A DNA stretch of 59,039 nucleotides, counting the filler. It is 4 parts of 4 records of this genome, joined end to end, with 100 filler letters (N's around TTAATTAATTAA, not from the genome) between each part and the next. Parts side by side here need not be neighbours in the genome. Positions count along the whole stretch, not along the records: positions 1 to 24,300 come from SRR22947725_481; 3 more parts are not named here. The stretch is one strand, 5' to 3'. Positions 1 to 59,039 of the stretch are shown one piece after another (the stretch's first letter is position 1; each line of letters starts with the position of its first letter). The translations under genes and the position numbers were made by a program. The notes beneath the pieces were generated by a model. It was not told where the DNA came from, searched no databases, and worked only from the letters and a program-made list of their open reading frames with translations.

Positions 1-8
1 CCAGAAGA

Positions 9-632
9 ATGATAAATAATAAGGGATTTAAAATAAATGACATTATAGTTGATGATGTAAAAAAGATTATTGAATTAAAAGATTTCAAAAATAAAATATT
101 AATCTCCAGTGGAACCAAAAAAAAAAATATTACAGTTTTACAATGTAACACAGAGTACCCAACTCCGCTCAGGGATGTAAACTTAAAAGCAATGTTGACA
201 ATTAAAAAAAAATTCAGTGTTGATGTTGGATACTCAGATCATACCGAAGGTATAGAGGCATCAATTGTTGCAGCAGCTTTAGGCGCTAAAATAATAGAAA
301 AACACATAACAACAAATAAAAATTTACCTGGACCCGATCACAAAGCTAGCATCACAGAAAAAGAATTAAAAGATTTAATAAGCAAAATTAGAAATGTTGA
401 AACTATTTTGGGCAACGATAAAAAAGAACCTTCTAAAAGTGAAAAAAAAAATATAAAGATTGCTAGAAATTCTTTAGTAGCAAATTCTAAAATTAAAAAG
501 GGTGAAAAATTTACATCGACAAATTTGACAATTAAAAGACCAGGCACAGGTATTTCGCCAATGAATTATTATAAAGTTCTTGGTACAAAAGCAGTCAAAA
601 ATTTTAAAAAAGATGAAATTATTAAAATATGA
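9..632 (+). CDS. neuB: C-terminal half of a nonulosonic acid synthase (NeuB/LegI family) with SAF domain; N-terminus appears foreign (chimeric or deleted)
   Basis: Motifs LQCNTEYPTP, VGYSDHT, IIEKHIT, GPDHKAS and SAF tail KRPGTGISP; only 207 aa and the N-terminal catalytic half is missing. Confidence 0.8.
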   Translation: MINNKGFKINDIIVDDVKKIIELKDFKNKILISSGTKKKNITVLQCNTEYPTPLRDVNLKAMLTIKKKFSVDVGYSDHTEGIEASIVAAALGAKIIEKHITTNKNLPGPDHKASITEKELKDLISKIRNVETILGNDKKEPSKSEKKNIKIARNSLVANSKIKKGEKFTSTNLTIKRPGTGISPMNYYKVLGTKAVKNFKKDEIIKI

Positions 633-1783
633 AGTCAATTTGCTTTGTTACATCATCAAGAGCTGATTTTGGAAGCATCAAGCTATTAATTGATGAAATT
701 ATAAATTTAAAAAAAATAGAGAAAGTTTATTTAATAATTACTGGAAGCCATACCGATAACTTATTTGGAAGTATTTCAGAAATAAGAGTTAGCAAGAAAG
801 TAAAAATTAAAAAAATTAAAATAAATTCTAAAAACAAAGATTCTTTTTCTGTTGCTAAGTCTTTTTCAGAGTCAATTAAAGCTTATACAAATATTTTAAA
901 AAGAATTACACCTGAAGGTATAGTTCTATTAGGTGATAGATATGAAATACTGTCTGCAGCTCTAGCGGCCTACATTTTAAAAATCAATATAATACATTTA
1001 GCTGGTGGAGAAAAAACAATTGGATCTTTAGATGACGGCTTTAGAAATTGTATAACTAAATTAGCTAATCTACATTTTCCCGTAGCAGAGGAGTATAAAA
1101 GAAGAATTATACAGATGGGGGAAAATAAAAAAACTGTTTTTAATTATGGAGGATTACATTATGAAAAAATTCAAAAAACCGCATATCTTTCAAAGGATAA
1201 AATTGAAAAAAAATTTAATTTTCAATTTTTAAAAAAGAATATTTTATTAACTTATCATCCAGATACAATTGATGAAAAAAAAACTATTATCAATTTAAAA
1301 GTCATTCTTAAATGTTTAAAAAAATTAAAAGATACACTTGTATTAATCACTTCACCTAATTCTGACGCTAAAGGCATTGTTATGATAAAAGAAATTAAAT
1401 CATTTATTAAGAAAAATAAGTTAAATAACTTTAAATTTTATAAATCCTTTGGAAGTGAAAATTATTTTTCGATACTAAGATTCTTAAATGGTGTGATTGG
1501 GAATTCATCTAGCGGTATCTCCGAAGTTCCTTTCTTTGGTATCAAAACTATTAATTTAGGTGATAGGCAAGCCGGAAGATTGTTAATGCCTAGCATCATT
1601 AATTGTGGAGTTTCAAAAAAAGAAATTAATGTTGCGCTTAAAAAAATATTTAAAAAAAATAAATTTAATACAAGAAAAAATAAATTATTTTACGGAGATG
1701 GAAATAGTTCAAAAAAAATTGTAAAAAAAATTATAAATTTTAATTTTAAAAAATATAAGAAAAAAGTGTTTGTTGATTTATAA
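629..1783 (+). CDS. neuC: Hydrolysing UDP/GDP-N-acetylhexosamine 2-epimerase (NeuC/LegG family)
   Basis: VTSSRADFG, LGDRYE, HLAGGEKT, GNSSSG, NLGDRQ and YGDGNSS motifs; overlaps the neuB stop (ATGA-type coupling). Confidence 0.9.
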   Translation: MKSICFVTSSRADFGSIKLLIDEIINLKKIEKVYLIITGSHTDNLFGSISEIRVSKKVKIKKIKINSKNKDSFSVAKSFSESIKAYTNILKRITPEGIVLLGDRYEILSAALAAYILKINIIHLAGGEKTIGSLDDGFRNCITKLANLHFPVAEEYKRRIIQMGENKKTVFNYGGLHYEKIQKTAYLSKDKIEKKFNFQFLKKNILLTYHPDTIDEKKTIINLKVILKCLKKLKDTLVLITSPNSDAKGIVMIKEIKSFIKKNKLNNFKFYKSFGSENYFSILRFLNGVIGNSSSGISEVPFFGIKTINLGDRQAGRLLMPSIINCGVSKKEINVALKKIFKKNKFNTRKNKLFYGDGNSSKKIVKKIINFNFKKYKKKVFVDL

Positions 1784-2431
1784 TTAATTAATTTTCTGTT
1801 TAATTTGTCTTTGAAAATTTACTACTGAGTGATTTTCTTTGATTTCACTAATAACTACACTACCCATTCCTACTTTACAGTTTTTTCCAATTTTGATCTT
1901 TTGATGAATATTACTTCCAGAACCTATAAAAGTATTTTCTCCAATTTTACAATTTCCTCCAATACTTGTTTGAGGCATTATTGAAACATAATCATTGATA
2001 ATCGAATTATGACCTATGTCGGTAAAATTTGATATTAAAGAGTAATTTTTTATTGAAACTTCAAAACTTAGATGTACATGATTAAAGATTATATTCCCTA
2101 CACCTATTTTTAAATCTTTTGGTATTATATTTTTAGGATGGATAAGATTTGGTATCTTAAATTTATTTTTAATGATCTCATCGTTATAAATTTTTTTTCT
2201 TTTAAATGGGTCAGTGATGCCACAAATTGCAAAAATATTTTTAGATTTAAATTTTTTACAATTTGAATAAATTTTTACACCATCCAAAATTTTCCCATCT
2301 AGTTTTTTACTAGAGTCAATATAACCCAAAACTTCCCATTTATTATTGCTAAAAAGACTAATCTCTCTAATTAGTTTAAATGTTTCTCTACCTGCAGAAC
2401 CAGCTGTAAAAATTATTATTTTTTTTTTCAC
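1784..2431 (-). CDS. NeuD/PglD-like hexapeptide-repeat sugar N/O-acyltransferase
   Basis: N-terminal Rossmann-like AGSAGRE, PNLIHP, IGHNS and left-handed beta-helix repeats; GTG start. Confidence 0.85.
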   Translation of the reverse strand: MKKKIIIFTAGSAGRETFKLIREISLFSNNKWEVLGYIDSSKKLDGKILDGVKIYSNCKKFKSKNIFAICGITDPFKRKKIYNDEIIKNKFKIPNLIHPKNIIPKDLKIGVGNIIFNHVHLSFEVSIKNYSLISNFTDIGHNSIINDYVSIMPQTSIGGNCKIGENTFIGSGSNIHQKIKIGKNCKVGMGSVVISEIKENHSVVNFQRQIKQKIN

Positions 2432-2434
2432 TTT

Positions 2435-3505
2435 TTAACTATTTGAAGCCGATAACTCTTCTTTAGAAAATATTTCTTTAGCGTCAGCAGGTTTGAAAAT
2501 AGTTTGTCCAGGCATAGTCATAAATTTTGATATAAAATTTTTATCTTCTCCAGCAAGGCAAAGATCACTGTGTTCTCTGAAGTACTTAATTTTAAAACCA
2601 AAATCTATTATTTCCTTTAAAGACTGTTTAAAAATATTTCCGATTTTTATATGAACATATGGACAAACTAAAACATCACCAATTGGGGTTACGTAAACTC
2701 TATTAACCGTCGTGCAACCTAAAATCTTTTCATAATTTTTATCAAATGGATTCCATATGTTTCTTACTAAATTTTTATACTCTTTTCTAATTTTTCTAAG
2801 ATACTCTCTGTCTTTGTCATCGCAAATTATTTCATCCATTTTTTGCCACATCCCTGAAGGTACAGCTACATTTAGAAGGGTTTTATATTTTTTATTTTTT
2901 GAATAATCTAATAATTCCTTAAAATGCTCAGTGTTAGCATTATAGTGGCCAACAGTTATATTTAGATATGGGTCCATACCAGCATCTTTAACATGCTTTA
3001 AGGCTTCAATTGCTCTTCTCCAAGAGTCTTTTCTGCCTCTAATTTCATCATGAATTTTTTCATCCATGCTATCAATACTAACTGAAACTCTGCTAACTTT
3101 ATATTCTGCTAATTTTTTTGCCATTGCCTTATCAAGATAAAATCCATTTGTGGTTAAATACATATAAAATCTCTCTGGCCTTATAGCTTCAAGAACTTCA
3201 AATAACTTTTTAGGTTGCAAAAGCAATTCACCGCCTTGTAAATCAAATTCAAAGTAACCCAATTCATCTGCCTCGTCGGCTAATCTTTTTATTGCGCCAA
3301 TATCTAAATATTCTTTTACATGATCTCCCTTAGGAGAATTAGTAAAGCAATATTTACAACGAAGGTTACAGGCGTTGTTAAAGTTAAGGTCGATACCTCT
3401 AGTTTTTGTGCCTACCTTTCCATCATTTTTTTGAACATAGTCGTAAAAATCTTTTAACTTTTTTACTAATCTAGGCTTATTTAATAAAGAGGAAGCAATT
3501 GGCAT
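2435..3505 (-). CDS. Radical SAM enzyme with SPASM/Twitch-like C-terminal domain
   Basis: CNLRCKYC (CxxxCxxC), QGGE, TTNG, VSIDS and C-terminal GC...GDVLVCPY...IGNI. Confidence 0.9.
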   Translation of the reverse strand: MPIASSLLNKPRLVKKLKDFYDYVQKNDGKVGTKTRGIDLNFNNACNLRCKYCFTNSPKGDHVKEYLDIGAIKRLADEADELGYFEFDLQGGELLLQPKKLFEVLEAIRPERFYMYLTTNGFYLDKAMAKKLAEYKVSRVSVSIDSMDEKIHDEIRGRKDSWRRAIEALKHVKDAGMDPYLNITVGHYNANTEHFKELLDYSKNKKYKTLLNVAVPSGMWQKMDEIICDDKDREYLRKIRKEYKNLVRNIWNPFDKNYEKILGCTTVNRVYVTPIGDVLVCPYVHIKIGNIFKQSLKEIIDFGFKIKYFREHSDLCLAGEDKNFISKFMTMPGQTIFKPADAKEIFSKEELSASNS

Positions 3506-3506
3506 T

Positions 3507-3962
3507 TTAGTTATTTATATTATAATTTTTAATTTCTTCAGGTAATATCAAATTAAATTCAGCCTGGCAAACAGTTTGATCCTTAACAGTTCCACGTCCT
3601 TCAAAAGTAGCCATACCTCTCTTAAAAATTTTCACCTCAGTATTGATTTCTAACTTATCTCCTGGCAAAATTTTTTTTACAAATTTTAATTTATTTGCTG
3701 ATACTAAGTACATTATTTTACCTTTGTTACCAGGCATTGTTAAAATTGACATTGCTGCCATTTGAACTAAAGACTCTATTTGTAACATTCCAGGCATATT
3801 TGGATCTTTAGGCCAATGCACTTTAAAAAACCACTCATCTTCCTTCAAAACTTTGTATCCGTTAGCGTATTTTCCAGGCTCAACCTCAGTTACATAATCT
3901 ATCATTAAATAAGGATCCCTATTTTGCTGGTATTCTAAAATAGCTTTTTTATCTAAAATCAT
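3507..3962 (-). CDS. FabZ-like 3-hydroxyacyl dehydratase (hotdog fold), island paralog
   Basis: NRDPYLMID and FFKVHWPKDPNMPGMLQIESLVQ match the FabZ HFP..P.MPG.L..E..AQ motif. Confidence 0.85.
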   Translation of the reverse strand: MILDKKAILEYQQNRDPYLMIDYVTEVEPGKYANGYKVLKEDEWFFKVHWPKDPNMPGMLQIESLVQMAAMSILTMPGNKGKIMYLVSANKLKFVKKILPGDKLEINTEVKIFKRGMATFEGRGTVKDQTVCQAEFNLILPEEIKNYNINN

Positions 3963-3964
3963 AT

Positions 3965-5149
3965 TTACTTAATATTTACTACCCTGCTTAAAGATTTAAT
4001 TGTATCAAATCCGTCCCAAACTAAATCAAATTCAAAAGCTTGACCAATTTTAACTATTCTGTCAGCTCCTAGCAAATTATTTTTCAAAATCAAATTTTTA
4101 AAATCTTTATTTTGAAAACCAAAATAAGTGATCGTTTGACATTTTTTTGTAATCAACTGAGATATTTCATCTAGTTTTTTTAATTTAATTTGATAAACTA
4201 TTCCACTACTACCTCTTACGTTTTCAATATTTTTAATATTTTTATCTACATCAACAAGATATAAATAGTTTTCAAACATCTTTATTTTTTTTATTAATTT
4301 AATATTCATAATCTTATCTATCAAATTATTATATTTTTTCATAACATGGACATCATCAAATTTGAATTTTTTAGATGCAATTTTGCTGATTTTTTCCCAA
4401 AAATAATTTTCTTGCCCTTTAATAATTTTTCCAATCCAAAATATAAAGTGTGGAGAATTACATGCCATCTGATTCATAGTAAAAACATCATAAAAATATT
4501 TTCTAGCTAAAATATCAATTTCTAACTTGGAAAGTTTATTAAATTTTTCTGCATTAATAACTGATAAAGAATATCTATCTGCAAAATTAATATCAAGACA
4601 TCTTGGTTGTGTATCAATTTTTTTAATTGATTTCACGGTTTTGTCTCCTCCCCAAACAATTCTACAGTCGGATTTAGATGAAATTTTATTTGTAATTTCT
4701 GGATTTTTTTGATGATTATACTCTATAAAAAAATTTGATTTTTTTAATTTTAAATATTTATTTGACTTAAAAATTTTTTTTATTTTTGTGATAATAACAT
4801 TTTTTTCTTTTGATACATTAGAGGATACTTTTATGATATTGGTATTTCCACTCAGCAAACCAAGAATAAAAGAAAACATAAAATTTATTGGTACATTTTT
4901 CGGACATACATGAAAAACAAGACCTCTTCCAATTCTAAATTGATCATTTTTAAATTTTTTTTTAAATTTTAAAATATTTTTTCTGTTGCAAAATAGCATT
5001 AAGGAGAAAAGCTCAGGAGATCGAAAAGTATTTTTGTCCTTTTTAAGCTCAATAGAAAAAGAATCTAGAAAATTTACTGAAATATCAGAGTAAGGTTCCA
5101 ATATCTTTATTCTTAAACTATTTAAAAATTTCAAATTATTTTGTATCAC
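3965..5149 (-). CDS. LuxC-like acyl-CoA reductase
   Basis: GRGLVFHVCPKNVP, WGGDKTV, FADRYS, NQMACNSP (catalytic Cys), DRIVKIG and WDG motifs. Confidence 0.85.
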   Translation of the reverse strand: MIQNNLKFLNSLRIKILEPYSDISVNFLDSFSIELKKDKNTFRSPELFSLMLFCNRKNILKFKKKFKNDQFRIGRGLVFHVCPKNVPINFMFSFILGLLSGNTNIIKVSSNVSKEKNVIITKIKKIFKSNKYLKLKKSNFFIEYNHQKNPEITNKISSKSDCRIVWGGDKTVKSIKKIDTQPRCLDINFADRYSLSVINAEKFNKLSKLEIDILARKYFYDVFTMNQMACNSPHFIFWIGKIIKGQENYFWEKISKIASKKFKFDDVHVMKKYNNLIDKIMNIKLIKKIKMFENYLYLVDVDKNIKNIENVRGSSGIVYQIKLKKLDEISQLITKKCQTITYFGFQNKDFKNLILKNNLLGADRIVKIGQAFEFDLVWDGFDTIKSLSRVVNIK

Positions 5150-6200
5150 TACAACCTCGTACTTCAGCTTCTTTTGATCTACCGTGGACTAAAAAATGCT
5201 TTCCATTTAAACCACATCCACACTTGAAATTTGGATCTACTATTGAACCAATATCTTCAGTAATTATATTATGGCCAGGATAGCTCGATGGTAAAATTGA
5301 AATTAATTGTATTAACCCCTTTTTACCTGGTGGAAGAGTTTTAAAATTTTTATCTCTAATAATAACATCTGAAAATATAGTGTTTACAAAATAACCATAT
5401 TTACACTCGAAGAAAATAGAACCTGTTTGTTCTACTAATCCGTAATAATTTACTACATTTTCGATTAGAAAATTTTTTTTAAGCAGATTTTTAAAAATTT
5501 CGTTAGAAATTTTTTGTTTTTCTAGTTTTTTCCAACCTCCACCATGAATTAGCACTGCATTTTTAAATTTATATTTAGATGAGTCTAAATTATTAAGAAA
5601 ATAATTAAATATAAAAGAAGTAAATCCGAAAATAAAAATTTTTTTAGATGAGTATTTTGTTAAAAACTCATCTAATATTTCATAATTAATTTTATTATTT
5701 TTATCTAAAAGATAATATTTTTTACTAGCTATCAATGAAAAACCATGTACTGCTGCTATACTCGCAGAGAATTCCTTTTTACTGATTTTAGATAGATCCT
5801 TATCAACAATTAACATTGGATGTCTTGTTCTCCCAAACTTATTTGATAATATTTTACTTAAAGCTTTTACTTGATTTTGTGCGTTATTTTTATCTAAGTA
5901 AATTTTAGATCTGTTTGCACCTGATGTTCCGGATGATGAAATCTTTTTAAATGTATCTTTATCTGTAAAACTCTTTAAATCATTAGTTTTAAAAATCTGA
6001 ACAGGTAAAAAGGGTAGGTCTTCTATTTTTTTAATCAGATCTGAAGAAAAAGTTAATCGAATAAAATTACTATACTTTTGACAATTTTTTTTGTGAAAAT
6101 CTGTTAAGGATTTTATCATGTTAAAAAATTTTTTCTTATGCTCAAAATTTTGAGTCTCAAAAACATCATTTCTATCTAAAAAATTTTCAATATTATCCAT
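5136..6200 (-). CDS. LuxE-like acyl-protein synthetase
   Basis: LPFLPVQIFK, SSSGTSG, HGGGWK, YYGLVEQ, SYPGH.IITEDIG and C-terminal GRSKEAEVRGCS (acylated Cys). Confidence 0.88.
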   Translation of the reverse strand: MDNIENFLDRNDVFETQNFEHKKKFFNMIKSLTDFHKKNCQKYSNFIRLTFSSDLIKKIEDLPFLPVQIFKTNDLKSFTDKDTFKKISSSGTSGANRSKIYLDKNNAQNQVKALSKILSNKFGRTRHPMLIVDKDLSKISKKEFSASIAAVHGFSLIASKKYYLLDKNNKINYEILDEFLTKYSSKKIFIFGFTSFIFNYFLNNLDSSKYKFKNAVLIHGGGWKKLEKQKISNEIFKNLLKKNFLIENVVNYYGLVEQTGSIFFECKYGYFVNTIFSDVIIRDKNFKTLPPGKKGLIQLISILPSSYPGHNIITEDIGSIVDPNFKCGCGLNGKHFLVHGRSKEAEVRGCSDTK

Positions 6201-7581
6201 AATTAATTAGTCTAGTTAAACTCACCTTCCCTCGAGAATTTCTAGGAAATTTTATTACCTTCACTATTTTGAAAAAATTTTTATTTAATTTAAATTCAGA
6301 AAAAAGAAGACTTATGATCTGATTTTGATTTTTATTAGAAGTTGTGAAAATAATAATTTTCCCTTTTTTTTCGACTATCTCAGAAAAAATTTTCCGTTTT
6401 GATAAGAAATTTTTAATTTCATTCGAATTAATTCTATAACCAGCTACTTTTAGAAAGTTATCTTTTCTACCAACCAAAAAATAATAACCTTGTTTATCCT
6501 TCCAAGCAAAATCCCCAGTTTCTAAAATCTTTTTTTTATTAGATTTTTTATCTAAGTCATTTTTACTTGAGCTATAACCCATGAAAACATTCTTACCCGA
6601 ATAAATAATTTCACCAATTTTTTGATTTTCTTTTTTTTTAAGCATCATTTTTCCACCTGGGATTACTTTTCCGATACTGCCTATCTTTTCTTTTGCTTTT
6701 GAGAAGGGCAAGTAGCTTATCCTCGGTGAAGCTTCCGTTTGACCATACATTTGAATAAATTTTATTTTTTTTATTTTACATGTTTCTAAAAAAAAATTAA
6801 TTTCTTCAGGCTTCAACGAGCCACCGGCTTGTGTTAAATATTTTAAGTATCTAAAATTCATTTTATCAAATTTTAGTTTTTTTAAGATTTCATAATGAAG
6901 TGGTACTCCGCCAAAACTTATAATTTTATTATTATTTAATTTTTCCCAAAATTTTTTTTCAAAAAAACTTAGCTTATTGATAACTATCTTTGATCCTTTA
7001 ACAAAATGAGAATTAATAATTGATAATCCATAACTATAACTTGGTGTCATAGTTGTTATTGTTGTATGAGTATGGTCAATTTTAAGATACTTAGAAATAT
7101 TTAGGGCATTATCATAAATATTTTCATAGCTTAATTTTACAAATTTAGAAGAGCCCGTGCTTCCTGAGGTTGACAACATAACAGCAAGATCTTCATTAAT
7201 AGTATTTTTAATTTTTGATACTTTTATTAGAAAAAAATTATAGTAATTAATCCTTTCATGTTTTGGAAGTATCTTTAAATTTTCAAAAGGTAAAAAAACA
7301 TAATTTGGTTTATACAGATTAATTATTTCACTTATATTATTTGAATTGGTATTTTCATCAATTAAAATAATTGGAACATTTCGTTTTAAGGCAAAGAAAT
7401 ATATTTCAAAAAAACCTAAAGTGTTATTTGCTGCAATTAAAATTAAATCTCCTTTACTTATAAAGTTTAATTTTTCCTCAGCCCTAGACAACAAATATTT
7501 ATATTTTATTTTTTTATTTTCAGTAATCAAAAAAATATTATTTGAAAATCTTTTTATATTTTTATTTATTATATTTTTCAC
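6193..7581 (-). CDS. AMP-binding adenylation enzyme (acyl-CoA/acyl-carrier ligase)
   Basis: STSGSTGSSKFV, YSYGL, QAGG, MYGQTEA, TGD and GRKD motifs. Confidence 0.9.
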   Translation of the reverse strand: MKNIINKNIKRFSNNIFLITENKKIKYKYLLSRAEEKLNFISKGDLILIAANNTLGFFEIYFFALKRNVPIILIDENTNSNNISEIINLYKPNYVFLPFENLKILPKHERINYYNFFLIKVSKIKNTINEDLAVMLSTSGSTGSSKFVKLSYENIYDNALNISKYLKIDHTHTTITTMTPSYSYGLSIINSHFVKGSKIVINKLSFFEKKFWEKLNNNKIISFGGVPLHYEILKKLKFDKMNFRYLKYLTQAGGSLKPEEINFFLETCKIKKIKFIQMYGQTEASPRISYLPFSKAKEKIGSIGKVIPGGKMMLKKKENQKIGEIIYSGKNVFMGYSSSKNDLDKKSNKKKILETGDFAWKDKQGYYFLVGRKDNFLKVAGYRINSNEIKNFLSKRKIFSEIVEKKGKIIIFTTSNKNQNQIISLLFSEFKLNKNFFKIVKVIKFPRNSRGKVSLTRLINYG

Positions 7582-8305
7582 TTTTATATTTGATTTTTTT
7601 AATCATGATTTTAGCTAACTCAAAATCTGATTGTGTATCGATATCTAAAAAAAATTGATTGGTTATGTATGGTATTACGGATTTTCCATGAGTTTTTTTG
7701 TTTTCAATTAAAAATTTAGTGTTAAGAATATCAATTAAACCATTTGGTATATAAGTCTTAGTGTAGCTTTGTCTGGGCTTATTAAGTTTATTTAGATCAA
7801 AATCTTTCTTGATAATAGAGCATAATTTATTATTAATAATTCTCATTGTTTTATAAGATGGTTGAGACATTTCAGACACAGATCTCATTGAGGAATTTTT
7901 TTTCTTATTTTTTAAGAAAAATCTTATTCCTTTCTCAATTACTTTATTTAATCTTAATGGAACTGTTGGACTTAAATGAGCAATATAATTTGGTAGCTTA
8001 ATTTTTTTCTGTCGAAAAAAATTTATAAAATACATATATAATTCATTATCAGTAGATTTATCATGAGAAATTTTTTTTGGTCTGATAAAAGGAATTTCTG
8101 CTCCAAATTTTTTTCCTATTTTTGCATACTTTTTTGAGTCTGTTAAAAGAAAAATTCTTTCAAAAGAATTTGAGAATTTCGCAGAATTTATTGTATGAGC
8201 TAAAAGAGGAAGACCATCAAAATTTTTGATATTCTTATTTTTCACAGATTTAGAACCAGATCTTGCTGGTACTACAGCCCAAATTTTTAACTTGCTATTT
8301 TTCAT
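7562..8305 (-). CDS. Acylneuraminate (nonulosonate) cytidylyltransferase, copy 1
   Basis: VPARSGSKSVKNKN, PFIRP, LSPTVPLR, PNG and DIDTQSDF motifs. Confidence 0.9.
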   Translation of the reverse strand: MKNSKLKIWAVVPARSGSKSVKNKNIKNFDGLPLLAHTINSAKFSNSFERIFLLTDSKKYAKIGKKFGAEIPFIRPKKISHDKSTDNELYMYFINFFRQKKIKLPNYIAHLSPTVPLRLNKVIEKGIRFFLKNKKKNSSMRSVSEMSQPSYKTMRIINNKLCSIIKKDFDLNKLNKPRQSYTKTYIPNGLIDILNTKFLIENKKTHGKSVIPYITNQFFLDIDTQSDFELAKIMIKKIKYKSEKYNK

Positions 8306-8315
8306 ATAACATTTA

Positions 8316-8332
8316 TGTTCAATTATTGAACA
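8316..8332. promoter_or_regulatory. Palindromic operator candidate TGTTCAATTATTGAACA
   Basis: Perfect 8-bp inverted arms around one central base, in the 60-bp divergent intergenic region; the same motif recurs at 12842 and 14194. Confidence 0.7.
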
Positions 8333-8365
8333 CTATTAAATTTTTTAAACAATTACAAATTTTTT

Positions 8366-9142
8366 ATGAAGCATCCGAAGCATTTAAATTTAGCACAAAT
8401 CAAAAAATACTTTATAAAACATGGTCTTAAATCTGTTGTTGTCGAATTTGAAAGATCAACTAAAAAAAATTCTGTAAGCACTTACCCACCAGACTTAAAC
8501 GATTTATACAGATTACATAGTTCAATTATTCTTAATAAGAGGTTGTGCACTCTAGAATTTGGATCTGGGTGGTCTTCAGTTGTAATAAACCACGCACTTA
8601 AAATAAATAAAAAAAATTATGAGAATATAGTTAAAAAGAAAAAACTGAGATTCCCAAAAGCCTTTCAACATTTTGCAATAGAAAATGAAAAAAAATATCT
8701 CAATATTTCCAAAGGTAGAGTAGAAAAATATTTTAGAAAAAACGATGTAAAATTTTTTTATTCAAAAAATATAATGACAACTTACAACGGAATTATTTGC
8801 AATGAATATGAAAGTTTACCTGCAATTAATCCAGATTTCGTATACTTAGACGGACCAGATCAATTCAACATTTTTAAAAAAAAAAATAATATTACAATAG
8901 CAAGGCAAGACATGATGCCAATGAATTGTGATCTACTTAAATTAGAATTTTTTTTAACACCTGGAACAATTATAGTTATCGATGGCAGAGGTGCAAATGC
9001 TCAATTTTTAAAATATAATTTTAAAAGAAAATGGAAATATGAATTTAAAAAAAAATATGATCAACATATTTTTGAATTACAAGAACAAGCTTTAGGAGAA
9101 TTTAATTCAAGTCAATTAAGCTTCTATAAAAAATCTTTTTAA
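8366..9142 (+). CDS. Putative class I SAM-dependent methyltransferase-like protein
   Basis: LEFGSGWSS (motif I), DFVYLDGP and LTPGTIIVID. Confidence 0.6.
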   Translation: MKHPKHLNLAQIKKYFIKHGLKSVVVEFERSTKKNSVSTYPPDLNDLYRLHSSIILNKRLCTLEFGSGWSSVVINHALKINKKNYENIVKKKKLRFPKAFQHFAIENEKKYLNISKGRVEKYFRKNDVKFFYSKNIMTTYNGIICNEYESLPAINPDFVYLDGPDQFNIFKKKNNITIARQDMMPMNCDLLKLEFFLTPGTIIVIDGRGANAQFLKYNFKRKWKYEFKKKYDQHIFELQEQALGEFNSSQLSFYKKSF

Positions 9143-10272
9143 TGCTTTTTATAAAAAAGATAATAAGATTCGTTATAAGTAAAAAAATATTATCTTATCC
9201 ACCCAAAAAAAAAATTGTTATATATGACTCCCACTCAAAAGAAATTATAAAAAAATTTTCATTAAAAAATTTTATTATTTTAGATACGAGATATGAAAAA
9301 TTTTATCTACCAATTTTATTTAAAAATTTTCTTAGATTTAGGTTTTCTTATAATCACTACATGCAAGAATTTATTCATTATGTAAATCCAAATTTGCTGA
9401 TTACTATAATTGATCAAGACATAAATTTTTATAAATTAAAGCTGAAGTCTGGGAAAAAAATTACAATTCAGCAGTCACGAAGATCTGAATTGCCAGAGGA
9501 TGATCTTTTTAATTTTAATAAGGAAAAAAAGAGAGTTCATTTAAAATCTGATTTTATATTTGCCCAAAACAAATTTATTGGGAAGAAGTATAGCTCTATC
9601 ATTGATGGAAAAATTGATTTCCTTGGTTCATTTAGATCAAATTCAATAAATTTAAGCTTTAAAAAGAAAAATATAAAAATATTATATATATCAACTTACA
9701 GGAAATCAGTTGACCAGCGTGCAAAAGAAAAAAATTCATTTCAATTTGAGTATTTAAAAAATGAATACAAGCTATTAAATACAATTAAAAAATATAGTAG
9801 AAATAATAAAATCAAAATTACAATCTTGGGATCAAGCATTGAGTATCCCAATGAAGAAAAATTATTTTTTTCTAAATATTTTAAAAAAAATTTTCATTTT
9901 CTAAAACGTTCTTCAAAAAGAAATACATATCAAATCATTGACAAATCAAAAGTTGTTTTAGGAATTGACTCAACTTTGATTTATGAGTCGTTTGGAAGAG
10001 GTGTAAAATCATTATTTTTTTGTGTTAGAGATAGCAGTTTATTCGATTTTTCATCTAGAAAATTTTCTTGGCCATTGAAATTAAAAAAAGAGGGCGCTTT
10101 CTGGTTAAATTATTACTCAGAGAAAAAAATATTTAATAAAATAGATAATATTAGAAAAATGAATAATAAAAAGTGGCTAGAAATTTCAAAAAATTATAGA
10201 GAAAAAATTATGCCTTATTATAAAAATAATCAAAAGGTAAATAAAACAATTCATGAAATATTAAAAAATTAA
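9142..10272 (+). CDS. Surface-carbohydrate biosynthesis protein (LA_1612-like; possible GT-B transferase)
   Basis: PPKKKIVIYD, ILDTR.E, GSFRSN and VLGIDSTLIYESFGRG resemble this family; glycan-locus context. Confidence 0.55.
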   Translation: MLFIKKIIRFVISKKILSYPPKKKIVIYDSHSKEIIKKFSLKNFIILDTRYEKFYLPILFKNFLRFRFSYNHYMQEFIHYVNPNLLITIIDQDINFYKLKLKSGKKITIQQSRRSELPEDDLFNFNKEKKRVHLKSDFIFAQNKFIGKKYSSIIDGKIDFLGSFRSNSINLSFKKKNIKILYISTYRKSVDQRAKEKNSFQFEYLKNEYKLLNTIKKYSRNNKIKITILGSSIEYPNEEKLFFSKYFKKNFHFLKRSSKRNTYQIIDKSKVVLGIDSTLIYESFGRGVKSLFFCVRDSSLFDFSSRKFSWPLKLKKEGAFWLNYYSEKKIFNKIDNIRKMNNKKWLEISKNYREKIMPYYKNNQKVNKTIHEILKN

Positions 10273-10276
10273 TTTT

Positions 10277-10897
10277 TCAAAGTTTATCACTTAAAAATTT
10301 ATTTATTAGATTTAATCCAGGCAACCTACTTTTTTCAGGGTGAAATTGACACCCGGTTATATTATCTTTTTTTACAATTGCAGGGACACTTATTTCTCCA
10401 AAATCATAATATGCAACCAAATTTTCTGGTTGTATTTCTGTGGCATAAAAAGAATGGATAAAATAAAACTCATCTAAATTTGGTGATACTTTATGAGCAA
10501 ATTGTTTGTTTATTTTAAGGTTATACCAACCTATGTTAGGTATTTTATATTTTTTTATTTTTTGAATTGGAAGAGGTCTTATTTTTCCTTTAATTAATTT
10601 CAAACCTTCACACAATCCGTGCTCACTACTATCCTCAAATAGTAATTGCATTCCTAAACAAATACCCATAATCGGTTTGTCTTTAGAGATTTCTTTTAAA
10701 AATTTAAATATATTTTTTTTTTTTAAATAATTTACCCCATCTTTAAAAGAACCTACTCCTGGTAAAATAATTTTTGAAGCTGTCTTTATTTCATCTTTAT
10801 CATTGCTTATTAAAACATTTTTCTCATATTTTTCTACGGCTCTTTTAATGCTTAAAAAATTTGCATTGCCAGTATCAACAATAATTATTTTTTTCAT
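10277..10897 (-). CDS. HisH-like glutamine amidotransferase subunit (WbuY type)
   Basis: ILPGVGSF, GICLGMQLL, FYFIHSF and QFHPEKS triad; adjacent to an N-acetyl sugar amidotransferase. Confidence 0.9.
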   Translation of the reverse strand: MKKIIIVDTGNANFLSIKRAVEKYEKNVLISNDKDEIKTASKIILPGVGSFKDGVNYLKKKNIFKFLKEISKDKPIMGICLGMQLLFEDSSEHGLCEGLKLIKGKIRPLPIQKIKKYKIPNIGWYNLKINKQFAHKVSPNLDEFYFIHSFYATEIQPENLVAYYDFGEISVPAIVKKDNITGCQFHPEKSRLPGLNLINKFLSDKL

Positions 10898-11634
10898 ATA
10901 CTAAAATTTAATGCACTCTTAATTTCCTGAATATCTAACAAATTATAATGAAGAACCCGAGAAAGAGCTAAACCATCAATACTAATCCTGCTTAAATTTT
11001 TAATATGCTGCAAGTTTCCGACCCCCCCGCTATATATTAAAGGTAAATTAGTGTGGTTCTGTACTTGATTTAATAATTCAAGATCTGGACCTTTTCCGGT
11101 TCCTTCTTTATCAATGGATGTAATCATTATTTCACCCGCTCCAAGATCCTCACATTTTTTGATCCAATCAGTAACTTCAATTTCTGTTCGATCTCTACCG
11201 TTAGTAATAAAAACTTCCCATCTATTATTTTCAAATTTCTTTACTTCAATATTTACAACAACACTTTGAGATCCAAATTTCTTAGATAGTTTATTTATAA
11301 AATTAGGATTTTTTACAGCCTGAGAATTTATAAAGACTTTGTCTGCTCCAGCCATAAATGATTTTTCTGCATCTTCTAACGTTCTTATTCCACCACCAAT
11401 CGTAATTGGAACAAAAATTTCTTTGGACGCTTCAACTAAAATGTTTCGAAGCTGATTTCTGCCGTATAGTGTAGCTACTGTATCTATTAGTATTAATTCA
11501 TCTATTTTTTTATCATAGTATTTTTTTGCAAATTGACCTGGATCTCCGATTTTTTTTAACCCTTCAAGGTTTATGCTTTTAATTAAATGCTCCCCTTTAA
11601 TATCTAATCTTGCGATAGTTCGGATTTTTCGCAT
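10894..11634 (-). CDS. HisF-like cyclase paralog (WbuZ type)
   Basis: IARLDIK, PITIGGGIR, GADKV, FGSQSVV, GAGEI and SIDKEGTGKG. Confidence 0.9.
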   Translation of the reverse strand: MRKIRTIARLDIKGEHLIKSINLEGLKKIGDPGQFAKKYYDKKIDELILIDTVATLYGRNQLRNILVEASKEIFVPITIGGGIRTLEDAEKSFMAGADKVFINSQAVKNPNFINKLSKKFGSQSVVVNIEVKKFENNRWEVFITNGRDRTEIEVTDWIKKCEDLGAGEIMITSIDKEGTGKGPDLELLNQVQNHTNLPLIYSGGVGNLQHIKNLSRISIDGLALSRVLHYNLLDIQEIKSALNFSI

Positions 11635-11637
11635 TTA

Positions 11638-12825
11638 TTATTTCCAAACCGTTTGTTTAAGCTCCCATTTTGATCCGTTTTTTCTCCAAAGATGTTTTGG
11701 TCTAAACTTATCGATTATTTCATTAAATTCTTTTTCATTCATATCTAAATAATCTAATATTTCTTTAAAAAAAATTTTTGGAAATTCTCCATCATATTTT
11801 TTTACTAAAGCAACCCCTTCATCTCTAGTTATGATATCATTTCTAATCTCAAGAGCGGCATCTTCTGTTGCTCTACCTCTACCTGTTTTAATAAACCAAG
11901 TGTAATGATGCAGGCCATCTATTTTGTCATCGAGGCTTGAGTATTTAGTATATGTGCCCTCACTTCTACCGTGTGGATTTACCTCAAAATTTGATTTTTC
12001 TTTAGCAAAATAAAAATTAGATTGCGGGTTATAATTAATAAAATAAGGTAGCTGTAAAACTTTTATATCCTGTTCCTGAAAATCTTTCTCTTTTAGAGGA
12101 AAATAAGGATTTAAATCTTTTTTATAAATGTTAAATTTTTCTAATTCTTTTAAAGAATATCCAGCATAATATAAATCTTTATCTTCTTTATATGTGTAAA
12201 GTGCTTGGCTTAAAAATTTATTATTAAAAGAGTGCAAATTTCCGCCTGAACCTCTTTCTGCCTGGCTGTCACCATAAACAACTAGTTTAATTTTTTTTTC
12301 TAAAGCTATTCTTAAAGGAAAGTAGACTTGACCTTGTGCGAAGGGTTGAAAGGGGTGGAGTAAATTTTTAAAACTTAATCTAGTAAGTTTTCTATGTACT
12401 GACCCATCTGGTTTATGAAAATAATTATCATAACCAGAGTCGACCCATTGTATGTAATTTCTCCAACCAACATCTGTGTACATATGTGGAGCCCAAGTAC
12501 ATGTAAGAGGATTCATTTTGTATTTATGTTTTAAAGTATGTGCAACGAATATTGAGTCTTTTCCGCCGCTACCAGGAACTACAACATCATAGTAGCCGTC
12601 ATTTCTTCTGTATTTATCTAGCAATTCAATTAACTCTTCCTCCCTTTTTTTCCAGTCAACAGTCTTTTTGTAGTCATAATATAAACAAGCAGAGCAAACT
12701 TGATTTTCGTCAAAAGAAGTTCTGGTTTGTGCTCTGTCTTTTTTATCTTCATGAGTAACCGAGCCTAGAAATCTTTGGTTAGATTCTACACATTTTACAC
12801 AAAATTTTACTTCTTTATTTATCAT
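11638..12825 (-). CDS. N-acetyl sugar amidotransferase (WbuX/PseA family)
   Basis: N-terminal C..C / CSAC, YDVVVPGSGGKDS PP-loop, MNPL, YSSLDDK and IRND.ITRDEG. Confidence 0.9.
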   Translation of the reverse strand: MINKEVKFCVKCVESNQRFLGSVTHEDKKDRAQTRTSFDENQVCSACLYYDYKKTVDWKKREEELIELLDKYRRNDGYYDVVVPGSGGKDSIFVAHTLKHKYKMNPLTCTWAPHMYTDVGWRNYIQWVDSGYDNYFHKPDGSVHRKLTRLSFKNLLHPFQPFAQGQVYFPLRIALEKKIKLVVYGDSQAERGSGGNLHSFNNKFLSQALYTYKEDKDLYYAGYSLKELEKFNIYKKDLNPYFPLKEKDFQEQDIKVLQLPYFINYNPQSNFYFAKEKSNFEVNPHGRSEGTYTKYSSLDDKIDGLHHYTWFIKTGRGRATEDAALEIRNDIITRDEGVALVKKYDGEFPKIFFKEILDYLDMNEKEFNEIIDKFRPKHLWRKNGSKWELKQTVWK

Positions 12826-12841
12826 TTGTAATAGGTATTAA

Positions 12842-12858
12842 CGTTCAATATTTGAACG
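12842..12858. promoter_or_regulatory. Palindromic operator candidate CGTTCAATATTTGAACG
   Basis: 7-bp inverted arms in the second divergent intergenic region; outer pair co-varies (C/G versus T/A in the other copies). Confidence 0.7.
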
Positions 12859-12903
12859 CTATACAATTTTATGCTAAATATCAATATATATTTATCAAGT
12901 AAT

Positions 12904-14115
12904 ATGACAAAAAAAAAAATAATTTTTTTAAGATCTTTCTATTTTGACTCGCTTCTTTTCGAAAAACTAGATTTTCAAAAATATATCGATAGCAAAAAAA
13001 TAGAAACCGAATTTTGGAGATCCAATAATAATATTAAAATTTCAGATTTTAAAGTTGAAGAAATTTTTCAAAAAAGACTTTCTAAAGAAAATGAATTGGG
13101 TGATAAATTAAAAAAATTTTCAAATTTTTGGGAACTTTTTAAGTTAGTAAAAACAACCAGCAAAGACTGCTTTATATACGATATAGATTATTTAAATAGA
13201 GGTCCTTTTTTCAGCTTACTACTAAAGTTATTTGGTGCTCACTTAGTATTTCATGGGCATTCAAATTTTCCAATTATAAAGATAGAAAAAAAAGATATAA
13301 AACAAAAAATAAAAAGAATACCAGCAAAACACTATTTATTTTTCTTTTTAAAATTTATAAGATTTTTTTTAAAAAAAATTTTAAATAGGCTTTTAAAACC
13401 AAAACTTGATATTTTCTTTTACAACGGGGAGTATGAAAAGTTACTTTCAAAAAAAATTTCCAAAAAAGGAATTAGCCTTTTTACACGTGATTATGAACAA
13501 TATTTAATTGAACTAAAAAATAATTCCCAAAGACTTGTTAATGAAGAGTATATTTTATTTTTAGATCAGAGCTATCCTATTCCTTTTGATAATTATTTTA
13601 CGAATGAGGATCCAGTTACTACCGAAGAAAAATATAAAAATGCTATACTTAATTTTTTTCATTCGTTAGAAAAACTTTATAATAAAAAAATTATTGTAGC
13701 ACTTCACCCAAACTCAAGAAGAGAAAAATTTTTCAATTACGAAAGTTATAAAGGTTATACAAATCATTTAGTAAGATACTCTTCATTTGTTATTGGGCAC
13801 GATAGCCTAAGTTTGCAATTTGTAGCTTTATGGAAAAAACCTTGCTTACTGATATACAATCAAGACATGATTGACAGGCTTACAAAAAAAAAAGAACTTG
13901 ATTGGTTCAAGGATAATATGAATCTTAAAACTCTAAATATTGATAAATTTAACAACCAAGAAATTATTTCTAAATTATCAGTAATAGAGTCTGATTTTAA
14001 TAAAAATAGATATGACAACTTTATTAATAAATTTTTAAGAGAAAAAAATAACAATAGTGAACATGTAGAATTCAAGGCCCAATTGATCATCGATAAGATA
14101 ATCAATCACCATTGA
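12904..14115 (+). CDS. Hypothetical protein, possible GT-B-fold polysaccharide biosynthesis protein
   Basis: Long ORF; C-terminal ILFLDQ, IVALHP, VIGHDS.SLQF and KKP pattern. ATG 12904 preferred over 12871, which lies just beyond the operator. Confidence 0.55.
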   Translation: MTKKKIIFLRSFYFDSLLFEKLDFQKYIDSKKIETEFWRSNNNIKISDFKVEEIFQKRLSKENELGDKLKKFSNFWELFKLVKTTSKDCFIYDIDYLNRGPFFSLLLKLFGAHLVFHGHSNFPIIKIEKKDIKQKIKRIPAKHYLFFFLKFIRFFLKKILNRLLKPKLDIFFYNGEYEKLLSKKISKKGISLFTRDYEQYLIELKNNSQRLVNEEYILFLDQSYPIPFDNYFTNEDPVTTEEKYKNAILNFFHSLEKLYNKKIIVALHPNSRREKFFNYESYKGYTNHLVRYSSFVIGHDSLSLQFVALWKKPCLLIYNQDMIDRLTKKKELDWFKDNMNLKTLNIDKFNNQEIISKLSVIESDFNKNRYDNFINKFLREKNNNSEHVEFKAQLIIDKIINHH

Positions 14116-14193
14116 CGGTATATGAGGAGATAATGCAATGAAATTAAAATTTTTAAAAAGAAATATTGAATTTTATGCAATTTTGATATTTAA

Positions 14194-14210
14194 TGTTCAT
14201 TTATTGAACA
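14194..14210. promoter_or_regulatory. Palindromic operator candidate TGTTCATTTATTGAACA upstream of the MarR regulator
   Basis: Directly follows TTGAAT(14166)-N17-TTTAAT(14189) and lies 16 bp before the MarR start. Confidence 0.72.
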
Positions 14211-14226
14211 CTTACTTAAAAAGCTA

Positions 14227-14535
14227 ATGAATAATAATATTAATTCTGACGAACACAAAATTTTGAGAAAAATTGGAAAAAAATCTCAAACATCTCAGCG
14301 TGAGTTAGCAAAAGAACTAAGCTTTAGTCTTGGTAAACTAAATTATTGCATGAAAGAATTAAAAAAAAAGGGTTTAGTAAAAATACAAAATTTTAAAAAC
14401 AATAAGAGAAAATTAAATTATCTGTATGTATTAACTCCTAAAGGTATTGCAGAAAAAACTAAAATAACTCTCAGATTTATGGAACAAAAAATGAAAGAGT
14501 ATGATGAGCTTAAAAAAGAATTAAGAAAAAAATAA
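14227..14535 (+). CDS. EPS-associated MarR-family transcriptional regulator
   Basis: SQRELAKELSFSLGKLNYC...YLYVLTPKGIAEK...EYDEL signature. Confidence 0.92.
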   Translation: MNNNINSDEHKILRKIGKKSQTSQRELAKELSFSLGKLNYCMKELKKKGLVKIQNFKNNKRKLNYLYVLTPKGIAEKTKITLRFMEQKMKEYDELKKELRKK

Positions 14536-14537
14536 CA

Positions 14538-16253
14538 ATGAGCTTATCTATAATTTCAAGATATAATAATATCTTTGACAAGAAAGAAAAAAAGGAATTA
14601 TTTTTTTTTTTTAGTTTAATCATAATTACCATGGTGCTAGAGGTTTTTAGCATTGGATTAATTATTCCTGTGATAATGTCGATCATGAATCAAGACATAT
14701 CCTCAGCTGTTCCATTTTTAAAACCATTTTTTATTATTTTAGATGGTTATAATAGCCAGGAGGTAATCATATTTACTTCATTGATGCTGGTATTAGCTTA
14801 CTTGCTTAAAAATCTTTACCTTCTTTTTTTTTTAAATATTGAAGGAAATTATTTATCTAAAATTGAGAAAAATTTAAAAACTAAAATTTTTCACAAATAT
14901 TTATCACATCAACATTACACTTATTTTAAAACAAATTCTTCTAAGTTACTTAGTAATATCACAATGGATGTAGCTATCGTGGTTCAGGCATTCAAAAATT
15001 TCTTAATACTAATGGCTGAAATTACAGTTGCAATCGGAATTTTTGCACTTTTATTTTATGTTGAGCCAATTATGATGTTATTTAACTTAGTAATTATAAT
15101 AGCTGGATTATTTTTCTTTAATCTTTACTCGAAACAGAAAGTAAAAAATTTATCATTTTCAAGAAAAAAAAATACAGATGATTTATTTTTGACTTTAAAT
15201 AATTGTTTCGATTCTATCAAAGAAATAAATGTATTTAATAAAAATTTATTTTTTGAAAATATTTTTAATAAAAGTAATCATGAAATATATAAAATAAATA
15301 AAAAATTTCATATTGTTCAAGGATTACCTAAAATTTTTTATGAATTTATAGGCGTATTGTTATTAATGGCTCTTATAGTAATTATGACATTTTCTTTAAA
15401 GGAAAAAGATATAATTATTGCTTTTTTAGCTCTCGCTGGAGCATCTGCTTTCAGACTAATACCATCTGCAAATAGAATATTAGTTGCATATCAGTATTTA
15501 GGGTTTGCAAAAAAATCCTTATCATTAATCAATCAAGAATTAAAAAATAATTCATTAGATAATATAAATAAAAAGCAACAAATTGATTTCCAAAATAAAA
15601 TTGAATTTAAAAATGTATCTTTTAAATATAAAGATAGAGATAGCTACATTCTAAAAAATGTTAATCTTAAAATTAATAAAAGTGATAAATTCTTAATTTA
15701 TGGTGAAACGGGGTCTGGAAAGAGCACATTTATTGAACTACTGCTTGGCTTGCTTAAACCAACAACAGGTTCAATTGAAGTTGATAACAATGACGTAAAT
15801 TTAAATTTTAAAGAGTGGTGTAAACATATTGGGTATATTCCCCAAAAGGTAACCTTGATAGATGGAAGTATATTATCAAATATTGCATTTGGCATAGAGG
15901 AAAATAAAATAGATTTTAATTTAGTTAAAGAGGCGATATCGTTATCTGAGATAAGTTCATTAATAGAACGTTTGCCAAATGGAATTAATACAAATGTAGG
16001 TGAATTTGGCTCTAATTTATCAGGCGGTCAAATTCAGCGGTTAGGCATAGCTAGAGCAATTTATAGAAATCCAGATATGCTAATTTTAGATGAGGCGACA
16101 AATGCATTAGATGAAGAAATGGAACAAAAGGTTATTTCAAACATTTTGGAAAAATTTAAAGATAAAGCTTTAATAATTATAACACACAATAAATCCCTTT
16201 TAACTGAACTAAACAAATTTAAGATAGAAAACTCAAAATTAATCTCAATATGA
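14538..16253 (+). CDS. ABC transporter, fused TMD-NBD (PglK/MsbA-like glycan flippase)
   Basis: TM region, GETGSGKS, LSGGQIQR and LILDEATNALD. Confidence 0.88.
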   Translation: MSLSIISRYNNIFDKKEKKELFFFFSLIIITMVLEVFSIGLIIPVIMSIMNQDISSAVPFLKPFFIILDGYNSQEVIIFTSLMLVLAYLLKNLYLLFFLNIEGNYLSKIEKNLKTKIFHKYLSHQHYTYFKTNSSKLLSNITMDVAIVVQAFKNFLILMAEITVAIGIFALLFYVEPIMMLFNLVIIIAGLFFFNLYSKQKVKNLSFSRKKNTDDLFLTLNNCFDSIKEINVFNKNLFFENIFNKSNHEIYKINKKFHIVQGLPKIFYEFIGVLLLMALIVIMTFSLKEKDIIIAFLALAGASAFRLIPSANRILVAYQYLGFAKKSLSLINQELKNNSLDNINKKQQIDFQNKIEFKNVSFKYKDRDSYILKNVNLKINKSDKFLIYGETGSGKSTFIELLLGLLKPTTGSIEVDNNDVNLNFKEWCKHIGYIPQKVTLIDGSILSNIAFGIEENKIDFNLVKEAISLSEISSLIERLPNGINTNVGEFGSNLSGGQIQRLGIARAIYRNPDMLILDEATNALDEEMEQKVISNILEKFKDKALIIITHNKSLLTELNKFKIENSKLISI

Positions 16254-17311
16254 AAAACTTAAGCAGAAACCTTATTTTACCTAATAAGACGCTGAAAGAA
16301 GCTTTAAAAAAAATGGAAGAAACTTTTTATAAGTGTTTAATCGTAGTTAATAAATCAAATAAGCTTCTTGGCACCATCACTGATGGGGACATAAGAAGGG
16401 CAATTATCAGAGGAGCAAAATTTTCGTCAATTTTGAAAAATTACTATTATAAAAAACCATTTTTTGTTAATGAAAAAATATTTTCTGGAAAATTAAGTTT
16501 AATTAAAAAAAATTTAGAGTTGAAAGATTTGGACCTAGTGCCAATTATTGATAAAAATAAAAAAGTAATAAATATAAAATCAAAATCTGAAATTTTTAAA
16601 GAAACGAAACATAAAATTCAATCAGTACTCAAGTCAATTCCTGTTGTAATAATGGCAGGCGGGAGAGGGACAAGATTATTACCCCACACCTCAACTATTC
16701 CAAAACCTTTAATGCCAATAGATAACAAATCGATGATTGAGCATGTGATGGATAAGTTTATTTATTTCGGATCAAAATTATTTTTTATAACTATAAATTA
16801 TAAAAAAGAGTTAGTTAAAGCTTTTTTTTCAATAAATGATAAAAAAATTAAAATTAAATTAATTACAGAAAAAAAACCGCTTGGAACTGCAGGATCTTTA
16901 TCACTGATAAAAAAAAAAATTAAATCTACTTTTTTTGTTATAAACTGTGATGCATATATTTCATGTAATTACAAATCACTTTATGAGTTTCATAAAAAAA
17001 ATAAATCTATCCTAACAGTTGTTGTTTCAAAAAAAAACAATTCAATTCCTTACGGTGTATGTAAGGTAAACTCAAAAGGCTTACTGGCCTCTATAAAAGA
17101 AAAACCAAGCATCGATTTCCTAGCAAATACTGGTCTTTATGTTATGGAACCATCAATAATTAATTTTATTAAAAAAAATTCTTTTTTCGATATGAATCAG
17201 TTAATTGATCTTTTACTGAAGAAGAAAAAAAAAATCAGTATTTTTCCAATAAATGAAGATGAATGGAGCGATTTGGGTAATTGGAATAGTTTAAAGAAAT
17301 TTACTAATTAA
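16250..17311 (+). CDS. CBS-domain sugar-phosphate nucleotidyltransferase (PtmE/LegX-like)
   Basis: GTITDGDIRR CBS pair, IMAGGRGTRL, PKPLM, PLGTAGSL and WSDLG. Confidence 0.88.
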   Translation: MKNLSRNLILPNKTLKEALKKMEETFYKCLIVVNKSNKLLGTITDGDIRRAIIRGAKFSSILKNYYYKKPFFVNEKIFSGKLSLIKKNLELKDLDLVPIIDKNKKVINIKSKSEIFKETKHKIQSVLKSIPVVIMAGGRGTRLLPHTSTIPKPLMPIDNKSMIEHVMDKFIYFGSKLFFITINYKKELVKAFFSINDKKIKIKLITEKKPLGTAGSLSLIKKKIKSTFFVINCDAYISCNYKSLYEFHKKNKSILTVVVSKKNNSIPYGVCKVNSKGLLASIKEKPSIDFLANTGLYVMEPSIINFIKKNSFFDMNQLIDLLLKKKKKISIFPINEDEWSDLGNWNSLKKFTN

Positions 17312-17313
17312 AT

Positions 17314-17895
17314 ATGATTTCAGGAAAAAAATTTATTGCCATCGTACCCGCAAGAATAGGAAGTAAAAGATTAAAGATGAAAAACTTGAGAGAATTTAAT
17401 GGCAAGCCTTTATTTTTATGGTCAATGATGTCAGCGAAAAAATCAAAATATATTGATAGGATATATTTATCTACAGATAGTAAAAAAATTAATACTATTG
17501 CTTTCAAAAATGGTTTTAAAATTTATAATTTGAGAAGCAAAAAACTTTCAACAGATAAAACAACATCTTCTGAATTAATTTTAAATATTTTTAGTAGAAT
17601 AAAAGAAAAATTTGATTTTTTCATTTTATTACAACCAACTTCACCTTTGAGACAATCAACAGATATAGATTACGCAATCAAAAGAATAGTTCAAAAAAAC
17701 AAAAAAAGTCTTGTTTCAGTTAATGCAAAAAACAATCGAAATAATGGAGCTATATACATTCAAAATATAAGTTTTTTTAAGAAAAATAAGAAATTTAGAT
17801 ATAAAAATTCGATGATTTATAAAATGCCTGCAAAAAAATCGATAGATATTGATACCAAAAAAGATTTTGATCAAGCATTAAAGTATTGCTTATGA
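17314..17895 (+). CDS. Acylneuraminate cytidylyltransferase, copy 2 (short form)
   Basis: VPARIGSKRLKMKN, LSTDS, LLQPTSPLR, NGAIY and SIDIDT..DF. Confidence 0.88.
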   Translation: MISGKKFIAIVPARIGSKRLKMKNLREFNGKPLFLWSMMSAKKSKYIDRIYLSTDSKKINTIAFKNGFKIYNLRSKKLSTDKTTSSELILNIFSRIKEKFDFFILLQPTSPLRQSTDIDYAIKRIVQKNKKSLVSVNAKNNRNNGAIYIQNISFFKKNKKFRYKNSMIYKMPAKKSIDIDTKKDFDQALKYCL

Positions 17896-18974
17896 ATAAA
17901 AAGAAATTAAATAAATATTTTAAAAATAAAAAAATTGTTGTCACTGGTCATACAGGATTTAAAGGCTCGTGGTTAACTCTTTCTCTTAAAAATTTAGGCG
18001 CTAATATACTGGGCATCTCTAAAAACGTCCCAACTAATCCCTCAAATTTTCAAGCTTCTAAAATTAAAAATGAGGTTAAGTCAAAAAAATTAGATATCAG
18101 AAATTTGAAAATGTTGAGAAAAGTTATAAAAAAATTTGAGCCGGATATTATTTTTCATTTAGCTGCTCAATCATTAGTAAGTATTTCTCATGAAAATCCT
18201 AAGGAAACTTGGGAAACAAATTTAATAGGCACACTAAATATTTTAGAAATTTTAAGAGATACTAAAAAAAATACTGTTGTTGTGATTATTACTAGTGATA
18301 AAGCATATAAGAATATTGAAAAAAAAGAAGGATATAAAGAAACAGACATTTTGGCTGGCATCGATCCTTATAGTGCATCGAAATCATCTGCAGAGATAGC
18401 TATAAAATCTTATTTCGATTGTTTTTTAAAAGATAAAAAGAATATCAAATTAGGAGTAGCTAGAGCAGGAAATGTCATTGGAGGTGGAGATTGGTCGAAA
18501 GATAGATTAATACCTGATTGTGTAAGATCTTGGTCAATGAATAAGATTGTAAGAATAAGAAATCCATATTCAACCCGTCCGTGGCAACATGTATTAGAAG
18601 CTGTTTGGGGATATATTTTGTTTAGCTATAAATTGAAAACTGTTGGAAAGTTAAATGGTCAGGCATTTAACTTCGGACCTAATGATAAAAAAAACTACAA
18701 CGTAATTGAACTTCTAAATATGATGCAGAAAAATTGGAAAAACGTAAGATACTCAATCAAAAAATCGAAAAAATTTAAGGAAAGCAATCTTTTAAAACTC
18801 AACTGTAATAAAGCAAAAAAATATTTGGGATGGAAAAATATTCTTAAATTTAATGACAATATAAAACTTACAGCTGAGTGGTATCAGTCTTTCTACTCAG
18901 AAAAAGGCAGAATAAGAGAATTATCTTTAAGACAAATTGAAGATTATAAAAATAAATTTATTAAAAATATTTAA
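17892..18974 (+). CDS. rfbG: CDP-glucose 4,6-dehydratase
   Basis: VTGHTGFKGSWL, HLAAQSLV, ITSDKAY, DPYSASK, RAGNVIGGGDW and RPWQHVLE. Confidence 0.95.
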   Translation: MNKKKLNKYFKNKKIVVTGHTGFKGSWLTLSLKNLGANILGISKNVPTNPSNFQASKIKNEVKSKKLDIRNLKMLRKVIKKFEPDIIFHLAAQSLVSISHENPKETWETNLIGTLNILEILRDTKKNTVVVIITSDKAYKNIEKKEGYKETDILAGIDPYSASKSSAEIAIKSYFDCFLKDKKNIKLGVARAGNVIGGGDWSKDRLIPDCVRSWSMNKIVRIRNPYSTRPWQHVLEAVWGYILFSYKLKTVGKLNGQAFNFGPNDKKNYNVIELLNMMQKNWKNVRYSIKKSKKFKESNLLKLNCNKAKKYLGWKNILKFNDNIKLTAEWYQSFYSEKGRIRELSLRQIEDYKNKFIKNI

Positions 18975-18975
18975 T

Positions 18976-19656
18976 ATGAAAGTAGTAATTTTAGCTGGGG
19001 GTTTAGGGACAAGAATATCTGAATATACTAAATTTATTCCTAAACCAATGATTAGTTTGAAAGGTAAACCATTAATTTATCATATTATGAAAAATTATGC
19101 CAAGTATGGATATAAAGAATTTATAATTGCCTCAGGATATAAAGGCAATGTTATAAAAAATTTTTTTAAAAAGAAAATACACGATTGGGATGTGTCAGTC
19201 ATTGATACAGGAAAAAACACTATGACTGGCGGCAGAGTTAAAAGACTTAAAAAGTATGTAGGAAAAGAAACATTTTTTTTAACATATGGAGATGGCCTAT
19301 CGAATGTAAATGTTAAAAAACTTTTACAATTTCATAAAAACAATAAAAAACTCGTAACTTTAACTGCTGTGAGACCACCAGCAAGATTTGGATTTGTAAA
19401 AATAAAAGGAAGCAAGGTTTATTATTTTAAAGAAAAATCAAAAACAGAAGAGGGATGGATTAATGGTGGCTTTTTTGTGGTTGAACCAAAATTTCTAAAT
19501 ATGATTTCTAGAGATAGTACATTTTTAGAAAAGGAGCCTTTAGAAAAAGTGACTAAAATTGGTCAACTCATGGCTTTTAAACATACTGGATTTTGGCAGT
19601 GCGTAGATACCAAAAGAGATTTAGATAAACTGAAGATTAAATTTAAAAAAAATTGA
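18976..19656 (+). CDS. rfbF: Glucose-1-phosphate cytidylyltransferase
   Basis: MKVVILAGGLGTRISE, TMTGGRVK, LTYGDG, WINGGFFV and GFWQCVDT; ATG 18976 preferred to TTG 18937. Confidence 0.93.
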   Translation: MKVVILAGGLGTRISEYTKFIPKPMISLKGKPLIYHIMKNYAKYGYKEFIIASGYKGNVIKNFFKKKIHDWDVSVIDTGKNTMTGGRVKRLKKYVGKETFFLTYGDGLSNVNVKKLLQFHKNNKKLVTLTAVRPPARFGFVKIKGSKVYYFKEKSKTEEGWINGGFFVVEPKFLNMISRDSTFLEKEPLEKVTKIGQLMAFKHTGFWQCVDTKRDLDKLKIKFKKN

Positions 19657-20552
19657 TAAAAAAAATTCTTATAATTGGGGGCACAGGATTTATTGGTCAA
19701 AATTTGATTAAAAAGTTGCGATCAAAGAATTTTCAAATAATTTCTTTATCAAAGAAAAAACAATTACCTAAAAAAAAAAAAAATGTTATTTATAAATCAA
19801 TAGATATTTCAAATAAAAAAAAATTAAATAAGATAAGTAAAATTAAATTTAATATTGTTATTAATTTAGGAGGAAATATAAATCATCAAAACCCTAAAGA
19901 AACGGTTCAAGCACACTACTATGGATTAAAAAATGTATTAAAAACCATTAACCTTAAAAACTTAAATTTGTTCATTCAAATCGGAAGTAGTTTAGAATAC
20001 GGTACCTCGAGATCTCCTCATTTAGAAAGTCAACTTTGTAAGCCTAATTCATCTTATGGAAAAGCAAAGTTGAAGGCTACAAATTACTTGAGACGCATCT
20101 CTAATTCAGAGAATTTTAAATTAGTTATTTTACGTCCATACCAAATATTTGGACCCTACCAAAAATTAGATAGATTAATTCCACAAGTTATTAAATTTTG
20201 TCTAAAAGATAAAAAATTTGATTGTACAGAGGGAAGACAAAAAAGAGATTTTTTATTTGTAGGAGATTTTATAAATTTAATTTTAAAGATATTAAGTAAA
20301 AAAAAATTTTCATCTGGAATTTATAATGTTGGATATGGCAAATCAATCAAAGTTAAAAATGTTATTCAATTAATTAGAAACTTAATAAAATCTGGAGAAC
20401 CAAATTTTGGTAAAGTTAAAATGAGAAAAGATGAAGTTATGAATTTATATCCCAAGATTAACAAAGTAAGAAAATATTTTAATTGGAGACCTGCAACTAC
20501 TTTTAATTCTGGAATAAGGAAAACTATAAAATATTACAAAAATGAGATGTGA
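19653..20552 (+). CDS. NAD-dependent epimerase/reductase (extended SDR; CDP-deoxyhexose synthase-like)
   Basis: GGTGFIG, GSSLEYG, YGKAK (YxxxK) and QKRDF. Confidence 0.85.
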   Translation: MIKKILIIGGTGFIGQNLIKKLRSKNFQIISLSKKKQLPKKKKNVIYKSIDISNKKKLNKISKIKFNIVINLGGNINHQNPKETVQAHYYGLKNVLKTINLKNLNLFIQIGSSLEYGTSRSPHLESQLCKPNSSYGKAKLKATNYLRRISNSENFKLVILRPYQIFGPYQKLDRLIPQVIKFCLKDKKFDCTEGRQKRDFLFVGDFINLILKILSKKKFSSGIYNVGYGKSIKVKNVIQLIRNLIKSGEPNFGKVKMRKDEVMNLYPKINKVRKYFNWRPATTFNSGIRKTIKYYKNEM

Positions 20553-21346
20553 AAAAAATGAATAACTTCCCAAAAGTAAGTATAATAATGAATTGTTTAA
20601 ATGGTGAAAAATTTTTAAGAGATTCACTAAAAAGTGTTCTAAATCAAACTTACAAAAACTGGGAACTTATCTTTTGGGATAATTTATCGATTGATAATAG
20701 TAAAAAAATTCTAAAAAATTTTAAAGAGGATAGATTTAAATATTTTTGCTCAGATACCTTTCTAAGTCTTTATAAAGCCAGAAATAATGCAATTCAAAAA
20801 TGTGCTGGAGAGTACATATTTTTTTTAGATACTGATGATACCTGGGTGCACGATAAGATTGAAAAACAAGTGAAGTTTTTGCAGAATAATCCAGATTATA
20901 AAATTGTCTATTCAAACTATTTTCTAAAAGATGAAATTAAAAATAAAACTACAAAAAGATCTTATAATTTACTCCCGTACGGTTTTATTACTAAAAAGCT
21001 TTTAAATGATTATAAACTTGGGATACTTACAGTTTGTTTGAAAAGATCGATTTTCGAAAAATTTTCTTTCAATGATAAATATAATGTTATTGGTGATTTT
21101 GATTTCTTCATAAATATTAGCTTGTGTGAAAAAATAGGATGTATTCAGGAACCATTAGCATATTATAGAATACATAATGACAATTATTCATCGACACATG
21201 CTGAATTGCATATTAAAGAACTTAATAATTGGTTGAAAAACAACAACTTTTTAAAAACTGATTACAATTTTAGTCTTTTAAAACAGACGTTTTATGTTTT
21301 TAAATTAAGGGTAAAATATTTTTTTAAACAAAAAAAATTTATATAA
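20549..21346 (+). CDS. Glycosyltransferase family 2
   Basis: VSIIMNCLNG, ELIFWDN.S.D, ARN, FLDTDD and YRIH. Confidence 0.92.
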   Translation: MKKMNNFPKVSIIMNCLNGEKFLRDSLKSVLNQTYKNWELIFWDNLSIDNSKKILKNFKEDRFKYFCSDTFLSLYKARNNAIQKCAGEYIFFLDTDDTWVHDKIEKQVKFLQNNPDYKIVYSNYFLKDEIKNKTTKRSYNLLPYGFITKKLLNDYKLGILTVCLKRSIFEKFSFNDKYNVIGDFDFFINISLCEKIGCIQEPLAYYRIHNDNYSSTHAELHIKELNNWLKNNNFLKTDYNFSLLKQTFYVFKLRVKYFFKQKKFI

Positions 21347-21397
21347 GTATGAAGAATTGTCTTTTTAGTAACACAAAAATTTGTTAGGAAGAAGCAG

Positions 21398-22300
21398 ATG
21401 TCAATACAACAACATAAAAGAACTAAAAAAATACATAAAAATATAAAGCTTAATATAAAAAGAAGAACAATCATTGTTGATGATCAACTTGTTTTTCATA
21501 AAAGTGTTCCGATACCGAGCTGGGTTGAGCTTAGTATTATTGACGTATGTAATAGATCTTGTATTTTTTGCCCTAAATCAAAACCTGAAATTGCGCCTGA
21601 CACTTATCAAAAAATGAAAATGCCTTTAATTGATAAACTCACTAAAGATTTGAAAAATATGGGATTCAAAGGATCTGTTACCTTATGTGGATATGGAGAA
21701 CCTTTACTACATAAAGAAATTTACAAGATATCGAAAAAATTAGCCGAAGCAGCATTTGTTGAGATAGTTACAAACGGGGATGTACTTACAAAAGATATTA
21801 TAAAAAATCTTTATAATTCAAATGTAAATAAACTTTTAATTAGTTTATATGATGGACCAGAACAGGTAAAAAAATTTAAAAAAATGACCAAAGACTCCGG
21901 TGTTCCGTCAAACTTTGTCATTCTTAGAGATAGATGGCATGATGAGTCTAAAGATTACGGTATTAAGCTCACAAATAGAACTGGGACTATAGATATAGGT
22001 AATCAAGATAACGTTGATAATTTTTCTTACTGTTTTTATCCTTCTTACTCAGTTTTAATTGATTGGGATGGAAATTTTTATTTATGTCCTCAAGATTGGC
22101 AAAGAAGAATTTCGATGGGAAATTTAATGCAGTCAAGTTTCTTTGAAATATGGACAGATAAAATGATAACTAAATATAGAAAAAATTTAATCAAGGGTAA
22201 AAGATGCGATAACCCTTGCGCTTCTTGTAATGCTGAGGGAACTGTCTTGGGAAAACAACATGCTAAAGCGTGGCAGAAAATTTATAATATAAAGTTATAA
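21398..22300 (+). CDS. Radical SAM enzyme with Twitch/SPASM domain
   Basis: CNRSCIFC, GYGEPL, VTNG and C-terminal CFYP...DGNFYLC..DW...GNL...PCASC. Confidence 0.9.
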   Translation: MSIQQHKRTKKIHKNIKLNIKRRTIIVDDQLVFHKSVPIPSWVELSIIDVCNRSCIFCPKSKPEIAPDTYQKMKMPLIDKLTKDLKNMGFKGSVTLCGYGEPLLHKEIYKISKKLAEAAFVEIVTNGDVLTKDIIKNLYNSNVNKLLISLYDGPEQVKKFKKMTKDSGVPSNFVILRDRWHDESKDYGIKLTNRTGTIDIGNQDNVDNFSYCFYPSYSVLIDWDGNFYLCPQDWQRRISMGNLMQSSFFEIWTDKMITKYRKNLIKGKRCDNPCASCNAEGTVLGKQHAKAWQKIYNIKL

Positions 22301-22329
22301 ATTTAATTAGATATTTTGATTTATTATAG

Positions 22330-23964
22330 ATGAAAAGCCGAATAGATTGGAATTTAGATTTACTTCCTTCAGAGTATCCAATTCAAATAAAGAATATTTA
22401 TTATAAAAATTACTCTTCTGAAAGAGTAAACTTTTCGAATTGGATAGATGAATTAAATAAAGATTTTAAAAATGATATTGATTGGTGGTTATTATATCCT
22501 TCAAGTAGAAATCCAAATTATTCTAACTTGTTTCATTATATTTGTATTCTTGAAACTTTTAATAAAATAAAAAAAAACAAGACATCTATACAAATTACCA
22601 CCTCATCTGAAATCTTATTTAATTTGATAAAAGTGAAAAATTTAAAAAACCACAAAGTTGAGTTGATTAAGAAAAAAGATGAAAAAAGAAAATTTTATAT
22701 TGATTTTGTTAAAAGTTTTTTTTTTCAACTTTATTTATTTTTCTTTGTTCGTTTTTTTGTAAAAAAAAGAAAAATAAAAGAGGATATTTTTATTCATACC
22801 TATCCTAATAATAAGCTCGAAAAAGTAGAAAGATTATTTCAATTTAAAGATAAAAAATATTTAAATAAATATATTTTAGTTCCATCTTTTTTAATAAGTA
22901 AAAACTTTCTTTTTTTGTCTAAACTTATTTTAAAAATTTCTAAAAATAATTATGTTTTTAAAGAACATTATTTAAAACTATTTGATTTAATTTATGCTTT
23001 TAAATTAATATTTAGAGTTAAAAAATTTAAAAAAAAGTATATAAAATTCAAAAATATTGATTTTAGTTCATTAATTTTTTCAGAAATAAGTAATCTTAAA
23101 AATTTTAATACCTATGTCATTGGTATCATGAATTATAAATTTGTAGAAAAACTTAAAGCAAAAGAAATTAAAATAAAAAAATCTATATGTTGGTACGAAA
23201 ATCATGAACTTAAGGGCTGGAATATGGGTTTCAGAAAATTTTTTCCTGATGTTAAAACAATAGGGTACCAAGGTTTTTCTCCGTTATTGCCGTTGATGAA
23301 TTCTTTTCCAACAAAAAACGAAGAAAAATTTAAAGTTATTCCAGAAAAAATTATTGTTACGTCAAATAAATATAATCAAATATTAAATGAGTTTAACAAA
23401 GATATTAAAATTACTGTAGGACCCACATTGGTTTTTAAAGATGTTTTTAAAAAATTTAAAAAAAGAACAAGCATAAAATATCTTGTAATTTTTAATGAAA
23501 TAAAAAATGCAAATATCCAACTTTTAAATTGGTTAAATTATATTTCTAATAATGGTGTAGAAATTTCTTTTTATATCAAAACTCCAAAAATATTAGATAT
23601 GAGTATGGAAATTGAGAAATTCAAAAATAATAAAAATTTTAAATTTACAGATAAAAATCTTCCTGACCTAATGAAAAAATCAAAATATGTTATTACTGGA
23701 GGTGTAGGTTTATCCTCTGTATCACTTGAAGCAATATCTTATAAATGCAGACTATTAATACCAGTTGTTGATCCTTTAGATCGTATATATTTCCAAAAAC
23801 TAAAAATTTCAAAAAAATTCTATAAATTATTTCTAAGTAAAGAAAACTTCTTAAATTATTTTAAAAATAATTTAGAATTAAGAGAGAAAAAAATTTCTAA
23901 TCATGATTATGATAATTTTAAAAAAAACTACTTTAATATGGGAAGTGAAAAAATATTTTTTTAA
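22330..23964 (+). CDS. Hypothetical glycan-locus protein (possible GT-B fold)
   Basis: 544-aa ORF; WYEN..K, TIGYQG and SSVSLEAI patterns; no firm family call. Confidence 0.5.
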   Translation: MKSRIDWNLDLLPSEYPIQIKNIYYKNYSSERVNFSNWIDELNKDFKNDIDWWLLYPSSRNPNYSNLFHYICILETFNKIKKNKTSIQITTSSEILFNLIKVKNLKNHKVELIKKKDEKRKFYIDFVKSFFFQLYLFFFVRFFVKKRKIKEDIFIHTYPNNKLEKVERLFQFKDKKYLNKYILVPSFLISKNFLFLSKLILKISKNNYVFKEHYLKLFDLIYAFKLIFRVKKFKKKYIKFKNIDFSSLIFSEISNLKNFNTYVIGIMNYKFVEKLKAKEIKIKKSICWYENHELKGWNMGFRKFFPDVKTIGYQGFSPLLPLMNSFPTKNEEKFKVIPEKIIVTSNKYNQILNEFNKDIKITVGPTLVFKDVFKKFKKRTSIKYLVIFNEIKNANIQLLNWLNYISNNGVEISFYIKTPKILDMSMEIEKFKNNKNFKFTDKNLPDLMKKSKYVITGGVGLSSVSLEAISYKCRLLIPVVDPLDRIYFQKLKISKKFYKLFLSKENFLNYFKNNLELREKKISNHDYDNFKKNYFNMGSEKIFF

Positions 23965-24008
23965 TGGTAAGAAATTAAAAAATTTTTAAAATTTTGAGAA
24001 AATCATAA

Positions 24009-24083
24009 GGGACTTTAGCTCAATAGTAGAGTGCTTGCTTGACATGCAAGAGGTAGTAGGAGCGTAACCTACAAGTCCCACCA
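24009..24083 (+). tRNA. tRNA-Val(GAC) with non-canonical D and T loops
   Basis: Acceptor GGGACTT/AAGTCCC+ACCA, anticodon arm CTTGC-TTGACAT-GCAAG and T stem GTAGG/CCTAC. Confidence 0.9.
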
Positions 24084-24300
24084 ATTTTTAAAAAATATGA
24101 TAAAAATTTGTCAAAAGAAATTGATTTGGTTATGAAACCTATTATAGAAAAATATAAAGATTACTTATAATTTCTATATTTATAAGTCTTTTTAAGACTA
24201 ATTAGGTAACTATTCTCACTTAATTATCTGATAATTTGAACATTTTTTATTTACAATTTTTATAATTACTACTATAAAACACTGCCTGGTAATTATTGCG

Positions 24301-24400
24301 NNNNNNNNNNNNNNNNNNNNNNNNNNNNNNNNNNNNNNNNNNNNTTAATTAATTAANNNNNNNNNNNNNNNNNNNNNNNNNNNNNNNNNNNNNNNNNNNN
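24301..24400. other. Artificial contig spacer
   Basis: N44-TTAATTAATTAA-N44; stops in all six frames. Confidence 0.98.
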
Positions 24401-24426
24401 TTGCTCTAAAACCATCTGAAAAGCTA

Positions 24427-25398
24427 TTGCCACTGATCTTATTTGCCGGTTGTGCGCCCGAGGAACTTCCGGAAGCTAACTACTTAAAAGAAAAAGTTAC
24501 TTATTCATCGAAGAATATTATTGGATTTGAGAATCTCTTTGGTGAAGCTTTAGATACCCAAGAAGATTTAGATATTTTTGGCATTATGCATTTTCCTGAC
24601 AATTATGATTCCAGTAAAAAATATCCAGTCATAGTTGCATCTCATGGCTCCTCGAACTGGAGAGTGCATCATCTAGATTATCTAGAGCAAATGCGACAAG
24701 CGAATTATATAGTTTTCGCTATGCATCCTTTTGATTCTAGAGGGGTTAATAGTACCGTCGGTAATCAGATTAATGTAACCAGCGAATCTGTTATTTACGA
24801 TATGGCCACTTCATTAAATTTATTGTGGGATGATCCCAGGATAAACAATCAAAAGATATATGCAGCAGGTTGGAGTCTTGGAGGAACAGCTGCTCTTTTT
24901 AATGCATGGCGTCCACTTCAAGAAGCCTTGAATCTTCCCAATGCATCATTTGCAGGATATCTAATGTGGTATCCAGGATGCTTAGCTTTACCAGATCTTA
25001 ATGAATGGGATAAAGATTTTATGCAAATTTATATTGGAGAGGATGATAATTGGACTCCACCTCAGCCGTGCAAGGAATTAGTTGCTTTAATGAACGATCA
25101 AGGTGGCAATGCTCATATTGAGTTATACCCTAATGCATTTCACTCTTTTGATCATCCGGATCCTTTAAGGCTGGTACCAGATGCTTATAGCTGGGCAAAC
25201 TGTAAATTAAAGTTAAATGGTGAGACTAAAAAAGTATACGATCCTAATAATACTGAGCTAGATTTCTCTGATCCAAAAGCAAGGCGAGCTGCATATGAAA
25301 GCTGTGCTGTTAAGGGGGAGGTAATGGCAGGCGCTAGCCCTGAATACCAAAATGCTGCGTTTGAACATTTAGCAACTTTATTGCCAAAGCTCGATTAG
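24427..25398 (+). CDS. Dienelactone hydrolase-like alpha/beta hydrolase, possibly a lipoprotein; 5' end uncertain at the contig edge
   Basis: GWSLGG nucleophile elbow, GEDDNWTP, AFHSFD; LFAGC lipobox-like; the frame stays open to the contig start. Confidence 0.75.
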   Translation: MPLILFAGCAPEELPEANYLKEKVTYSSKNIIGFENLFGEALDTQEDLDIFGIMHFPDNYDSSKKYPVIVASHGSSNWRVHHLDYLEQMRQANYIVFAMHPFDSRGVNSTVGNQINVTSESVIYDMATSLNLLWDDPRINNQKIYAAGWSLGGTAALFNAWRPLQEALNLPNASFAGYLMWYPGCLALPDLNEWDKDFMQIYIGEDDNWTPPQPCKELVALMNDQGGNAHIELYPNAFHSFDHPDPLRLVPDAYSWANCKLKLNGETKKVYDPNNTELDFSDPKARRAAYESCAVKGEVMAGASPEYQNAAFEHLATLLPKLD

Positions 25399-25742
25399 CT
25401 AGAAAACTCTTTCCAGCCTCTAAAGCCACCTTCTAAATTTTGGACATTGGTAAACCCAATTTCCTTTAATGTTTTTCCAGCAAGAGAGGCTCTACTTCCG
25501 CCCCCGCAATAAACCACTATAGGCGTGTCTGCATAGAGCTGATTTTCATCAGGGACTAATTTCATCTCTATTAAGCCTCTAGGAATATTTACAGCGCTAT
25601 CAATTGCCCCTGTTTCCTTAATCTCACTGCCTTCTCTTACATCAATAATTAAAAATTTTTTTTGATCTAAGGCGAATTCCTCGCATGTAATTTTTGGTAC
25701 AACTCCATGCGCCAAATCAATAAAGTGTTTTAAGTTTTTCAT
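25395..25742 (-). CDS. Single-domain rhodanese
   Basis: IIDVRE, NIPRG, VYCGGGSRA and LEGGFRGW. Confidence 0.9.
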   Translation of the reverse strand: MKNLKHFIDLAHGVVPKITCEEFALDQKKFLIIDVREGSEIKETGAIDSAVNIPRGLIEMKLVPDENQLYADTPIVVYCGGGSRASLAGKTLKEIGFTNVQNLEGGFRGWKEFSS

Positions 25743-25834
25743 TGATTTATTATCAGCATATTAATGCTTTCAATCAAATATTTTCATTATTTATGTTCTT
25801 TAGTTACCACTTTACGCGTTTAATGTTATAGTCA

Positions 25835-25853
25835 ATGTGTTCACCGAACACAT
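25835..25853. promoter_or_regulatory. Inverted repeat ATGTGTTC-ACC-GAACACAT just after an extended -10 (TGtTATAGT)
   Basis: Perfect 8-bp arms at the predicted transcription start of the PAN-like gene. Confidence 0.45.
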
Positions 25854-25903
25854 ATATAAATAATTAATATATGTCAATAAATTAAACATAAAGGATCTAT
25901 ATA

Positions 25904-26179
25904 ATGAAAAAAATCATAATGACAGCAATTTTACTATCTTTGCCATTTCAGGCTGCTGCATCAATGGATGTGCAAGAAGGAGTTGCTCTTAAAGGCTCAA
26001 TTTTTGCAGTTAAAACTGCGAAGAAATACTCTTCGGTTGAAGGTTGCACAGCAGCTGCAAATGCTAAAAGCAAGGTAAAAGGATTCACTTTCAATACTGC
26101 TTCACAAAAATGTACTTTGTATAAGTCTATACGTGGTGAAAGAAAAACTACTTCATCAGTTTCTGGCAAGAAATCCTAA
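25904..26179 (+). CDS. Small secreted PAN/apple-domain-like protein
   Basis: Signal peptide MKKII...AAA; SVEGC...GFTFN....KCTLYK...VSG pattern; RBS AAGGA; own terminator. Confidence 0.6.
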   Translation: MKKIIMTAILLSLPFQAAASMDVQEGVALKGSIFAVKTAKKYSSVEGCTAAANAKSKVKGFTFNTASQKCTLYKSIRGERKTTSSVSGKKS

Positions 26180-26194
26180 GATAGCCAATCTTTT

Positions 26195-26223
26195 AAAGAG
26201 GGGTTTTTTGCCCCTCTTTTTTT
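26195..26223 (+). terminator. Intrinsic terminator
   Basis: AAAGAGGGG/CCCCTCTTT stem followed by a T tract. Confidence 0.85.
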
Positions 26224-26343
26224 GTATTCGATAAATCCTCTTTTATCTTGATTGCAGGCGTGTCTTTATCCTACTCACCACTAGATTAATTCCTTCCATT
26301 TAACCTTGGTTTTACAATAAATTTCTTGCATAATTATTTTTCT

Positions 26344-26472
26344 ATGAAAAAAGTAATGCTACATTTTAGTCTTTCTCAAAACCATGTAGCTCAGGTTGAA
26401 CTGAAGCATGAGTACTTTTGCGCCCTAAAATTAAGTACCAGCACTTCTTCTCCAAAACTTAGATCACTTTAA
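26344..26472 (+). CDS. Candidate 42-aa leader ORF upstream of the arg operon
   Basis: MKKVMLHFSLSQNHVAQVELKHEYFCALKLSTSTSSPKLRSL*, ending 32 nt before argF; below the ORF-track cutoff. Confidence 0.3.
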   Translation: MKKVMLHFSLSQNHVAQVELKHEYFCALKLSTSTSSPKLRSL

Positions 26473-26504
26473 TCTGCCCCTTTGATGGCGTACCTTCATA
26501 ATTA

Positions 26505-27500
26505 ATGATGAAAAATTTTATATCCACCCAATCTTGGACCAGGTCTCAGCTTCAGGATATTCTTGATTTCGCAACCTCTCTTAAAGAGAATCCTTATCAG
26601 CCGCTGCTAAAAAATAAATCTGTAGCTATGCTCTTTTTTAACCCATCCTTAAGAACAAAAACCAGTTTTGAGATTGGTATTAGTGAACTTCAGGGCACAG
26701 CTGTAATTTTACAACCAGGCAAGGATGCTTGGCCGATTGAGTTCAAGGATCATATTGAGATGAATGGAGAAGAAGAAGAGCATGTTAAAGAAGTGGCTCA
26801 GGTTCTATCTTCATACTGTGACTGCATAGCAATTAGAGCCTTTCCAGCTTTTAAAGATTGGAGCGTTGATCGAACAGATCACGTGATTAATAGTTTTGCA
26901 CAATACGCAACTGTGCCAGTGGTTAACATGGAAACCATTGAGCATCCTTGTCAAGAACTCGCTCATATTCTTACTTTGCAGGAGCATTATGGTGATTTAC
27001 AGGGCAAAGATTACCTATTAACGTGGACTTATCACCCTAAGCCTTTAAATACAGCAGTGGCTAATTCTAGTCTGCTTATTGCAAGCAAATTCGGAATGAA
27101 TGTCAAGTTGCTGTGTCCTTCGGAAGATTATTTGCTTGATGAAAGATACATCAATGCAGCCTCTGAGAATTGTTTGAGCGAAGGAACATCATTCAGCGTC
27201 ACTCATGACATTGAATCAGCTTATTCTGGTGCTGAAATTGTATATGCTAAAAGCTGGGGCTCGCTGGTGCATTATGGTGATTTACAAGCAGAATTGAATT
27301 GTCGAAAGGATTTCAAGCACTTTATTGTTGATGAGCAGAAGATGAGCATGACCAACAACGCAGTTTTTAGTCATTGCTTGCCATTACGCAGGAATGTTAA
27401 AGCAACAGATGCGGTGATGGATGCAGATTATTGTTTAGCAGTTCAGGAAGCAGCGAATAGAAAGCATGTTCAAAAATCCATGCTTACAAAAATTTTATAG
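26505..27500 (+). CDS. argF: N-acetylornithine carbamoyltransferase (ArgF', Xanthomonas type)
   Basis: FFNPSLRT, DAWPIEF, EEHVKEVA, HPCQELA, LTWTYHPKPLNTAVANS and HCLPLRRN. Confidence 0.92.
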   Translation: MMKNFISTQSWTRSQLQDILDFATSLKENPYQPLLKNKSVAMLFFNPSLRTKTSFEIGISELQGTAVILQPGKDAWPIEFKDHIEMNGEEEEHVKEVAQVLSSYCDCIAIRAFPAFKDWSVDRTDHVINSFAQYATVPVVNMETIEHPCQELAHILTLQEHYGDLQGKDYLLTWTYHPKPLNTAVANSSLLIASKFGMNVKLLCPSEDYLLDERYINAASENCLSEGTSFSVTHDIESAYSGAEIVYAKSWGSLVHYGDLQAELNCRKDFKHFIVDEQKMSMTNNAVFSHCLPLRRNVKATDAVMDADYCLAVQEAANRKHVQKSMLTKIL

Positions 27501-27511
27501 GAAATAAATAT

Positions 27512-28708
27512 ATGAATAAAAAAATAGTCTTAGCATTTTCAGGCGGCCTTGATACTAGCTTCTGTATTCCATATCTGCTGGAGCAGAACTATGAAGTTCA
27601 TACACTCTTTGTAAATACAGGTGGAATATCAGCAAAAGAGGAGAGAGCCATCACAAAAAGAGCGATGGAGCTTGGTGCAAAAAAACATCTAAATATTAAT
27701 GTGGAAAAAAGTCTATGGTCTGAGATCTTAGCGCCATTGATCTATTCAGGTGCTTTGTATCAAAATAAGTATCCTGTGCTTTGTTCTGATAGATATTTGA
27801 TCGTAAAAGAGTCGATCAAACTATGTCAAAAACTTAAAACAAAAAATATAGCTCACGGTTGCACTGGCATGGGCAATGATCAGGTGAGATTTGATCTTTC
27901 AATTAGAGCTCATGGAAGTTTCAATATTATTACCCCAATCCGTGAAATTCAAAACATCACAAAAAATGTTCGAGCCTACGAAGAAGATTATCTAAAAGCT
28001 AAGGGCTTTAAGGTGCCATCACTGCATAAAAAATATAGCGTGAATGAAAATCTTATGGGAGCAACCATCTCTGGCTCTGAGATTGATGTTTGGGATGAGC
28101 CATCAAAGGAGAGCTTTGTTTTATGCAAGCAACCCCATCAGTACCCAAAAAAACCTAAGTCAATGAAGATTAAATTCTCTAAAGGAAAAGTTGTCGCCTT
28201 AAACGGCAATAAAATTTATGGCCCTGATCTTTTGCGTGATCTAAATAATATTGGCGGGTCATTTGGCATAGGTCGCTCGGTCTTTGCAAGTGACACCATC
28301 ATTGGCTTGAAAGGAAGATTTGTTTTTGAGGCTCCTGGCATATCAATCTTAATGTCTGCACACAGAGCTTTAGAAGAATCTGTTTTAACGGACAAGCAAA
28401 ATACTTTTAAAAGAGCTGTTGGGCAAGAATGGGTTAATCTTGTTTATCGTGGGTTTTTCTTTGAGCCCTTGAGAGAAAATCTAGAATCATTCTTAGTGGA
28501 CTCTCAAAAAAATGTTACAGGTGAAGTTTTGATTAATCTAAGCCCGGGCAAAGTTGAAGCATTAGCAGTTCAATCCAAAAATATTTTAAAAAGTCCAGAG
28601 GGAGCTTATGCGCAGTCAGCCACTTGGAGCGAAGCAGAGTCCAAGGGTTTTATTAAGCTGATAGGGCAAAGTACTTCTACTTGGTCATCGATCCATTATA
28701 AAAAATGA
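27512..28708 (+). CDS. argG: Argininosuccinate synthase
   Basis: VLAFSGGLDTS, AHGCTGMGNDQVRF and GLKGRFVFEAPG. Confidence 0.96.
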   Translation: MNKKIVLAFSGGLDTSFCIPYLLEQNYEVHTLFVNTGGISAKEERAITKRAMELGAKKHLNINVEKSLWSEILAPLIYSGALYQNKYPVLCSDRYLIVKESIKLCQKLKTKNIAHGCTGMGNDQVRFDLSIRAHGSFNIITPIREIQNITKNVRAYEEDYLKAKGFKVPSLHKKYSVNENLMGATISGSEIDVWDEPSKESFVLCKQPHQYPKKPKSMKIKFSKGKVVALNGNKIYGPDLLRDLNNIGGSFGIGRSVFASDTIIGLKGRFVFEAPGISILMSAHRALEESVLTDKQNTFKRAVGQEWVNLVYRGFFFEPLRENLESFLVDSQKNVTGEVLINLSPGKVEALAVQSKNILKSPEGAYAQSATWSEAESKGFIKLIGQSTSTWSSIHYKK

Positions 28709-29772
28709 ATACCGATCTAGGGCTATGCTTAAAACATCTTCAAGCTCTGGTTAGTTTCGATACCTCCAATCCTCCTAAAAACATTCAATCTTCTGGTTTA
28801 TTAGACCATTTGAATTCATTAAGTTATTTAAATCCCCAGGTTACTGATTTGGGAGATGGTTCCTTCAACATATTGCTTACCAAGGGTGACCCTAAGTACA
28901 TATTTAATGTTCACTTAGATACGGTGCCACCAGGAGAGGGTTGGATCACAGATCCTCACACTCTGTCTATTACTGATAAAAAAGCTATTGGCCTTGGGGC
29001 GTGTGACATCAAAGGCGCAGCAGCTTGCTTATTGACCCTGATCGAGCTTGGTCTTGACGATTACGCAGTTTTATTTTCAACGGATGAAGAGGCAGGTCAA
29101 AGCACTTGCATTAAAGAATTCATTAAAACGAAACCAAATTTTAAGGGAGTCATAGTTTCAGAGCCAACAAATAACTTAGGGGTAACATGTCACCGAGGAA
29201 TTTACACCGGAACCCAGGAATTTTATGGCATTGCTGGGCATAGCTCAGACCAAAGAGCCATGGAAGATAATGCAATTCATAAACTGACCAATTGGTGCCA
29301 TCATGCGTTGAATGCAGCACGTTCATTTGATAATGAAGCCATAGGACCCTTAAAAGGGTTAGCTTTTAATTTAGGTCTGATTGCGGGGGGCATTAAACCC
29401 AATATCATCGCTGATTCTGCAAGCATTAAATTTGGTTTTAGACCTCTGCCAGGCCAAAATATCGATTTCATTTTAAGCTCATTGCAAACAGAATCAAACT
29501 TGAATGAATCTTCCTTTACTCCAGGTTTTATTGCACCTGCTTTGCCAGCAAACGGGGATCTCAAGCCCTCAGAACTTATGTTGCAAGATCTCAGCCTGCC
29601 GCCATCAGAGCCAGTAAATTTCTGGACGGAAGCATCTTTATTCAGTGAGGCTGGATTACCTGCAATTGTTTTTGGTCCCGGAGATATTTCTAATGCGCAT
29701 CAACCCAATGAATACGTTGAGCTAAGACAGCTATCCCAAGCATTAAATATTTACAGAGAAATAGTGAAATGA
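28705..29772 (+). CDS. argE: Acetylornithine/acetylcitrulline deacetylase (M20 family)
   Basis: HLDTVP, GLGACDIKG, TDEE, SEPT and GPGDI..AH. Confidence 0.9.
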   Translation: MNTDLGLCLKHLQALVSFDTSNPPKNIQSSGLLDHLNSLSYLNPQVTDLGDGSFNILLTKGDPKYIFNVHLDTVPPGEGWITDPHTLSITDKKAIGLGACDIKGAAACLLTLIELGLDDYAVLFSTDEEAGQSTCIKEFIKTKPNFKGVIVSEPTNNLGVTCHRGIYTGTQEFYGIAGHSSDQRAMEDNAIHKLTNWCHHALNAARSFDNEAIGPLKGLAFNLGLIAGGIKPNIIADSASIKFGFRPLPGQNIDFILSSLQTESNLNESSFTPGFIAPALPANGDLKPSELMLQDLSLPPSEPVNFWTEASLFSEAGLPAIVFGPGDISNAHQPNEYVELRQLSQALNIYREIVK

Positions 29773-31079
29773 ATTCACAATCCCCACTATTTATTAAGGA
29801 CACAATTCTAAAGTTGTTAGGTGCGATTGGCTCCGAGAAAGAAATTAAGAAATACATTGAAAAATATTCTTCACCTGAGCAGAGGTTTGCCATTATTAAG
29901 GTTGGCGGCTCAGTTATTCAAAATGATTTAGATAATTTAGTTACATCTTTAGTGTTTCTAGATCAGGTAGGATTAAAGCCAGTGATCTTGCATGGAGCAG
30001 GCCCCATGCTTTCTGCTGAATTAGATAATTTGGGTATTGATTTCTCATTTATTGATGGTCAACGCGTTACATCTCCCCAGGTTCGTGATGTTGCCCAACG
30101 CATTTTCAAACAAACCAATAATCAAATTGTTGAAGCTCTTAACCTGCTGGGTGCCAATGCTGTAGGGCTAACATCAGATATATTTGAGTGCAAAATAAGC
30201 AAGCCTGCGCTGGGGCTGGTAGGTGAGATTGCTCAGGTAAATTTAGAGTCAATCAATCATGCTTTAGAAGCTGGGGCAATACCTGTGATAGCGCCCATTG
30301 GAGCAGAGGGTACCGAGATCTTAAATATCAATGCCGATATAGCTTCAGTGGAGTTAGTGAAGGCAATGAATCCCTACAAAGTGATATTTTTATCTGAAAC
30401 AGGGGGCATCTTCAATCAATCAAATAAGCTTATAGAAACCATTAACTTAGTGCTTGAGTATGATGATTTGATGCAACAAGATTGGTTGCATTCAGGCATG
30501 AAATTAAAATTAGAGCAGGTTAAAACAGTGCTAGATCATTTGCCGAAAACTTCTTCAGTTTCTATTACACAGCCAATTAATTTACCAAAAGAATTATTTA
30601 CAGACTCAGGCTCTGGAACCCTGGTCAAGCATGGTTACAAGGTAGATCAGTTCAAGCAACCAGATCATCAAACTCAAGCCCACTTTAAAGCTATTATCGA
30701 ATCTTCCTTTGATGGCAAGCTTGTTGATAATTTTTTTGATAATTCGAATGATTTACAAATTTTTATGACTGCTTGTAAGAGGGCGACCATAGCCATCTCC
30801 AATGAATTTAATATTCCTTACATGGATAAGTTCGGAGTGATTCCTGAGGCAAAAGGAGAGGGCTTGGGTGCAGGCATATGGCATGAGATGCGCAAGACAT
30901 ATCCTCAAGTTTTTTGGCGCTCAAGATCAAGCAACCCAATCAATAAGTTCTATTCTTCAATTTGCGAAGGCTGTCAAAAAAATTCAGATTGGCATGTATT
31001 TTGGATTGGTATTTCCGACTACACATTGCTTAAAGATTGCATTGAATATGCTTTGAATAAACCGAAGAGTGTTATTTAA
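29769..31079 (+). CDS. argB: Acetylglutamate kinase fused to a DUF619/NAT domain (bifunctional NAGS-K type)
   Basis: IKVGG, LHGAGP, NINAD, ELFTDSGSGTL linker and C-terminal YMDKFGV..EAKGEGLG...FWRSR. Confidence 0.9.
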   Translation: MNSQSPLFIKDTILKLLGAIGSEKEIKKYIEKYSSPEQRFAIIKVGGSVIQNDLDNLVTSLVFLDQVGLKPVILHGAGPMLSAELDNLGIDFSFIDGQRVTSPQVRDVAQRIFKQTNNQIVEALNLLGANAVGLTSDIFECKISKPALGLVGEIAQVNLESINHALEAGAIPVIAPIGAEGTEILNINADIASVELVKAMNPYKVIFLSETGGIFNQSNKLIETINLVLEYDDLMQQDWLHSGMKLKLEQVKTVLDHLPKTSSVSITQPINLPKELFTDSGSGTLVKHGYKVDQFKQPDHQTQAHFKAIIESSFDGKLVDNFFDNSNDLQIFMTACKRATIAISNEFNIPYMDKFGVIPEAKGEGLGAGIWHEMRKTYPQVFWRSRSSNPINKFYSSICEGCQKNSDWHVFWIGISDYTLLKDCIEYALNKPKSVI

Positions 31080-32015
31080 ATGGATGTTAAAAAAATTGGA
31101 TTATTAGGCGGCAGAGGTTATGTAGGCCAAGAAATATTTGAGCTTGTAAATAATCATCCTAAACTCTCTATCACTTCTGTCTATTCCTCATCGCAAGCAG
31201 GTCTTTCAGTGCCAGGTGCCGCCCAAAATAATCCTCTAAGTTACCTATCAATGGATTTAACTAATTTAGAGTTAGGTGATGAAGATGCATATGTGTTAGC
31301 ACTTCCAAATGGCCAATCGAACAGTTATGTCGATAAAATCCTGGAGCATAATCCAGAGGCTATTTTGCTAGACATAAGCTCTGACCATCGATTCAATGCT
31401 GATTGGGAATATCGACTTCCCGAGCTCTCAGAGCCCGTCTCTGCAACTAAAATAAGTAATCCAGGATGTTATGCTACTGCCATGCAGCTTATGCTGGTGC
31501 CCCTTGTAGATAAAATTAGCGGCCCCGTTAATTTTTTTGGTATTTCTGGCTATAGCGGGGCAGGAGCATCACCAAATCCTCGAAACGATAAAGAGCTCCT
31601 TTCTAATAACATACTGGCCTACTCCATGATTAACCACCTGCATGAGCAAGAGGTCAAGCATCAAATGTACAAGGAGATTTTTTTCACACCACATGTAGCT
31701 GAATTTTTCAGAGGCATTCATATGACAGGCAATATTATTATGAAAGATTCAATGTCCGCAGATGATACTAAGAAAGTTTTTCAAGATTTTTATACTGATA
31801 TGTCGTTGATAAAAGTGCAACATCCTGCTCCAGATCTCCAGCAGGTAAGAGGAACTTCTTTTGCTTTAATAGGTGGCTTTGAAGCTGACATAAACTCTAA
31901 AAGACTGACTTTTTGCTGCACTATTGATAACCTGCTAAAAGGCGCTGCAACCCAAGCAGTGCAAAATCTTAATAGTGTATTTGGCTGGGATGATAATTTA
32001 GGGATTATTGAATAA
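31080..32015 (+). CDS. argC: N-acetyl-gamma-glutamyl-phosphate reductase
   Basis: GGRGYVG, LALP, SSDHRF, NPGCYATA, SGYSGAG and DNLLKGAATQA. Confidence 0.95.
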   Translation: MDVKKIGLLGGRGYVGQEIFELVNNHPKLSITSVYSSSQAGLSVPGAAQNNPLSYLSMDLTNLELGDEDAYVLALPNGQSNSYVDKILEHNPEAILLDISSDHRFNADWEYRLPELSEPVSATKISNPGCYATAMQLMLVPLVDKISGPVNFFGISGYSGAGASPNPRNDKELLSNNILAYSMINHLHEQEVKHQMYKEIFFTPHVAEFFRGIHMTGNIIMKDSMSADDTKKVFQDFYTDMSLIKVQHPAPDLQQVRGTSFALIGGFEADINSKRLTFCCTIDNLLKGAATQAVQNLNSVFGWDDNLGIIE

Positions 32016-33301
32016 TGAAAATTTGGAATAAAAATATTAAAACCTCCAACTCATCGATTGATGTTTTTTTATCTGGTGAAGATATTGTGCTAGATCAAGA
32101 GTTATTTCTTTATGACATTGAAGCTTCTATTGCCCATGCTGAAGAGCTTAAAGCAATTAATATTTTGAATGCCTCCGAGTTTAAAAAAATGGTTTCTGCG
32201 CTAAAAAAACTTGCGAAATTATTTTCAATGAATAAATTTAAACTCACCAAAAAATATGAAGATTGCCATTCAGCAATAGAAGATTTTCTCATTAAAGAGT
32301 TAGGTGACTTGGGAAAAAAAATTCACACCGGCAGAAGCCGAAATGATCAGGTATTAGTTGCTATGCGGCTTTATGCCAGAGATCATCTTCAGGAAATTCA
32401 AGCATTAAACCTAAAAATCGCTCAAGCCTTTTTAGATAAAGCATCTAAGTATTCAACAGACATCATGCCTGGTTACACTCATATGCAAAGAGCCATGCCA
32501 TCTACATGGGGTCTTTGGTTTGGAGCTTTTGCAGAGTCTTTTATCGATAACGCAGAATTACTACAAAACACTCAGTCCTGGATGAATGTTAATCCTTTGG
32601 GCGCGGCAGCTGGTTATGGAGTTAATCTCCCGATTAAAAGAGAAATCAGCACAAAAAAATTAGAATTTAAAAGAAAGCAACTCAATAGCCTCTATGTACA
32701 AAATAGCAGAGGAAAGTTTGAGTTAGAGCTTTTGGGTTCTCTGAAACAGCCTATGCTGGATGTTCGTAAATTCTCTTGGGACATAAGCTTATTCGTCACT
32801 CAAGAATTTAACCTTTTAAGTTTAGATTCTAAATACTCAACTGGCTCATCCATCATGCCAAATAAATCCAACCCCGATGTCATTGAAGTTATGCGCGCTA
32901 ACTATTCTATTTTAGCTGGACATTATTCTGAGTTAGAGAATTTAATTTCACTTCCAAGTGGCTATCACCGCGATTTGCAATTGACTAAAAGATCTCTTAT
33001 TCATTCATTGCTTGCTGTGCATGGATCCTTGTCGTTATTACCTGACCTCATCAAATCAATCAAGATTAATAAAGTCAGATCTCTTGATTTTGTTGACGAT
33101 GATATGAAGATGACTGACCAGGCCTATGACTTAGTTCAGTCTGGAGTACCCTTTAGGGATGCATATATGATCGTGAAGGACAATCTGAGTGGGAATACAA
33201 CAACGCCCCCTAAATCTGCCAAACAATTTTCTTCTGGCTCTCCGATGAATTTAGAACTACAAGTATTAAGCGCAAGGCTTAAGAAATTATCTAAGAGTTA
33301 G
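32015..33301 (+). CDS. argH: Argininosuccinate lyase
   Basis: HTGRSRNDQV, MPGYTHMQRA, GSSIMPNKSNPD and GYHRDLQ. Confidence 0.96.
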   Translation: MKIWNKNIKTSNSSIDVFLSGEDIVLDQELFLYDIEASIAHAEELKAINILNASEFKKMVSALKKLAKLFSMNKFKLTKKYEDCHSAIEDFLIKELGDLGKKIHTGRSRNDQVLVAMRLYARDHLQEIQALNLKIAQAFLDKASKYSTDIMPGYTHMQRAMPSTWGLWFGAFAESFIDNAELLQNTQSWMNVNPLGAAAGYGVNLPIKREISTKKLEFKRKQLNSLYVQNSRGKFELELLGSLKQPMLDVRKFSWDISLFVTQEFNLLSLDSKYSTGSSIMPNKSNPDVIEVMRANYSILAGHYSELENLISLPSGYHRDLQLTKRSLIHSLLAVHGSLSLLPDLIKSIKINKVRSLDFVDDDMKMTDQAYDLVQSGVPFRDAYMIVKDNLSGNTTTPPKSAKQFSSGSPMNLELQVLSARLKKLSKS

Positions 33302-33345
33302 ATCTTTTTGCTTTTCATTTTTTAATATGAGAGTATTAACTTAGA

Positions 33346-33474
33346 ATGAATAAGGCTATAAGAATTCAAAAATCTGAAGCTGCTAGAAATAAACGTCACA
33401 CAAGACGCGATATTGCTAACCAAAAACTTCTTAATGAGTACGCAAAATTAAGAAAGCTAAAAAAAAGTAAGTAA
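33346..33474 (+). CDS. Candidate 42-aa basic small protein
   Basis: MNKAIRIQKSEAARNKRHTRRDIANQKLLNEYAKLRKLKKSK*; fills the gap after argH. Confidence 0.55.
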   Translation: MNKAIRIQKSEAARNKRHTRRDIANQKLLNEYAKLRKLKKSK

Positions 33475-33574
33475 TTAGAAGCAGCTCCATAAATTTTCAT
33501 GCATATCTATTGCAAGGATATTTCTTAATATAAATACTCTTGCAAATTGAGTGCTTGAGACCTTTAATATCTCT

Positions 33575-33973
33575 ATGAGTGAAACTAAAAAATTCTTAGA
33601 CAGATGGTATCAAGGCTATCGATCTGATGATCCACAATTCTTAGAAGAGATACTAGATGAGTCTGTGGTTTTCTCTTCGCCAGTGGTCTTTAAGCCCATT
33701 GAGGGCAAAGAGATGACAAAACTCTATTTAATGGGCGCAGGCATTACTTTTAATATGGATAAGTTCTCTTATGTGCGCGAGGTCATTGATGGCCTAGATG
33801 TTATTTTAGAATTTGAGACTTTTATAGATGATATTTCAGTTAATGGCGTTGATATGATCCGTTGGAATGCTGAGGGAAAAATTATTGATTTCAAAGTGAT
33901 GGTCAGACCTTTGCAGGCAATTCATAAGCTTCAGCAAAAAATGTCTGAGGCTTTAGATTCATTTAAACCCTAG
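33575..33973 (+). CDS. SnoaL/NTF2-like protein
   Basis: VVFSSPVV, LEFET, VNGVDMI.W...GKI.DFKVMVRPL; ATG 33575 preferred to GTG 33551. Confidence 0.85.
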   Translation: MSETKKFLDRWYQGYRSDDPQFLEEILDESVVFSSPVVFKPIEGKEMTKLYLMGAGITFNMDKFSYVREVIDGLDVILEFETFIDDISVNGVDMIRWNAEGKIIDFKVMVRPLQAIHKLQQKMSEALDSFKP

Positions 33974-34018
33974 ATGCACTTGAATCCATATTCCAAGCTT
34001 CTGCTCGATATTTCAAGC

Positions 34019-34047
34019 AAAAAAAAGGAGCTCTATTGAGCTCCTTT
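34019..34047 (-). terminator. Intrinsic (probably bidirectional) terminator between convergent genes
   Basis: AAAGGAGCTC-TATT-GAGCTCCTTT with an A run on the left (U tract on the minus strand). Confidence 0.85.
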
Positions 34048-34076
34048 AAATAATTACTTATCTAGCGTTACATAAA

Positions 34077-36258
34077 CTAGAACGAATAATTAAGGGTTAA
34101 GCCATAAGACTTAAATGGATTAGGGTAACCAAAAAATGATGTTGAAGTTGGATCTGCCACAGCCGGAAAGACCGATATCAGATATTCATCGTCAGTAATA
34201 TTTTTACCCCACAAAGTAAGTGAAAGGTTGCCTTTGTTAATTCCAGCAGAGAAATTTAACGTATCCTGCTCTTTTCGTCCATTGCCAGTGGCATCTACTA
34301 TGGCTTGCCAAGCAGCATTTTCAATTAATTTAACTTCACTCGAATACAAATGGCTCAGTCTCACATAACCATCGTACTGACCTCTATTCCAATTCCAAGT
34401 TGCTGTTGTGGATAGAGTTTCTTCTGGGATATTCGAAGGCATAGTTCCTGATAAATCTCCAGAAGCTGAGGAAGGGAAAGAGTCATAGATTGGATCCATT
34501 ATTAGCCCGCTGATTGCTAGGTCAATACTTTCAATGGGTGAAAAGAATAGATCAAACTCTACGCCGTCTGCTGACTGTGAGCCTGCGTTTGCTAAAACAA
34601 ACCCTGTACCAACGAAAGTGTTTGACTGAAAACCTTTAATTGTTTGATCAAACATAGCAATATTCAAATAACCATTTGGTAAATAAATTTTAGCTCCTAA
34701 TTCAAAGACTTCAGCCTCTTCAGGATTTGCATACCTTGTTCCAACGCCAGTGTTTGGGCCTGCAGGAGTTCCAGCTGCGATCAAAGCAGCTTTCTCTGTT
34801 GCATCTGGCCTAGAGTCTCGAGAGATATTCCAAGCAGTTGCTTTAAATCCAGTAGAAACACCACCATAGATGTTTACAGCATCGTTTAATGCATAGGAAA
34901 GTTTAGCTGTGTAATCAACGTTATCATCTTTGCTTTTTCCATCCTGAGCAGCATTAGGGAAATTAACAAATTGAGGTATAAATTGAAGTGCTTGAAGGGG
35001 AAGCAATGCATTGAAGGCTGGATCTAAAGCAAGGACAGCTGCTTGTGCTGGGGGAAAACCTGCTGCAATTAAGCCCATTGTTCCTGCGCCAACAAAATCA
35101 AGATTTGAAAAAACTGCTGTATTGATTTGGTTGTAGGAAACTGCTTTCTCGTCCTCAATATAGCTGACCCCCAAAAGGGCGTTTAATTTTTCAGATACTT
35201 GAATGTCTACTTGAGCAAACAAAGACATAGTTGAATTGTCTTGAGTAGAAGTCTCTGTATTACCTTGACCGCCCGCAAAAAGTGAAGAATTGGGTAGGCC
35301 AAAAGCTGCAGCTACACCGGCTAGTGCGCCAGGTAGAAATGCATCAATGTAGGGTCTCCACATAGGACCAAAGTAGATTGATTCATTGAAGTCCATGTCT
35401 TCTTGGTAATAGAAACCACCTACAAGCCAATTCACTCTTTCATTGTCCTCAGAGTACCATCTAATTTCTTGTGTCATTCCTGACAATTCTTTTGAGATTG
35501 GTGAAGGAGCAATAACGTTAGCTGAATCGAAATCAACATCTTGAACCTCATAGTTGTCAGAGGTTCTGTAGGAAGTAATACTTTCAAGAGTAGTATTGCT
35601 AAAGTTTTTTTCTATGTGCACTGAAAGCCCAGCATTTTCTCCATTTGAAGTTGGATCAAAGTCATAAAATGCTTTCTTCGTATAAGGATCGTTAGGTATT
35701 ACTTTTCCTCCCATTGCCGCAATAACTTGATTGGCTGCTCCATAAGCTGTGCTGCCGACAATACAACATATTTCATCAAATTCATCATAATCAGCAGTTA
35801 TCCTTACAGATAAATCATCGGATGGAGCATATAAAAGTTCAGATCTAAAGCCAAACCTATCTCTGTCACCAACTGGATTTCCCGTAGTAGGATTATCTGC
35901 TTGACCGTCTCTTGTATTTACGTTTGCACTAAAGCTATAGGCTAGAGCTTCACTCATTGGGCCGGTAGTGTAGATGCTAGCTTTTTTCGAGTTGTAATTA
36001 CCCAATTCTGTTTTCAGTGAAGTAAATTTCTCAAATGATGGTTTTTTCGTAACAATATTTACAACACCAGCCGATGCATTCTTTCCAAACAATGTGCTTT
36101 GGGGACCTCTTAATACTTCAATACGCTCAAGCATTGGGAGATCTGATATCTGACCTTGGATTTTAGAACGATAAACACCATCCACAAATACAGCAACTGA
36201 TGGCTCAACACCTGGATTATTAGAACCGTTACCAAAACCTCTAATAAAAAAAGTAGCA
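34077..36258 (-). CDS. TonB-dependent receptor, 5'-truncated by the contig edge
   Basis: Frame extends upstream as FFIRGFG...EPSVAVFVDGVY; ERIEVLRGPQSTLFG plug motif; terminal YGLTLNYSF. Confidence 0.93.
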
Positions 36259-36358
36259 NNNNNNNNNNNNNNNNNNNNNNNNNNNNNNNNNNNNNNNNNN
36301 NNTTAATTAATTAANNNNNNNNNNNNNNNNNNNNNNNNNNNNNNNNNNNNNNNNNNNN
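36259..36358. other. Artificial contig spacer
   Basis: N44-TTAATTAATTAA-N44. Confidence 0.98.
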
Positions 36359-36360
36359 TT

Positions 36361-36549
36361 ACTAAAGTTATGAACTTGATTAAAGATTCCAAGTTAGAGA
36401 ATGTTCTAGTTACTGGCGGTGGTATTATTCCAAAAGAAGATAGTGATGCACTTGCTAAAATTGGTGTGGGAGAATTATTTGGACCTGGAACACCCGTTCA
36501 AATGTCTTTAGATTATATTGAAAAATGGGTTAAAGAAAATCGAAGATGA
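36361..36549 (+). CDS. 3' fragment of a methylmalonyl-CoA mutase-type cobalamin-binding domain (absent from the ORF track)
   Basis: Translates as ...VLVTGGGIIPKED..AL.KIGVGELFGPGTP...RR*. Confidence 0.85.
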   Translation, partial: TKVMNLIKDSKLENVLVTGGGIIPKEDSDALAKIGVGELFGPGTPVQMSLDYIEKWVKENRR

Positions 36550-36968
36550 TTTCAAATATCCACACTACTTATCTTAAAGGCGAAAAAGCATTTAATAATA
36601 AAAAATTCACTGAGGCAAAAAAACATCTTATATCTGTTATTGAACATGATACAAATTATTATGCTGCCTATCTTTTATTATTTGAAATATTAAATAAATC
36701 ACAATCTTCTTTATTAAAAGAAGTCGTAACAAAACTAAAAAGGCTCAATCCAGAAATTGTTCTTGATTATCAACCAGTATCTAAGCCTAAAAAAAATAGA
36801 AAAAATACAGCTCTAGTCACAATGTCATATATCAAATTAATGATACTGCAAGGTAAAACTATTCAGGCAAAAAGAAGTTTGAATACGATTATTAATCATG
36901 GAAAAACAAAGAAACAAGTTTTAGAAGCTCAAAATATGTTAAAGAATTTTAATCAAAAAAAGGACTAA
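36546..36968 (+). CDS. Hypothetical TPR-like helical protein
   Basis: Y.KG..AF..K.F.EAK..L and YAAYLLL helical repeat pattern. Confidence 0.5.
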   Translation: MISNIHTTYLKGEKAFNNKKFTEAKKHLISVIEHDTNYYAAYLLLFEILNKSQSSLLKEVVTKLKRLNPEIVLDYQPVSKPKKNRKNTALVTMSYIKLMILQGKTIQAKRSLNTIINHGKTKKQVLEAQNMLKNFNQKKD

Positions 36969-36970
36969 AT

Positions 36971-38059
36971 ATGAGTGCAGAATATTTTATAAGAAGACAA
37001 GATAAGTTGCGTACAGTGCTAGCAGAAAAAAATGTAGATGGTATGCTAATCACTAACATGATCCACATTAAGTATTTATGTGGATTTGGTGGATCTAGCG
37101 GTTCTTTATTAGTAGGCCTAGACAATTCGGAGTTTATTACGGATGGTAGATATGTTGTTCAATCTAAGAATGAAGTAAGAGGCGCTAATATTACAATCGA
37201 TAGTATTCCCCACTTACAAGTAATTAAAAATAAAAACTTTCTATCGAGTGGGCAAACTATAGGATTTGACGGTAAAAATGTGTCCCATCAAATGTTTTCT
37301 GATATAAGTAATATCTTACCTCATGTAAAATGGGAAAATATAGTTGGATGCGTAGAGACTTTAGCGATGGAAAAGGACAAAAAGGAAATTGAAGCACTTA
37401 AAACAGCGGTAGAAATTACAGATAAGGCATTTGCAGAGGTATTCCCAATGATCAAAATTGGCGTAGAAGAACAGGAAATTGCTAACCAACTATCATTTCT
37501 ATATCGTAAGTACGGAGATGCAGATGCAGATGCATTCTCACCAATTGTTGGTAGTGGACCCCATTCAGCTATGCCCCATCAAAGGCCAACGGACAAGAAA
37601 ATTGGTCCAGGAGAATTAGTTGTTATTGATTCGGGAGCGAAATATGCAGGTTATCATGCAGACATGACTCGTACAGTAGCCACTAAAGGATATTCAGAGC
37701 AACAAAAAGAAATTTATGATATTGTTTTAGAAGCTCAACTCAAAAGTATTCAAGGAATTAAAGCCGGAGCTTCATGTAAAGCAATTGATACAATTGCACG
37801 AGCACATATTACTAATGCCGGATATGGTAAATACTTTGATCATGGATTAGGTCACTCTTTAGGCCTCGAAATTCATGAAGATCCTAGATTTAGTAAGGTT
37901 AGTACAGATAGTCTAAAGTCTAACTATGTAATGACCGTAGAGCCTGGTATATATATTGAAGATGTAGGTGGTGTACGTATTGAAGATGATATCGTTGTTA
38001 CAGATGATGGCCATATTGTCCTTAACAAGACATCTAAAGATTTCACAGTAATTTCTTAA
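36971..38059 (+). CDS. Xaa-Pro peptidase (M24B family)
   Basis: FITDGRY, IDSGA.Y.GY.ADMTRT, HGLGHSLGLEIHE, TVEPGIY and GGVRIEDD. Confidence 0.92.
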   Translation: MSAEYFIRRQDKLRTVLAEKNVDGMLITNMIHIKYLCGFGGSSGSLLVGLDNSEFITDGRYVVQSKNEVRGANITIDSIPHLQVIKNKNFLSSGQTIGFDGKNVSHQMFSDISNILPHVKWENIVGCVETLAMEKDKKEIEALKTAVEITDKAFAEVFPMIKIGVEEQEIANQLSFLYRKYGDADADAFSPIVGSGPHSAMPHQRPTDKKIGPGELVVIDSGAKYAGYHADMTRTVATKGYSEQQKEIYDIVLEAQLKSIQGIKAGASCKAIDTIARAHITNAGYGKYFDHGLGHSLGLEIHEDPRFSKVSTDSLKSNYVMTVEPGIYIEDVGGVRIEDDIVVTDDGHIVLNKTSKDFTVIS

Positions 38060-38065
38060 AAAAAA

Positions 38066-39034
38066 ATGAAAAGAGTATTTTTAATAATAGCATGCATGCT
38101 AATGACAGCATGCGTTGAAAACTTAATACACATATCTGTATTATCAGATGGAAAGTACACTATTAAATATAATTCTATTGGCGATAAGCTGGACCTAGAC
38201 AACAAAGACTTTATACATCCTAAAAATACAGAATTTGTTAAATGGGCAACTACTATGACCTTCTTAGATGAAAAAGATGTCTTTTCTAAGAATCTCAACT
38301 GGGAAAAAGAAACTATTAGCACTGAACCTATAAATAAAAAAATGATATTTTCCGACAGCCAAAGCTTAATCTACAGCATAGATGTGGACAAAAAAGGATA
38401 TTTTTTTTGGGATAGGTATAGTTTTAAATCAACTGTGCATAGCTTAGATATTGATACAAAATATCCGTCTATTATCGAATATTTAGATACAGAAGCTGAC
38501 TCTTTATCATGGATTGTCCCAGCTAAAAAGTATATTATTAAAAAAAGCTTAAAAGAATACGATAAACAAGCTGAACTGAACATCATTTTTATAGAAAGAG
38601 TTAATAATCAGGTAGATTCATATTTTAGTTATGCCGAAGAAAGAGAATTGATAGATAAGTTTGATAAAAACTCATCAATAATTTTGAAAGATGCTTTGAA
38701 GCCTATTTCAACAACACTTCCAAAAAATTTTTTTCAAGATATGAAGATTTTTGTAGATAAATATGAGGAAGATTTTTTAAAAAATATTGAATTAATGAAT
38801 GATTACTTTCAATTTAATATCAATTTACCTGGAATAGTTCGTAGCAATAATGCTCAATCTAATTCAGATGGATTATTAGTGTGGTCTTTTGACTTTGATA
38901 TAATTGCAAAAGATCAATTCAAAATGTATGCTAATTCAATTAGAATCAATAAATTGAGAATTCAGCTATTATTAGTAATGATTATAGTAGGATTTTTAGG
39001 AATATTATGGAATCAAAAATTAAAGAAAAAATAA
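38066..39034 (+). CDS. Hypothetical lipoprotein with C-terminal membrane anchor
   Basis: LMTAC lipobox; INLPG...SNNA...LVW pattern; hydrophobic C-terminal segment with basic tail. Confidence 0.6.
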   Translation: MKRVFLIIACMLMTACVENLIHISVLSDGKYTIKYNSIGDKLDLDNKDFIHPKNTEFVKWATTMTFLDEKDVFSKNLNWEKETISTEPINKKMIFSDSQSLIYSIDVDKKGYFFWDRYSFKSTVHSLDIDTKYPSIIEYLDTEADSLSWIVPAKKYIIKKSLKEYDKQAELNIIFIERVNNQVDSYFSYAEERELIDKFDKNSSIILKDALKPISTTLPKNFFQDMKIFVDKYEEDFLKNIELMNDYFQFNINLPGIVRSNNAQSNSDGLLVWSFDFDIIAKDQFKMYANSIRINKLRIQLLLVMIIVGFLGILWNQKLKKK

Positions 39035-41007
39035 AGAACTTAACTAGTCAGATTAATGAGCACAATTATGCGTATTATGTATTAGATCAGCCAAGTTTAA
39101 GCGATGCAGAATATGATAATTTATTTCGAGAGTTAGAGTCTCTTGAAAAAGTTAATCCAGAATTAATTTTACCCACATCTCCTACGCAGAGAGTAGGACA
39201 TCCTATAAAAAGTGGATTTCAAAACTATGATCACGAAATCCCCATGCTTTCTCTATCGAATGCTATAAACGAGCAAGAAATTGTAGAGTTTAACCAAAGA
39301 ATTAATAGGTGGTTAGATCAAAGTAAGACCTCTTATGTGGCTGAACCGAAAATTGACGGTTTAGGCGTTTCATTAATTTATGAAAATGGTCATTTGATAA
39401 GAGCACTTACTAGAGGAGATGGTTCTTCGGGAGAAGATATTACACATAATATTAAGACCATTAATGCCATACCTATGATTCTGAGAGGAAAAAATTATCC
39501 TAATTTTTTAGAAATTAGAGGAGAAATATTTATGTTAAAATCTGACTTCATAAGCTTGAATAAAGTAAGATCTCAGAATGATGAAAAGCTATTTGCTAAT
39601 GCCAGAAATGCAGCAGCCGGGAGTGTGAGACAGCTGGATCCACAAATCACCGCAAAGAGGAGTCTATCTATATTCTGTTATGAGCTAGGAGCGAGTAAGG
39701 GCTTAGACGTAAATACTCAATGGGATATGCTATCTTATCTAAAATCTATAGGCTTGCCAGTCAGCCCTTTAGCAAAGAAAATTGACAGTATTGATAGTAT
39801 GATTTCATACCATCAAGACTTAGAGCATAAAAGAGAAAGCATTCCATATGAAATTGATGGATCCGTTATTAAGGTTGACAATTATGTACTAAGATCAAAA
39901 CTTGGAGAAAGAGCACGGTCTCCAAGATGGGCTATTGCTGCAAAATTCAAATCAAAGAATGCAGAAACTCAGATTATAGATATAGTTCTTCAGGTGGGAA
40001 GAACCGGAGTTATTACTCCAGTTGCAAAAATTAAAGAAGTAGAAATATCTGGAGCAATTATTAGTAGTGCCACTTTGCACAATCAAGATGAAATTGATAA
40101 AAAAGATATTAGAATCAATGACTTTGTGATAGTAGAAAGATCGGGAGATGTAATACCTAAAATTACCAAAGTCTTAATAGAAAAAAGACCTAAAAAAACA
40201 CAGAAGTTTGCAATTAGCGATTTTAATTGGCCTGACCCTGATTGTAAAATCGAACGTATTGATGGAGAGGCCGCCTATAGATGCGTAAATCCAAATTGTA
40301 AATCTAGGGTAATGGGAATGCTTGAACACTTTTGTTCCAAAAATGCAATGAATATTGAAGGTATGGGACCCCAAATTGTCAAACAATTATTAGAAGCAAA
40401 TCTTTTAGAAAGTTTTGATGATATATATAGATTAAAATTTGATGATTTAATTAATCTTGAACGATTTAAAGATAAATCTGTAATGAATCTTATTACTTCA
40501 ATCAATGAATCTAAAAAAACAACGTTTCCAAGATTTTTATTTGCACTTGGCATACCTAATGTAGGCCAACATATATCAAAAATATTGGATATTCATTGTA
40601 AGTCTTCTATTGAGCATTTATCAACTCTCTCGTTAGAAGATTTAGAAAATATAGATGGCGTAGGTTTAATTGTAGCACAATCAATTATAGACTTTTTTAA
40701 TGCTTCTTCGAATAGAGAAGTAATTGATAACTGCTTTGCTAACGGTGTAAACATTAATAAGACCATTTTTGATAATTCTGAAAAATTTAAAGATATAATA
40801 TTTGTCATTACCGGAAGTTTCAAAAATCATAACCGAAATGAAATAAAAGAAATATTAGAAAAAAATGGCGGTAAAGTTTCAAGCTCAGTTTCATCTAAAA
40901 CAAGCTTTTTAATTGTTGGAAACAACGCAGGATCAAAGCTAAAAAAAGCTCAAGCATTAAATGTAAAAGTTGTTAAAGAAGCCCAATTAGAAAAATTTAT
41001 TAATTAA
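39007..41007 (+). CDS. ligA: NAD-dependent DNA ligase
   Basis: EPKIDG, TRGDG, NARNAAAGS, ATLHN, HhH repeats and BRCT domain. Confidence 0.97.
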   Translation: MESKIKEKIKNLTSQINEHNYAYYVLDQPSLSDAEYDNLFRELESLEKVNPELILPTSPTQRVGHPIKSGFQNYDHEIPMLSLSNAINEQEIVEFNQRINRWLDQSKTSYVAEPKIDGLGVSLIYENGHLIRALTRGDGSSGEDITHNIKTINAIPMILRGKNYPNFLEIRGEIFMLKSDFISLNKVRSQNDEKLFANARNAAAGSVRQLDPQITAKRSLSIFCYELGASKGLDVNTQWDMLSYLKSIGLPVSPLAKKIDSIDSMISYHQDLEHKRESIPYEIDGSVIKVDNYVLRSKLGERARSPRWAIAAKFKSKNAETQIIDIVLQVGRTGVITPVAKIKEVEISGAIISSATLHNQDEIDKKDIRINDFVIVERSGDVIPKITKVLIEKRPKKTQKFAISDFNWPDPDCKIERIDGEAAYRCVNPNCKSRVMGMLEHFCSKNAMNIEGMGPQIVKQLLEANLLESFDDIYRLKFDDLINLERFKDKSVMNLITSINESKKTTFPRFLFALGIPNVGQHISKILDIHCKSSIEHLSTLSLEDLENIDGVGLIVAQSIIDFFNASSNREVIDNCFANGVNINKTIFDNSEKFKDIIFVITGSFKNHNRNEIKEILEKNGGKVSSSVSSKTSFLIVGNNAGSKLKKAQALNVKVVKEAQLEKFIN

Positions 41008-41009
41008 AC

Positions 41010-42170
41010 ATGTTAAAATATTTTATCTTTTTCACTTCATTACTTTTTGCTCAAAATACTCTAGCTATAGATTCTAAAATCATAGCTAAAGATTTAGAGC
41101 GACCCCTTCTTGTTCGATTTGAGCCAGAAACTAATTTTATGTATATCATACAACAAACGGGGGAAATATTTATTAAAACTGGATCAGACACCATACTTTT
41201 TTTAGACTGGAGTGAGCATATTACAGTTAAGCCTATGCCAGATGAAAGAGGTTTATTGGGTATGGCATTTGACCCCAATTTTAAAAAAAATGGAGTTTTT
41301 TATTTATCATATGTTGACACCGAAAATTATTCAGTTGTTTCTAGATTTAAGGTATCTAACAGTAGGTTTAAAGCCGACGTATCTTCTGAGGAAAAACTAT
41401 TTTATTTTAAGCAACCCTTTAATAATCATAATGGAGGCCATATTGAATTCAGCCCTATTGATAATTATCTTTATATAGCATTTGGAGACGGTGGAAAGTT
41501 TGGGGACCCTTTCAATCATGCACAAAATACGGAAAATTATTTTGGAAAAATATTACGAATAGATGTTAGCTCTGATAGTAATTATAGCGTTCCTGATGAT
41601 AATCCTTTTTATGGTTCAGATAGTAATAAACAAGAAATATGGTCATACGGATTAAGAAACCCATGGAGATTTTCATTTGATGCTATAAATGGAGATATGT
41701 TTATTGGAGATGTTGGTCAAGACTCTTGGGAAGAAATCAATTATTTAGAAGCCAATAAAGCGGGAGTAAATTTTGGTTGGAATGCTGTAGAGGGCAACCA
41801 CTGTTACTCAAATCCAGACTGTAACCAAAAAATGTATACTAAACCAATGTTAGAATACCCAAGTGATGCCGCTTATTGGAAGAGCATAATGGGACTGAAA
41901 GAAAAAAACATTACAGGGTGTTCTGTAACAGGTGGATATATATATAGAGGCGAACAAATAAAATCATTATATGGGCTTTACATATTTTCTGATTTTTGTA
42001 GTGGAAAAGTATGGGCATTTAATCAAAAGAGTAATGAAATTACTGAGATTACTACATCTCTATTATCATCAGATCAGCATATGATTGCATCTTTTGGAGA
42101 AGATATTTATAATGAGCTGTATATAGTGGACTATTTAGGAGCTATATATAAAATTCAAAAGGGGAAATAG
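41010..42170 (+). CDS. PQQ-dependent glucose/sorbosone dehydrogenase-family beta-propeller, secreted
   Basis: ERGLLGMAFDP, NHNGG, GDGG, GKILRID, YGLRNPWRFSFD and GDVGQ. Confidence 0.88.
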   Translation: MLKYFIFFTSLLFAQNTLAIDSKIIAKDLERPLLVRFEPETNFMYIIQQTGEIFIKTGSDTILFLDWSEHITVKPMPDERGLLGMAFDPNFKKNGVFYLSYVDTENYSVVSRFKVSNSRFKADVSSEEKLFYFKQPFNNHNGGHIEFSPIDNYLYIAFGDGGKFGDPFNHAQNTENYFGKILRIDVSSDSNYSVPDDNPFYGSDSNKQEIWSYGLRNPWRFSFDAINGDMFIGDVGQDSWEEINYLEANKAGVNFGWNAVEGNHCYSNPDCNQKMYTKPMLEYPSDAAYWKSIMGLKEKNITGCSVTGGYIYRGEQIKSLYGLYIFSDFCSGKVWAFNQKSNEITEITTSLLSSDQHMIASFGEDIYNELYIVDYLGAIYKIQKGK

Positions 42171-43097
42171 TTGAAAGATTTTGGAATTGAAATAATTAAT
42201 CTTCATAAAAAATATGATGATGTATATGCTGTGAAGGGTATTGATCTATCTATTAAAAAAGGAGAATTCTATGGTCTTCTTGGTCCCAATGGTGCTGGAA
42301 AATCTACAACTATAAATGCTATTACCAGCCTAGTGAAGCCAACTGATGGAGAAGTAAAAATTTTAGGTAAAAATATTGTATCAGACTTTAGATATGCTAG
42401 ATCTCAAATTGGAATTGCTTGCCAAGAATTGAGTAATGACTTCTTTTTCCCAGTAGAAGAATTATTATACTATCAAGCTGGATACTATGGTGTAACTAGA
42501 AAAAATGCAAAACAGAGAATTGATTATATTCTTAATAAGTTAGGCTTATATGAGCATCGTAATAAGAAAATGCGAATGCTTTCTGGGGGAATGAAAAGAA
42601 GACTACAAATTGCTAAAGCACTTGTTCACGATCCACAAATTCTTATTTTAGATGAACCTACTGCGGGGGTTGATGTAGAGCTGAGACATGATTTATGGAA
42701 ATATCTCAATGAGCTTCACGCAGAAGGAAAAACTATATTACTAACGACCCACTATATTGATGAAGCCGAACTTTTATGTGAAAGAGTTGGAATTATAGAT
42801 AATGGTAAGTTAATTGTGGAGGATACAGTGAAAAATTTAAAAAATATGGTGAATAAATCAGGAATCATAATCCATACAAAAGAAAATTTTCCAAAATTAG
42901 ATACTATTCTAAAAGACTATAATCCTGTTATTAATCAAAACAAAGTAGAAATTTTAACAAAGCAGCCAAATTTAGATTTACCAAAAATCATATTGAAATT
43001 ATCGGAGAGCAATATAAGAATTGAAGATGTCCAGCTTCCTAAGGCATCACTGGAAGATGTGTTTATAGACTTAACAGGAAGAAAAATTAATGACTAG
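42171..43097 (+). CDS. ABC-2 exporter ATP-binding subunit (YadG-like)
   Basis: GPNGAGKST, LSGGMKRR, LDEPTAGVD and TTHY. Confidence 0.92.
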   Translation: MKDFGIEIINLHKKYDDVYAVKGIDLSIKKGEFYGLLGPNGAGKSTTINAITSLVKPTDGEVKILGKNIVSDFRYARSQIGIACQELSNDFFFPVEELLYYQAGYYGVTRKNAKQRIDYILNKLGLYEHRNKKMRMLSGGMKRRLQIAKALVHDPQILILDEPTAGVDVELRHDLWKYLNELHAEGKTILLTTHYIDEAELLCERVGIIDNGKLIVEDTVKNLKNMVNKSGIIIHTKENFPKLDTILKDYNPVINQNKVEILTKQPNLDLPKIILKLSESNIRIEDVQLPKASLEDVFIDLTGRKIND

Positions 43098-43854
43098 TAA
43101 TTGGATAGGATTTTATACTTTGACTTCAAAAGAAGTCATGAGATTTTTCTCTGTTTGGAGGCAAACAATTATACCCGGCGTAATAACAACGCTACTATAT
43201 ATATTTGTATTTGGAGTTGCTCTAGAAAATAGAATTTCAGAGATCAGTGGAGTTTCTTATAAGATTTATATTCTCCCAGGGCTATTGATGATGAATGTTA
43301 TTACAAATGCCACAGCAAATACAGCTTCCTCTATGCTGCAAATGAAGCTCCTTCAAACATTGCCAGAGCTATTGATTACGCCTTTATCTAGTTTAGAATT
43401 ATCCTTGTCATTTATTATTGGAGGAGCAGTCAGGGGCCTAGTTAATGGGACACTGATATTATTAATTTGTTGGCTAGCTGGTATGCCAATCAATGACTTA
43501 CCCTTGACCTTAATTGCTATCTTTCTTGTATCTTGGTCTTTTGCTAGCTTAGGGTTACTGATTGGACAATTATCTGATTCTTGGGATCAGTTAGCGCTAA
43601 TCCAAAATTTTATAATCACGCCGTTTAGTTTTCTTGGAGGTATTTTTTATTCTATAAAGATGTTACCGGCCTGGGCAACAACCATTAGTTTAATAAACCC
43701 AATTTTTTATGCTATTAATACCCTAAGATATACAACATTAGGAGTTTCAGATGCTGACTTTAAGTCATCTTTTATCTTTTTGATTATATTTACAACTCTT
43801 TCAACTGTTGCGGCAGTGCGAACAATGCATACGGGTAAAAAAATAAGGTTTTAA
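43090..43854 (+). CDS. ABC-2 exporter permease (YadH-like)
   Basis: KEVMRF...QT, ILPGLLMM, FLGGIFYS and NPIFYAIN. Confidence 0.9.
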   Translation: MTSNWIGFYTLTSKEVMRFFSVWRQTIIPGVITTLLYIFVFGVALENRISEISGVSYKIYILPGLLMMNVITNATANTASSMLQMKLLQTLPELLITPLSSLELSLSFIIGGAVRGLVNGTLILLICWLAGMPINDLPLTLIAIFLVSWSFASLGLLIGQLSDSWDQLALIQNFIITPFSFLGGIFYSIKMLPAWATTISLINPIFYAINTLRYTTLGVSDADFKSSFIFLIIFTTLSTVAAVRTMHTGKKIRF

Positions 43855-43883
43855 TTTTAATATATATGGGGTAAAATCTACTC

Positions 43884-44978
43884 ATGCGAAAACACCAAAA
43901 GGCTATCCTATTTTTAGAGGATGGTCTTTTTTTTAAAGGAAAAAGTCTTGGTTTGTTAGGGGAAGCATCCGGAGAAGTATGTTTTAATACTGGGATGACA
44001 GGATACCAAGAAATTTTAACAGACCCATCATACGCAAAGCAAATGATTGTTATGTGTAGTCCACATATTGGTAATTATGGAACAAATGAATCGGATGTAG
44101 AATCTTCAAATGTATATGCATCAGGATTTATAATTAAAAATGAATCTTTATCCCCTTCTAATTGGAGATCTAGTAGTTCATTAGAAGAGTTTTTAAAATC
44201 AAATAAAGTTGTTGGTATACAAGATATTGATACTCGAGCTCTTACTATTCACATTAGAAATAATGGATCAATGAAAGGAATTATTTCTACCAACGATTTT
44301 GATATTGGTAGCTTAGCCAAGAAAATCAAAGATATACCTTCAATGGAGGGTTTAGATTTAGCAAAGGAAGTTTCTAGAAAAGAAAAAATAACTCTTTGTA
44401 GCGTAGATCACCCAAAGTATAAAATTGCAGCTATTGACTATGGCATGAAAAGTAATATTTATGATATACTGCTAGAAAATAATGCAGAAGTAACTATTTT
44501 CCCTGCATCAGTCACAGCAGAAGAGATATTGAAGTATAATCCTGATGGCATATTTCTTTCAAATGGACCAGGCGACCCATCTGCAGTATCATATGGAATT
44601 GAAGCAGTTAAAAAATTATTAGGAAAAAAACCTATATTTGGTATTTGTCTTGGCCATCAAATTTTATCACTAGCATTAGAAGCTAAAACATTTAAAATGA
44701 AATTTGGACACCGAGGAATTAATCAACCTGTCAAAAATTTAAAAACTAATAAAATTGAAATTACGTCACAAAATCATGGTTTTGCTGTGAGAGATGACTC
44801 TCTAGCATCCAATATTACAGTAACACATACCCATCTTAATGATAATACTATTGCAGGAATTGCATGCGAAGATATGAAGGCATATTCAGTCCAGTATCAT
44901 CCGGAAGCAAGTCCGGGGCCACATGATTCAAGATATGTTTTTAAAAAGTTTTTTAATATGATGGATTCAAATGCCTAA
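43884..44978 (+). CDS. carA: Carbamoyl-phosphate synthase small subunit
   Basis: [25 protein letters not shown] and [10 protein letters not shown]. Confidence 0.97.
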
Positions 44979-47900
44979 AAGAGCAGATATAAAAACAATT
45001 CTAGTCATTGGCGCAGGACCAATTGTCATTGGCCAGGGCTGTGAGTTTGATTACTCAGGAACACAGGCTATTAAAGCGCTCAAAGAAGAAGGGTATAAAG
45101 TTGTATTAATTAATTCAAATCCTGCTACTATTATGACAGATCCACAATTTTCAGATAGAACATATATTGAGCCTATTACTGTAGAATATGTTGAAGAAAT
45201 TATTCAAAAAGAAAAGCCAGATGCTATTTTACCTACAGTAGGTGGACAAACAGCTTTGAATGTAGCAATGGATTTAGATGATCGGGGAATTCTAGAAAAA
45301 TATAATGTAGAGCTTATTGGTGCTAATAAAAAAGCTATTGAAACAGCAGAAAGTAGAGAGAAGTTTAAAGAGGCAATGCTCGATATTGGTTTAGATTTGC
45401 CATACGGACATACTATTCAATCATTAGATGAAGGAAAAAGATTACTTGATAATATTTCCTTGCCTGCCATTATTAGACCATCTTTCACTCTTGGAGGTTC
45501 GGGTGGTTCTGTGGCTTATAATGAAGAAGAATTTGAAGATTCTATTGAAAAAGGATTAAAAGAAAGTCCAACAGGACAAGTACTTGTCGAAGAATATTTA
45601 TTAGGATGGAAAGAATATGAATTAGAGCTTATACGAGATCCTAATGATAATGTTATTATCATTTGCTCTATTGAAAATATAGATCCTATGGGAATACATA
45701 CAGGAGATTCTATAACGGTGGCTCCAGCAATGACTTTAACAGATAAAGAATTCCAGCATATGAGAAATGCTGCAATTAAATGTATTAGAAAAATTGGAGT
45801 TGATACGGGCGGTTCTAATGTTCAATTTGCTATTAATCCAAAAGATGGTAGGATGGTAATTATTGAAATGAATCCTAGGGTAAGTCGTTCATCTGCGCTT
45901 GCTTCTAAAGCAACAGGCTTCCCAATTGCTAAAATAGCGGCCAAGTTAGCAGTAGGCTATTCTTTGGATGAATTAAAAAATGATATTACAAATAAAACAC
46001 TTGCTGCGTTCGAGCCAACAATTGATTATATCGTAACAAAACTACCAAGATTTGATTTTGAAAAATTTTCTTCTGCTTCTGGAAAATTAGGTGTACAAAT
46101 GCAATCTGTAGGTGAAGCAATGTCTATTGGTAGAACATTTAGGGAATCATTCCAGAAAGCATTTAGATCGCTAGAGTTAAATTTACCAGGACTTTCTACT
46201 AAAGATCCAAGAAATGAAGATCCAGATATTAAGCGTTATCGCTCGTTAGATATAGCATCTCTAAATGATGGAAGCGCATTCAGAATTTTAAAGGTTAAAG
46301 AAGCGATTAAAGAAGAGTTTACAATTGAAGAAATTCATAATAATACAGGTATTGACCCTTGGTTTTTAAATGAAATAGCAGAGATTGTTTATTTGGAAAA
46401 TCACCACAACTCTTTAGATGATTTAGAATTACTGAAAAAAAATGGATTTTCTGATATACAAGTAGGCGCACTAACTGATAGAACAGCAGAACAGATTAGG
46501 CAGATTAGAAAAGAAAGAAACTTAAAGCCGGTTTATAAAGTTGTAGATACATGTGCGGGAGAATTTACGGCAGAAACACCGTATTCATACTCTACTTATG
46601 AATCAACGCATGATATTACACCGCTTGATGGACCAAAGGTGATGATCTTAGGAGGAGGACCAAATCGTATTGGCCAAGGAATAGAGTTTGATTATTGCTG
46701 CGTTCAAGCTGTATATGGGCTAAGAGAAGCTGGGTATAAATCTATCATGGTTAATTGCAATCCAGAAACTGTCTCAACTGATTTTGATTTAGCAGATCGA
46801 TTATACTTCGAGCCAATTACATTTGAAGATATTATGAATATAATTGAATTTGAAAAACCTGATGGAGTTCTAGTGCAGTTTGGAGGTCAAACACCTCTAA
46901 AAATTGCTGAACAATTAACAAATGAAGGCGTAAAAATATTTGGTACATCGTCAGCTAGCATTGATTTGGCTGAAAACAGGGAAGAATTTGCTAGAATTAT
47001 TAAAAAGTTAAAAATTCAAATACCAGAATATTGTATTGCAAAAAACTATGAAGAAATTATCAATTTCTCCGAAATTGCTCAATTTCCAGTACTAGTAAGG
47101 CCAAGCTATGTACTAGGTGGAAGAGCTATGCAGATTGTCTATAATAAAGAACAGCTTGTAGATTATGTTTTCCGATCGGCTGAAGCTACAAATGATCATC
47201 CAATACTAATTGATCAATTTATTGAAAATGCTTTTGAGTTCGATGTCGATGCCCTATGTGATGGAGAAGAGGTTTTTATTGCTGGTATTATGCAGCATAT
47301 TGAAGAAGCGGGTGTTCATTCTGGAGATTCATCATGTGTTTTACCGCCTTACGATATGAGTAGTAAGGTCAAAAAAGATATTATAGATATGACAACCAAA
47401 TTAGCACTAGAGTTAAATGTGGTAGGATTAATTAACTTACAATTTGCAGTAAAAAATAATGAAGTTTATGTCTTAGAAGTAAATCCAAGGTCTAGCAGGA
47501 CAGTGCCATTTGTAAGTAAGTATAGCAATGTACCATTAGCAAATATTGCCGCACAACTATCTGTAGGCAAAAAAATTAGAGATTTTAATCTTAAAGAAAA
47601 TCATTTCAAACACACTGCTGTTAAAAAGGCAGTACTTCCATTTAAAAAATTCAAAGATGAAAAAGTGTTTTTAGGCCCAGAGATGAAGTCTACAGGTGAA
47701 GTAATGGGGATTGATACTGAGCCAGGTATAGCATTCTTAAAGGCAATGCAATCTGATGGATATACTGTTCCTAGAACCGGTACAGCATTTGTATCTATAA
47801 CTGATATAGATAAAAAAAGAGCACTTCCGATCATCAAAGATTTAGAAAAACTTAATTTTACAATTATTGCTACAAAAGGAACCGCAGATTTTTTATTAGA

Positions 47901-48165
47901 AAACAATATCAATTGTACTCCTGTTTTTAAAGTTGGAGAAGGTCGTCCAAATGTAGTAGATGAAATTTTGAACGATAATATTCAGTTAGTAATTAATACC
48001 CCGGAAGGTGCGCAGTCTAGATATGATGAAGAAGCTATTGGGAAAACCTCAGTAATGAAAAATGTTTTAACTATTACGACTTTAGCTGGCGCTAAAGCAG
48101 CTATAGAAGCAATGTCAAACATGAATAAGATTAGAGTAGCACCACTCCAAGAATACTTTAAATAA
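44971..48165 (+). CDS. carB: Carbamoyl-phosphate synthase large subunit
   Basis: MPKR...[17 protein letters not shown], two ATP-grasp domains and MGS domain. Confidence 0.98.
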
Positions 48166-48168
48166 TAA

Positions 48169-50985
48169 TTATTTATAATTCTCTATATCTGGACAGACAC
48201 AGAAGAAATTTCTATCACCATAGGCATTATCAATTCTTGATACATATGGCCAGAACTTATTTTCTTTAATCCATTCTTTTGGAAATACAGCTTTATTTTT
48301 ATTATAAGGACGATCCCAATCATCACAAATATCTTGAATCGTATGAGGAGCATTTACAAGAACATTATTATCTTGAGGTACTTTACCTTCTGCAATTTCA
48401 TCAATCTCTTTTTTAATTTGAATCATGGCCGAGCAGAACCTATCTAATTCATCTTTAGACTCACTTTCAGTAGGTTCAATCATTAATGTACCTGGTATAG
48501 GCCATGACATTGTTGGTGCATGATATCCATAATCAATCAATCTTTTTGCAATATCTTCATTAGTAATCCCTGAAGTATTTTTGAATTCTCTGCAATCAAT
48601 AATAAACTCATGCGCATTTAATCCAGTTCTACCACGATATAAAATTGTATAATCGTTCTCTAGTTCTTTTGCCATATAGTTTGCGTTTAAAATTGCTATC
48701 TGCGATGCCTTGAGGAGTCCTTGACCAGCCATTAATTTCATATAAATATAGGATATTAGTAATATGCTCGCACTCCCATAAGGAGAAGATGATACAGAGT
48801 AAGAATAGTCTTCATCGGTAAAATGATGTTTAGGCAGATAGGGTTTTAGTTTATCATTTACACATATTGGGCCCATTCCTGGTCCACCACCACCATGAGG
48901 AATACAAAAAGTTTTGTGTAGGTTAATATGCATCACATCTGCACCAAAATTACCTGGCTTGCACACTCCAACCATTGCATTCAGATTTGCACCATCCATA
49001 TAAACAAGTCCGCCATTATCATGAACTAGAGCACAGATTTCATCAATATTATGCTCAAAAACTCCATGTGTAGATGGATAGGTGACCATAAGTGAAGATA
49101 ATTTATCGCCAGCATCTTTTACCTTATTTGTTAGGTCTTCAAAATCAACATTACCATTATCATCACATTTCACAATCACTACTTTTAAGCCGGCCATGAT
49201 TGCGCTAGCTGGGTTTGTACCATGCGCAGATTCTGGAATAATACATACATTTCTATCAGCATCATTATGTTTATGATATTCTTGAATTGTGAGTAAGCCA
49301 GCATATTCTCCTTGAGCACCAGAATTAGGTTGAAATGACACAGCATCGAATCCAGTAACTTTATATAACATAACTTCTAATTGATCGATAATTGTTTTAT
49401 AACCTATTGTCTGGTTAGCTGGAGAAAAAGGATGGATAGTGTTGAACTCTGGCCAACTAATAGGAATCATTTCTACAGTAGCATTCAATTTCATAGTACA
49501 TGATCCTAATGGAATCATACTATGGTTGAGAGATAAATCTCTTTTTTCTAACTTATGAATATATCTTAGCATCTCAGTCTCCGAATGAATGCTATTAAAA
49601 ATAGAGTGTTGTAAAGTTACCCCATCTCTTGTTGTATTAAAAATCGGACTAGTATTTTTCGATTTAGAATCTGTAATAAATAATTTAGAAATTTCCTCTA
49701 TTTCAGCATCAGAAGTTTTTTCATCTAATGAAATTCCTATCAAGTCTTCATCGTGATATTTAAAATTAAATAGTTTACTCAAAGCCCTTTCTTCAAGTGT
49801 TTTTTGATCTAAATTATTTAATTTGATAGATAGAGTATCAAAGTACGATTGATTATCAAGAATAATTTCATGTCCTTGAGCACTTAATTTTTCTGCAAGA
49901 TTTTTAGTATGATTATGAATCTTATTTGCAATTTCTTTCAATTTTTTTGGGCCATGAAAAATAGCATACATACTTGAAATAATTGCAAGCAGCACTTGAG
50001 CAGTACAGATATTAGAAGTTGCTTTTTCTCTTCTAATATGTTGCTCTCTAGTTTGTAGTGTTAATCTATAAGCTTGGTTTTCTCGCCTATCTTGCGATAC
50101 CCCTACAATCCTTCCAGGGATATCTCGCTTAAATTCTTCCGTTGTGGTCATGAAAGCTGCATGGGGTCCACCATAACCTAGTGGTACTCCAAAGCGCTGA
50201 CTATTTCCTACTGCAACATCTGCTTCGAAAGATCCAGGAGCTTTAAATAGTTGTAAGCACATTAAATCTGTAGCAAAAATTACCTTACATTTACATTCGT
50301 GTGCAGCATCTGTTATTCTTTTATAGGCATCAGGATTTGAAATTCTTCCAAAACGATCTGGATACTGAACAATACATCCAAAAGCATCTGTATAATCAAA
50401 ATTTTCATATGATGTAATCTCAATTTCAATACCAAGAGGTTCTGCTCTCGATACAATAACATCAATAGTTTGTTGAAAACAGTTTTCATCAATAAGAAAC
50501 TTATTAGAGCTAGATCTATTTTTTCTGTAGAACATTAGCATTGCTTCGCTCGCTGCAGTTCCTTCATCCAATAAAGACGCATTCGCTATAGGTAGTTCGC
50601 AAATTTGTGATATCATTGTTTGATAATTAAGCAATGCTTCAAGTCGACCTTGAGATATTTCAGGCTGATAGGGTGTATATTGCGTATACCATCCTGGGCT
50701 TTCTAAAATATTTCTCAATACAACATTCGGCGTAATAGTATCATAATAACCTTGACCAATCAGAGAGCGAAAAATCTTATTTTTTGATCCGAGTTCTTTT
50801 ACATATTTTAAAATATCATTTTCAGAAAAATTTTCATTTCCAATGGATTCGCCGTCAATATCCAAAATATTTTTTGGCACAATTTTCTCAAGTAAATCAT
50901 TTAAGCTGTTGCATTCGAGAGAAGTAAGCATTTCTGTAACCTCTGTAGAAGTAGGACCGATATGTTTATTGTGAAATTCAGACAT
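48169..50985 (-). CDS. gcvP: Glycine dehydrogenase (decarboxylating), single chain
   Basis: YTPYQPEISQGRLE, IRREKATSNICTAQ, MIPLGSCTMK and NLHKTFCIPHGGGGPG. Confidence 0.97.
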   Translation of the reverse strand: MSEFHNKHIGPTSTEVTEMLTSLECNSLNDLLEKIVPKNILDIDGESIGNENFSENDILKYVKELGSKNKIFRSLIGQGYYDTITPNVVLRNILESPGWYTQYTPYQPEISQGRLEALLNYQTMISQICELPIANASLLDEGTAASEAMLMFYRKNRSSSNKFLIDENCFQQTIDVIVSRAEPLGIEIEITSYENFDYTDAFGCIVQYPDRFGRISNPDAYKRITDAAHECKCKVIFATDLMCLQLFKAPGSFEADVAVGNSQRFGVPLGYGGPHAAFMTTTEEFKRDIPGRIVGVSQDRRENQAYRLTLQTREQHIRREKATSNICTAQVLLAIISSMYAIFHGPKKLKEIANKIHNHTKNLAEKLSAQGHEIILDNQSYFDTLSIKLNNLDQKTLEERALSKLFNFKYHDEDLIGISLDEKTSDAEIEEISKLFITDSKSKNTSPIFNTTRDGVTLQHSIFNSIHSETEMLRYIHKLEKRDLSLNHSMIPLGSCTMKLNATVEMIPISWPEFNTIHPFSPANQTIGYKTIIDQLEVMLYKVTGFDAVSFQPNSGAQGEYAGLLTIQEYHKHNDADRNVCIIPESAHGTNPASAIMAGLKVVIVKCDDNGNVDFEDLTNKVKDAGDKLSSLMVTYPSTHGVFEHNIDEICALVHDNGGLVYMDGANLNAMVGVCKPGNFGADVMHINLHKTFCIPHGGGGPGMGPICVNDKLKPYLPKHHFTDEDYSYSVSSSPYGSASILLISYIYMKLMAGQGLLKASQIAILNANYMAKELENDYTILYRGRTGLNAHEFIIDCREFKNTSGITNEDIAKRLIDYGYHAPTMSWPIPGTLMIEPTESESKDELDRFCSAMIQIKKEIDEIAEGKVPQDNNVLVNAPHTIQDICDDWDRPYNKNKAVFPKEWIKENKFWPYVSRIDNAYGDRNFFCVCPDIENYK

Positions 50986-51013
50986 TGTTATTAACCCCTT
51001 TAATAAAACTTAG

Positions 51014-51085
51014 TACCGACGGAAGGACTCGAACCTACAACCAAGGGCTTAAAAGGCCCCTGCTCTACCATTGAGCTACGTCGGC
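51014..51085 (-). tRNA. tRNA-Lys(TTT); CCA not encoded
   Basis: Reverse complement GCCGACG...GGGGC-CTTTTAA-GCCCT...TTCGAGT...CGTCGGT-A. Confidence 0.93.
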
Positions 51086-51252
51086 AAAACTAGGCATTAA
51101 TTTAAGGTTGAGAATCCAGATTCGGTACTGGAAAAAAGAGATTTTTAATTTTTTTTTTCACATTTTTACATTTAAGTATTGCCCAATTATATAAAACACT
51201 ATTAGCTTAACATAGTCTTTAATTAGATATTGTACGCAAATACAAGCAATCG

Positions 51253-51288
51253 AAAAGGCTCTGAGGTTGGCGCTACAGAGCCTTTTTT
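51253..51288 (+). terminator. Terminator-like hairpin with GTTGGCG loop; likely 3' end of a small RNA
   Basis: AAAAGGCTCTG/CAGAGCCTTTT stem plus T tract; no upstream plus-strand gene to terminate. Confidence 0.65.
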
Positions 51289-51329
51289 GTTTATAAAAAA
51301 GGTCGTATCTTCCATTGTATTTGACAATT

Positions 51330-51674
51330 GGGGGCGACCGGTTTCGACATTTTAGAAAGAAATTTTAAGTTGCATGTAGAGCTTAGTAACTCTTAAAACT
51401 TCTAAACTGTATTAAGTGCCGATTATGGCCAAATGGCTGTAGCTTAGTTGCTATAACCCATCATCAGTAGGCGTTTCTCATCGCTATCTGAATGATGTCA
51501 TAAAAATGAGATAGCTTATTTTTTTGCTTCGACTAAATAAGTGACCACTTAGAAGATAGTCTTATATTCGTCTGTTCTTGAACCTGTATAAGGCGAAACT
51601 TGATCGAGTAACTAAACATGTAGATATTTATCTTTTCTCTATTATGGACGGGAGTTCGAATCTCCCCGCCTCCA
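51330..51674 (+). ncRNA. ssrA: tmRNA; tag (A)ADYGQMAVA encoded at 51418-51447
   Basis: 5' GGGGGCG pairs with 3' CGCCTCC-A with G3:U70; GGTTTCGAC; T arm GGGAG-TTCGAAT-CTCCC; resume context TTAAGT-GCC. Confidence 0.95.
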
Positions 51675-51682
51675 CACATATA

Positions 51683-52250
51683 CTAATCCGGAATCCGATC
51701 GGGAAAGTCAGTAATAATTCCATCAACACCTAACGCAATTGCTCGGTTAATGTCTTTTTCTCTATTGATAGTCCAGCTATAAACTAAAAATCCTGCATTA
51801 CGCATCCGATCTATTGCTTTCTTATTCAAAATAGAAAACTTAGGGTGTATAGCTACAGCATTGAGCTCCTTACCTTTTTTGATTATATCATTTAATCCTT
51901 TTTCTAAAAATATATTATAATGACTAAGTACACCGATAGGTATATTGGTACCAAGATTTTTAAAAAGTGTTAATTCCTTCCAATTTTTGCTAGAAACAAT
52001 TAATTTTTTGATGTCAGATTGTGAGTCATTAAGATATTGTTTTAGTATTGTAGCAGTTGGAATAGCAGTATTTTCGCCCTTTAGTTCAACATTTAATAAT
52101 ATTTTACCATCTATTTTTTTAAGGACCTGTTGAAGAGTAGGTATTCTATATTTTCCTTCAATTAGTATATTTTCTAATTCTTCAAAAGTAGTCTCTTCAA
52201 TCAATCCACTGTGACCAGTAAGGCGCAAATAGTCACCTAGATTTTGATTT
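51683..52250 (-). CDS. Glycerophosphodiester phosphodiesterase, 5'-truncated
   Basis: IPTLQQVL, LNVELKG, WTIN and GVDGIITDFP; N-terminal HRG motif missing at the contig edge. Confidence 0.88.
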
Positions 52251-52350
52251 NNNNNNNNNNNNNNNNNNNNNNNNNNNNNNNNNNNNNNNNNNNNTTAATT
52301 AATTAANNNNNNNNNNNNNNNNNNNNNNNNNNNNNNNNNNNNNNNNNNNN
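52251..52350. other. Artificial contig spacer
   Basis: N44-TTAATTAATTAA-N44. Confidence 0.98.
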
Positions 52351-52728
52351 ATAGTTGGCAAAACAATGTACATATCTGGACAGGCCCCTGTTCGTAACGG
52401 TGAAATGATTTATAAGGGAAAAGTAGGATCAGATATTACTATCGAGGAGGGTATCGAAGCTGCTAAACTATGTGTTATTAATATAATTGCTGCAGTAAAA
52501 ACTGGTCTTGAAGGCGATTGGAACAAATTAGATAGTTTTGTTAAGTTAACAGGCTTTGTAAACTGTCAGGACAGCTTTACTGATCAACCCAAGATTATTA
52601 ATGGAGCCTCTGATATGTTAGTTGAAATTTTTGGCGATCAAGGTCGTCATGCAAGAGTTGCTGTTGGATCTAATGCTTTGCCATTAGGAATTTCAGTAGA
52701 AATAGATGCTATAATTCAATTAAAATAA
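52351..52728 (+). CDS. RidA/YjgF-family protein, 5'-truncated
   Basis: YISGQ.P, KLTGFVN, NGASD, G.HAR.AVG...LP and VEIDA; frame open to the contig start. Confidence 0.9.
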   Translation: MVGKTMYISGQAPVRNGEMIYKGKVGSDITIEEGIEAAKLCVINIIAAVKTGLEGDWNKLDSFVKLTGFVNCQDSFTDQPKIINGASDMLVEIFGDQGRHARVAVGSNALPLGISVEIDAIIQLK

Positions 52729-53874
52729 ATGCCTTCACTAAAAAGTGATTATTTTTTCATAGACAGTTTAAAAAAAATCAAAAACACAGATTGGAACGCA
52801 TGTGTTGATAGCGACCATCCTTTCATTCAATATGAATTTTTATTTGCCTTAGAAAAAAGTGAAAGTGCTTGTTCTCAAACGGGATGGAAACCGTATCATT
52901 ATATTGAGTATAAAAACGATGAAATAATTGCTCTTTGTCCACTTTATTTAAAAAGCCATTCTTATGGAGAGTATATATTTGATCACGCATGGGCTGATGC
53001 GTATCATAGGCATGGATTAAATTACTACCCTAAACTTCAATCTGCCATACCCTTCACTCCTGTTACTGGTGAAAGAATATTTGTTAATAAAAAAATAAAA
53101 AATAAGAAAGATAAAATTAAAGAAATAATTAATAATATTATTAATGAAGCAAAAAGACTTAATGTTTCATCAGCACATTTTAATTTTATCAAAAATCCAA
53201 ATGATTGGGATGCCAACGAACCGATCATGATACGAGAAGGAATTCAATTTCATTGGAAGAATAATGACTATAAATCCTTTGATGATTTTTTATCTACTCT
53301 GTCGTCTAGGAAAAGAAAACAAATCAAGAAAGAAAGACAATGTCTTCAAAATAACAACCTAGAGGTTAAACTTTTAACTGGAGATAAACTAAAAAAAGAA
53401 GATTTTGATTTTTTTTATGAATGCTACCTAGATACAACAGGTAGAAAATGGGGATCAACTTATTTAAAAAAAGAGTTTTTTATGAATATTTTATCAAACT
53501 TTAAAGATAAGATTTTATTAATGATTGCCTTCCAAGATAATACAAAAATTGCATCAGCCCTAAATTTTTTAAGTGAGACACATTTATACGGACGCTTATG
53601 GGGTTCTAAATTTGAAGTACCTTATTTGCATTTTGAATTATGTTATTATCAAGCAATAGATTATGCAATTGCAAACAAAATAAAACATGTTGAAGCAGGC
53701 GCGCAAGGGGAACATAAATTAAGCAGAGGATATCTTCCACAAAAAACATGGAGCGCTCATTGGATAAAGGAAAAAGATTTTTCAGAAGCAATCAACAAAT
53801 TTCTTAATGAAGAAGCAAAAATGATAAATCATCATAAAGAAGATTTAGAAGCGCTTGGTCCGTATAAAGCTTAG
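52729..53874 (+). CDS. DUF482 FemAB-like GNAT protein
   Basis: PLYLKSHSYGEYIFDHAWA, YYPKL..AIPFTPVTG, LHFELCYY and EAGAQGEHK..RGY. Confidence 0.92.
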   Translation: MPSLKSDYFFIDSLKKIKNTDWNACVDSDHPFIQYEFLFALEKSESACSQTGWKPYHYIEYKNDEIIALCPLYLKSHSYGEYIFDHAWADAYHRHGLNYYPKLQSAIPFTPVTGERIFVNKKIKNKKDKIKEIINNIINEAKRLNVSSAHFNFIKNPNDWDANEPIMIREGIQFHWKNNDYKSFDDFLSTLSSRKRKQIKKERQCLQNNNLEVKLLTGDKLKKEDFDFFYECYLDTTGRKWGSTYLKKEFFMNILSNFKDKILLMIAFQDNTKIASALNFLSETHLYGRLWGSKFEVPYLHFELCYYQAIDYAIANKIKHVEAGAQGEHKLSRGYLPQKTWSAHWIKEKDFSEAINKFLNEEAKMINHHKEDLEALGPYKA

Positions 53875-56144
53875 ACTAACTCTTTCTTTTTATCTTGACT
53901 TGAAGAATATTTGAGAGATATTTCATTATTTTCAATGGTAATATCCACATGACCACCCTTAGCTAATGCACCAAATATTAACTCTTCAGCCATAGGTTTT
54001 TTAACTTTTTCCTGTATTACTCTTCCAAGCTCTCTGGCACCGTAAACTTCATCATACCCAATATCGGCAAGATACTCTTTTGCTTTTTTATCAATAGATA
54101 AAGACACTCCTTTGTCTTCAAGTTGAGCTTCGACTTGAATAATGAATTTATCGACAATGGACAAAACAATTTCTTTATTTAAATGATTAAAGTGAATAAT
54201 AGAATCTATTCTATTTCGAAATTCAGGAGAAAAGATTTTATTAATTGCATCATTATTGTCATCTTTTGATCTCGCAGAATTAAAGCCAATTCTTTTTTTG
54301 GATAAGTCAATTGCCCCTGCATTTGATGTCATAATAAGAATAACATTTCTAAAATCAACTGACTTACCGTTATGATCTGTTAACTTTCCATAATCCATTA
54401 CTTGAAGCAAAATATTAAAGAGATCATAGTGAGCTTTTTCAATTTCATCTAAGAGCAATACACAGTGTGGATTCTGATCGACGCCATCAGTAAGAAGTCC
54501 ACCTTGATCAAAACCAACATAACCTGGGGGTGCTCCAATTAAACGACTAACAGTATGCCTTTCCATATACTCTGACATATCAAAACGAAGAAGTTTTATA
54601 CCAAGTGTTTTACTTAATTGTCTGGCAACTTCTGTTTTTCCAACACCTGTCGGTCCAGAAAATAAATAAGACCCGATAGGTTTACCGTCTTCCCGAAGGC
54701 CTGCTCTTGCAAGTTTTATAGAGGAGGATAACTCTTCTATGGCTTTATTTTGACCAAAAACAAAATTTTTAAGATCTCTCTCAAGATTTTTTAAATTTTC
54801 TTTATCATTTTTATTAACAGATTTTGCAGGAATTCTTGCCATTATAGAAATCACTGACTCAACATCTTTAGCAGTAATTGTTTTCTTTCGTTTCGATTTT
54901 GGAAGTAAATACTGAGCAGCACCAGCTTCATCAAGTACGTCTATTGCTTTATCTGGAAGTTTTCTGTCTCCTATATACTTATTAGATAATTCAACTGCGC
55001 TTATGATTGCATCTGATGAGTATTTAATTTGATGATGATCTTCATAATAGCTTTTTAAGCCATTTAAAATTTTAATAGTTTCTTCTTTGCTTGGTTCTTT
55101 AATGTCAATTTTCTGAAATCTTCTTACAAGAGCCCTATCCTTTTCAAAATAATTATTGAACTCTTTGTACGTAGTTGAGCCTATACAACGTAGAGAGCCA
55201 TTACTTAATGATGGTTTTAAAAGATTGCTTGCATCCATCGATCCACCACTTGTTGCACCTGCGCCTATTACAGTATGTATTTCATCAATAAATAAAACTG
55301 ACTTTTTTTCTTTTTGTAAATCTTTTAATACTTCTTTGAGTCTTTCTTCAAAGTCTCCTCTATAACGAGTTCCGGCTAGAAGAGCTCCCATATCCAAAGA
55401 ATAAATAACTGCATCAAGAATAATATCTGGGACATCTTTTTCTACTATACGTTTAGCTAAGCCTTCCGCAATTGCTGTTTTACCAACACCGGGATCACCG
55501 ACAAAAATAGGATTGTTTTTTTGTCTACGGCATAAAATTTGAATAGTTCTTTCCACTTCAAGTTTTCTTCCAATAAGTGGATCAATTTTGCCCTCCACAG
55601 ATTTTTTATTTAAGTTAATACAAAATTGATCAAGCGCTTTTTTGGAAGATTTTTTTTGTTGCTGACCATCTGTAGTTTCTTCAAATATTTCTGCACCATC
55701 TTCATCTTCCTGCACCTTAGAAATACCATGGGAGATATACTGCACAGCATCTAACCGTGTCATATTTTGTTGGTGTAAAAAATATACTGCGTGACTTTCT
55801 TTTTCAGAAAAGAGAGCAACAATCATATTTGCTCCTGTAACACTTTCTCTGCCACTGGATTGAACATGTATAGCTGCCCTTTGAAGAACTCTTTGGAAAC
55901 TATTTGTTAGTTTTGGTTCTCCAGTAAAATTATCTGTTAAGTTTGATAAATCATTTTTAATAAAATCATCTAAGTTTTTTTTTAATTCTTCAATCTCAAC
56001 ACCACACGCCTTTAAGACACTAATTGCGTCCTTATCATTTGTAAGAGAATTTAGCAGATGCTCAAGAGTAACAAACTCATGCTTATTATCAGTTGCAAGT
56101 TGATATGCGTTTCTTAGTGTTATTTCTAAGTTAGATGATAACAT
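53871..56144 (-). CDS. clpA: ATP-dependent Clp protease ATP-binding subunit ClpA
   Basis: [11 protein letters not shown]-domain, two AAA+ modules ([16 protein letters not shown]), IGF loop, no ClpB middle domain. Confidence 0.96.
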
Positions 56145-56480
56145 TTAATTTTTTTCCATTGTACACTGAAGAGGATGTTCATGTTTTTTTGCAAGGTCCA
56201 TCACTGATTTACATTTCGCTTCAGCAACTTCATATGTGAATATTCCACATACACCTACGCCATTTTTATGAACATGAAGCATTATCTGGGTTGCTTCCTC
56301 CTGTTTTTTGTTAAATACACTCTCTAATACCAGAACAACAAACTCCATGGGGGTGTAATCATCGTTAAGCAATAAAACATTATACATAGATGGCTTTTTA
56401 GTTTTAGGCTTAGTGTCTAATAATACGCCCTTCTCTAAATCATTGTTAATATTATTGTCATTGTCATCACTTAATTTCAT
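56145..56480 (-). CDS. clpS: Clp protease adaptor ClpS
   Basis: [22 protein letters not shown] and HPLQCTME. Confidence 0.97.
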
Positions 56481-56549
56481 GATTTATTAAATAAGCACTT
56501 TTATTGGAAATAAAAGAGGTTTTTTTCAATTGTTAATAACGAGATCCTT

Positions 56550-57662
56550 ATGTTAGAGATTAAAAGCATGTCTGTGTTTAGATATCTAAAAATCCCTTTA
56601 TTTATAATAGTAATTTTTGCAACATCTCAGAGTTTTGCCAAAAAAGCTGCGATTGTTATCGATTTTGATACCAAAGAAGTTTTATTTGAAGTTAACGCTA
56701 ATACTAAAAATTACCCAGCATCGTTAACAAAAATTATGACGCTATATATTTTATTTGATCGGTTAGAAAAAAATCAAATTACAAATCAAACCAAATTAAA
56801 AGTTTCAAGAATTGCAGCCTCACGCTCACCTAGCAAATTATATCTAGAAGAAGGATCAACTATAAAAGTTGAAGATGCTATTATGGCACTGATTATCAAA
56901 TCTGCCAATGACGTAGCTACTGTTGTCGCTGAAAATATTTCAGGCACAGAAAGAGAATTTGCAAAACTTATGACTAGCTATGCCAGAAATTTAGGTATGA
57001 CCAATACAACTTTTAAAAATGCTTCTGGACTTCCAAATAGAGCGCAACTCACTACTGCTAAAGATATAGCTATTCTTTCGCATGCTCTTATTTCTAATTT
57101 TCCAGATAAGTATAAATTATTCAATACACAAAAATTTACCTATAAAGGCAAGACATACAAAACACATAATAAATTAATGCTGAGCTATGCCGGTGCTGAT
57201 GGAATTAAAACAGGGTACATAAGAGCATCAGGATTCCAATTGGCTTTTTCTGCTGTAAGAAATAATAAAAGATTAGTCGGTGTAATATTTGGGGGTGATA
57301 CAGGTTCTCAACGTGACAAGTCTCTAAAAATTATAATGGATAAAGAATTTGCTGAACTAGGAATTAATAAAAAAGAAACAAAAAAAACTATAGTAAAAAA
57401 AGAAATAAAAAAAATTAAAACTGACTCATATTCAATAGTCGTGGGAACATTTAAATATAGAAATAGTGCAGAAAAACAAATTAAGTTAATTAAAAGTAAG
57501 TATCCAAAAACAACAACGTCTAAAAAATCAAATGTTGTTTTAATTAAAGTGAGTGGAAAACAACTCTATGAATCAAGATTTGAGAATTTTTCAAAAAAAG
57601 AAGCATATACTGCCTGTAAAAGATTAAAAAAATATAATCGAGACTGCTTTATTAGATCGTGA
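56550..57662 (+). CDS. D-alanyl-D-alanine carboxypeptidase (S11) with C-terminal SPOR-like domain
   Basis: PASLTK (SxxK), SAN (SxN), GIKTGY; C-terminal YSIVVGTF...AC..LK. Confidence 0.88.
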   Translation: MLEIKSMSVFRYLKIPLFIIVIFATSQSFAKKAAIVIDFDTKEVLFEVNANTKNYPASLTKIMTLYILFDRLEKNQITNQTKLKVSRIAASRSPSKLYLEEGSTIKVEDAIMALIIKSANDVATVVAENISGTEREFAKLMTSYARNLGMTNTTFKNASGLPNRAQLTTAKDIAILSHALISNFPDKYKLFNTQKFTYKGKTYKTHNKLMLSYAGADGIKTGYIRASGFQLAFSAVRNNKRLVGVIFGGDTGSQRDKSLKIIMDKEFAELGINKKETKKTIVKKEIKKIKTDSYSIVVGTFKYRNSAEKQIKLIKSKYPKTTTSKKSNVVLIKVSGKQLYESRFENFSKKEAYTACKRLKKYNRDCFIRS

Positions 57663-59039
57663 ATTTATAACTTACACCACTTAAAGATAATTGATTTTCA
57701 ATAATCTCAATTAGCTTCGATAAACCTTCTTGAGAAATTGATTCCGCCCTGCATGTAAGTTGGTTTTGAGTATTACTAGCTCTCATCAAAAACCAACCAT
57801 CCTCGTTCTCTACACGTACTCCATCAATATCAATAATTTTTTTATCTTCTTTTTGTAATCTTTCTTTTACTTCATCTATAATGATGAACTTTCTTGACTC
57901 ATCAACATCAAATCTTGTTTCTGGTGTCGAAAATGTTTTAGGATAGATACTAATTAAGTCACTAAGAGATTTGTTCTGACTAGATAAGATACGTAGCAAT
58001 CTTAAACCAACATACATAGCATCATCATATCCGTAAAAGTCATCTCCATAACAAACATGACCACTCATTTCACCTGAAAGAGGTGATTTTAATTCTTTCA
58101 TTTTCTCCTTAATAGGTGAGTGACCTGTTCTTGACATAACAGGATCGCAATTGATTTTTTTTGCTTCATCAAAAAACACTTTACTACACTTAACGTCCAT
58201 AATTATTTTTGGATTATCATACAAGTTGGCAATTTCAGTACATAGTAAGAGCATATATTGATCGGCCCAAACAATATTACCAAGATTATCAACAACACCT
58301 AATCTATCCCCATCGCCATCGAAGGCAAGGCCAATATCACAACTATTTTCTTTAACAGTTTCAATTAATTGAACCATGTTTTTTGGAACTGTTGGATCAG
58401 GATGATGATTGGGGAAATTACCATCAACTTCTTCATTAATAATTAAATTTTTAGAATTAATAAGTGACTCACTTATCACTCTTGTAACTTTACCCATTGC
58501 TCCATTCCCTGGATCCCAAGCAATTTTTAACTTTTTATTCAAAGAAATATTTAAAAGAACTCTCTCAATATACTCCTTAGTTATATCTTTATATATTAAC
58601 TGACCATTTGCTAATTCCAACTCATTATTATCTAATAATTTTTGAAGACTTTGGATGTCTTCAGCAAAAAAAGAATGTTTATTAAAAACCATTTTAAAGC
58701 CATTATATTCAGATGGATTGTGAGAGCCCGTAAGCATAACAGCTGCATCAGCCTCAAAATGATAGTGAGCAAAGTACGTCATAGGCGTTGGTCCCATACC
58801 AATATTTATTACTTTCACACCTGAGTCTTTTAAACCTTCACAAAGAGCTTTGTGTAGTGATGGAGAGGTCAATCTTCCATCGTAACCTGTTACAATTGTA
58901 TGAGAAGTTAATTTTGATTTAACCATATGACCAAATGTTCTGCCTATAGTGTAGGCAGTGTTCTCATTGATATTTTCTCCTACTACTCCTCTTATGTCGT
59001 ATTCACGGAGGACTTCTGGATCAAAATTTTCTATTTTAT
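57652..59039 (-). CDS. Phosphomannomutase/phosphoglucomutase (AlgC type); start lies beyond the window edge
   Basis: Frame extends upstream of 58926 as ...EVLREYDIRG; TGSHNP, FDGDGDR, GEMSGH and RASNTQ. Confidence 0.93.
   Translation of the reverse strand, partial: KIENFDPEVLREYDIRGVVGENINENTAYTIGRTFGHMVKSKLTSHTIVTGYDGRLTSPSLHKALCEGLKDSGVKVINIGMGPTPMTYFAHYHFEADAAVMLTGSHNPSEYNGFKMVFNKHSFFAEDIQSLQKLLDNNELELANGQLIYKDITKEYIERVLLNISLNKKLKIAWDPGNGAMGKVTRVISESLINSKNLIINEEVDGNFPNHHPDPTVPKNMVQLIETVKENSCDIGLAFDGDGDRLGVVDNLGNIVWADQYMLLLCTEIANLYDNPKIIMDVKCSKVFFDEAKKINCDPVMSRTGHSPIKEKMKELKSPLSGEMSGHVCYGDDFYGYDDAMYVGLRLLRILSSQNKSLSDLISIYPKTFSTPETRFDVDESRKFIIIDEVKERLQKEDKKIIDIDGVRVENEDGWFLMRASNTQNQLTCRAESISQEGLSKLIEIIENQLSLSGVSYKFTI

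Follow-up and report, generated by a model that had tools for sequence, protein, structure and literature searches.

Modules resembling fatty-acid synthesis are reported from the flagellin glycosylation islands of Aeromonas, Dickeya, and enterobacteria. The module of Dickeya zeae EC1 consists of LuxC, LuxE, FadD, TktA, TktB, two copies of FabG, an acyl carrier protein (ACP), and the Maa acetyltransferase, that of Aeromonas Group II contains ACP, FabG, an AMP-synthetase, LuxE, and LuxC and is located beside pse genes, and type 12 islands of Pantoea and Cronobacter also carry a fatty-acid-synthesis-like module. Aeromonas AH-3, which has an island with ACP, FabG, ANL (adenylate-forming) ligase, LuxE, and LuxC, makes a 376.14-Da Pse derivative and an unidentified 102-Da moiety. 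These masses fit the exchange of an acetyl for a C4H6O3 acyl group (316.127 - 42.011 + 102.032 = 376.148). The rfbK-O (wbeK-O) genes of Vibrio cholerae O1 are taken here to encode an ACP, an ANL ligase, an Fe-alcohol dehydrogenase, a fused LuxC-LuxE, and an LbH acetyltransferase. This ACP/ANL/ADH/LuxC-LuxE/LbH set is the proposed source of the 2,4-dihydroxybutanoyl group of perosamine in PMC3441752 and PMC4772473; wbeL is termed "predicted" (PMC3441752). No paper with a tested biochemical function for these related modules, in flagellin islands or for V. cholerae O1 tetronate, has been found. The Campylobacter-type legionaminic acid pathway comprises LegB, LegC, LegH, LegG, LegI, LegF, and PtmE.

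The locus described here lies in a surface-glycan island of low GC content, in the genome of an uncultured marine bacterium. The window, that is, the whole stretch of DNA analyzed, has 59,039 nucleotides, including filler between its four joined parts. Seven minus-strand open reading frames (ORFs) occupy exactly the span 1784..8305, which a preliminary description had assigned to a tightly packed operon, and the ORF coordinates confirm the packing, with gaps of 1-3 nt or overlaps of 8-20 nt between adjoining genes (Table 1). All seven family assignments made in that description stand in Pfam and NCBIfam searches, as does the absence of luxA, luxB, and luxD, for which there is no match among the 38 ORFs scanned in positions 1-42170. 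The gap between the run and the divergent genes is likely its promoter region. A consensus scan of positions 1-9200 found no terminator-like sites and 65 promoter-like ones, where 62 were expected.

Table 1 Features of the acyl-tailoring locus and its surroundings, in window coordinates.
Feature	Position	Strand	Size or supporting match
NeuB/LegI-type nonulosonate synthase, C-terminal part, cut by window edge	3..632	+	PF03102 + SAF
NeuC/LegG-type hydrolysing UDP/GDP-GlcNAc 2-epimerase, convergent with run	629..1783	+	TIGR03568, 360.9 bits (above 235.9 cut-off)
PglD/VioB/PerB-class left-handed beta-helix amino-sugar N-acyltransferase, LegH position	1784..2431	-	215 aa
Radical SAM enzyme, twitch/partial-SPASM C-terminal domain	2435..3505	-	356 aa
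FabZ-like hot-dog dehydratase	3507..3962	-	151 aa
LuxC-like acyl-thioester reductase (aldehyde-forming)	3965..5149	-	394 aa
LuxE-like acyl-protein synthetase	5136..6200	-	354 aa
ANL (adenylate-forming) ligase	6193..7581	-	462 aa
CMP-nonulosonate synthetase-like cytidylyltransferase	7562..8305	-	247 aa
Divergent intergenic region, run versus orf258/LA_1612-family genes	8306..8365	.	60 nt, ORF coordinates
HisH/WbuZ/WbuX-type amidotransferase trio (acetamidino-type sugar modification)	10277..12825	-	TIGR01855, TIGR03572, TIGR03573
CBS + sugar-1-P nucleotidyltransferase; second, short PseF/NeuA-like cytidylyltransferase (193 aa)	16250..17895	+	

The seven genes are a mosaic and not an evolutionary unit, as the preliminary description had taken them to be. 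Judged from sequence comparison, five of them (ANL, LuxE, LuxC, FabZ, and radical SAM (rSAM)) make up the first half of a cassette of nine genes. Its second half consists of a FabG-like SDR, a split transketolase (TktN and TktC), and a small ACP. The complete set of nine is found in 25 of the 32 fully visible marine metagenome loci, 24 of which have it in a single order on a single strand; two loci, L006 and L030, have the first five genes, with SDR, Tkt, and ACP not in view. In the syntenic contigs L004 and L001, which have amino-acid identities of 99% and 93% to the window, the last four genes adjoin the left edge of the window beyond neuC-neuB, and the presence of ACP, SDR, and transketolase in the source genome, outside the window, is deduced from these two contigs. 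The syntenic contigs also have, directly to the left of the window position, LegB- and LegC-like genes and genes for PhyH and an NDP-sugar dehydrogenase. In this lineage, a block of N-acyltransferase, neuC, and neuB has been inserted between the rSAM and SDR genes, which places the last four genes off the window; therefore, they were missed in the earlier inventory. Its statement that the operon lacks ACP and FabG-like genes holds for the seven genes but not for the locus. The chemistry that it outlined (activation, reduction, dehydration, and a radical step) omits a transketolase step.

Dozens of independent metagenome contigs have the same order, ANL-LuxE-LuxC-FabZ-rSAM, and therefore the arrangement of the run is not due to chance. 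Since the ANL, LuxC, and LuxE proteins are just 38-50% identical, the gene order has been maintained over a long divergence. The cytidylyltransferase and the N-acyltransferase are not conserved neighbours, as would be expected if the seven genes were accidentally adjacent and had no joint function; however, the conserved order of the core and the short gaps or overlaps that connect all seven genes contradict this explanation, which retains almost no likelihood. Co-occurrence across genomes, on which the preliminary description had made its interpretation depend, is thus found. The cassette is widespread, and its function is predicted from gene content. It may be a carrier-protein-based acyl-tailoring system within a legionaminic-acid-type nonulosonate pathway, in which an ACP-tethered acid would be reduced, extended by transketolase, tailored, and N-acylated onto a nonulosonate precursor; the probability of this reading is estimated at about 0.5. 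The product is probably an unusual, oxygen-rich side chain of a surface sugar that resembles sialic acid.

The ANL ligase (PF00501, AMP-binding) contains the TSGSTG and C-terminal GK motifs and is present in 55 of the 56 loci with at least 1.5 kb of sequence upstream of LuxE. Oxalate-, 4-hydroxybutyrate-, and malonyl-CoA ligases are among its nearest solved structures, its NCBIfam match to the 2-oxoglutaryl-ACP ligase AmcH (3.2e-29) is below the cut-off, and it presumably loads a short acid onto the ACP. LuxC follows LuxE in 65 of the 66 loci with sufficient downstream sequence. The sole PDB sequence matches of the LuxE-like protein (PF04443, 179.6 bits) and the LuxC-like protein (PF05893, 105.2 bits) are LuxE 7xc6_E and LuxC 7xc6_A, respectively. 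All 39 homologues compared share Cys350 of the LuxE-like protein, which is located five residues before the C-terminus, and Cys230 of the LuxC-like protein aligns with the cysteine of the QQAC motif in 7xc6_A. The FabZ-like protein (PF07977, FabA/FabZ; NF000582 110.4 bits, cut-off 113) keeps the H49-W-P...P-G motif and the glutamate in LQIES and has a median identity of 65% to its locus homologues. The serine of the WDS motif is kept in the ACP. The Tkt subunits match genuine transketolases much better than they match DXS or PDH-E1 (1e-67 for the split transketolase 6yak and 1e-9 for DXS). The retention of catalytic residues in LuxE, LuxC, FabZ, ANL, ACP, and rSAM was counted in favor of the pathway, as were short-acid and dicarboxylate ligases as nearest solved relatives of the ANL ligase.

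The annotations LuxC/LuxE, FabZ, FabG, and ACP would also fit a module for a long-chain product (fatty aldehyde, alcohol, or acyl "liposugar"), as speculated for flagellin islands in PMC4875605 and PMC7874193. However, no ketosynthase, malonyl transferase (FabD), or enoyl reductase was found among the ORFs scanned in the window and its syntenic left flank, and the cassette is therefore not fatty-acid synthesis; it is also without LuxD. LuxC and LuxE fall far short of the luminescence equivalog cut-offs (52 versus 750 bits and 69 versus 550 bits), lipid synthesis offers no role for a true transketolase, the ANL is similar to ligases of short acids, and the orphan masses of Aeromonas are small (+60 and 102 Da). 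A lipid product is very improbable, and the substrate of the LuxC-LuxE pair is probably short and polar.

The rSAM enzyme (PF04055, Radical_SAM; PF13353, Fer4_12; PF13186, SPASM) has a median identity of 88% across 49 loci and is the most conserved gene of the cassette, unusually so. Residues C46/C50/C53 (CX3CX2C) and three auxiliary cysteines (C264-X11-G-X4-C281 plus C316) are invariant. The best Foldseek matches of its AF2 model (pLDDT 76.3) are SuiB, SkfB, CteB, anSME, viperin, and MoaA, with TM about 0.55, and structure and sequence searches returned no specific function.

By gene content, two members of the run come from a legionaminic-acid-type pathway and are variable additions to the cassette, namely the cytidylyltransferase and the PglD/VioB-class N-acyltransferase. 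The cytidylyltransferase (PF02348, CTP_transf_3) scores 132.7 bits against TIGR03584 PseF, below the 205.7 cut-off, and has NeuA CMP-sialic acid synthetases as nearest solved structures (E 4e-21). It is not a conserved member of the cassette: L005 lacks it at the corresponding position, and only 11 of the 32 loci have a cytidylyltransferase of any kind in view. The N-acyltransferase (PF00132, Hexapep; PF17836, PglD_N) scores 155 bits against NeuD/PglB/VioB TIGR03570 (cut-off 160.8). Its nearest solved structures are VioB, PglB, WeeI-like, PerB, and PglD, all of which N-acylate NDP-4-amino-6-deoxyhexoses. It directly follows rSAM in L004, L005, L006, L069, and the genome locus L001; a NeuD-like match is found in 6 of the 80 metagenome loci. 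In most loci other than the present one, the transferase is AAC(3)-like and accompanied by DUF4910, or none is recognized; NeuD- or AAC(3)-like genes are in view in just 13 of the 32 loci. The usual donor of PglD/VioB-class enzymes is acetyl-CoA; therefore, the transferase may be an ordinary LegH, and the acyl group may be destined elsewhere.

One such destination could be another amino sugar of the glycan, a 4-amino-4,6-dideoxyhexose comparable to perosamine, with the nonulosonate genes as mere neighbours. The nearest partly understood analogue, that of V. cholerae O1, acylates perosamine and not a nonulosonate, DegT-type aminotransferases and AAC(3)-like transferases are found in 11 and 19 of the 80 loci, and the island also has CDP-hexose and heptose-type pathways. 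By contrast, the N-acyltransferase, neuC, and neuB sit inside the cassette here and the cytidylyltransferase caps it, in many loci neuB directly precedes the ANL gene, and the Aeromonas data link a similar module to a modified Pse mass. This alternative is considered unlikely. The coupling to a legionaminic/pseudaminic-type sugar suggested in the preliminary description is supported by context: neuB and neuC adjoin the run, a relative genome has LegB- and LegC-like genes nearby, and 25 of the 32 fully visible loci have neuB in view. The partial NeuB scores 241.9 bits against TIGR03569, and the full-length protein has 334 residues in L001 and L004.

In the wider set of 80 loci, neuB is present in 32 and neuC in 7, and the frequent position of neuB just upstream of ANL with neuC not in view could indicate that the cassette builds an unusual aldehyde or ketose skeleton by Lux and transketolase chemistry, which a NeuB-type synthase would condense with PEP to a novel ulosonic acid. 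Two NeuB genes in the relative genome, two cytidylyltransferases in the window, and the sugar-building nature of transketolase chemistry agree with this. However, the carrier protein and ANL ligase imply that a thioester is passed on to an acyltransferase, NeuB already receives its normal substrate through a full Leg-type set (LegB, LegC, transferase, NeuC, and NeuB), and 13 of 32 loci combine the cassette with a recognizable N-acyltransferase, so that a novel ulosonate is distinctly improbable.

In the proposed acyl-tailoring system, the ANL ligase would adenylate a short acid, probably dicarboxylic or hydroxy, and load it onto the ACP. LuxE would adenylate the remaining free carboxylate and hand it over via its C-terminal cysteine to LuxC, which would reduce it to an aldehyde. 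The split transketolase would extend this aldehyde by a C2 ketol unit taken from a ketose phosphate, and the SDR would reduce the new ketone to give a polyhydroxy-acyl-ACP. FabZ could then remove a 3-hydroxyl, and the twitch-type rSAM could perform an oxygen-independent oxidation or another radical step. The transferase would place the acyl group on the 4-amino group of an NDP-4-amino-4,6-dideoxy-HexNAc intermediate, which would become N7 of the nonulosonate, and NeuC, NeuB, and the adjacent cytidylyltransferase would complete and CMP-activate the sugar. The step order and the starter acid are guesses, and a literature search found no biochemical support for the proposed steps.

The luminescence LuxC-LuxE(-LuxD) system shares the Pfam families of the LuxC- and LuxE-like proteins and supplies their only PDB sequence matches, the chains of the 7xc6 LuxC-LuxE complex; the cassette differs from it in the lack of luxA, luxB, and luxD and in its glycan-biosynthesis context. 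The parallel to the trihydroxyhexanoyl group of T. denticola is chemical only. The Campylobacter-type Leg pathway has homologues of each step in the window or directly to its left (NeuC/LegG, NeuB/LegI, the PglD-class transferase, cytidylyltransferases, CBS-nucleotidyltransferase, LegB-like, and LegC-family proteins), most with scores below equivalog cut-offs (LegB 109 versus 475, LegC 285 versus 420); by contrast, the transferase here is embedded in an acyl-building cassette.

The analogy to RfbL and RfbN of V. cholerae O1 drawn in the preliminary description is apt, the V. cholerae pathway itself being termed "putative" in print (Morona 1995 as cited in PMC4772473). In both systems a carrier protein and an ANL ligase occur together with Lux-type carboxylate reduction and a hexapeptide N-acyltransferase, for a short hydroxylated acyl on an amino sugar. 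LuxC and LuxE are separate proteins here and fused in V. cholerae O1; unlike there, no Fe-ADH was found among the ORFs scanned in the window and left flank, and the cassette has transketolase, SDR, FabZ, and rSAM instead. The target would be a nonulosonate pathway for the cassette, as against GDP-perosamine in V. cholerae O1. The combination of FabZ, rSAM, and cytidylyltransferase had been regarded as unrecognized; however, modules with Lux-like, ANL, ACP, and FabG proteins, and with transketolase in Dickeya, are already in print in the accounts outlined above. Like the cassette, the flagellin-island modules cluster ANL, LuxE, LuxC, SDR, and ACP in a glycan locus, and the split transketolase is common to the cassette and the Dickeya module. 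The likeness to the enterobacterial modules is one of gene families, the level at which the proteins were compared. Beyond this set, the cassette includes FabZ and a twitch rSAM that is highly conserved; it has one SDR where the Dickeya module has two, and is accompanied by a transferase of the PglD/VioB class in a polysaccharide-type island with MarR_EPS and a PglK-like exporter, among whose scanned ORFs no flagellar genes were seen.

Searches of Pfam and NCBIfam uphold seven ORFs on the minus strand and every family that the preliminary description had named for them. Neighbouring ORFs of the run are separated by 1–3 nt or overlap by 8–20 nt, and a scan of the region for promoter and terminator consensus sequences returned matches at chance level only. 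The GC content of bases 1–24000 is 21–29%, compared with 29–40% for the remaining window; bases 1–24000 are a surface-glycan island with its right end at tRNA-Val.

Features of the run, of its island and of selected comparison loci
Feature	Sequence	Position	Strand	Match or context
Cytidylyltransferase, PseF/NeuA-like	window	7562-8305	-	Pfam/NCBIfam
ANL (adenylate-forming ligase) adenylating enzyme	window	6193-7581	-	Pfam/NCBIfam
LuxE	window	5136-6200	-	PF04443, 179.6 bits
LuxC	window	3965-5149	-	PF05893, 105.2 bits
FabZ	window	3507-3962	-	NF000582, 110.4 bits (cut-off 113)
Radical SAM protein (rSAM)	window	2435-3505	-	weak Pfam SPASM match, 27.7 bits
NeuD/PglB/VioB-family hexapeptide transferase	window	1784-2431	-	155 bits (cut-off 160.8)
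neuB (cut by window edge) and neuC	window			island; convergent on run
HisH/WbuZ/WbuX amidotransferase trio	window			island
MarR_EPS regulator and PglK-like exporter	window			island
CBS-nucleotidyltransferase and second, short cytidylyltransferase	window			island
CDP-glucose pathway genes, GT2, further radical SAM gene	window			island
orf258 and LA_1612-family gene	window	8366-10272		divergent from run; TIGR04441, 234.9 bits (LA_1612-family gene)
Second cytidylyltransferase, PseF/NeuA-like	window	17314-17895		193 aa
Radical SAM gene and 544-aa ORF	window	21398-23964		end of island before tRNA-Val
tRNA-Val	window	24009-24083		island end
TonB-dependent receptor	window	34077-36185
tmRNA	window	51330-51677		RF00023, full-model match
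GMC-family FAD oxidoreductase in rSAM place	L081	8176-10211		FabZ-SDR gap
GMC-family FAD oxidoreductase in rSAM place	L083	3642-5671		FabZ-SDR gap
Recurrent trio	L033	2782-5661		directly upstream of neuB and cassette
Heptose-type genes and second NeuB	L092	8200-18529		off-window, genome G202

Several features of the island stand beside the run. The gene divergent from it together with orf258, which belongs to no family, encodes a 'putative O-antigen biosynthesis protein'. Both are missing from the comparison locus L005, as is the cytidylyltransferase, and hisH abuts the ANL gene there; the three genes look like a swappable block. The second cytidylyltransferase covers profile positions 1–132 of 222 and has equal length in L005 at 74% identity. 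Because the length is kept, it may be a naturally short form of the enzyme and not the product of a damaged gene. The radical SAM protein encoded at the end of the island has 300 residues and twitch-like matches, and the 544-aa ORF next to it has no family.

The seven genes do not constitute a unit. An alignment of 39 LuxE homologues was used as the anchor for a metagenome scan, in which 537 relatives were confirmed among 593 pattern matches. The best 80 of the 537 were compared as loci, using the window proteins and the off-window proteins of a syntenic genome contig (L001) in tblastn and blastp. A locus counts as being in full view when it extends 1.5 kb or more upstream of LuxE and 5.9 kb or more downstream, and 32 of these 80 do so. 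Nine genes, encoding ANL, LuxE, LuxC, FabZ, rSAM, a FabG-like reductase (SDR), the N and C subunits of a transketolase (TktN and TktC) and an acyl carrier protein (ACP), are all present in 25 of the 32, and 24 of these 25 have them in this order on a single strand, the exception being L063, where ANL has been moved and inverted. That the seven genes of the run adjoin by chance is hardly credible. The order is also held in L004 (a metagenome contig syntenic with the window) and L005, where it is interrupted by a transferase-neuC-neuB block. The SDR, Tkt and ACP genes are not in view in L006 and L030; L038 is rearranged and lacks FabZ, SDR and TktN; L061 and L062 lack FabZ and rSAM; L078 lacks FabZ, rSAM and Tkt; and L081 lacks rSAM.

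Of the 32 full-view loci, 11 show a cytidylyltransferase of any kind. A NeuD-like match occurs in six of the best 80 loci, directly after rSAM in four of them (L004, L005, L006 and L069), and neuB occurs in 32 of the 80 and in 25 of the 32 with full view. As judged from these sequence comparisons, neither the cytidylyltransferase nor the NeuD-like transferase is a conserved part of the cassette. The preliminary description was therefore right about the genes and wrong about their grouping: the run consists of the leading five of the nine cassette genes, with a Leg-type add-on on either side, and the co-occurrence that it expected extends to the five core genes, conserved in order, but for the cytidylyltransferase only to 11 of 32 loci. 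Another transferase, AAC(3)-like, recurs in 19 of the best 80 loci, usually together with a DUF4910 protein, which occurs in 14.

The remaining four genes lie to the left of the window in near-identical contigs. L001, the one close relative returned by a single-protein scan of genome contigs, and L004, with LuxE identities of 93% and 99%, respectively, are syntenic with the window over the whole region, and the contig L092, from the same genome as L001, reads on leftward through neuB, the FabG-like SDR, TktN, TktC, an 80-aa PP-binding ACP, a PhyH-type dioxygenase, an NDP-sugar dehydrogenase, a LegB-like dehydratase and a LegC-family aminotransferase. The transferase-neuC-neuB block has been inserted into the cassette in the lineage of the window and has therefore pushed the SDR, Tkt and ACP genes off it. 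The earlier statement that the run has no ACP or FabG-like gene is correct within the seven genes, but both, together with Tkt, follow to the left of the window in L001 and L092, and the near identity of the contigs suggests that the genome of the window carries this half of the cassette as well. Farther along L092 lie GmhA, an HddA-like kinase, a transaldolase, phosphatases, Gfo/Idh/MocA oxidoreductases, a second NeuB and another nucleotidyltransferase; from this gene set, a second ulosonic or heptose-derived sugar may be made.

The surroundings of the cassette vary among the best 80 loci. A class-III (omega-type) aminotransferase is present in eight and often follows ACP, as it does in L014 and L053; the Lux-made aldehyde may therefore be aminated instead of extended in some variants. 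A trio of genes recurs directly upstream of neuB and the cassette in L033, L024, L028, L039, L052 and L072. Its products have about 446, 338 and 168 residues; the first has a weak match to the metallo-beta-lactamase fold, and the other two match nothing in Pfam, even with the threshold relaxed to E ≤ 1. In nine loci, neuB is preceded by u518, a protein of about 520 residues that belongs to no family. Two kinds of radical SAM protein stand beside the cassette: a B12-binding one of about 550–580 residues, in 11 loci, and another of about 413 residues, in 12. They may add C-methyl or other groups.

The catalytic motifs of the cassette are intact. Cys350 near the C-terminus of LuxE is invariant in the alignment of 39 homologues, and the sole sequence matches of LuxE and LuxC in the PDB are the two chains of the LuxC–LuxE complex 7xc6. 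Cys230 of LuxC is aligned with the cysteine of the QQAC motif; the title of a reference cited in PMC9157457 gives Cys-286 as the acylation site. FabZ retains its His and Glu, ANL its TSGSTG motif and C-terminal GK, and a WDS motif is common to the ACPs. The nearest solved relatives of ANL include oxalate-, malonyl- and 4-hydroxybutyrate-CoA ligases, and one of its sub-threshold NCBIfam matches is the 2-oxoglutaryl-ACP ligase AmcH. In a search of the PDB, TktN from L019 matches a split transketolase (6yak, 9.9e-68), human TKT (3e-44), DXS (9e-10) and PDH-E1 (5e-6), and transketolase NF004559 is the top NCBIfam match, under its cut-off, for both halves. By sequence, the Tkt halves are much nearer to true transketolases than to DXS or PDH-E1.

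The rSAM is by far the most conserved member, with a median identity across loci of 88%, followed by FabZ (65%), TktN (60%), ACP (60%), TktC (56%), LuxE (50%), SDR (47%), ANL (39%) and LuxC (38%), the values for SDR, Tkt and ACP being measured against L001. Its 88% is reached in contigs (L005–L077) in which the neighbouring LuxC, ANL and LuxE have only 38–50%. The CX3CX2C motif is present, with C46, C50 and C53 invariant in 26 sequences; in the same alignment, the auxiliary C264-X11-G-X4-C281 and C316 are invariant, and C228 is 90% conserved. The SPASM motif comprises seven cysteines for two auxiliary clusters. It is not complete in the 26-sequence alignment, and the enzyme looks twitch-like, with one auxiliary cluster. 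An AF2 model (pLDDT 76.3) gives Foldseek TM values of about 0.55, nearly equal for many SPASM/twitch enzymes, viperin and MoaA, and no specific reaction is indicated by the PDB sequence search, the ESM Atlas (generic names only) or AF2 with Foldseek. In L081 and L083, a GMC-family flavoprotein of about 535 residues occupies the place of the rSAM, accompanied by an ORF of 142–144 residues with no known family. An additional FabZ-like gene and a Zn-ADH are found in L081, and an aldo/keto reductase in L083. Because an oxidoreductase replaces the rSAM in these two loci, there is a weak hint that the reaction of the rSAM is an alcohol oxidation. Alcohol oxidation is carried out by enzymes of the anSME/BtrN type.

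From the gene content, conserved order, motifs and Leg-type context, we infer the following chemistry. ANL would charge ACP with a short acid, probably a dicarboxylic or a hydroxy acid, whose distal carboxylate, left free, LuxE and LuxC would turn into an aldehyde. A C2 ketol unit would come from the transketolase and the SDR would reduce the ketone; FabZ would dehydrate a 3-hydroxyl, and the rSAM would oxidize the chain or modify it by another radical reaction. A PglD-class transferase would move the chain to the 4-amino group of a nucleotide-sugar intermediate, and NeuC, NeuB and the adjacent cytidylyltransferase would finish the sugar. The nearest solved relatives of the transferase, VioB, PglB, PerB and PglD, all N-acylate NDP-4-amino-6-deoxyhexoses. 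That the acyl group is destined for another amino sugar of the same glycan is rather unlikely. It is improbable that the cassette makes an aldehyde or ketose that NeuB condenses to a new ulosonate. A bolder reading, with a probability of roughly 0.3, is that the nine genes are an ACP-tethered 'sugar-acid assembly line' placing a C5–C6 polyoxygenated acyl group on legionaminic acid in abundant ocean bacterioplankton. Its central steps would be the Lux reduction of the distal carboxylate on an ACP-bound short acid and the subsequent C2 extension, with an oxygen-independent oxidation by the twitch rSAM, which the GMC flavoprotein would replace in the two sister cassettes.

The cassette is common in the sea. 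Among 7999 scored candidates, 7491 are LuxE-family relatives at E ≤ 0.001. For the rSAM, 793 relatives are found at E ≤ 1e-10, the best 120 of which all have at least 80% identity, and its clusters at ≥80% identity number more than 120. Apart from the run that may be the source, 16 metagenome runs of seawater or aquatic origin, drawn from eight studies, contain 77–94% of the sampled words of the stretch; two metatranscriptome runs contain a fraction of 0.11–0.12. Ten pattern matches to the rSAM in viral contigs yielded no confirmed case. A LuxE relative at E ≤ 1e-20 is present in one of 201 genomes drawn around the nearest genome, and in none of the 100 high-quality genomes; it follows that the cassette is an island trait that varies between strains.

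Regarding the carrier, the window holds an arginine operon with N-acetylornithine carbamoyltransferase, a TonB-dependent receptor and a tmRNA of the one-piece family, to which ARAGORN assigns the tag ADYGQMAVA. The tmRNA of alphaproteobacteria is two-piece, and SAR11 is not known to have TonB receptors. The label 'Pelagibacteraceae' on L001 may therefore be wrong; a small-genome gammaproteobacterium seems likelier. The genomes of relatives measure 0.7–1.1 Mb.

Nonulosonic acids, with the N-acyl groups that decorate them, influence phage receptors, resistance to grazing and immune recognition. To our knowledge, the enzymes for acyl groups beyond acetyl, acetimidoyl and 3-hydroxybutyryl are largely unknown, and for about a decade the cassette family has been labelled 'fatty acid synthesis' in passing, in pathogens and plant-associated bacteria, with no product assigned. 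Once the cassette is seen as nine genes, a transketolase and an ACP among them, what had been a loose 'lux-like' label becomes a pathway that can be tested. If the proposed chemistry is true, two reactions would be new to enzymology: that of a transketolase on a carrier-bound aldehyde, and that of a radical SAM enzyme on an acyl-ACP sugar-acid.

The cassette differs from each of the systems that it resembles. Unlike type II fatty acid synthase, it has no ketosynthase, malonyl-CoA:ACP transacylase or enoyl reductase in the window, L001, L019, L092 or the other annotated loci. The product could be a long-chain liposugar; the authors of PMC4875605, in the text available, take a possible liposugar to be made by a set of Acp, LuxE, LuxC, CaiC and FabG found in many Enterobacteriaceae islands, with FabZ in one strain. 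Against a long-chain product stand the lack of KS, FabD and FabI, the presence of a transketolase and the likeness of ANL to short-acid enzymes; a liposugar is quite improbable, and the long-chain lipid reading was rejected on these grounds. Compared with the lux reductase, the LuxC (NF052251, 52.3 bits, cut-off 750) and LuxE (NF052244, 68.8 bits, cut-off 550) of the cassette fall short of the equivalog level, although both meet the Pfam family level. LuxD, LuxA and LuxB are absent, as previously described, from the 38 window ORFs scanned, and also from the 21 ORFs of L092.

The RfbK-O system of V. cholerae O1 similarly clusters ACP, ANL, LuxC/LuxE and an LbH N-acyltransferase with an amino-sugar pathway; of these, the window itself contains ANL, LuxE, LuxC and an LbH transferase, while ACP is found in the syntenic L001, L004 and L092. 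By contrast, its Fe-dependent alcohol dehydrogenase (RfbM) is not found in the ORFs scanned in the window, L092 and the annotated loci, and its LuxC–LuxE is fused, whereas the window has separate ORFs. A 795-aa ORF labelled LuxE in L064 may be such a fusion. Morona 1995, as cited in an excerpt of PMC4772473, describes a "putative pathway" to 3-deoxy-L-glycero-tetronate and a LuxE domain in RfbN, and a passage of PMC3441752 calls wbeL "predicted" for tetronate synthesis.

The closest likeness in family content, as set against the gene lists in parts of PMC4522980 and PMC7874193 for the window with L001, L004 and L092, is to the 'FAS-like' module of Dickeya, Pantoea and Aeromonas flagellin islands, in which ACP, SDR, ANL, LuxE and LuxC share a glycan locus; the difference is that the ORFs scanned in the window and in L092 include no flagellar family. 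In Dickeya zeae EC1, genes for LuxC, LuxE, FadD, TktA, TktB, two FabG, ACP and an acetyltransferase are inserted among flagellar genes (PMC4522980, in part). According to portions of PMC7874193, the pse genes of Aeromonas Group II islands flank a set made up of ACP, 3-oxoacyl-ACP reductase, AMP-synthetase, luxE and luxC, and Aeromonas AH-3 carries a Pse derivative of 376.14 Da along with an unknown moiety of 102 Da. Exchange of acetyl for C4H6O3 (dihydroxybutanoyl) gives 316.127 − 42.011 + 102.032 = 376.148, and the free moiety has a composition equal to C4H6O3; by this arithmetic, the masses would fit a simpler version of the cassette logic. A section of PMC13439194 reports 2-methoxy-4,5,6-trihydroxy-hexanoyl nonulosonic acid as the flagellin glycan of T. 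denticola. Its acyl group would fit a 2-hydroxy C4 diacid that is reduced at its distal end, given a C2 ketol unit, reduced at the ketone and O-methylated. If the assembly-line reading is true, Lux-only and Lux-plus-Tkt versions would explain the Aeromonas and the T. denticola glycans. The literature searched yielded nothing on the biosynthetic genes of the T. denticola glycan, nor on a transketolase in connection with the Pseudomonas aeruginosa PAK glycosylation island, which may have similar genes. Full-text searches of the open-access literature turned up no product or enzymatic test of a LuxE/LuxC/transketolase/ACP module; a galactosyrin preprint mentioning LuxC/LuxE was set aside as irrelevant, its luxCDABE being merely a reporter.

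The sugar pathway resembles the Leg type, with a NeuC-type 2-epimerase (TIGR03568, 360.9 bits, cut-off 235.9) and a partial NeuB (241.9 bits on 177 residues). The LegB-like (108.9, cut-off 475), LegC-family (285.4, cut-off 420) and PseF-like (132.7, cut-off 205.7) proteins have these as best or near-best matches, all below cut-off, and their sequences do not distinguish Leg, Pse and Neu stereochemistry. The cassette is of a recurrent and previously recorded kind for the acyl tailoring of glycans; what is new here is the addition of FabZ and a twitch radical SAM enzyme, and the marine origin.
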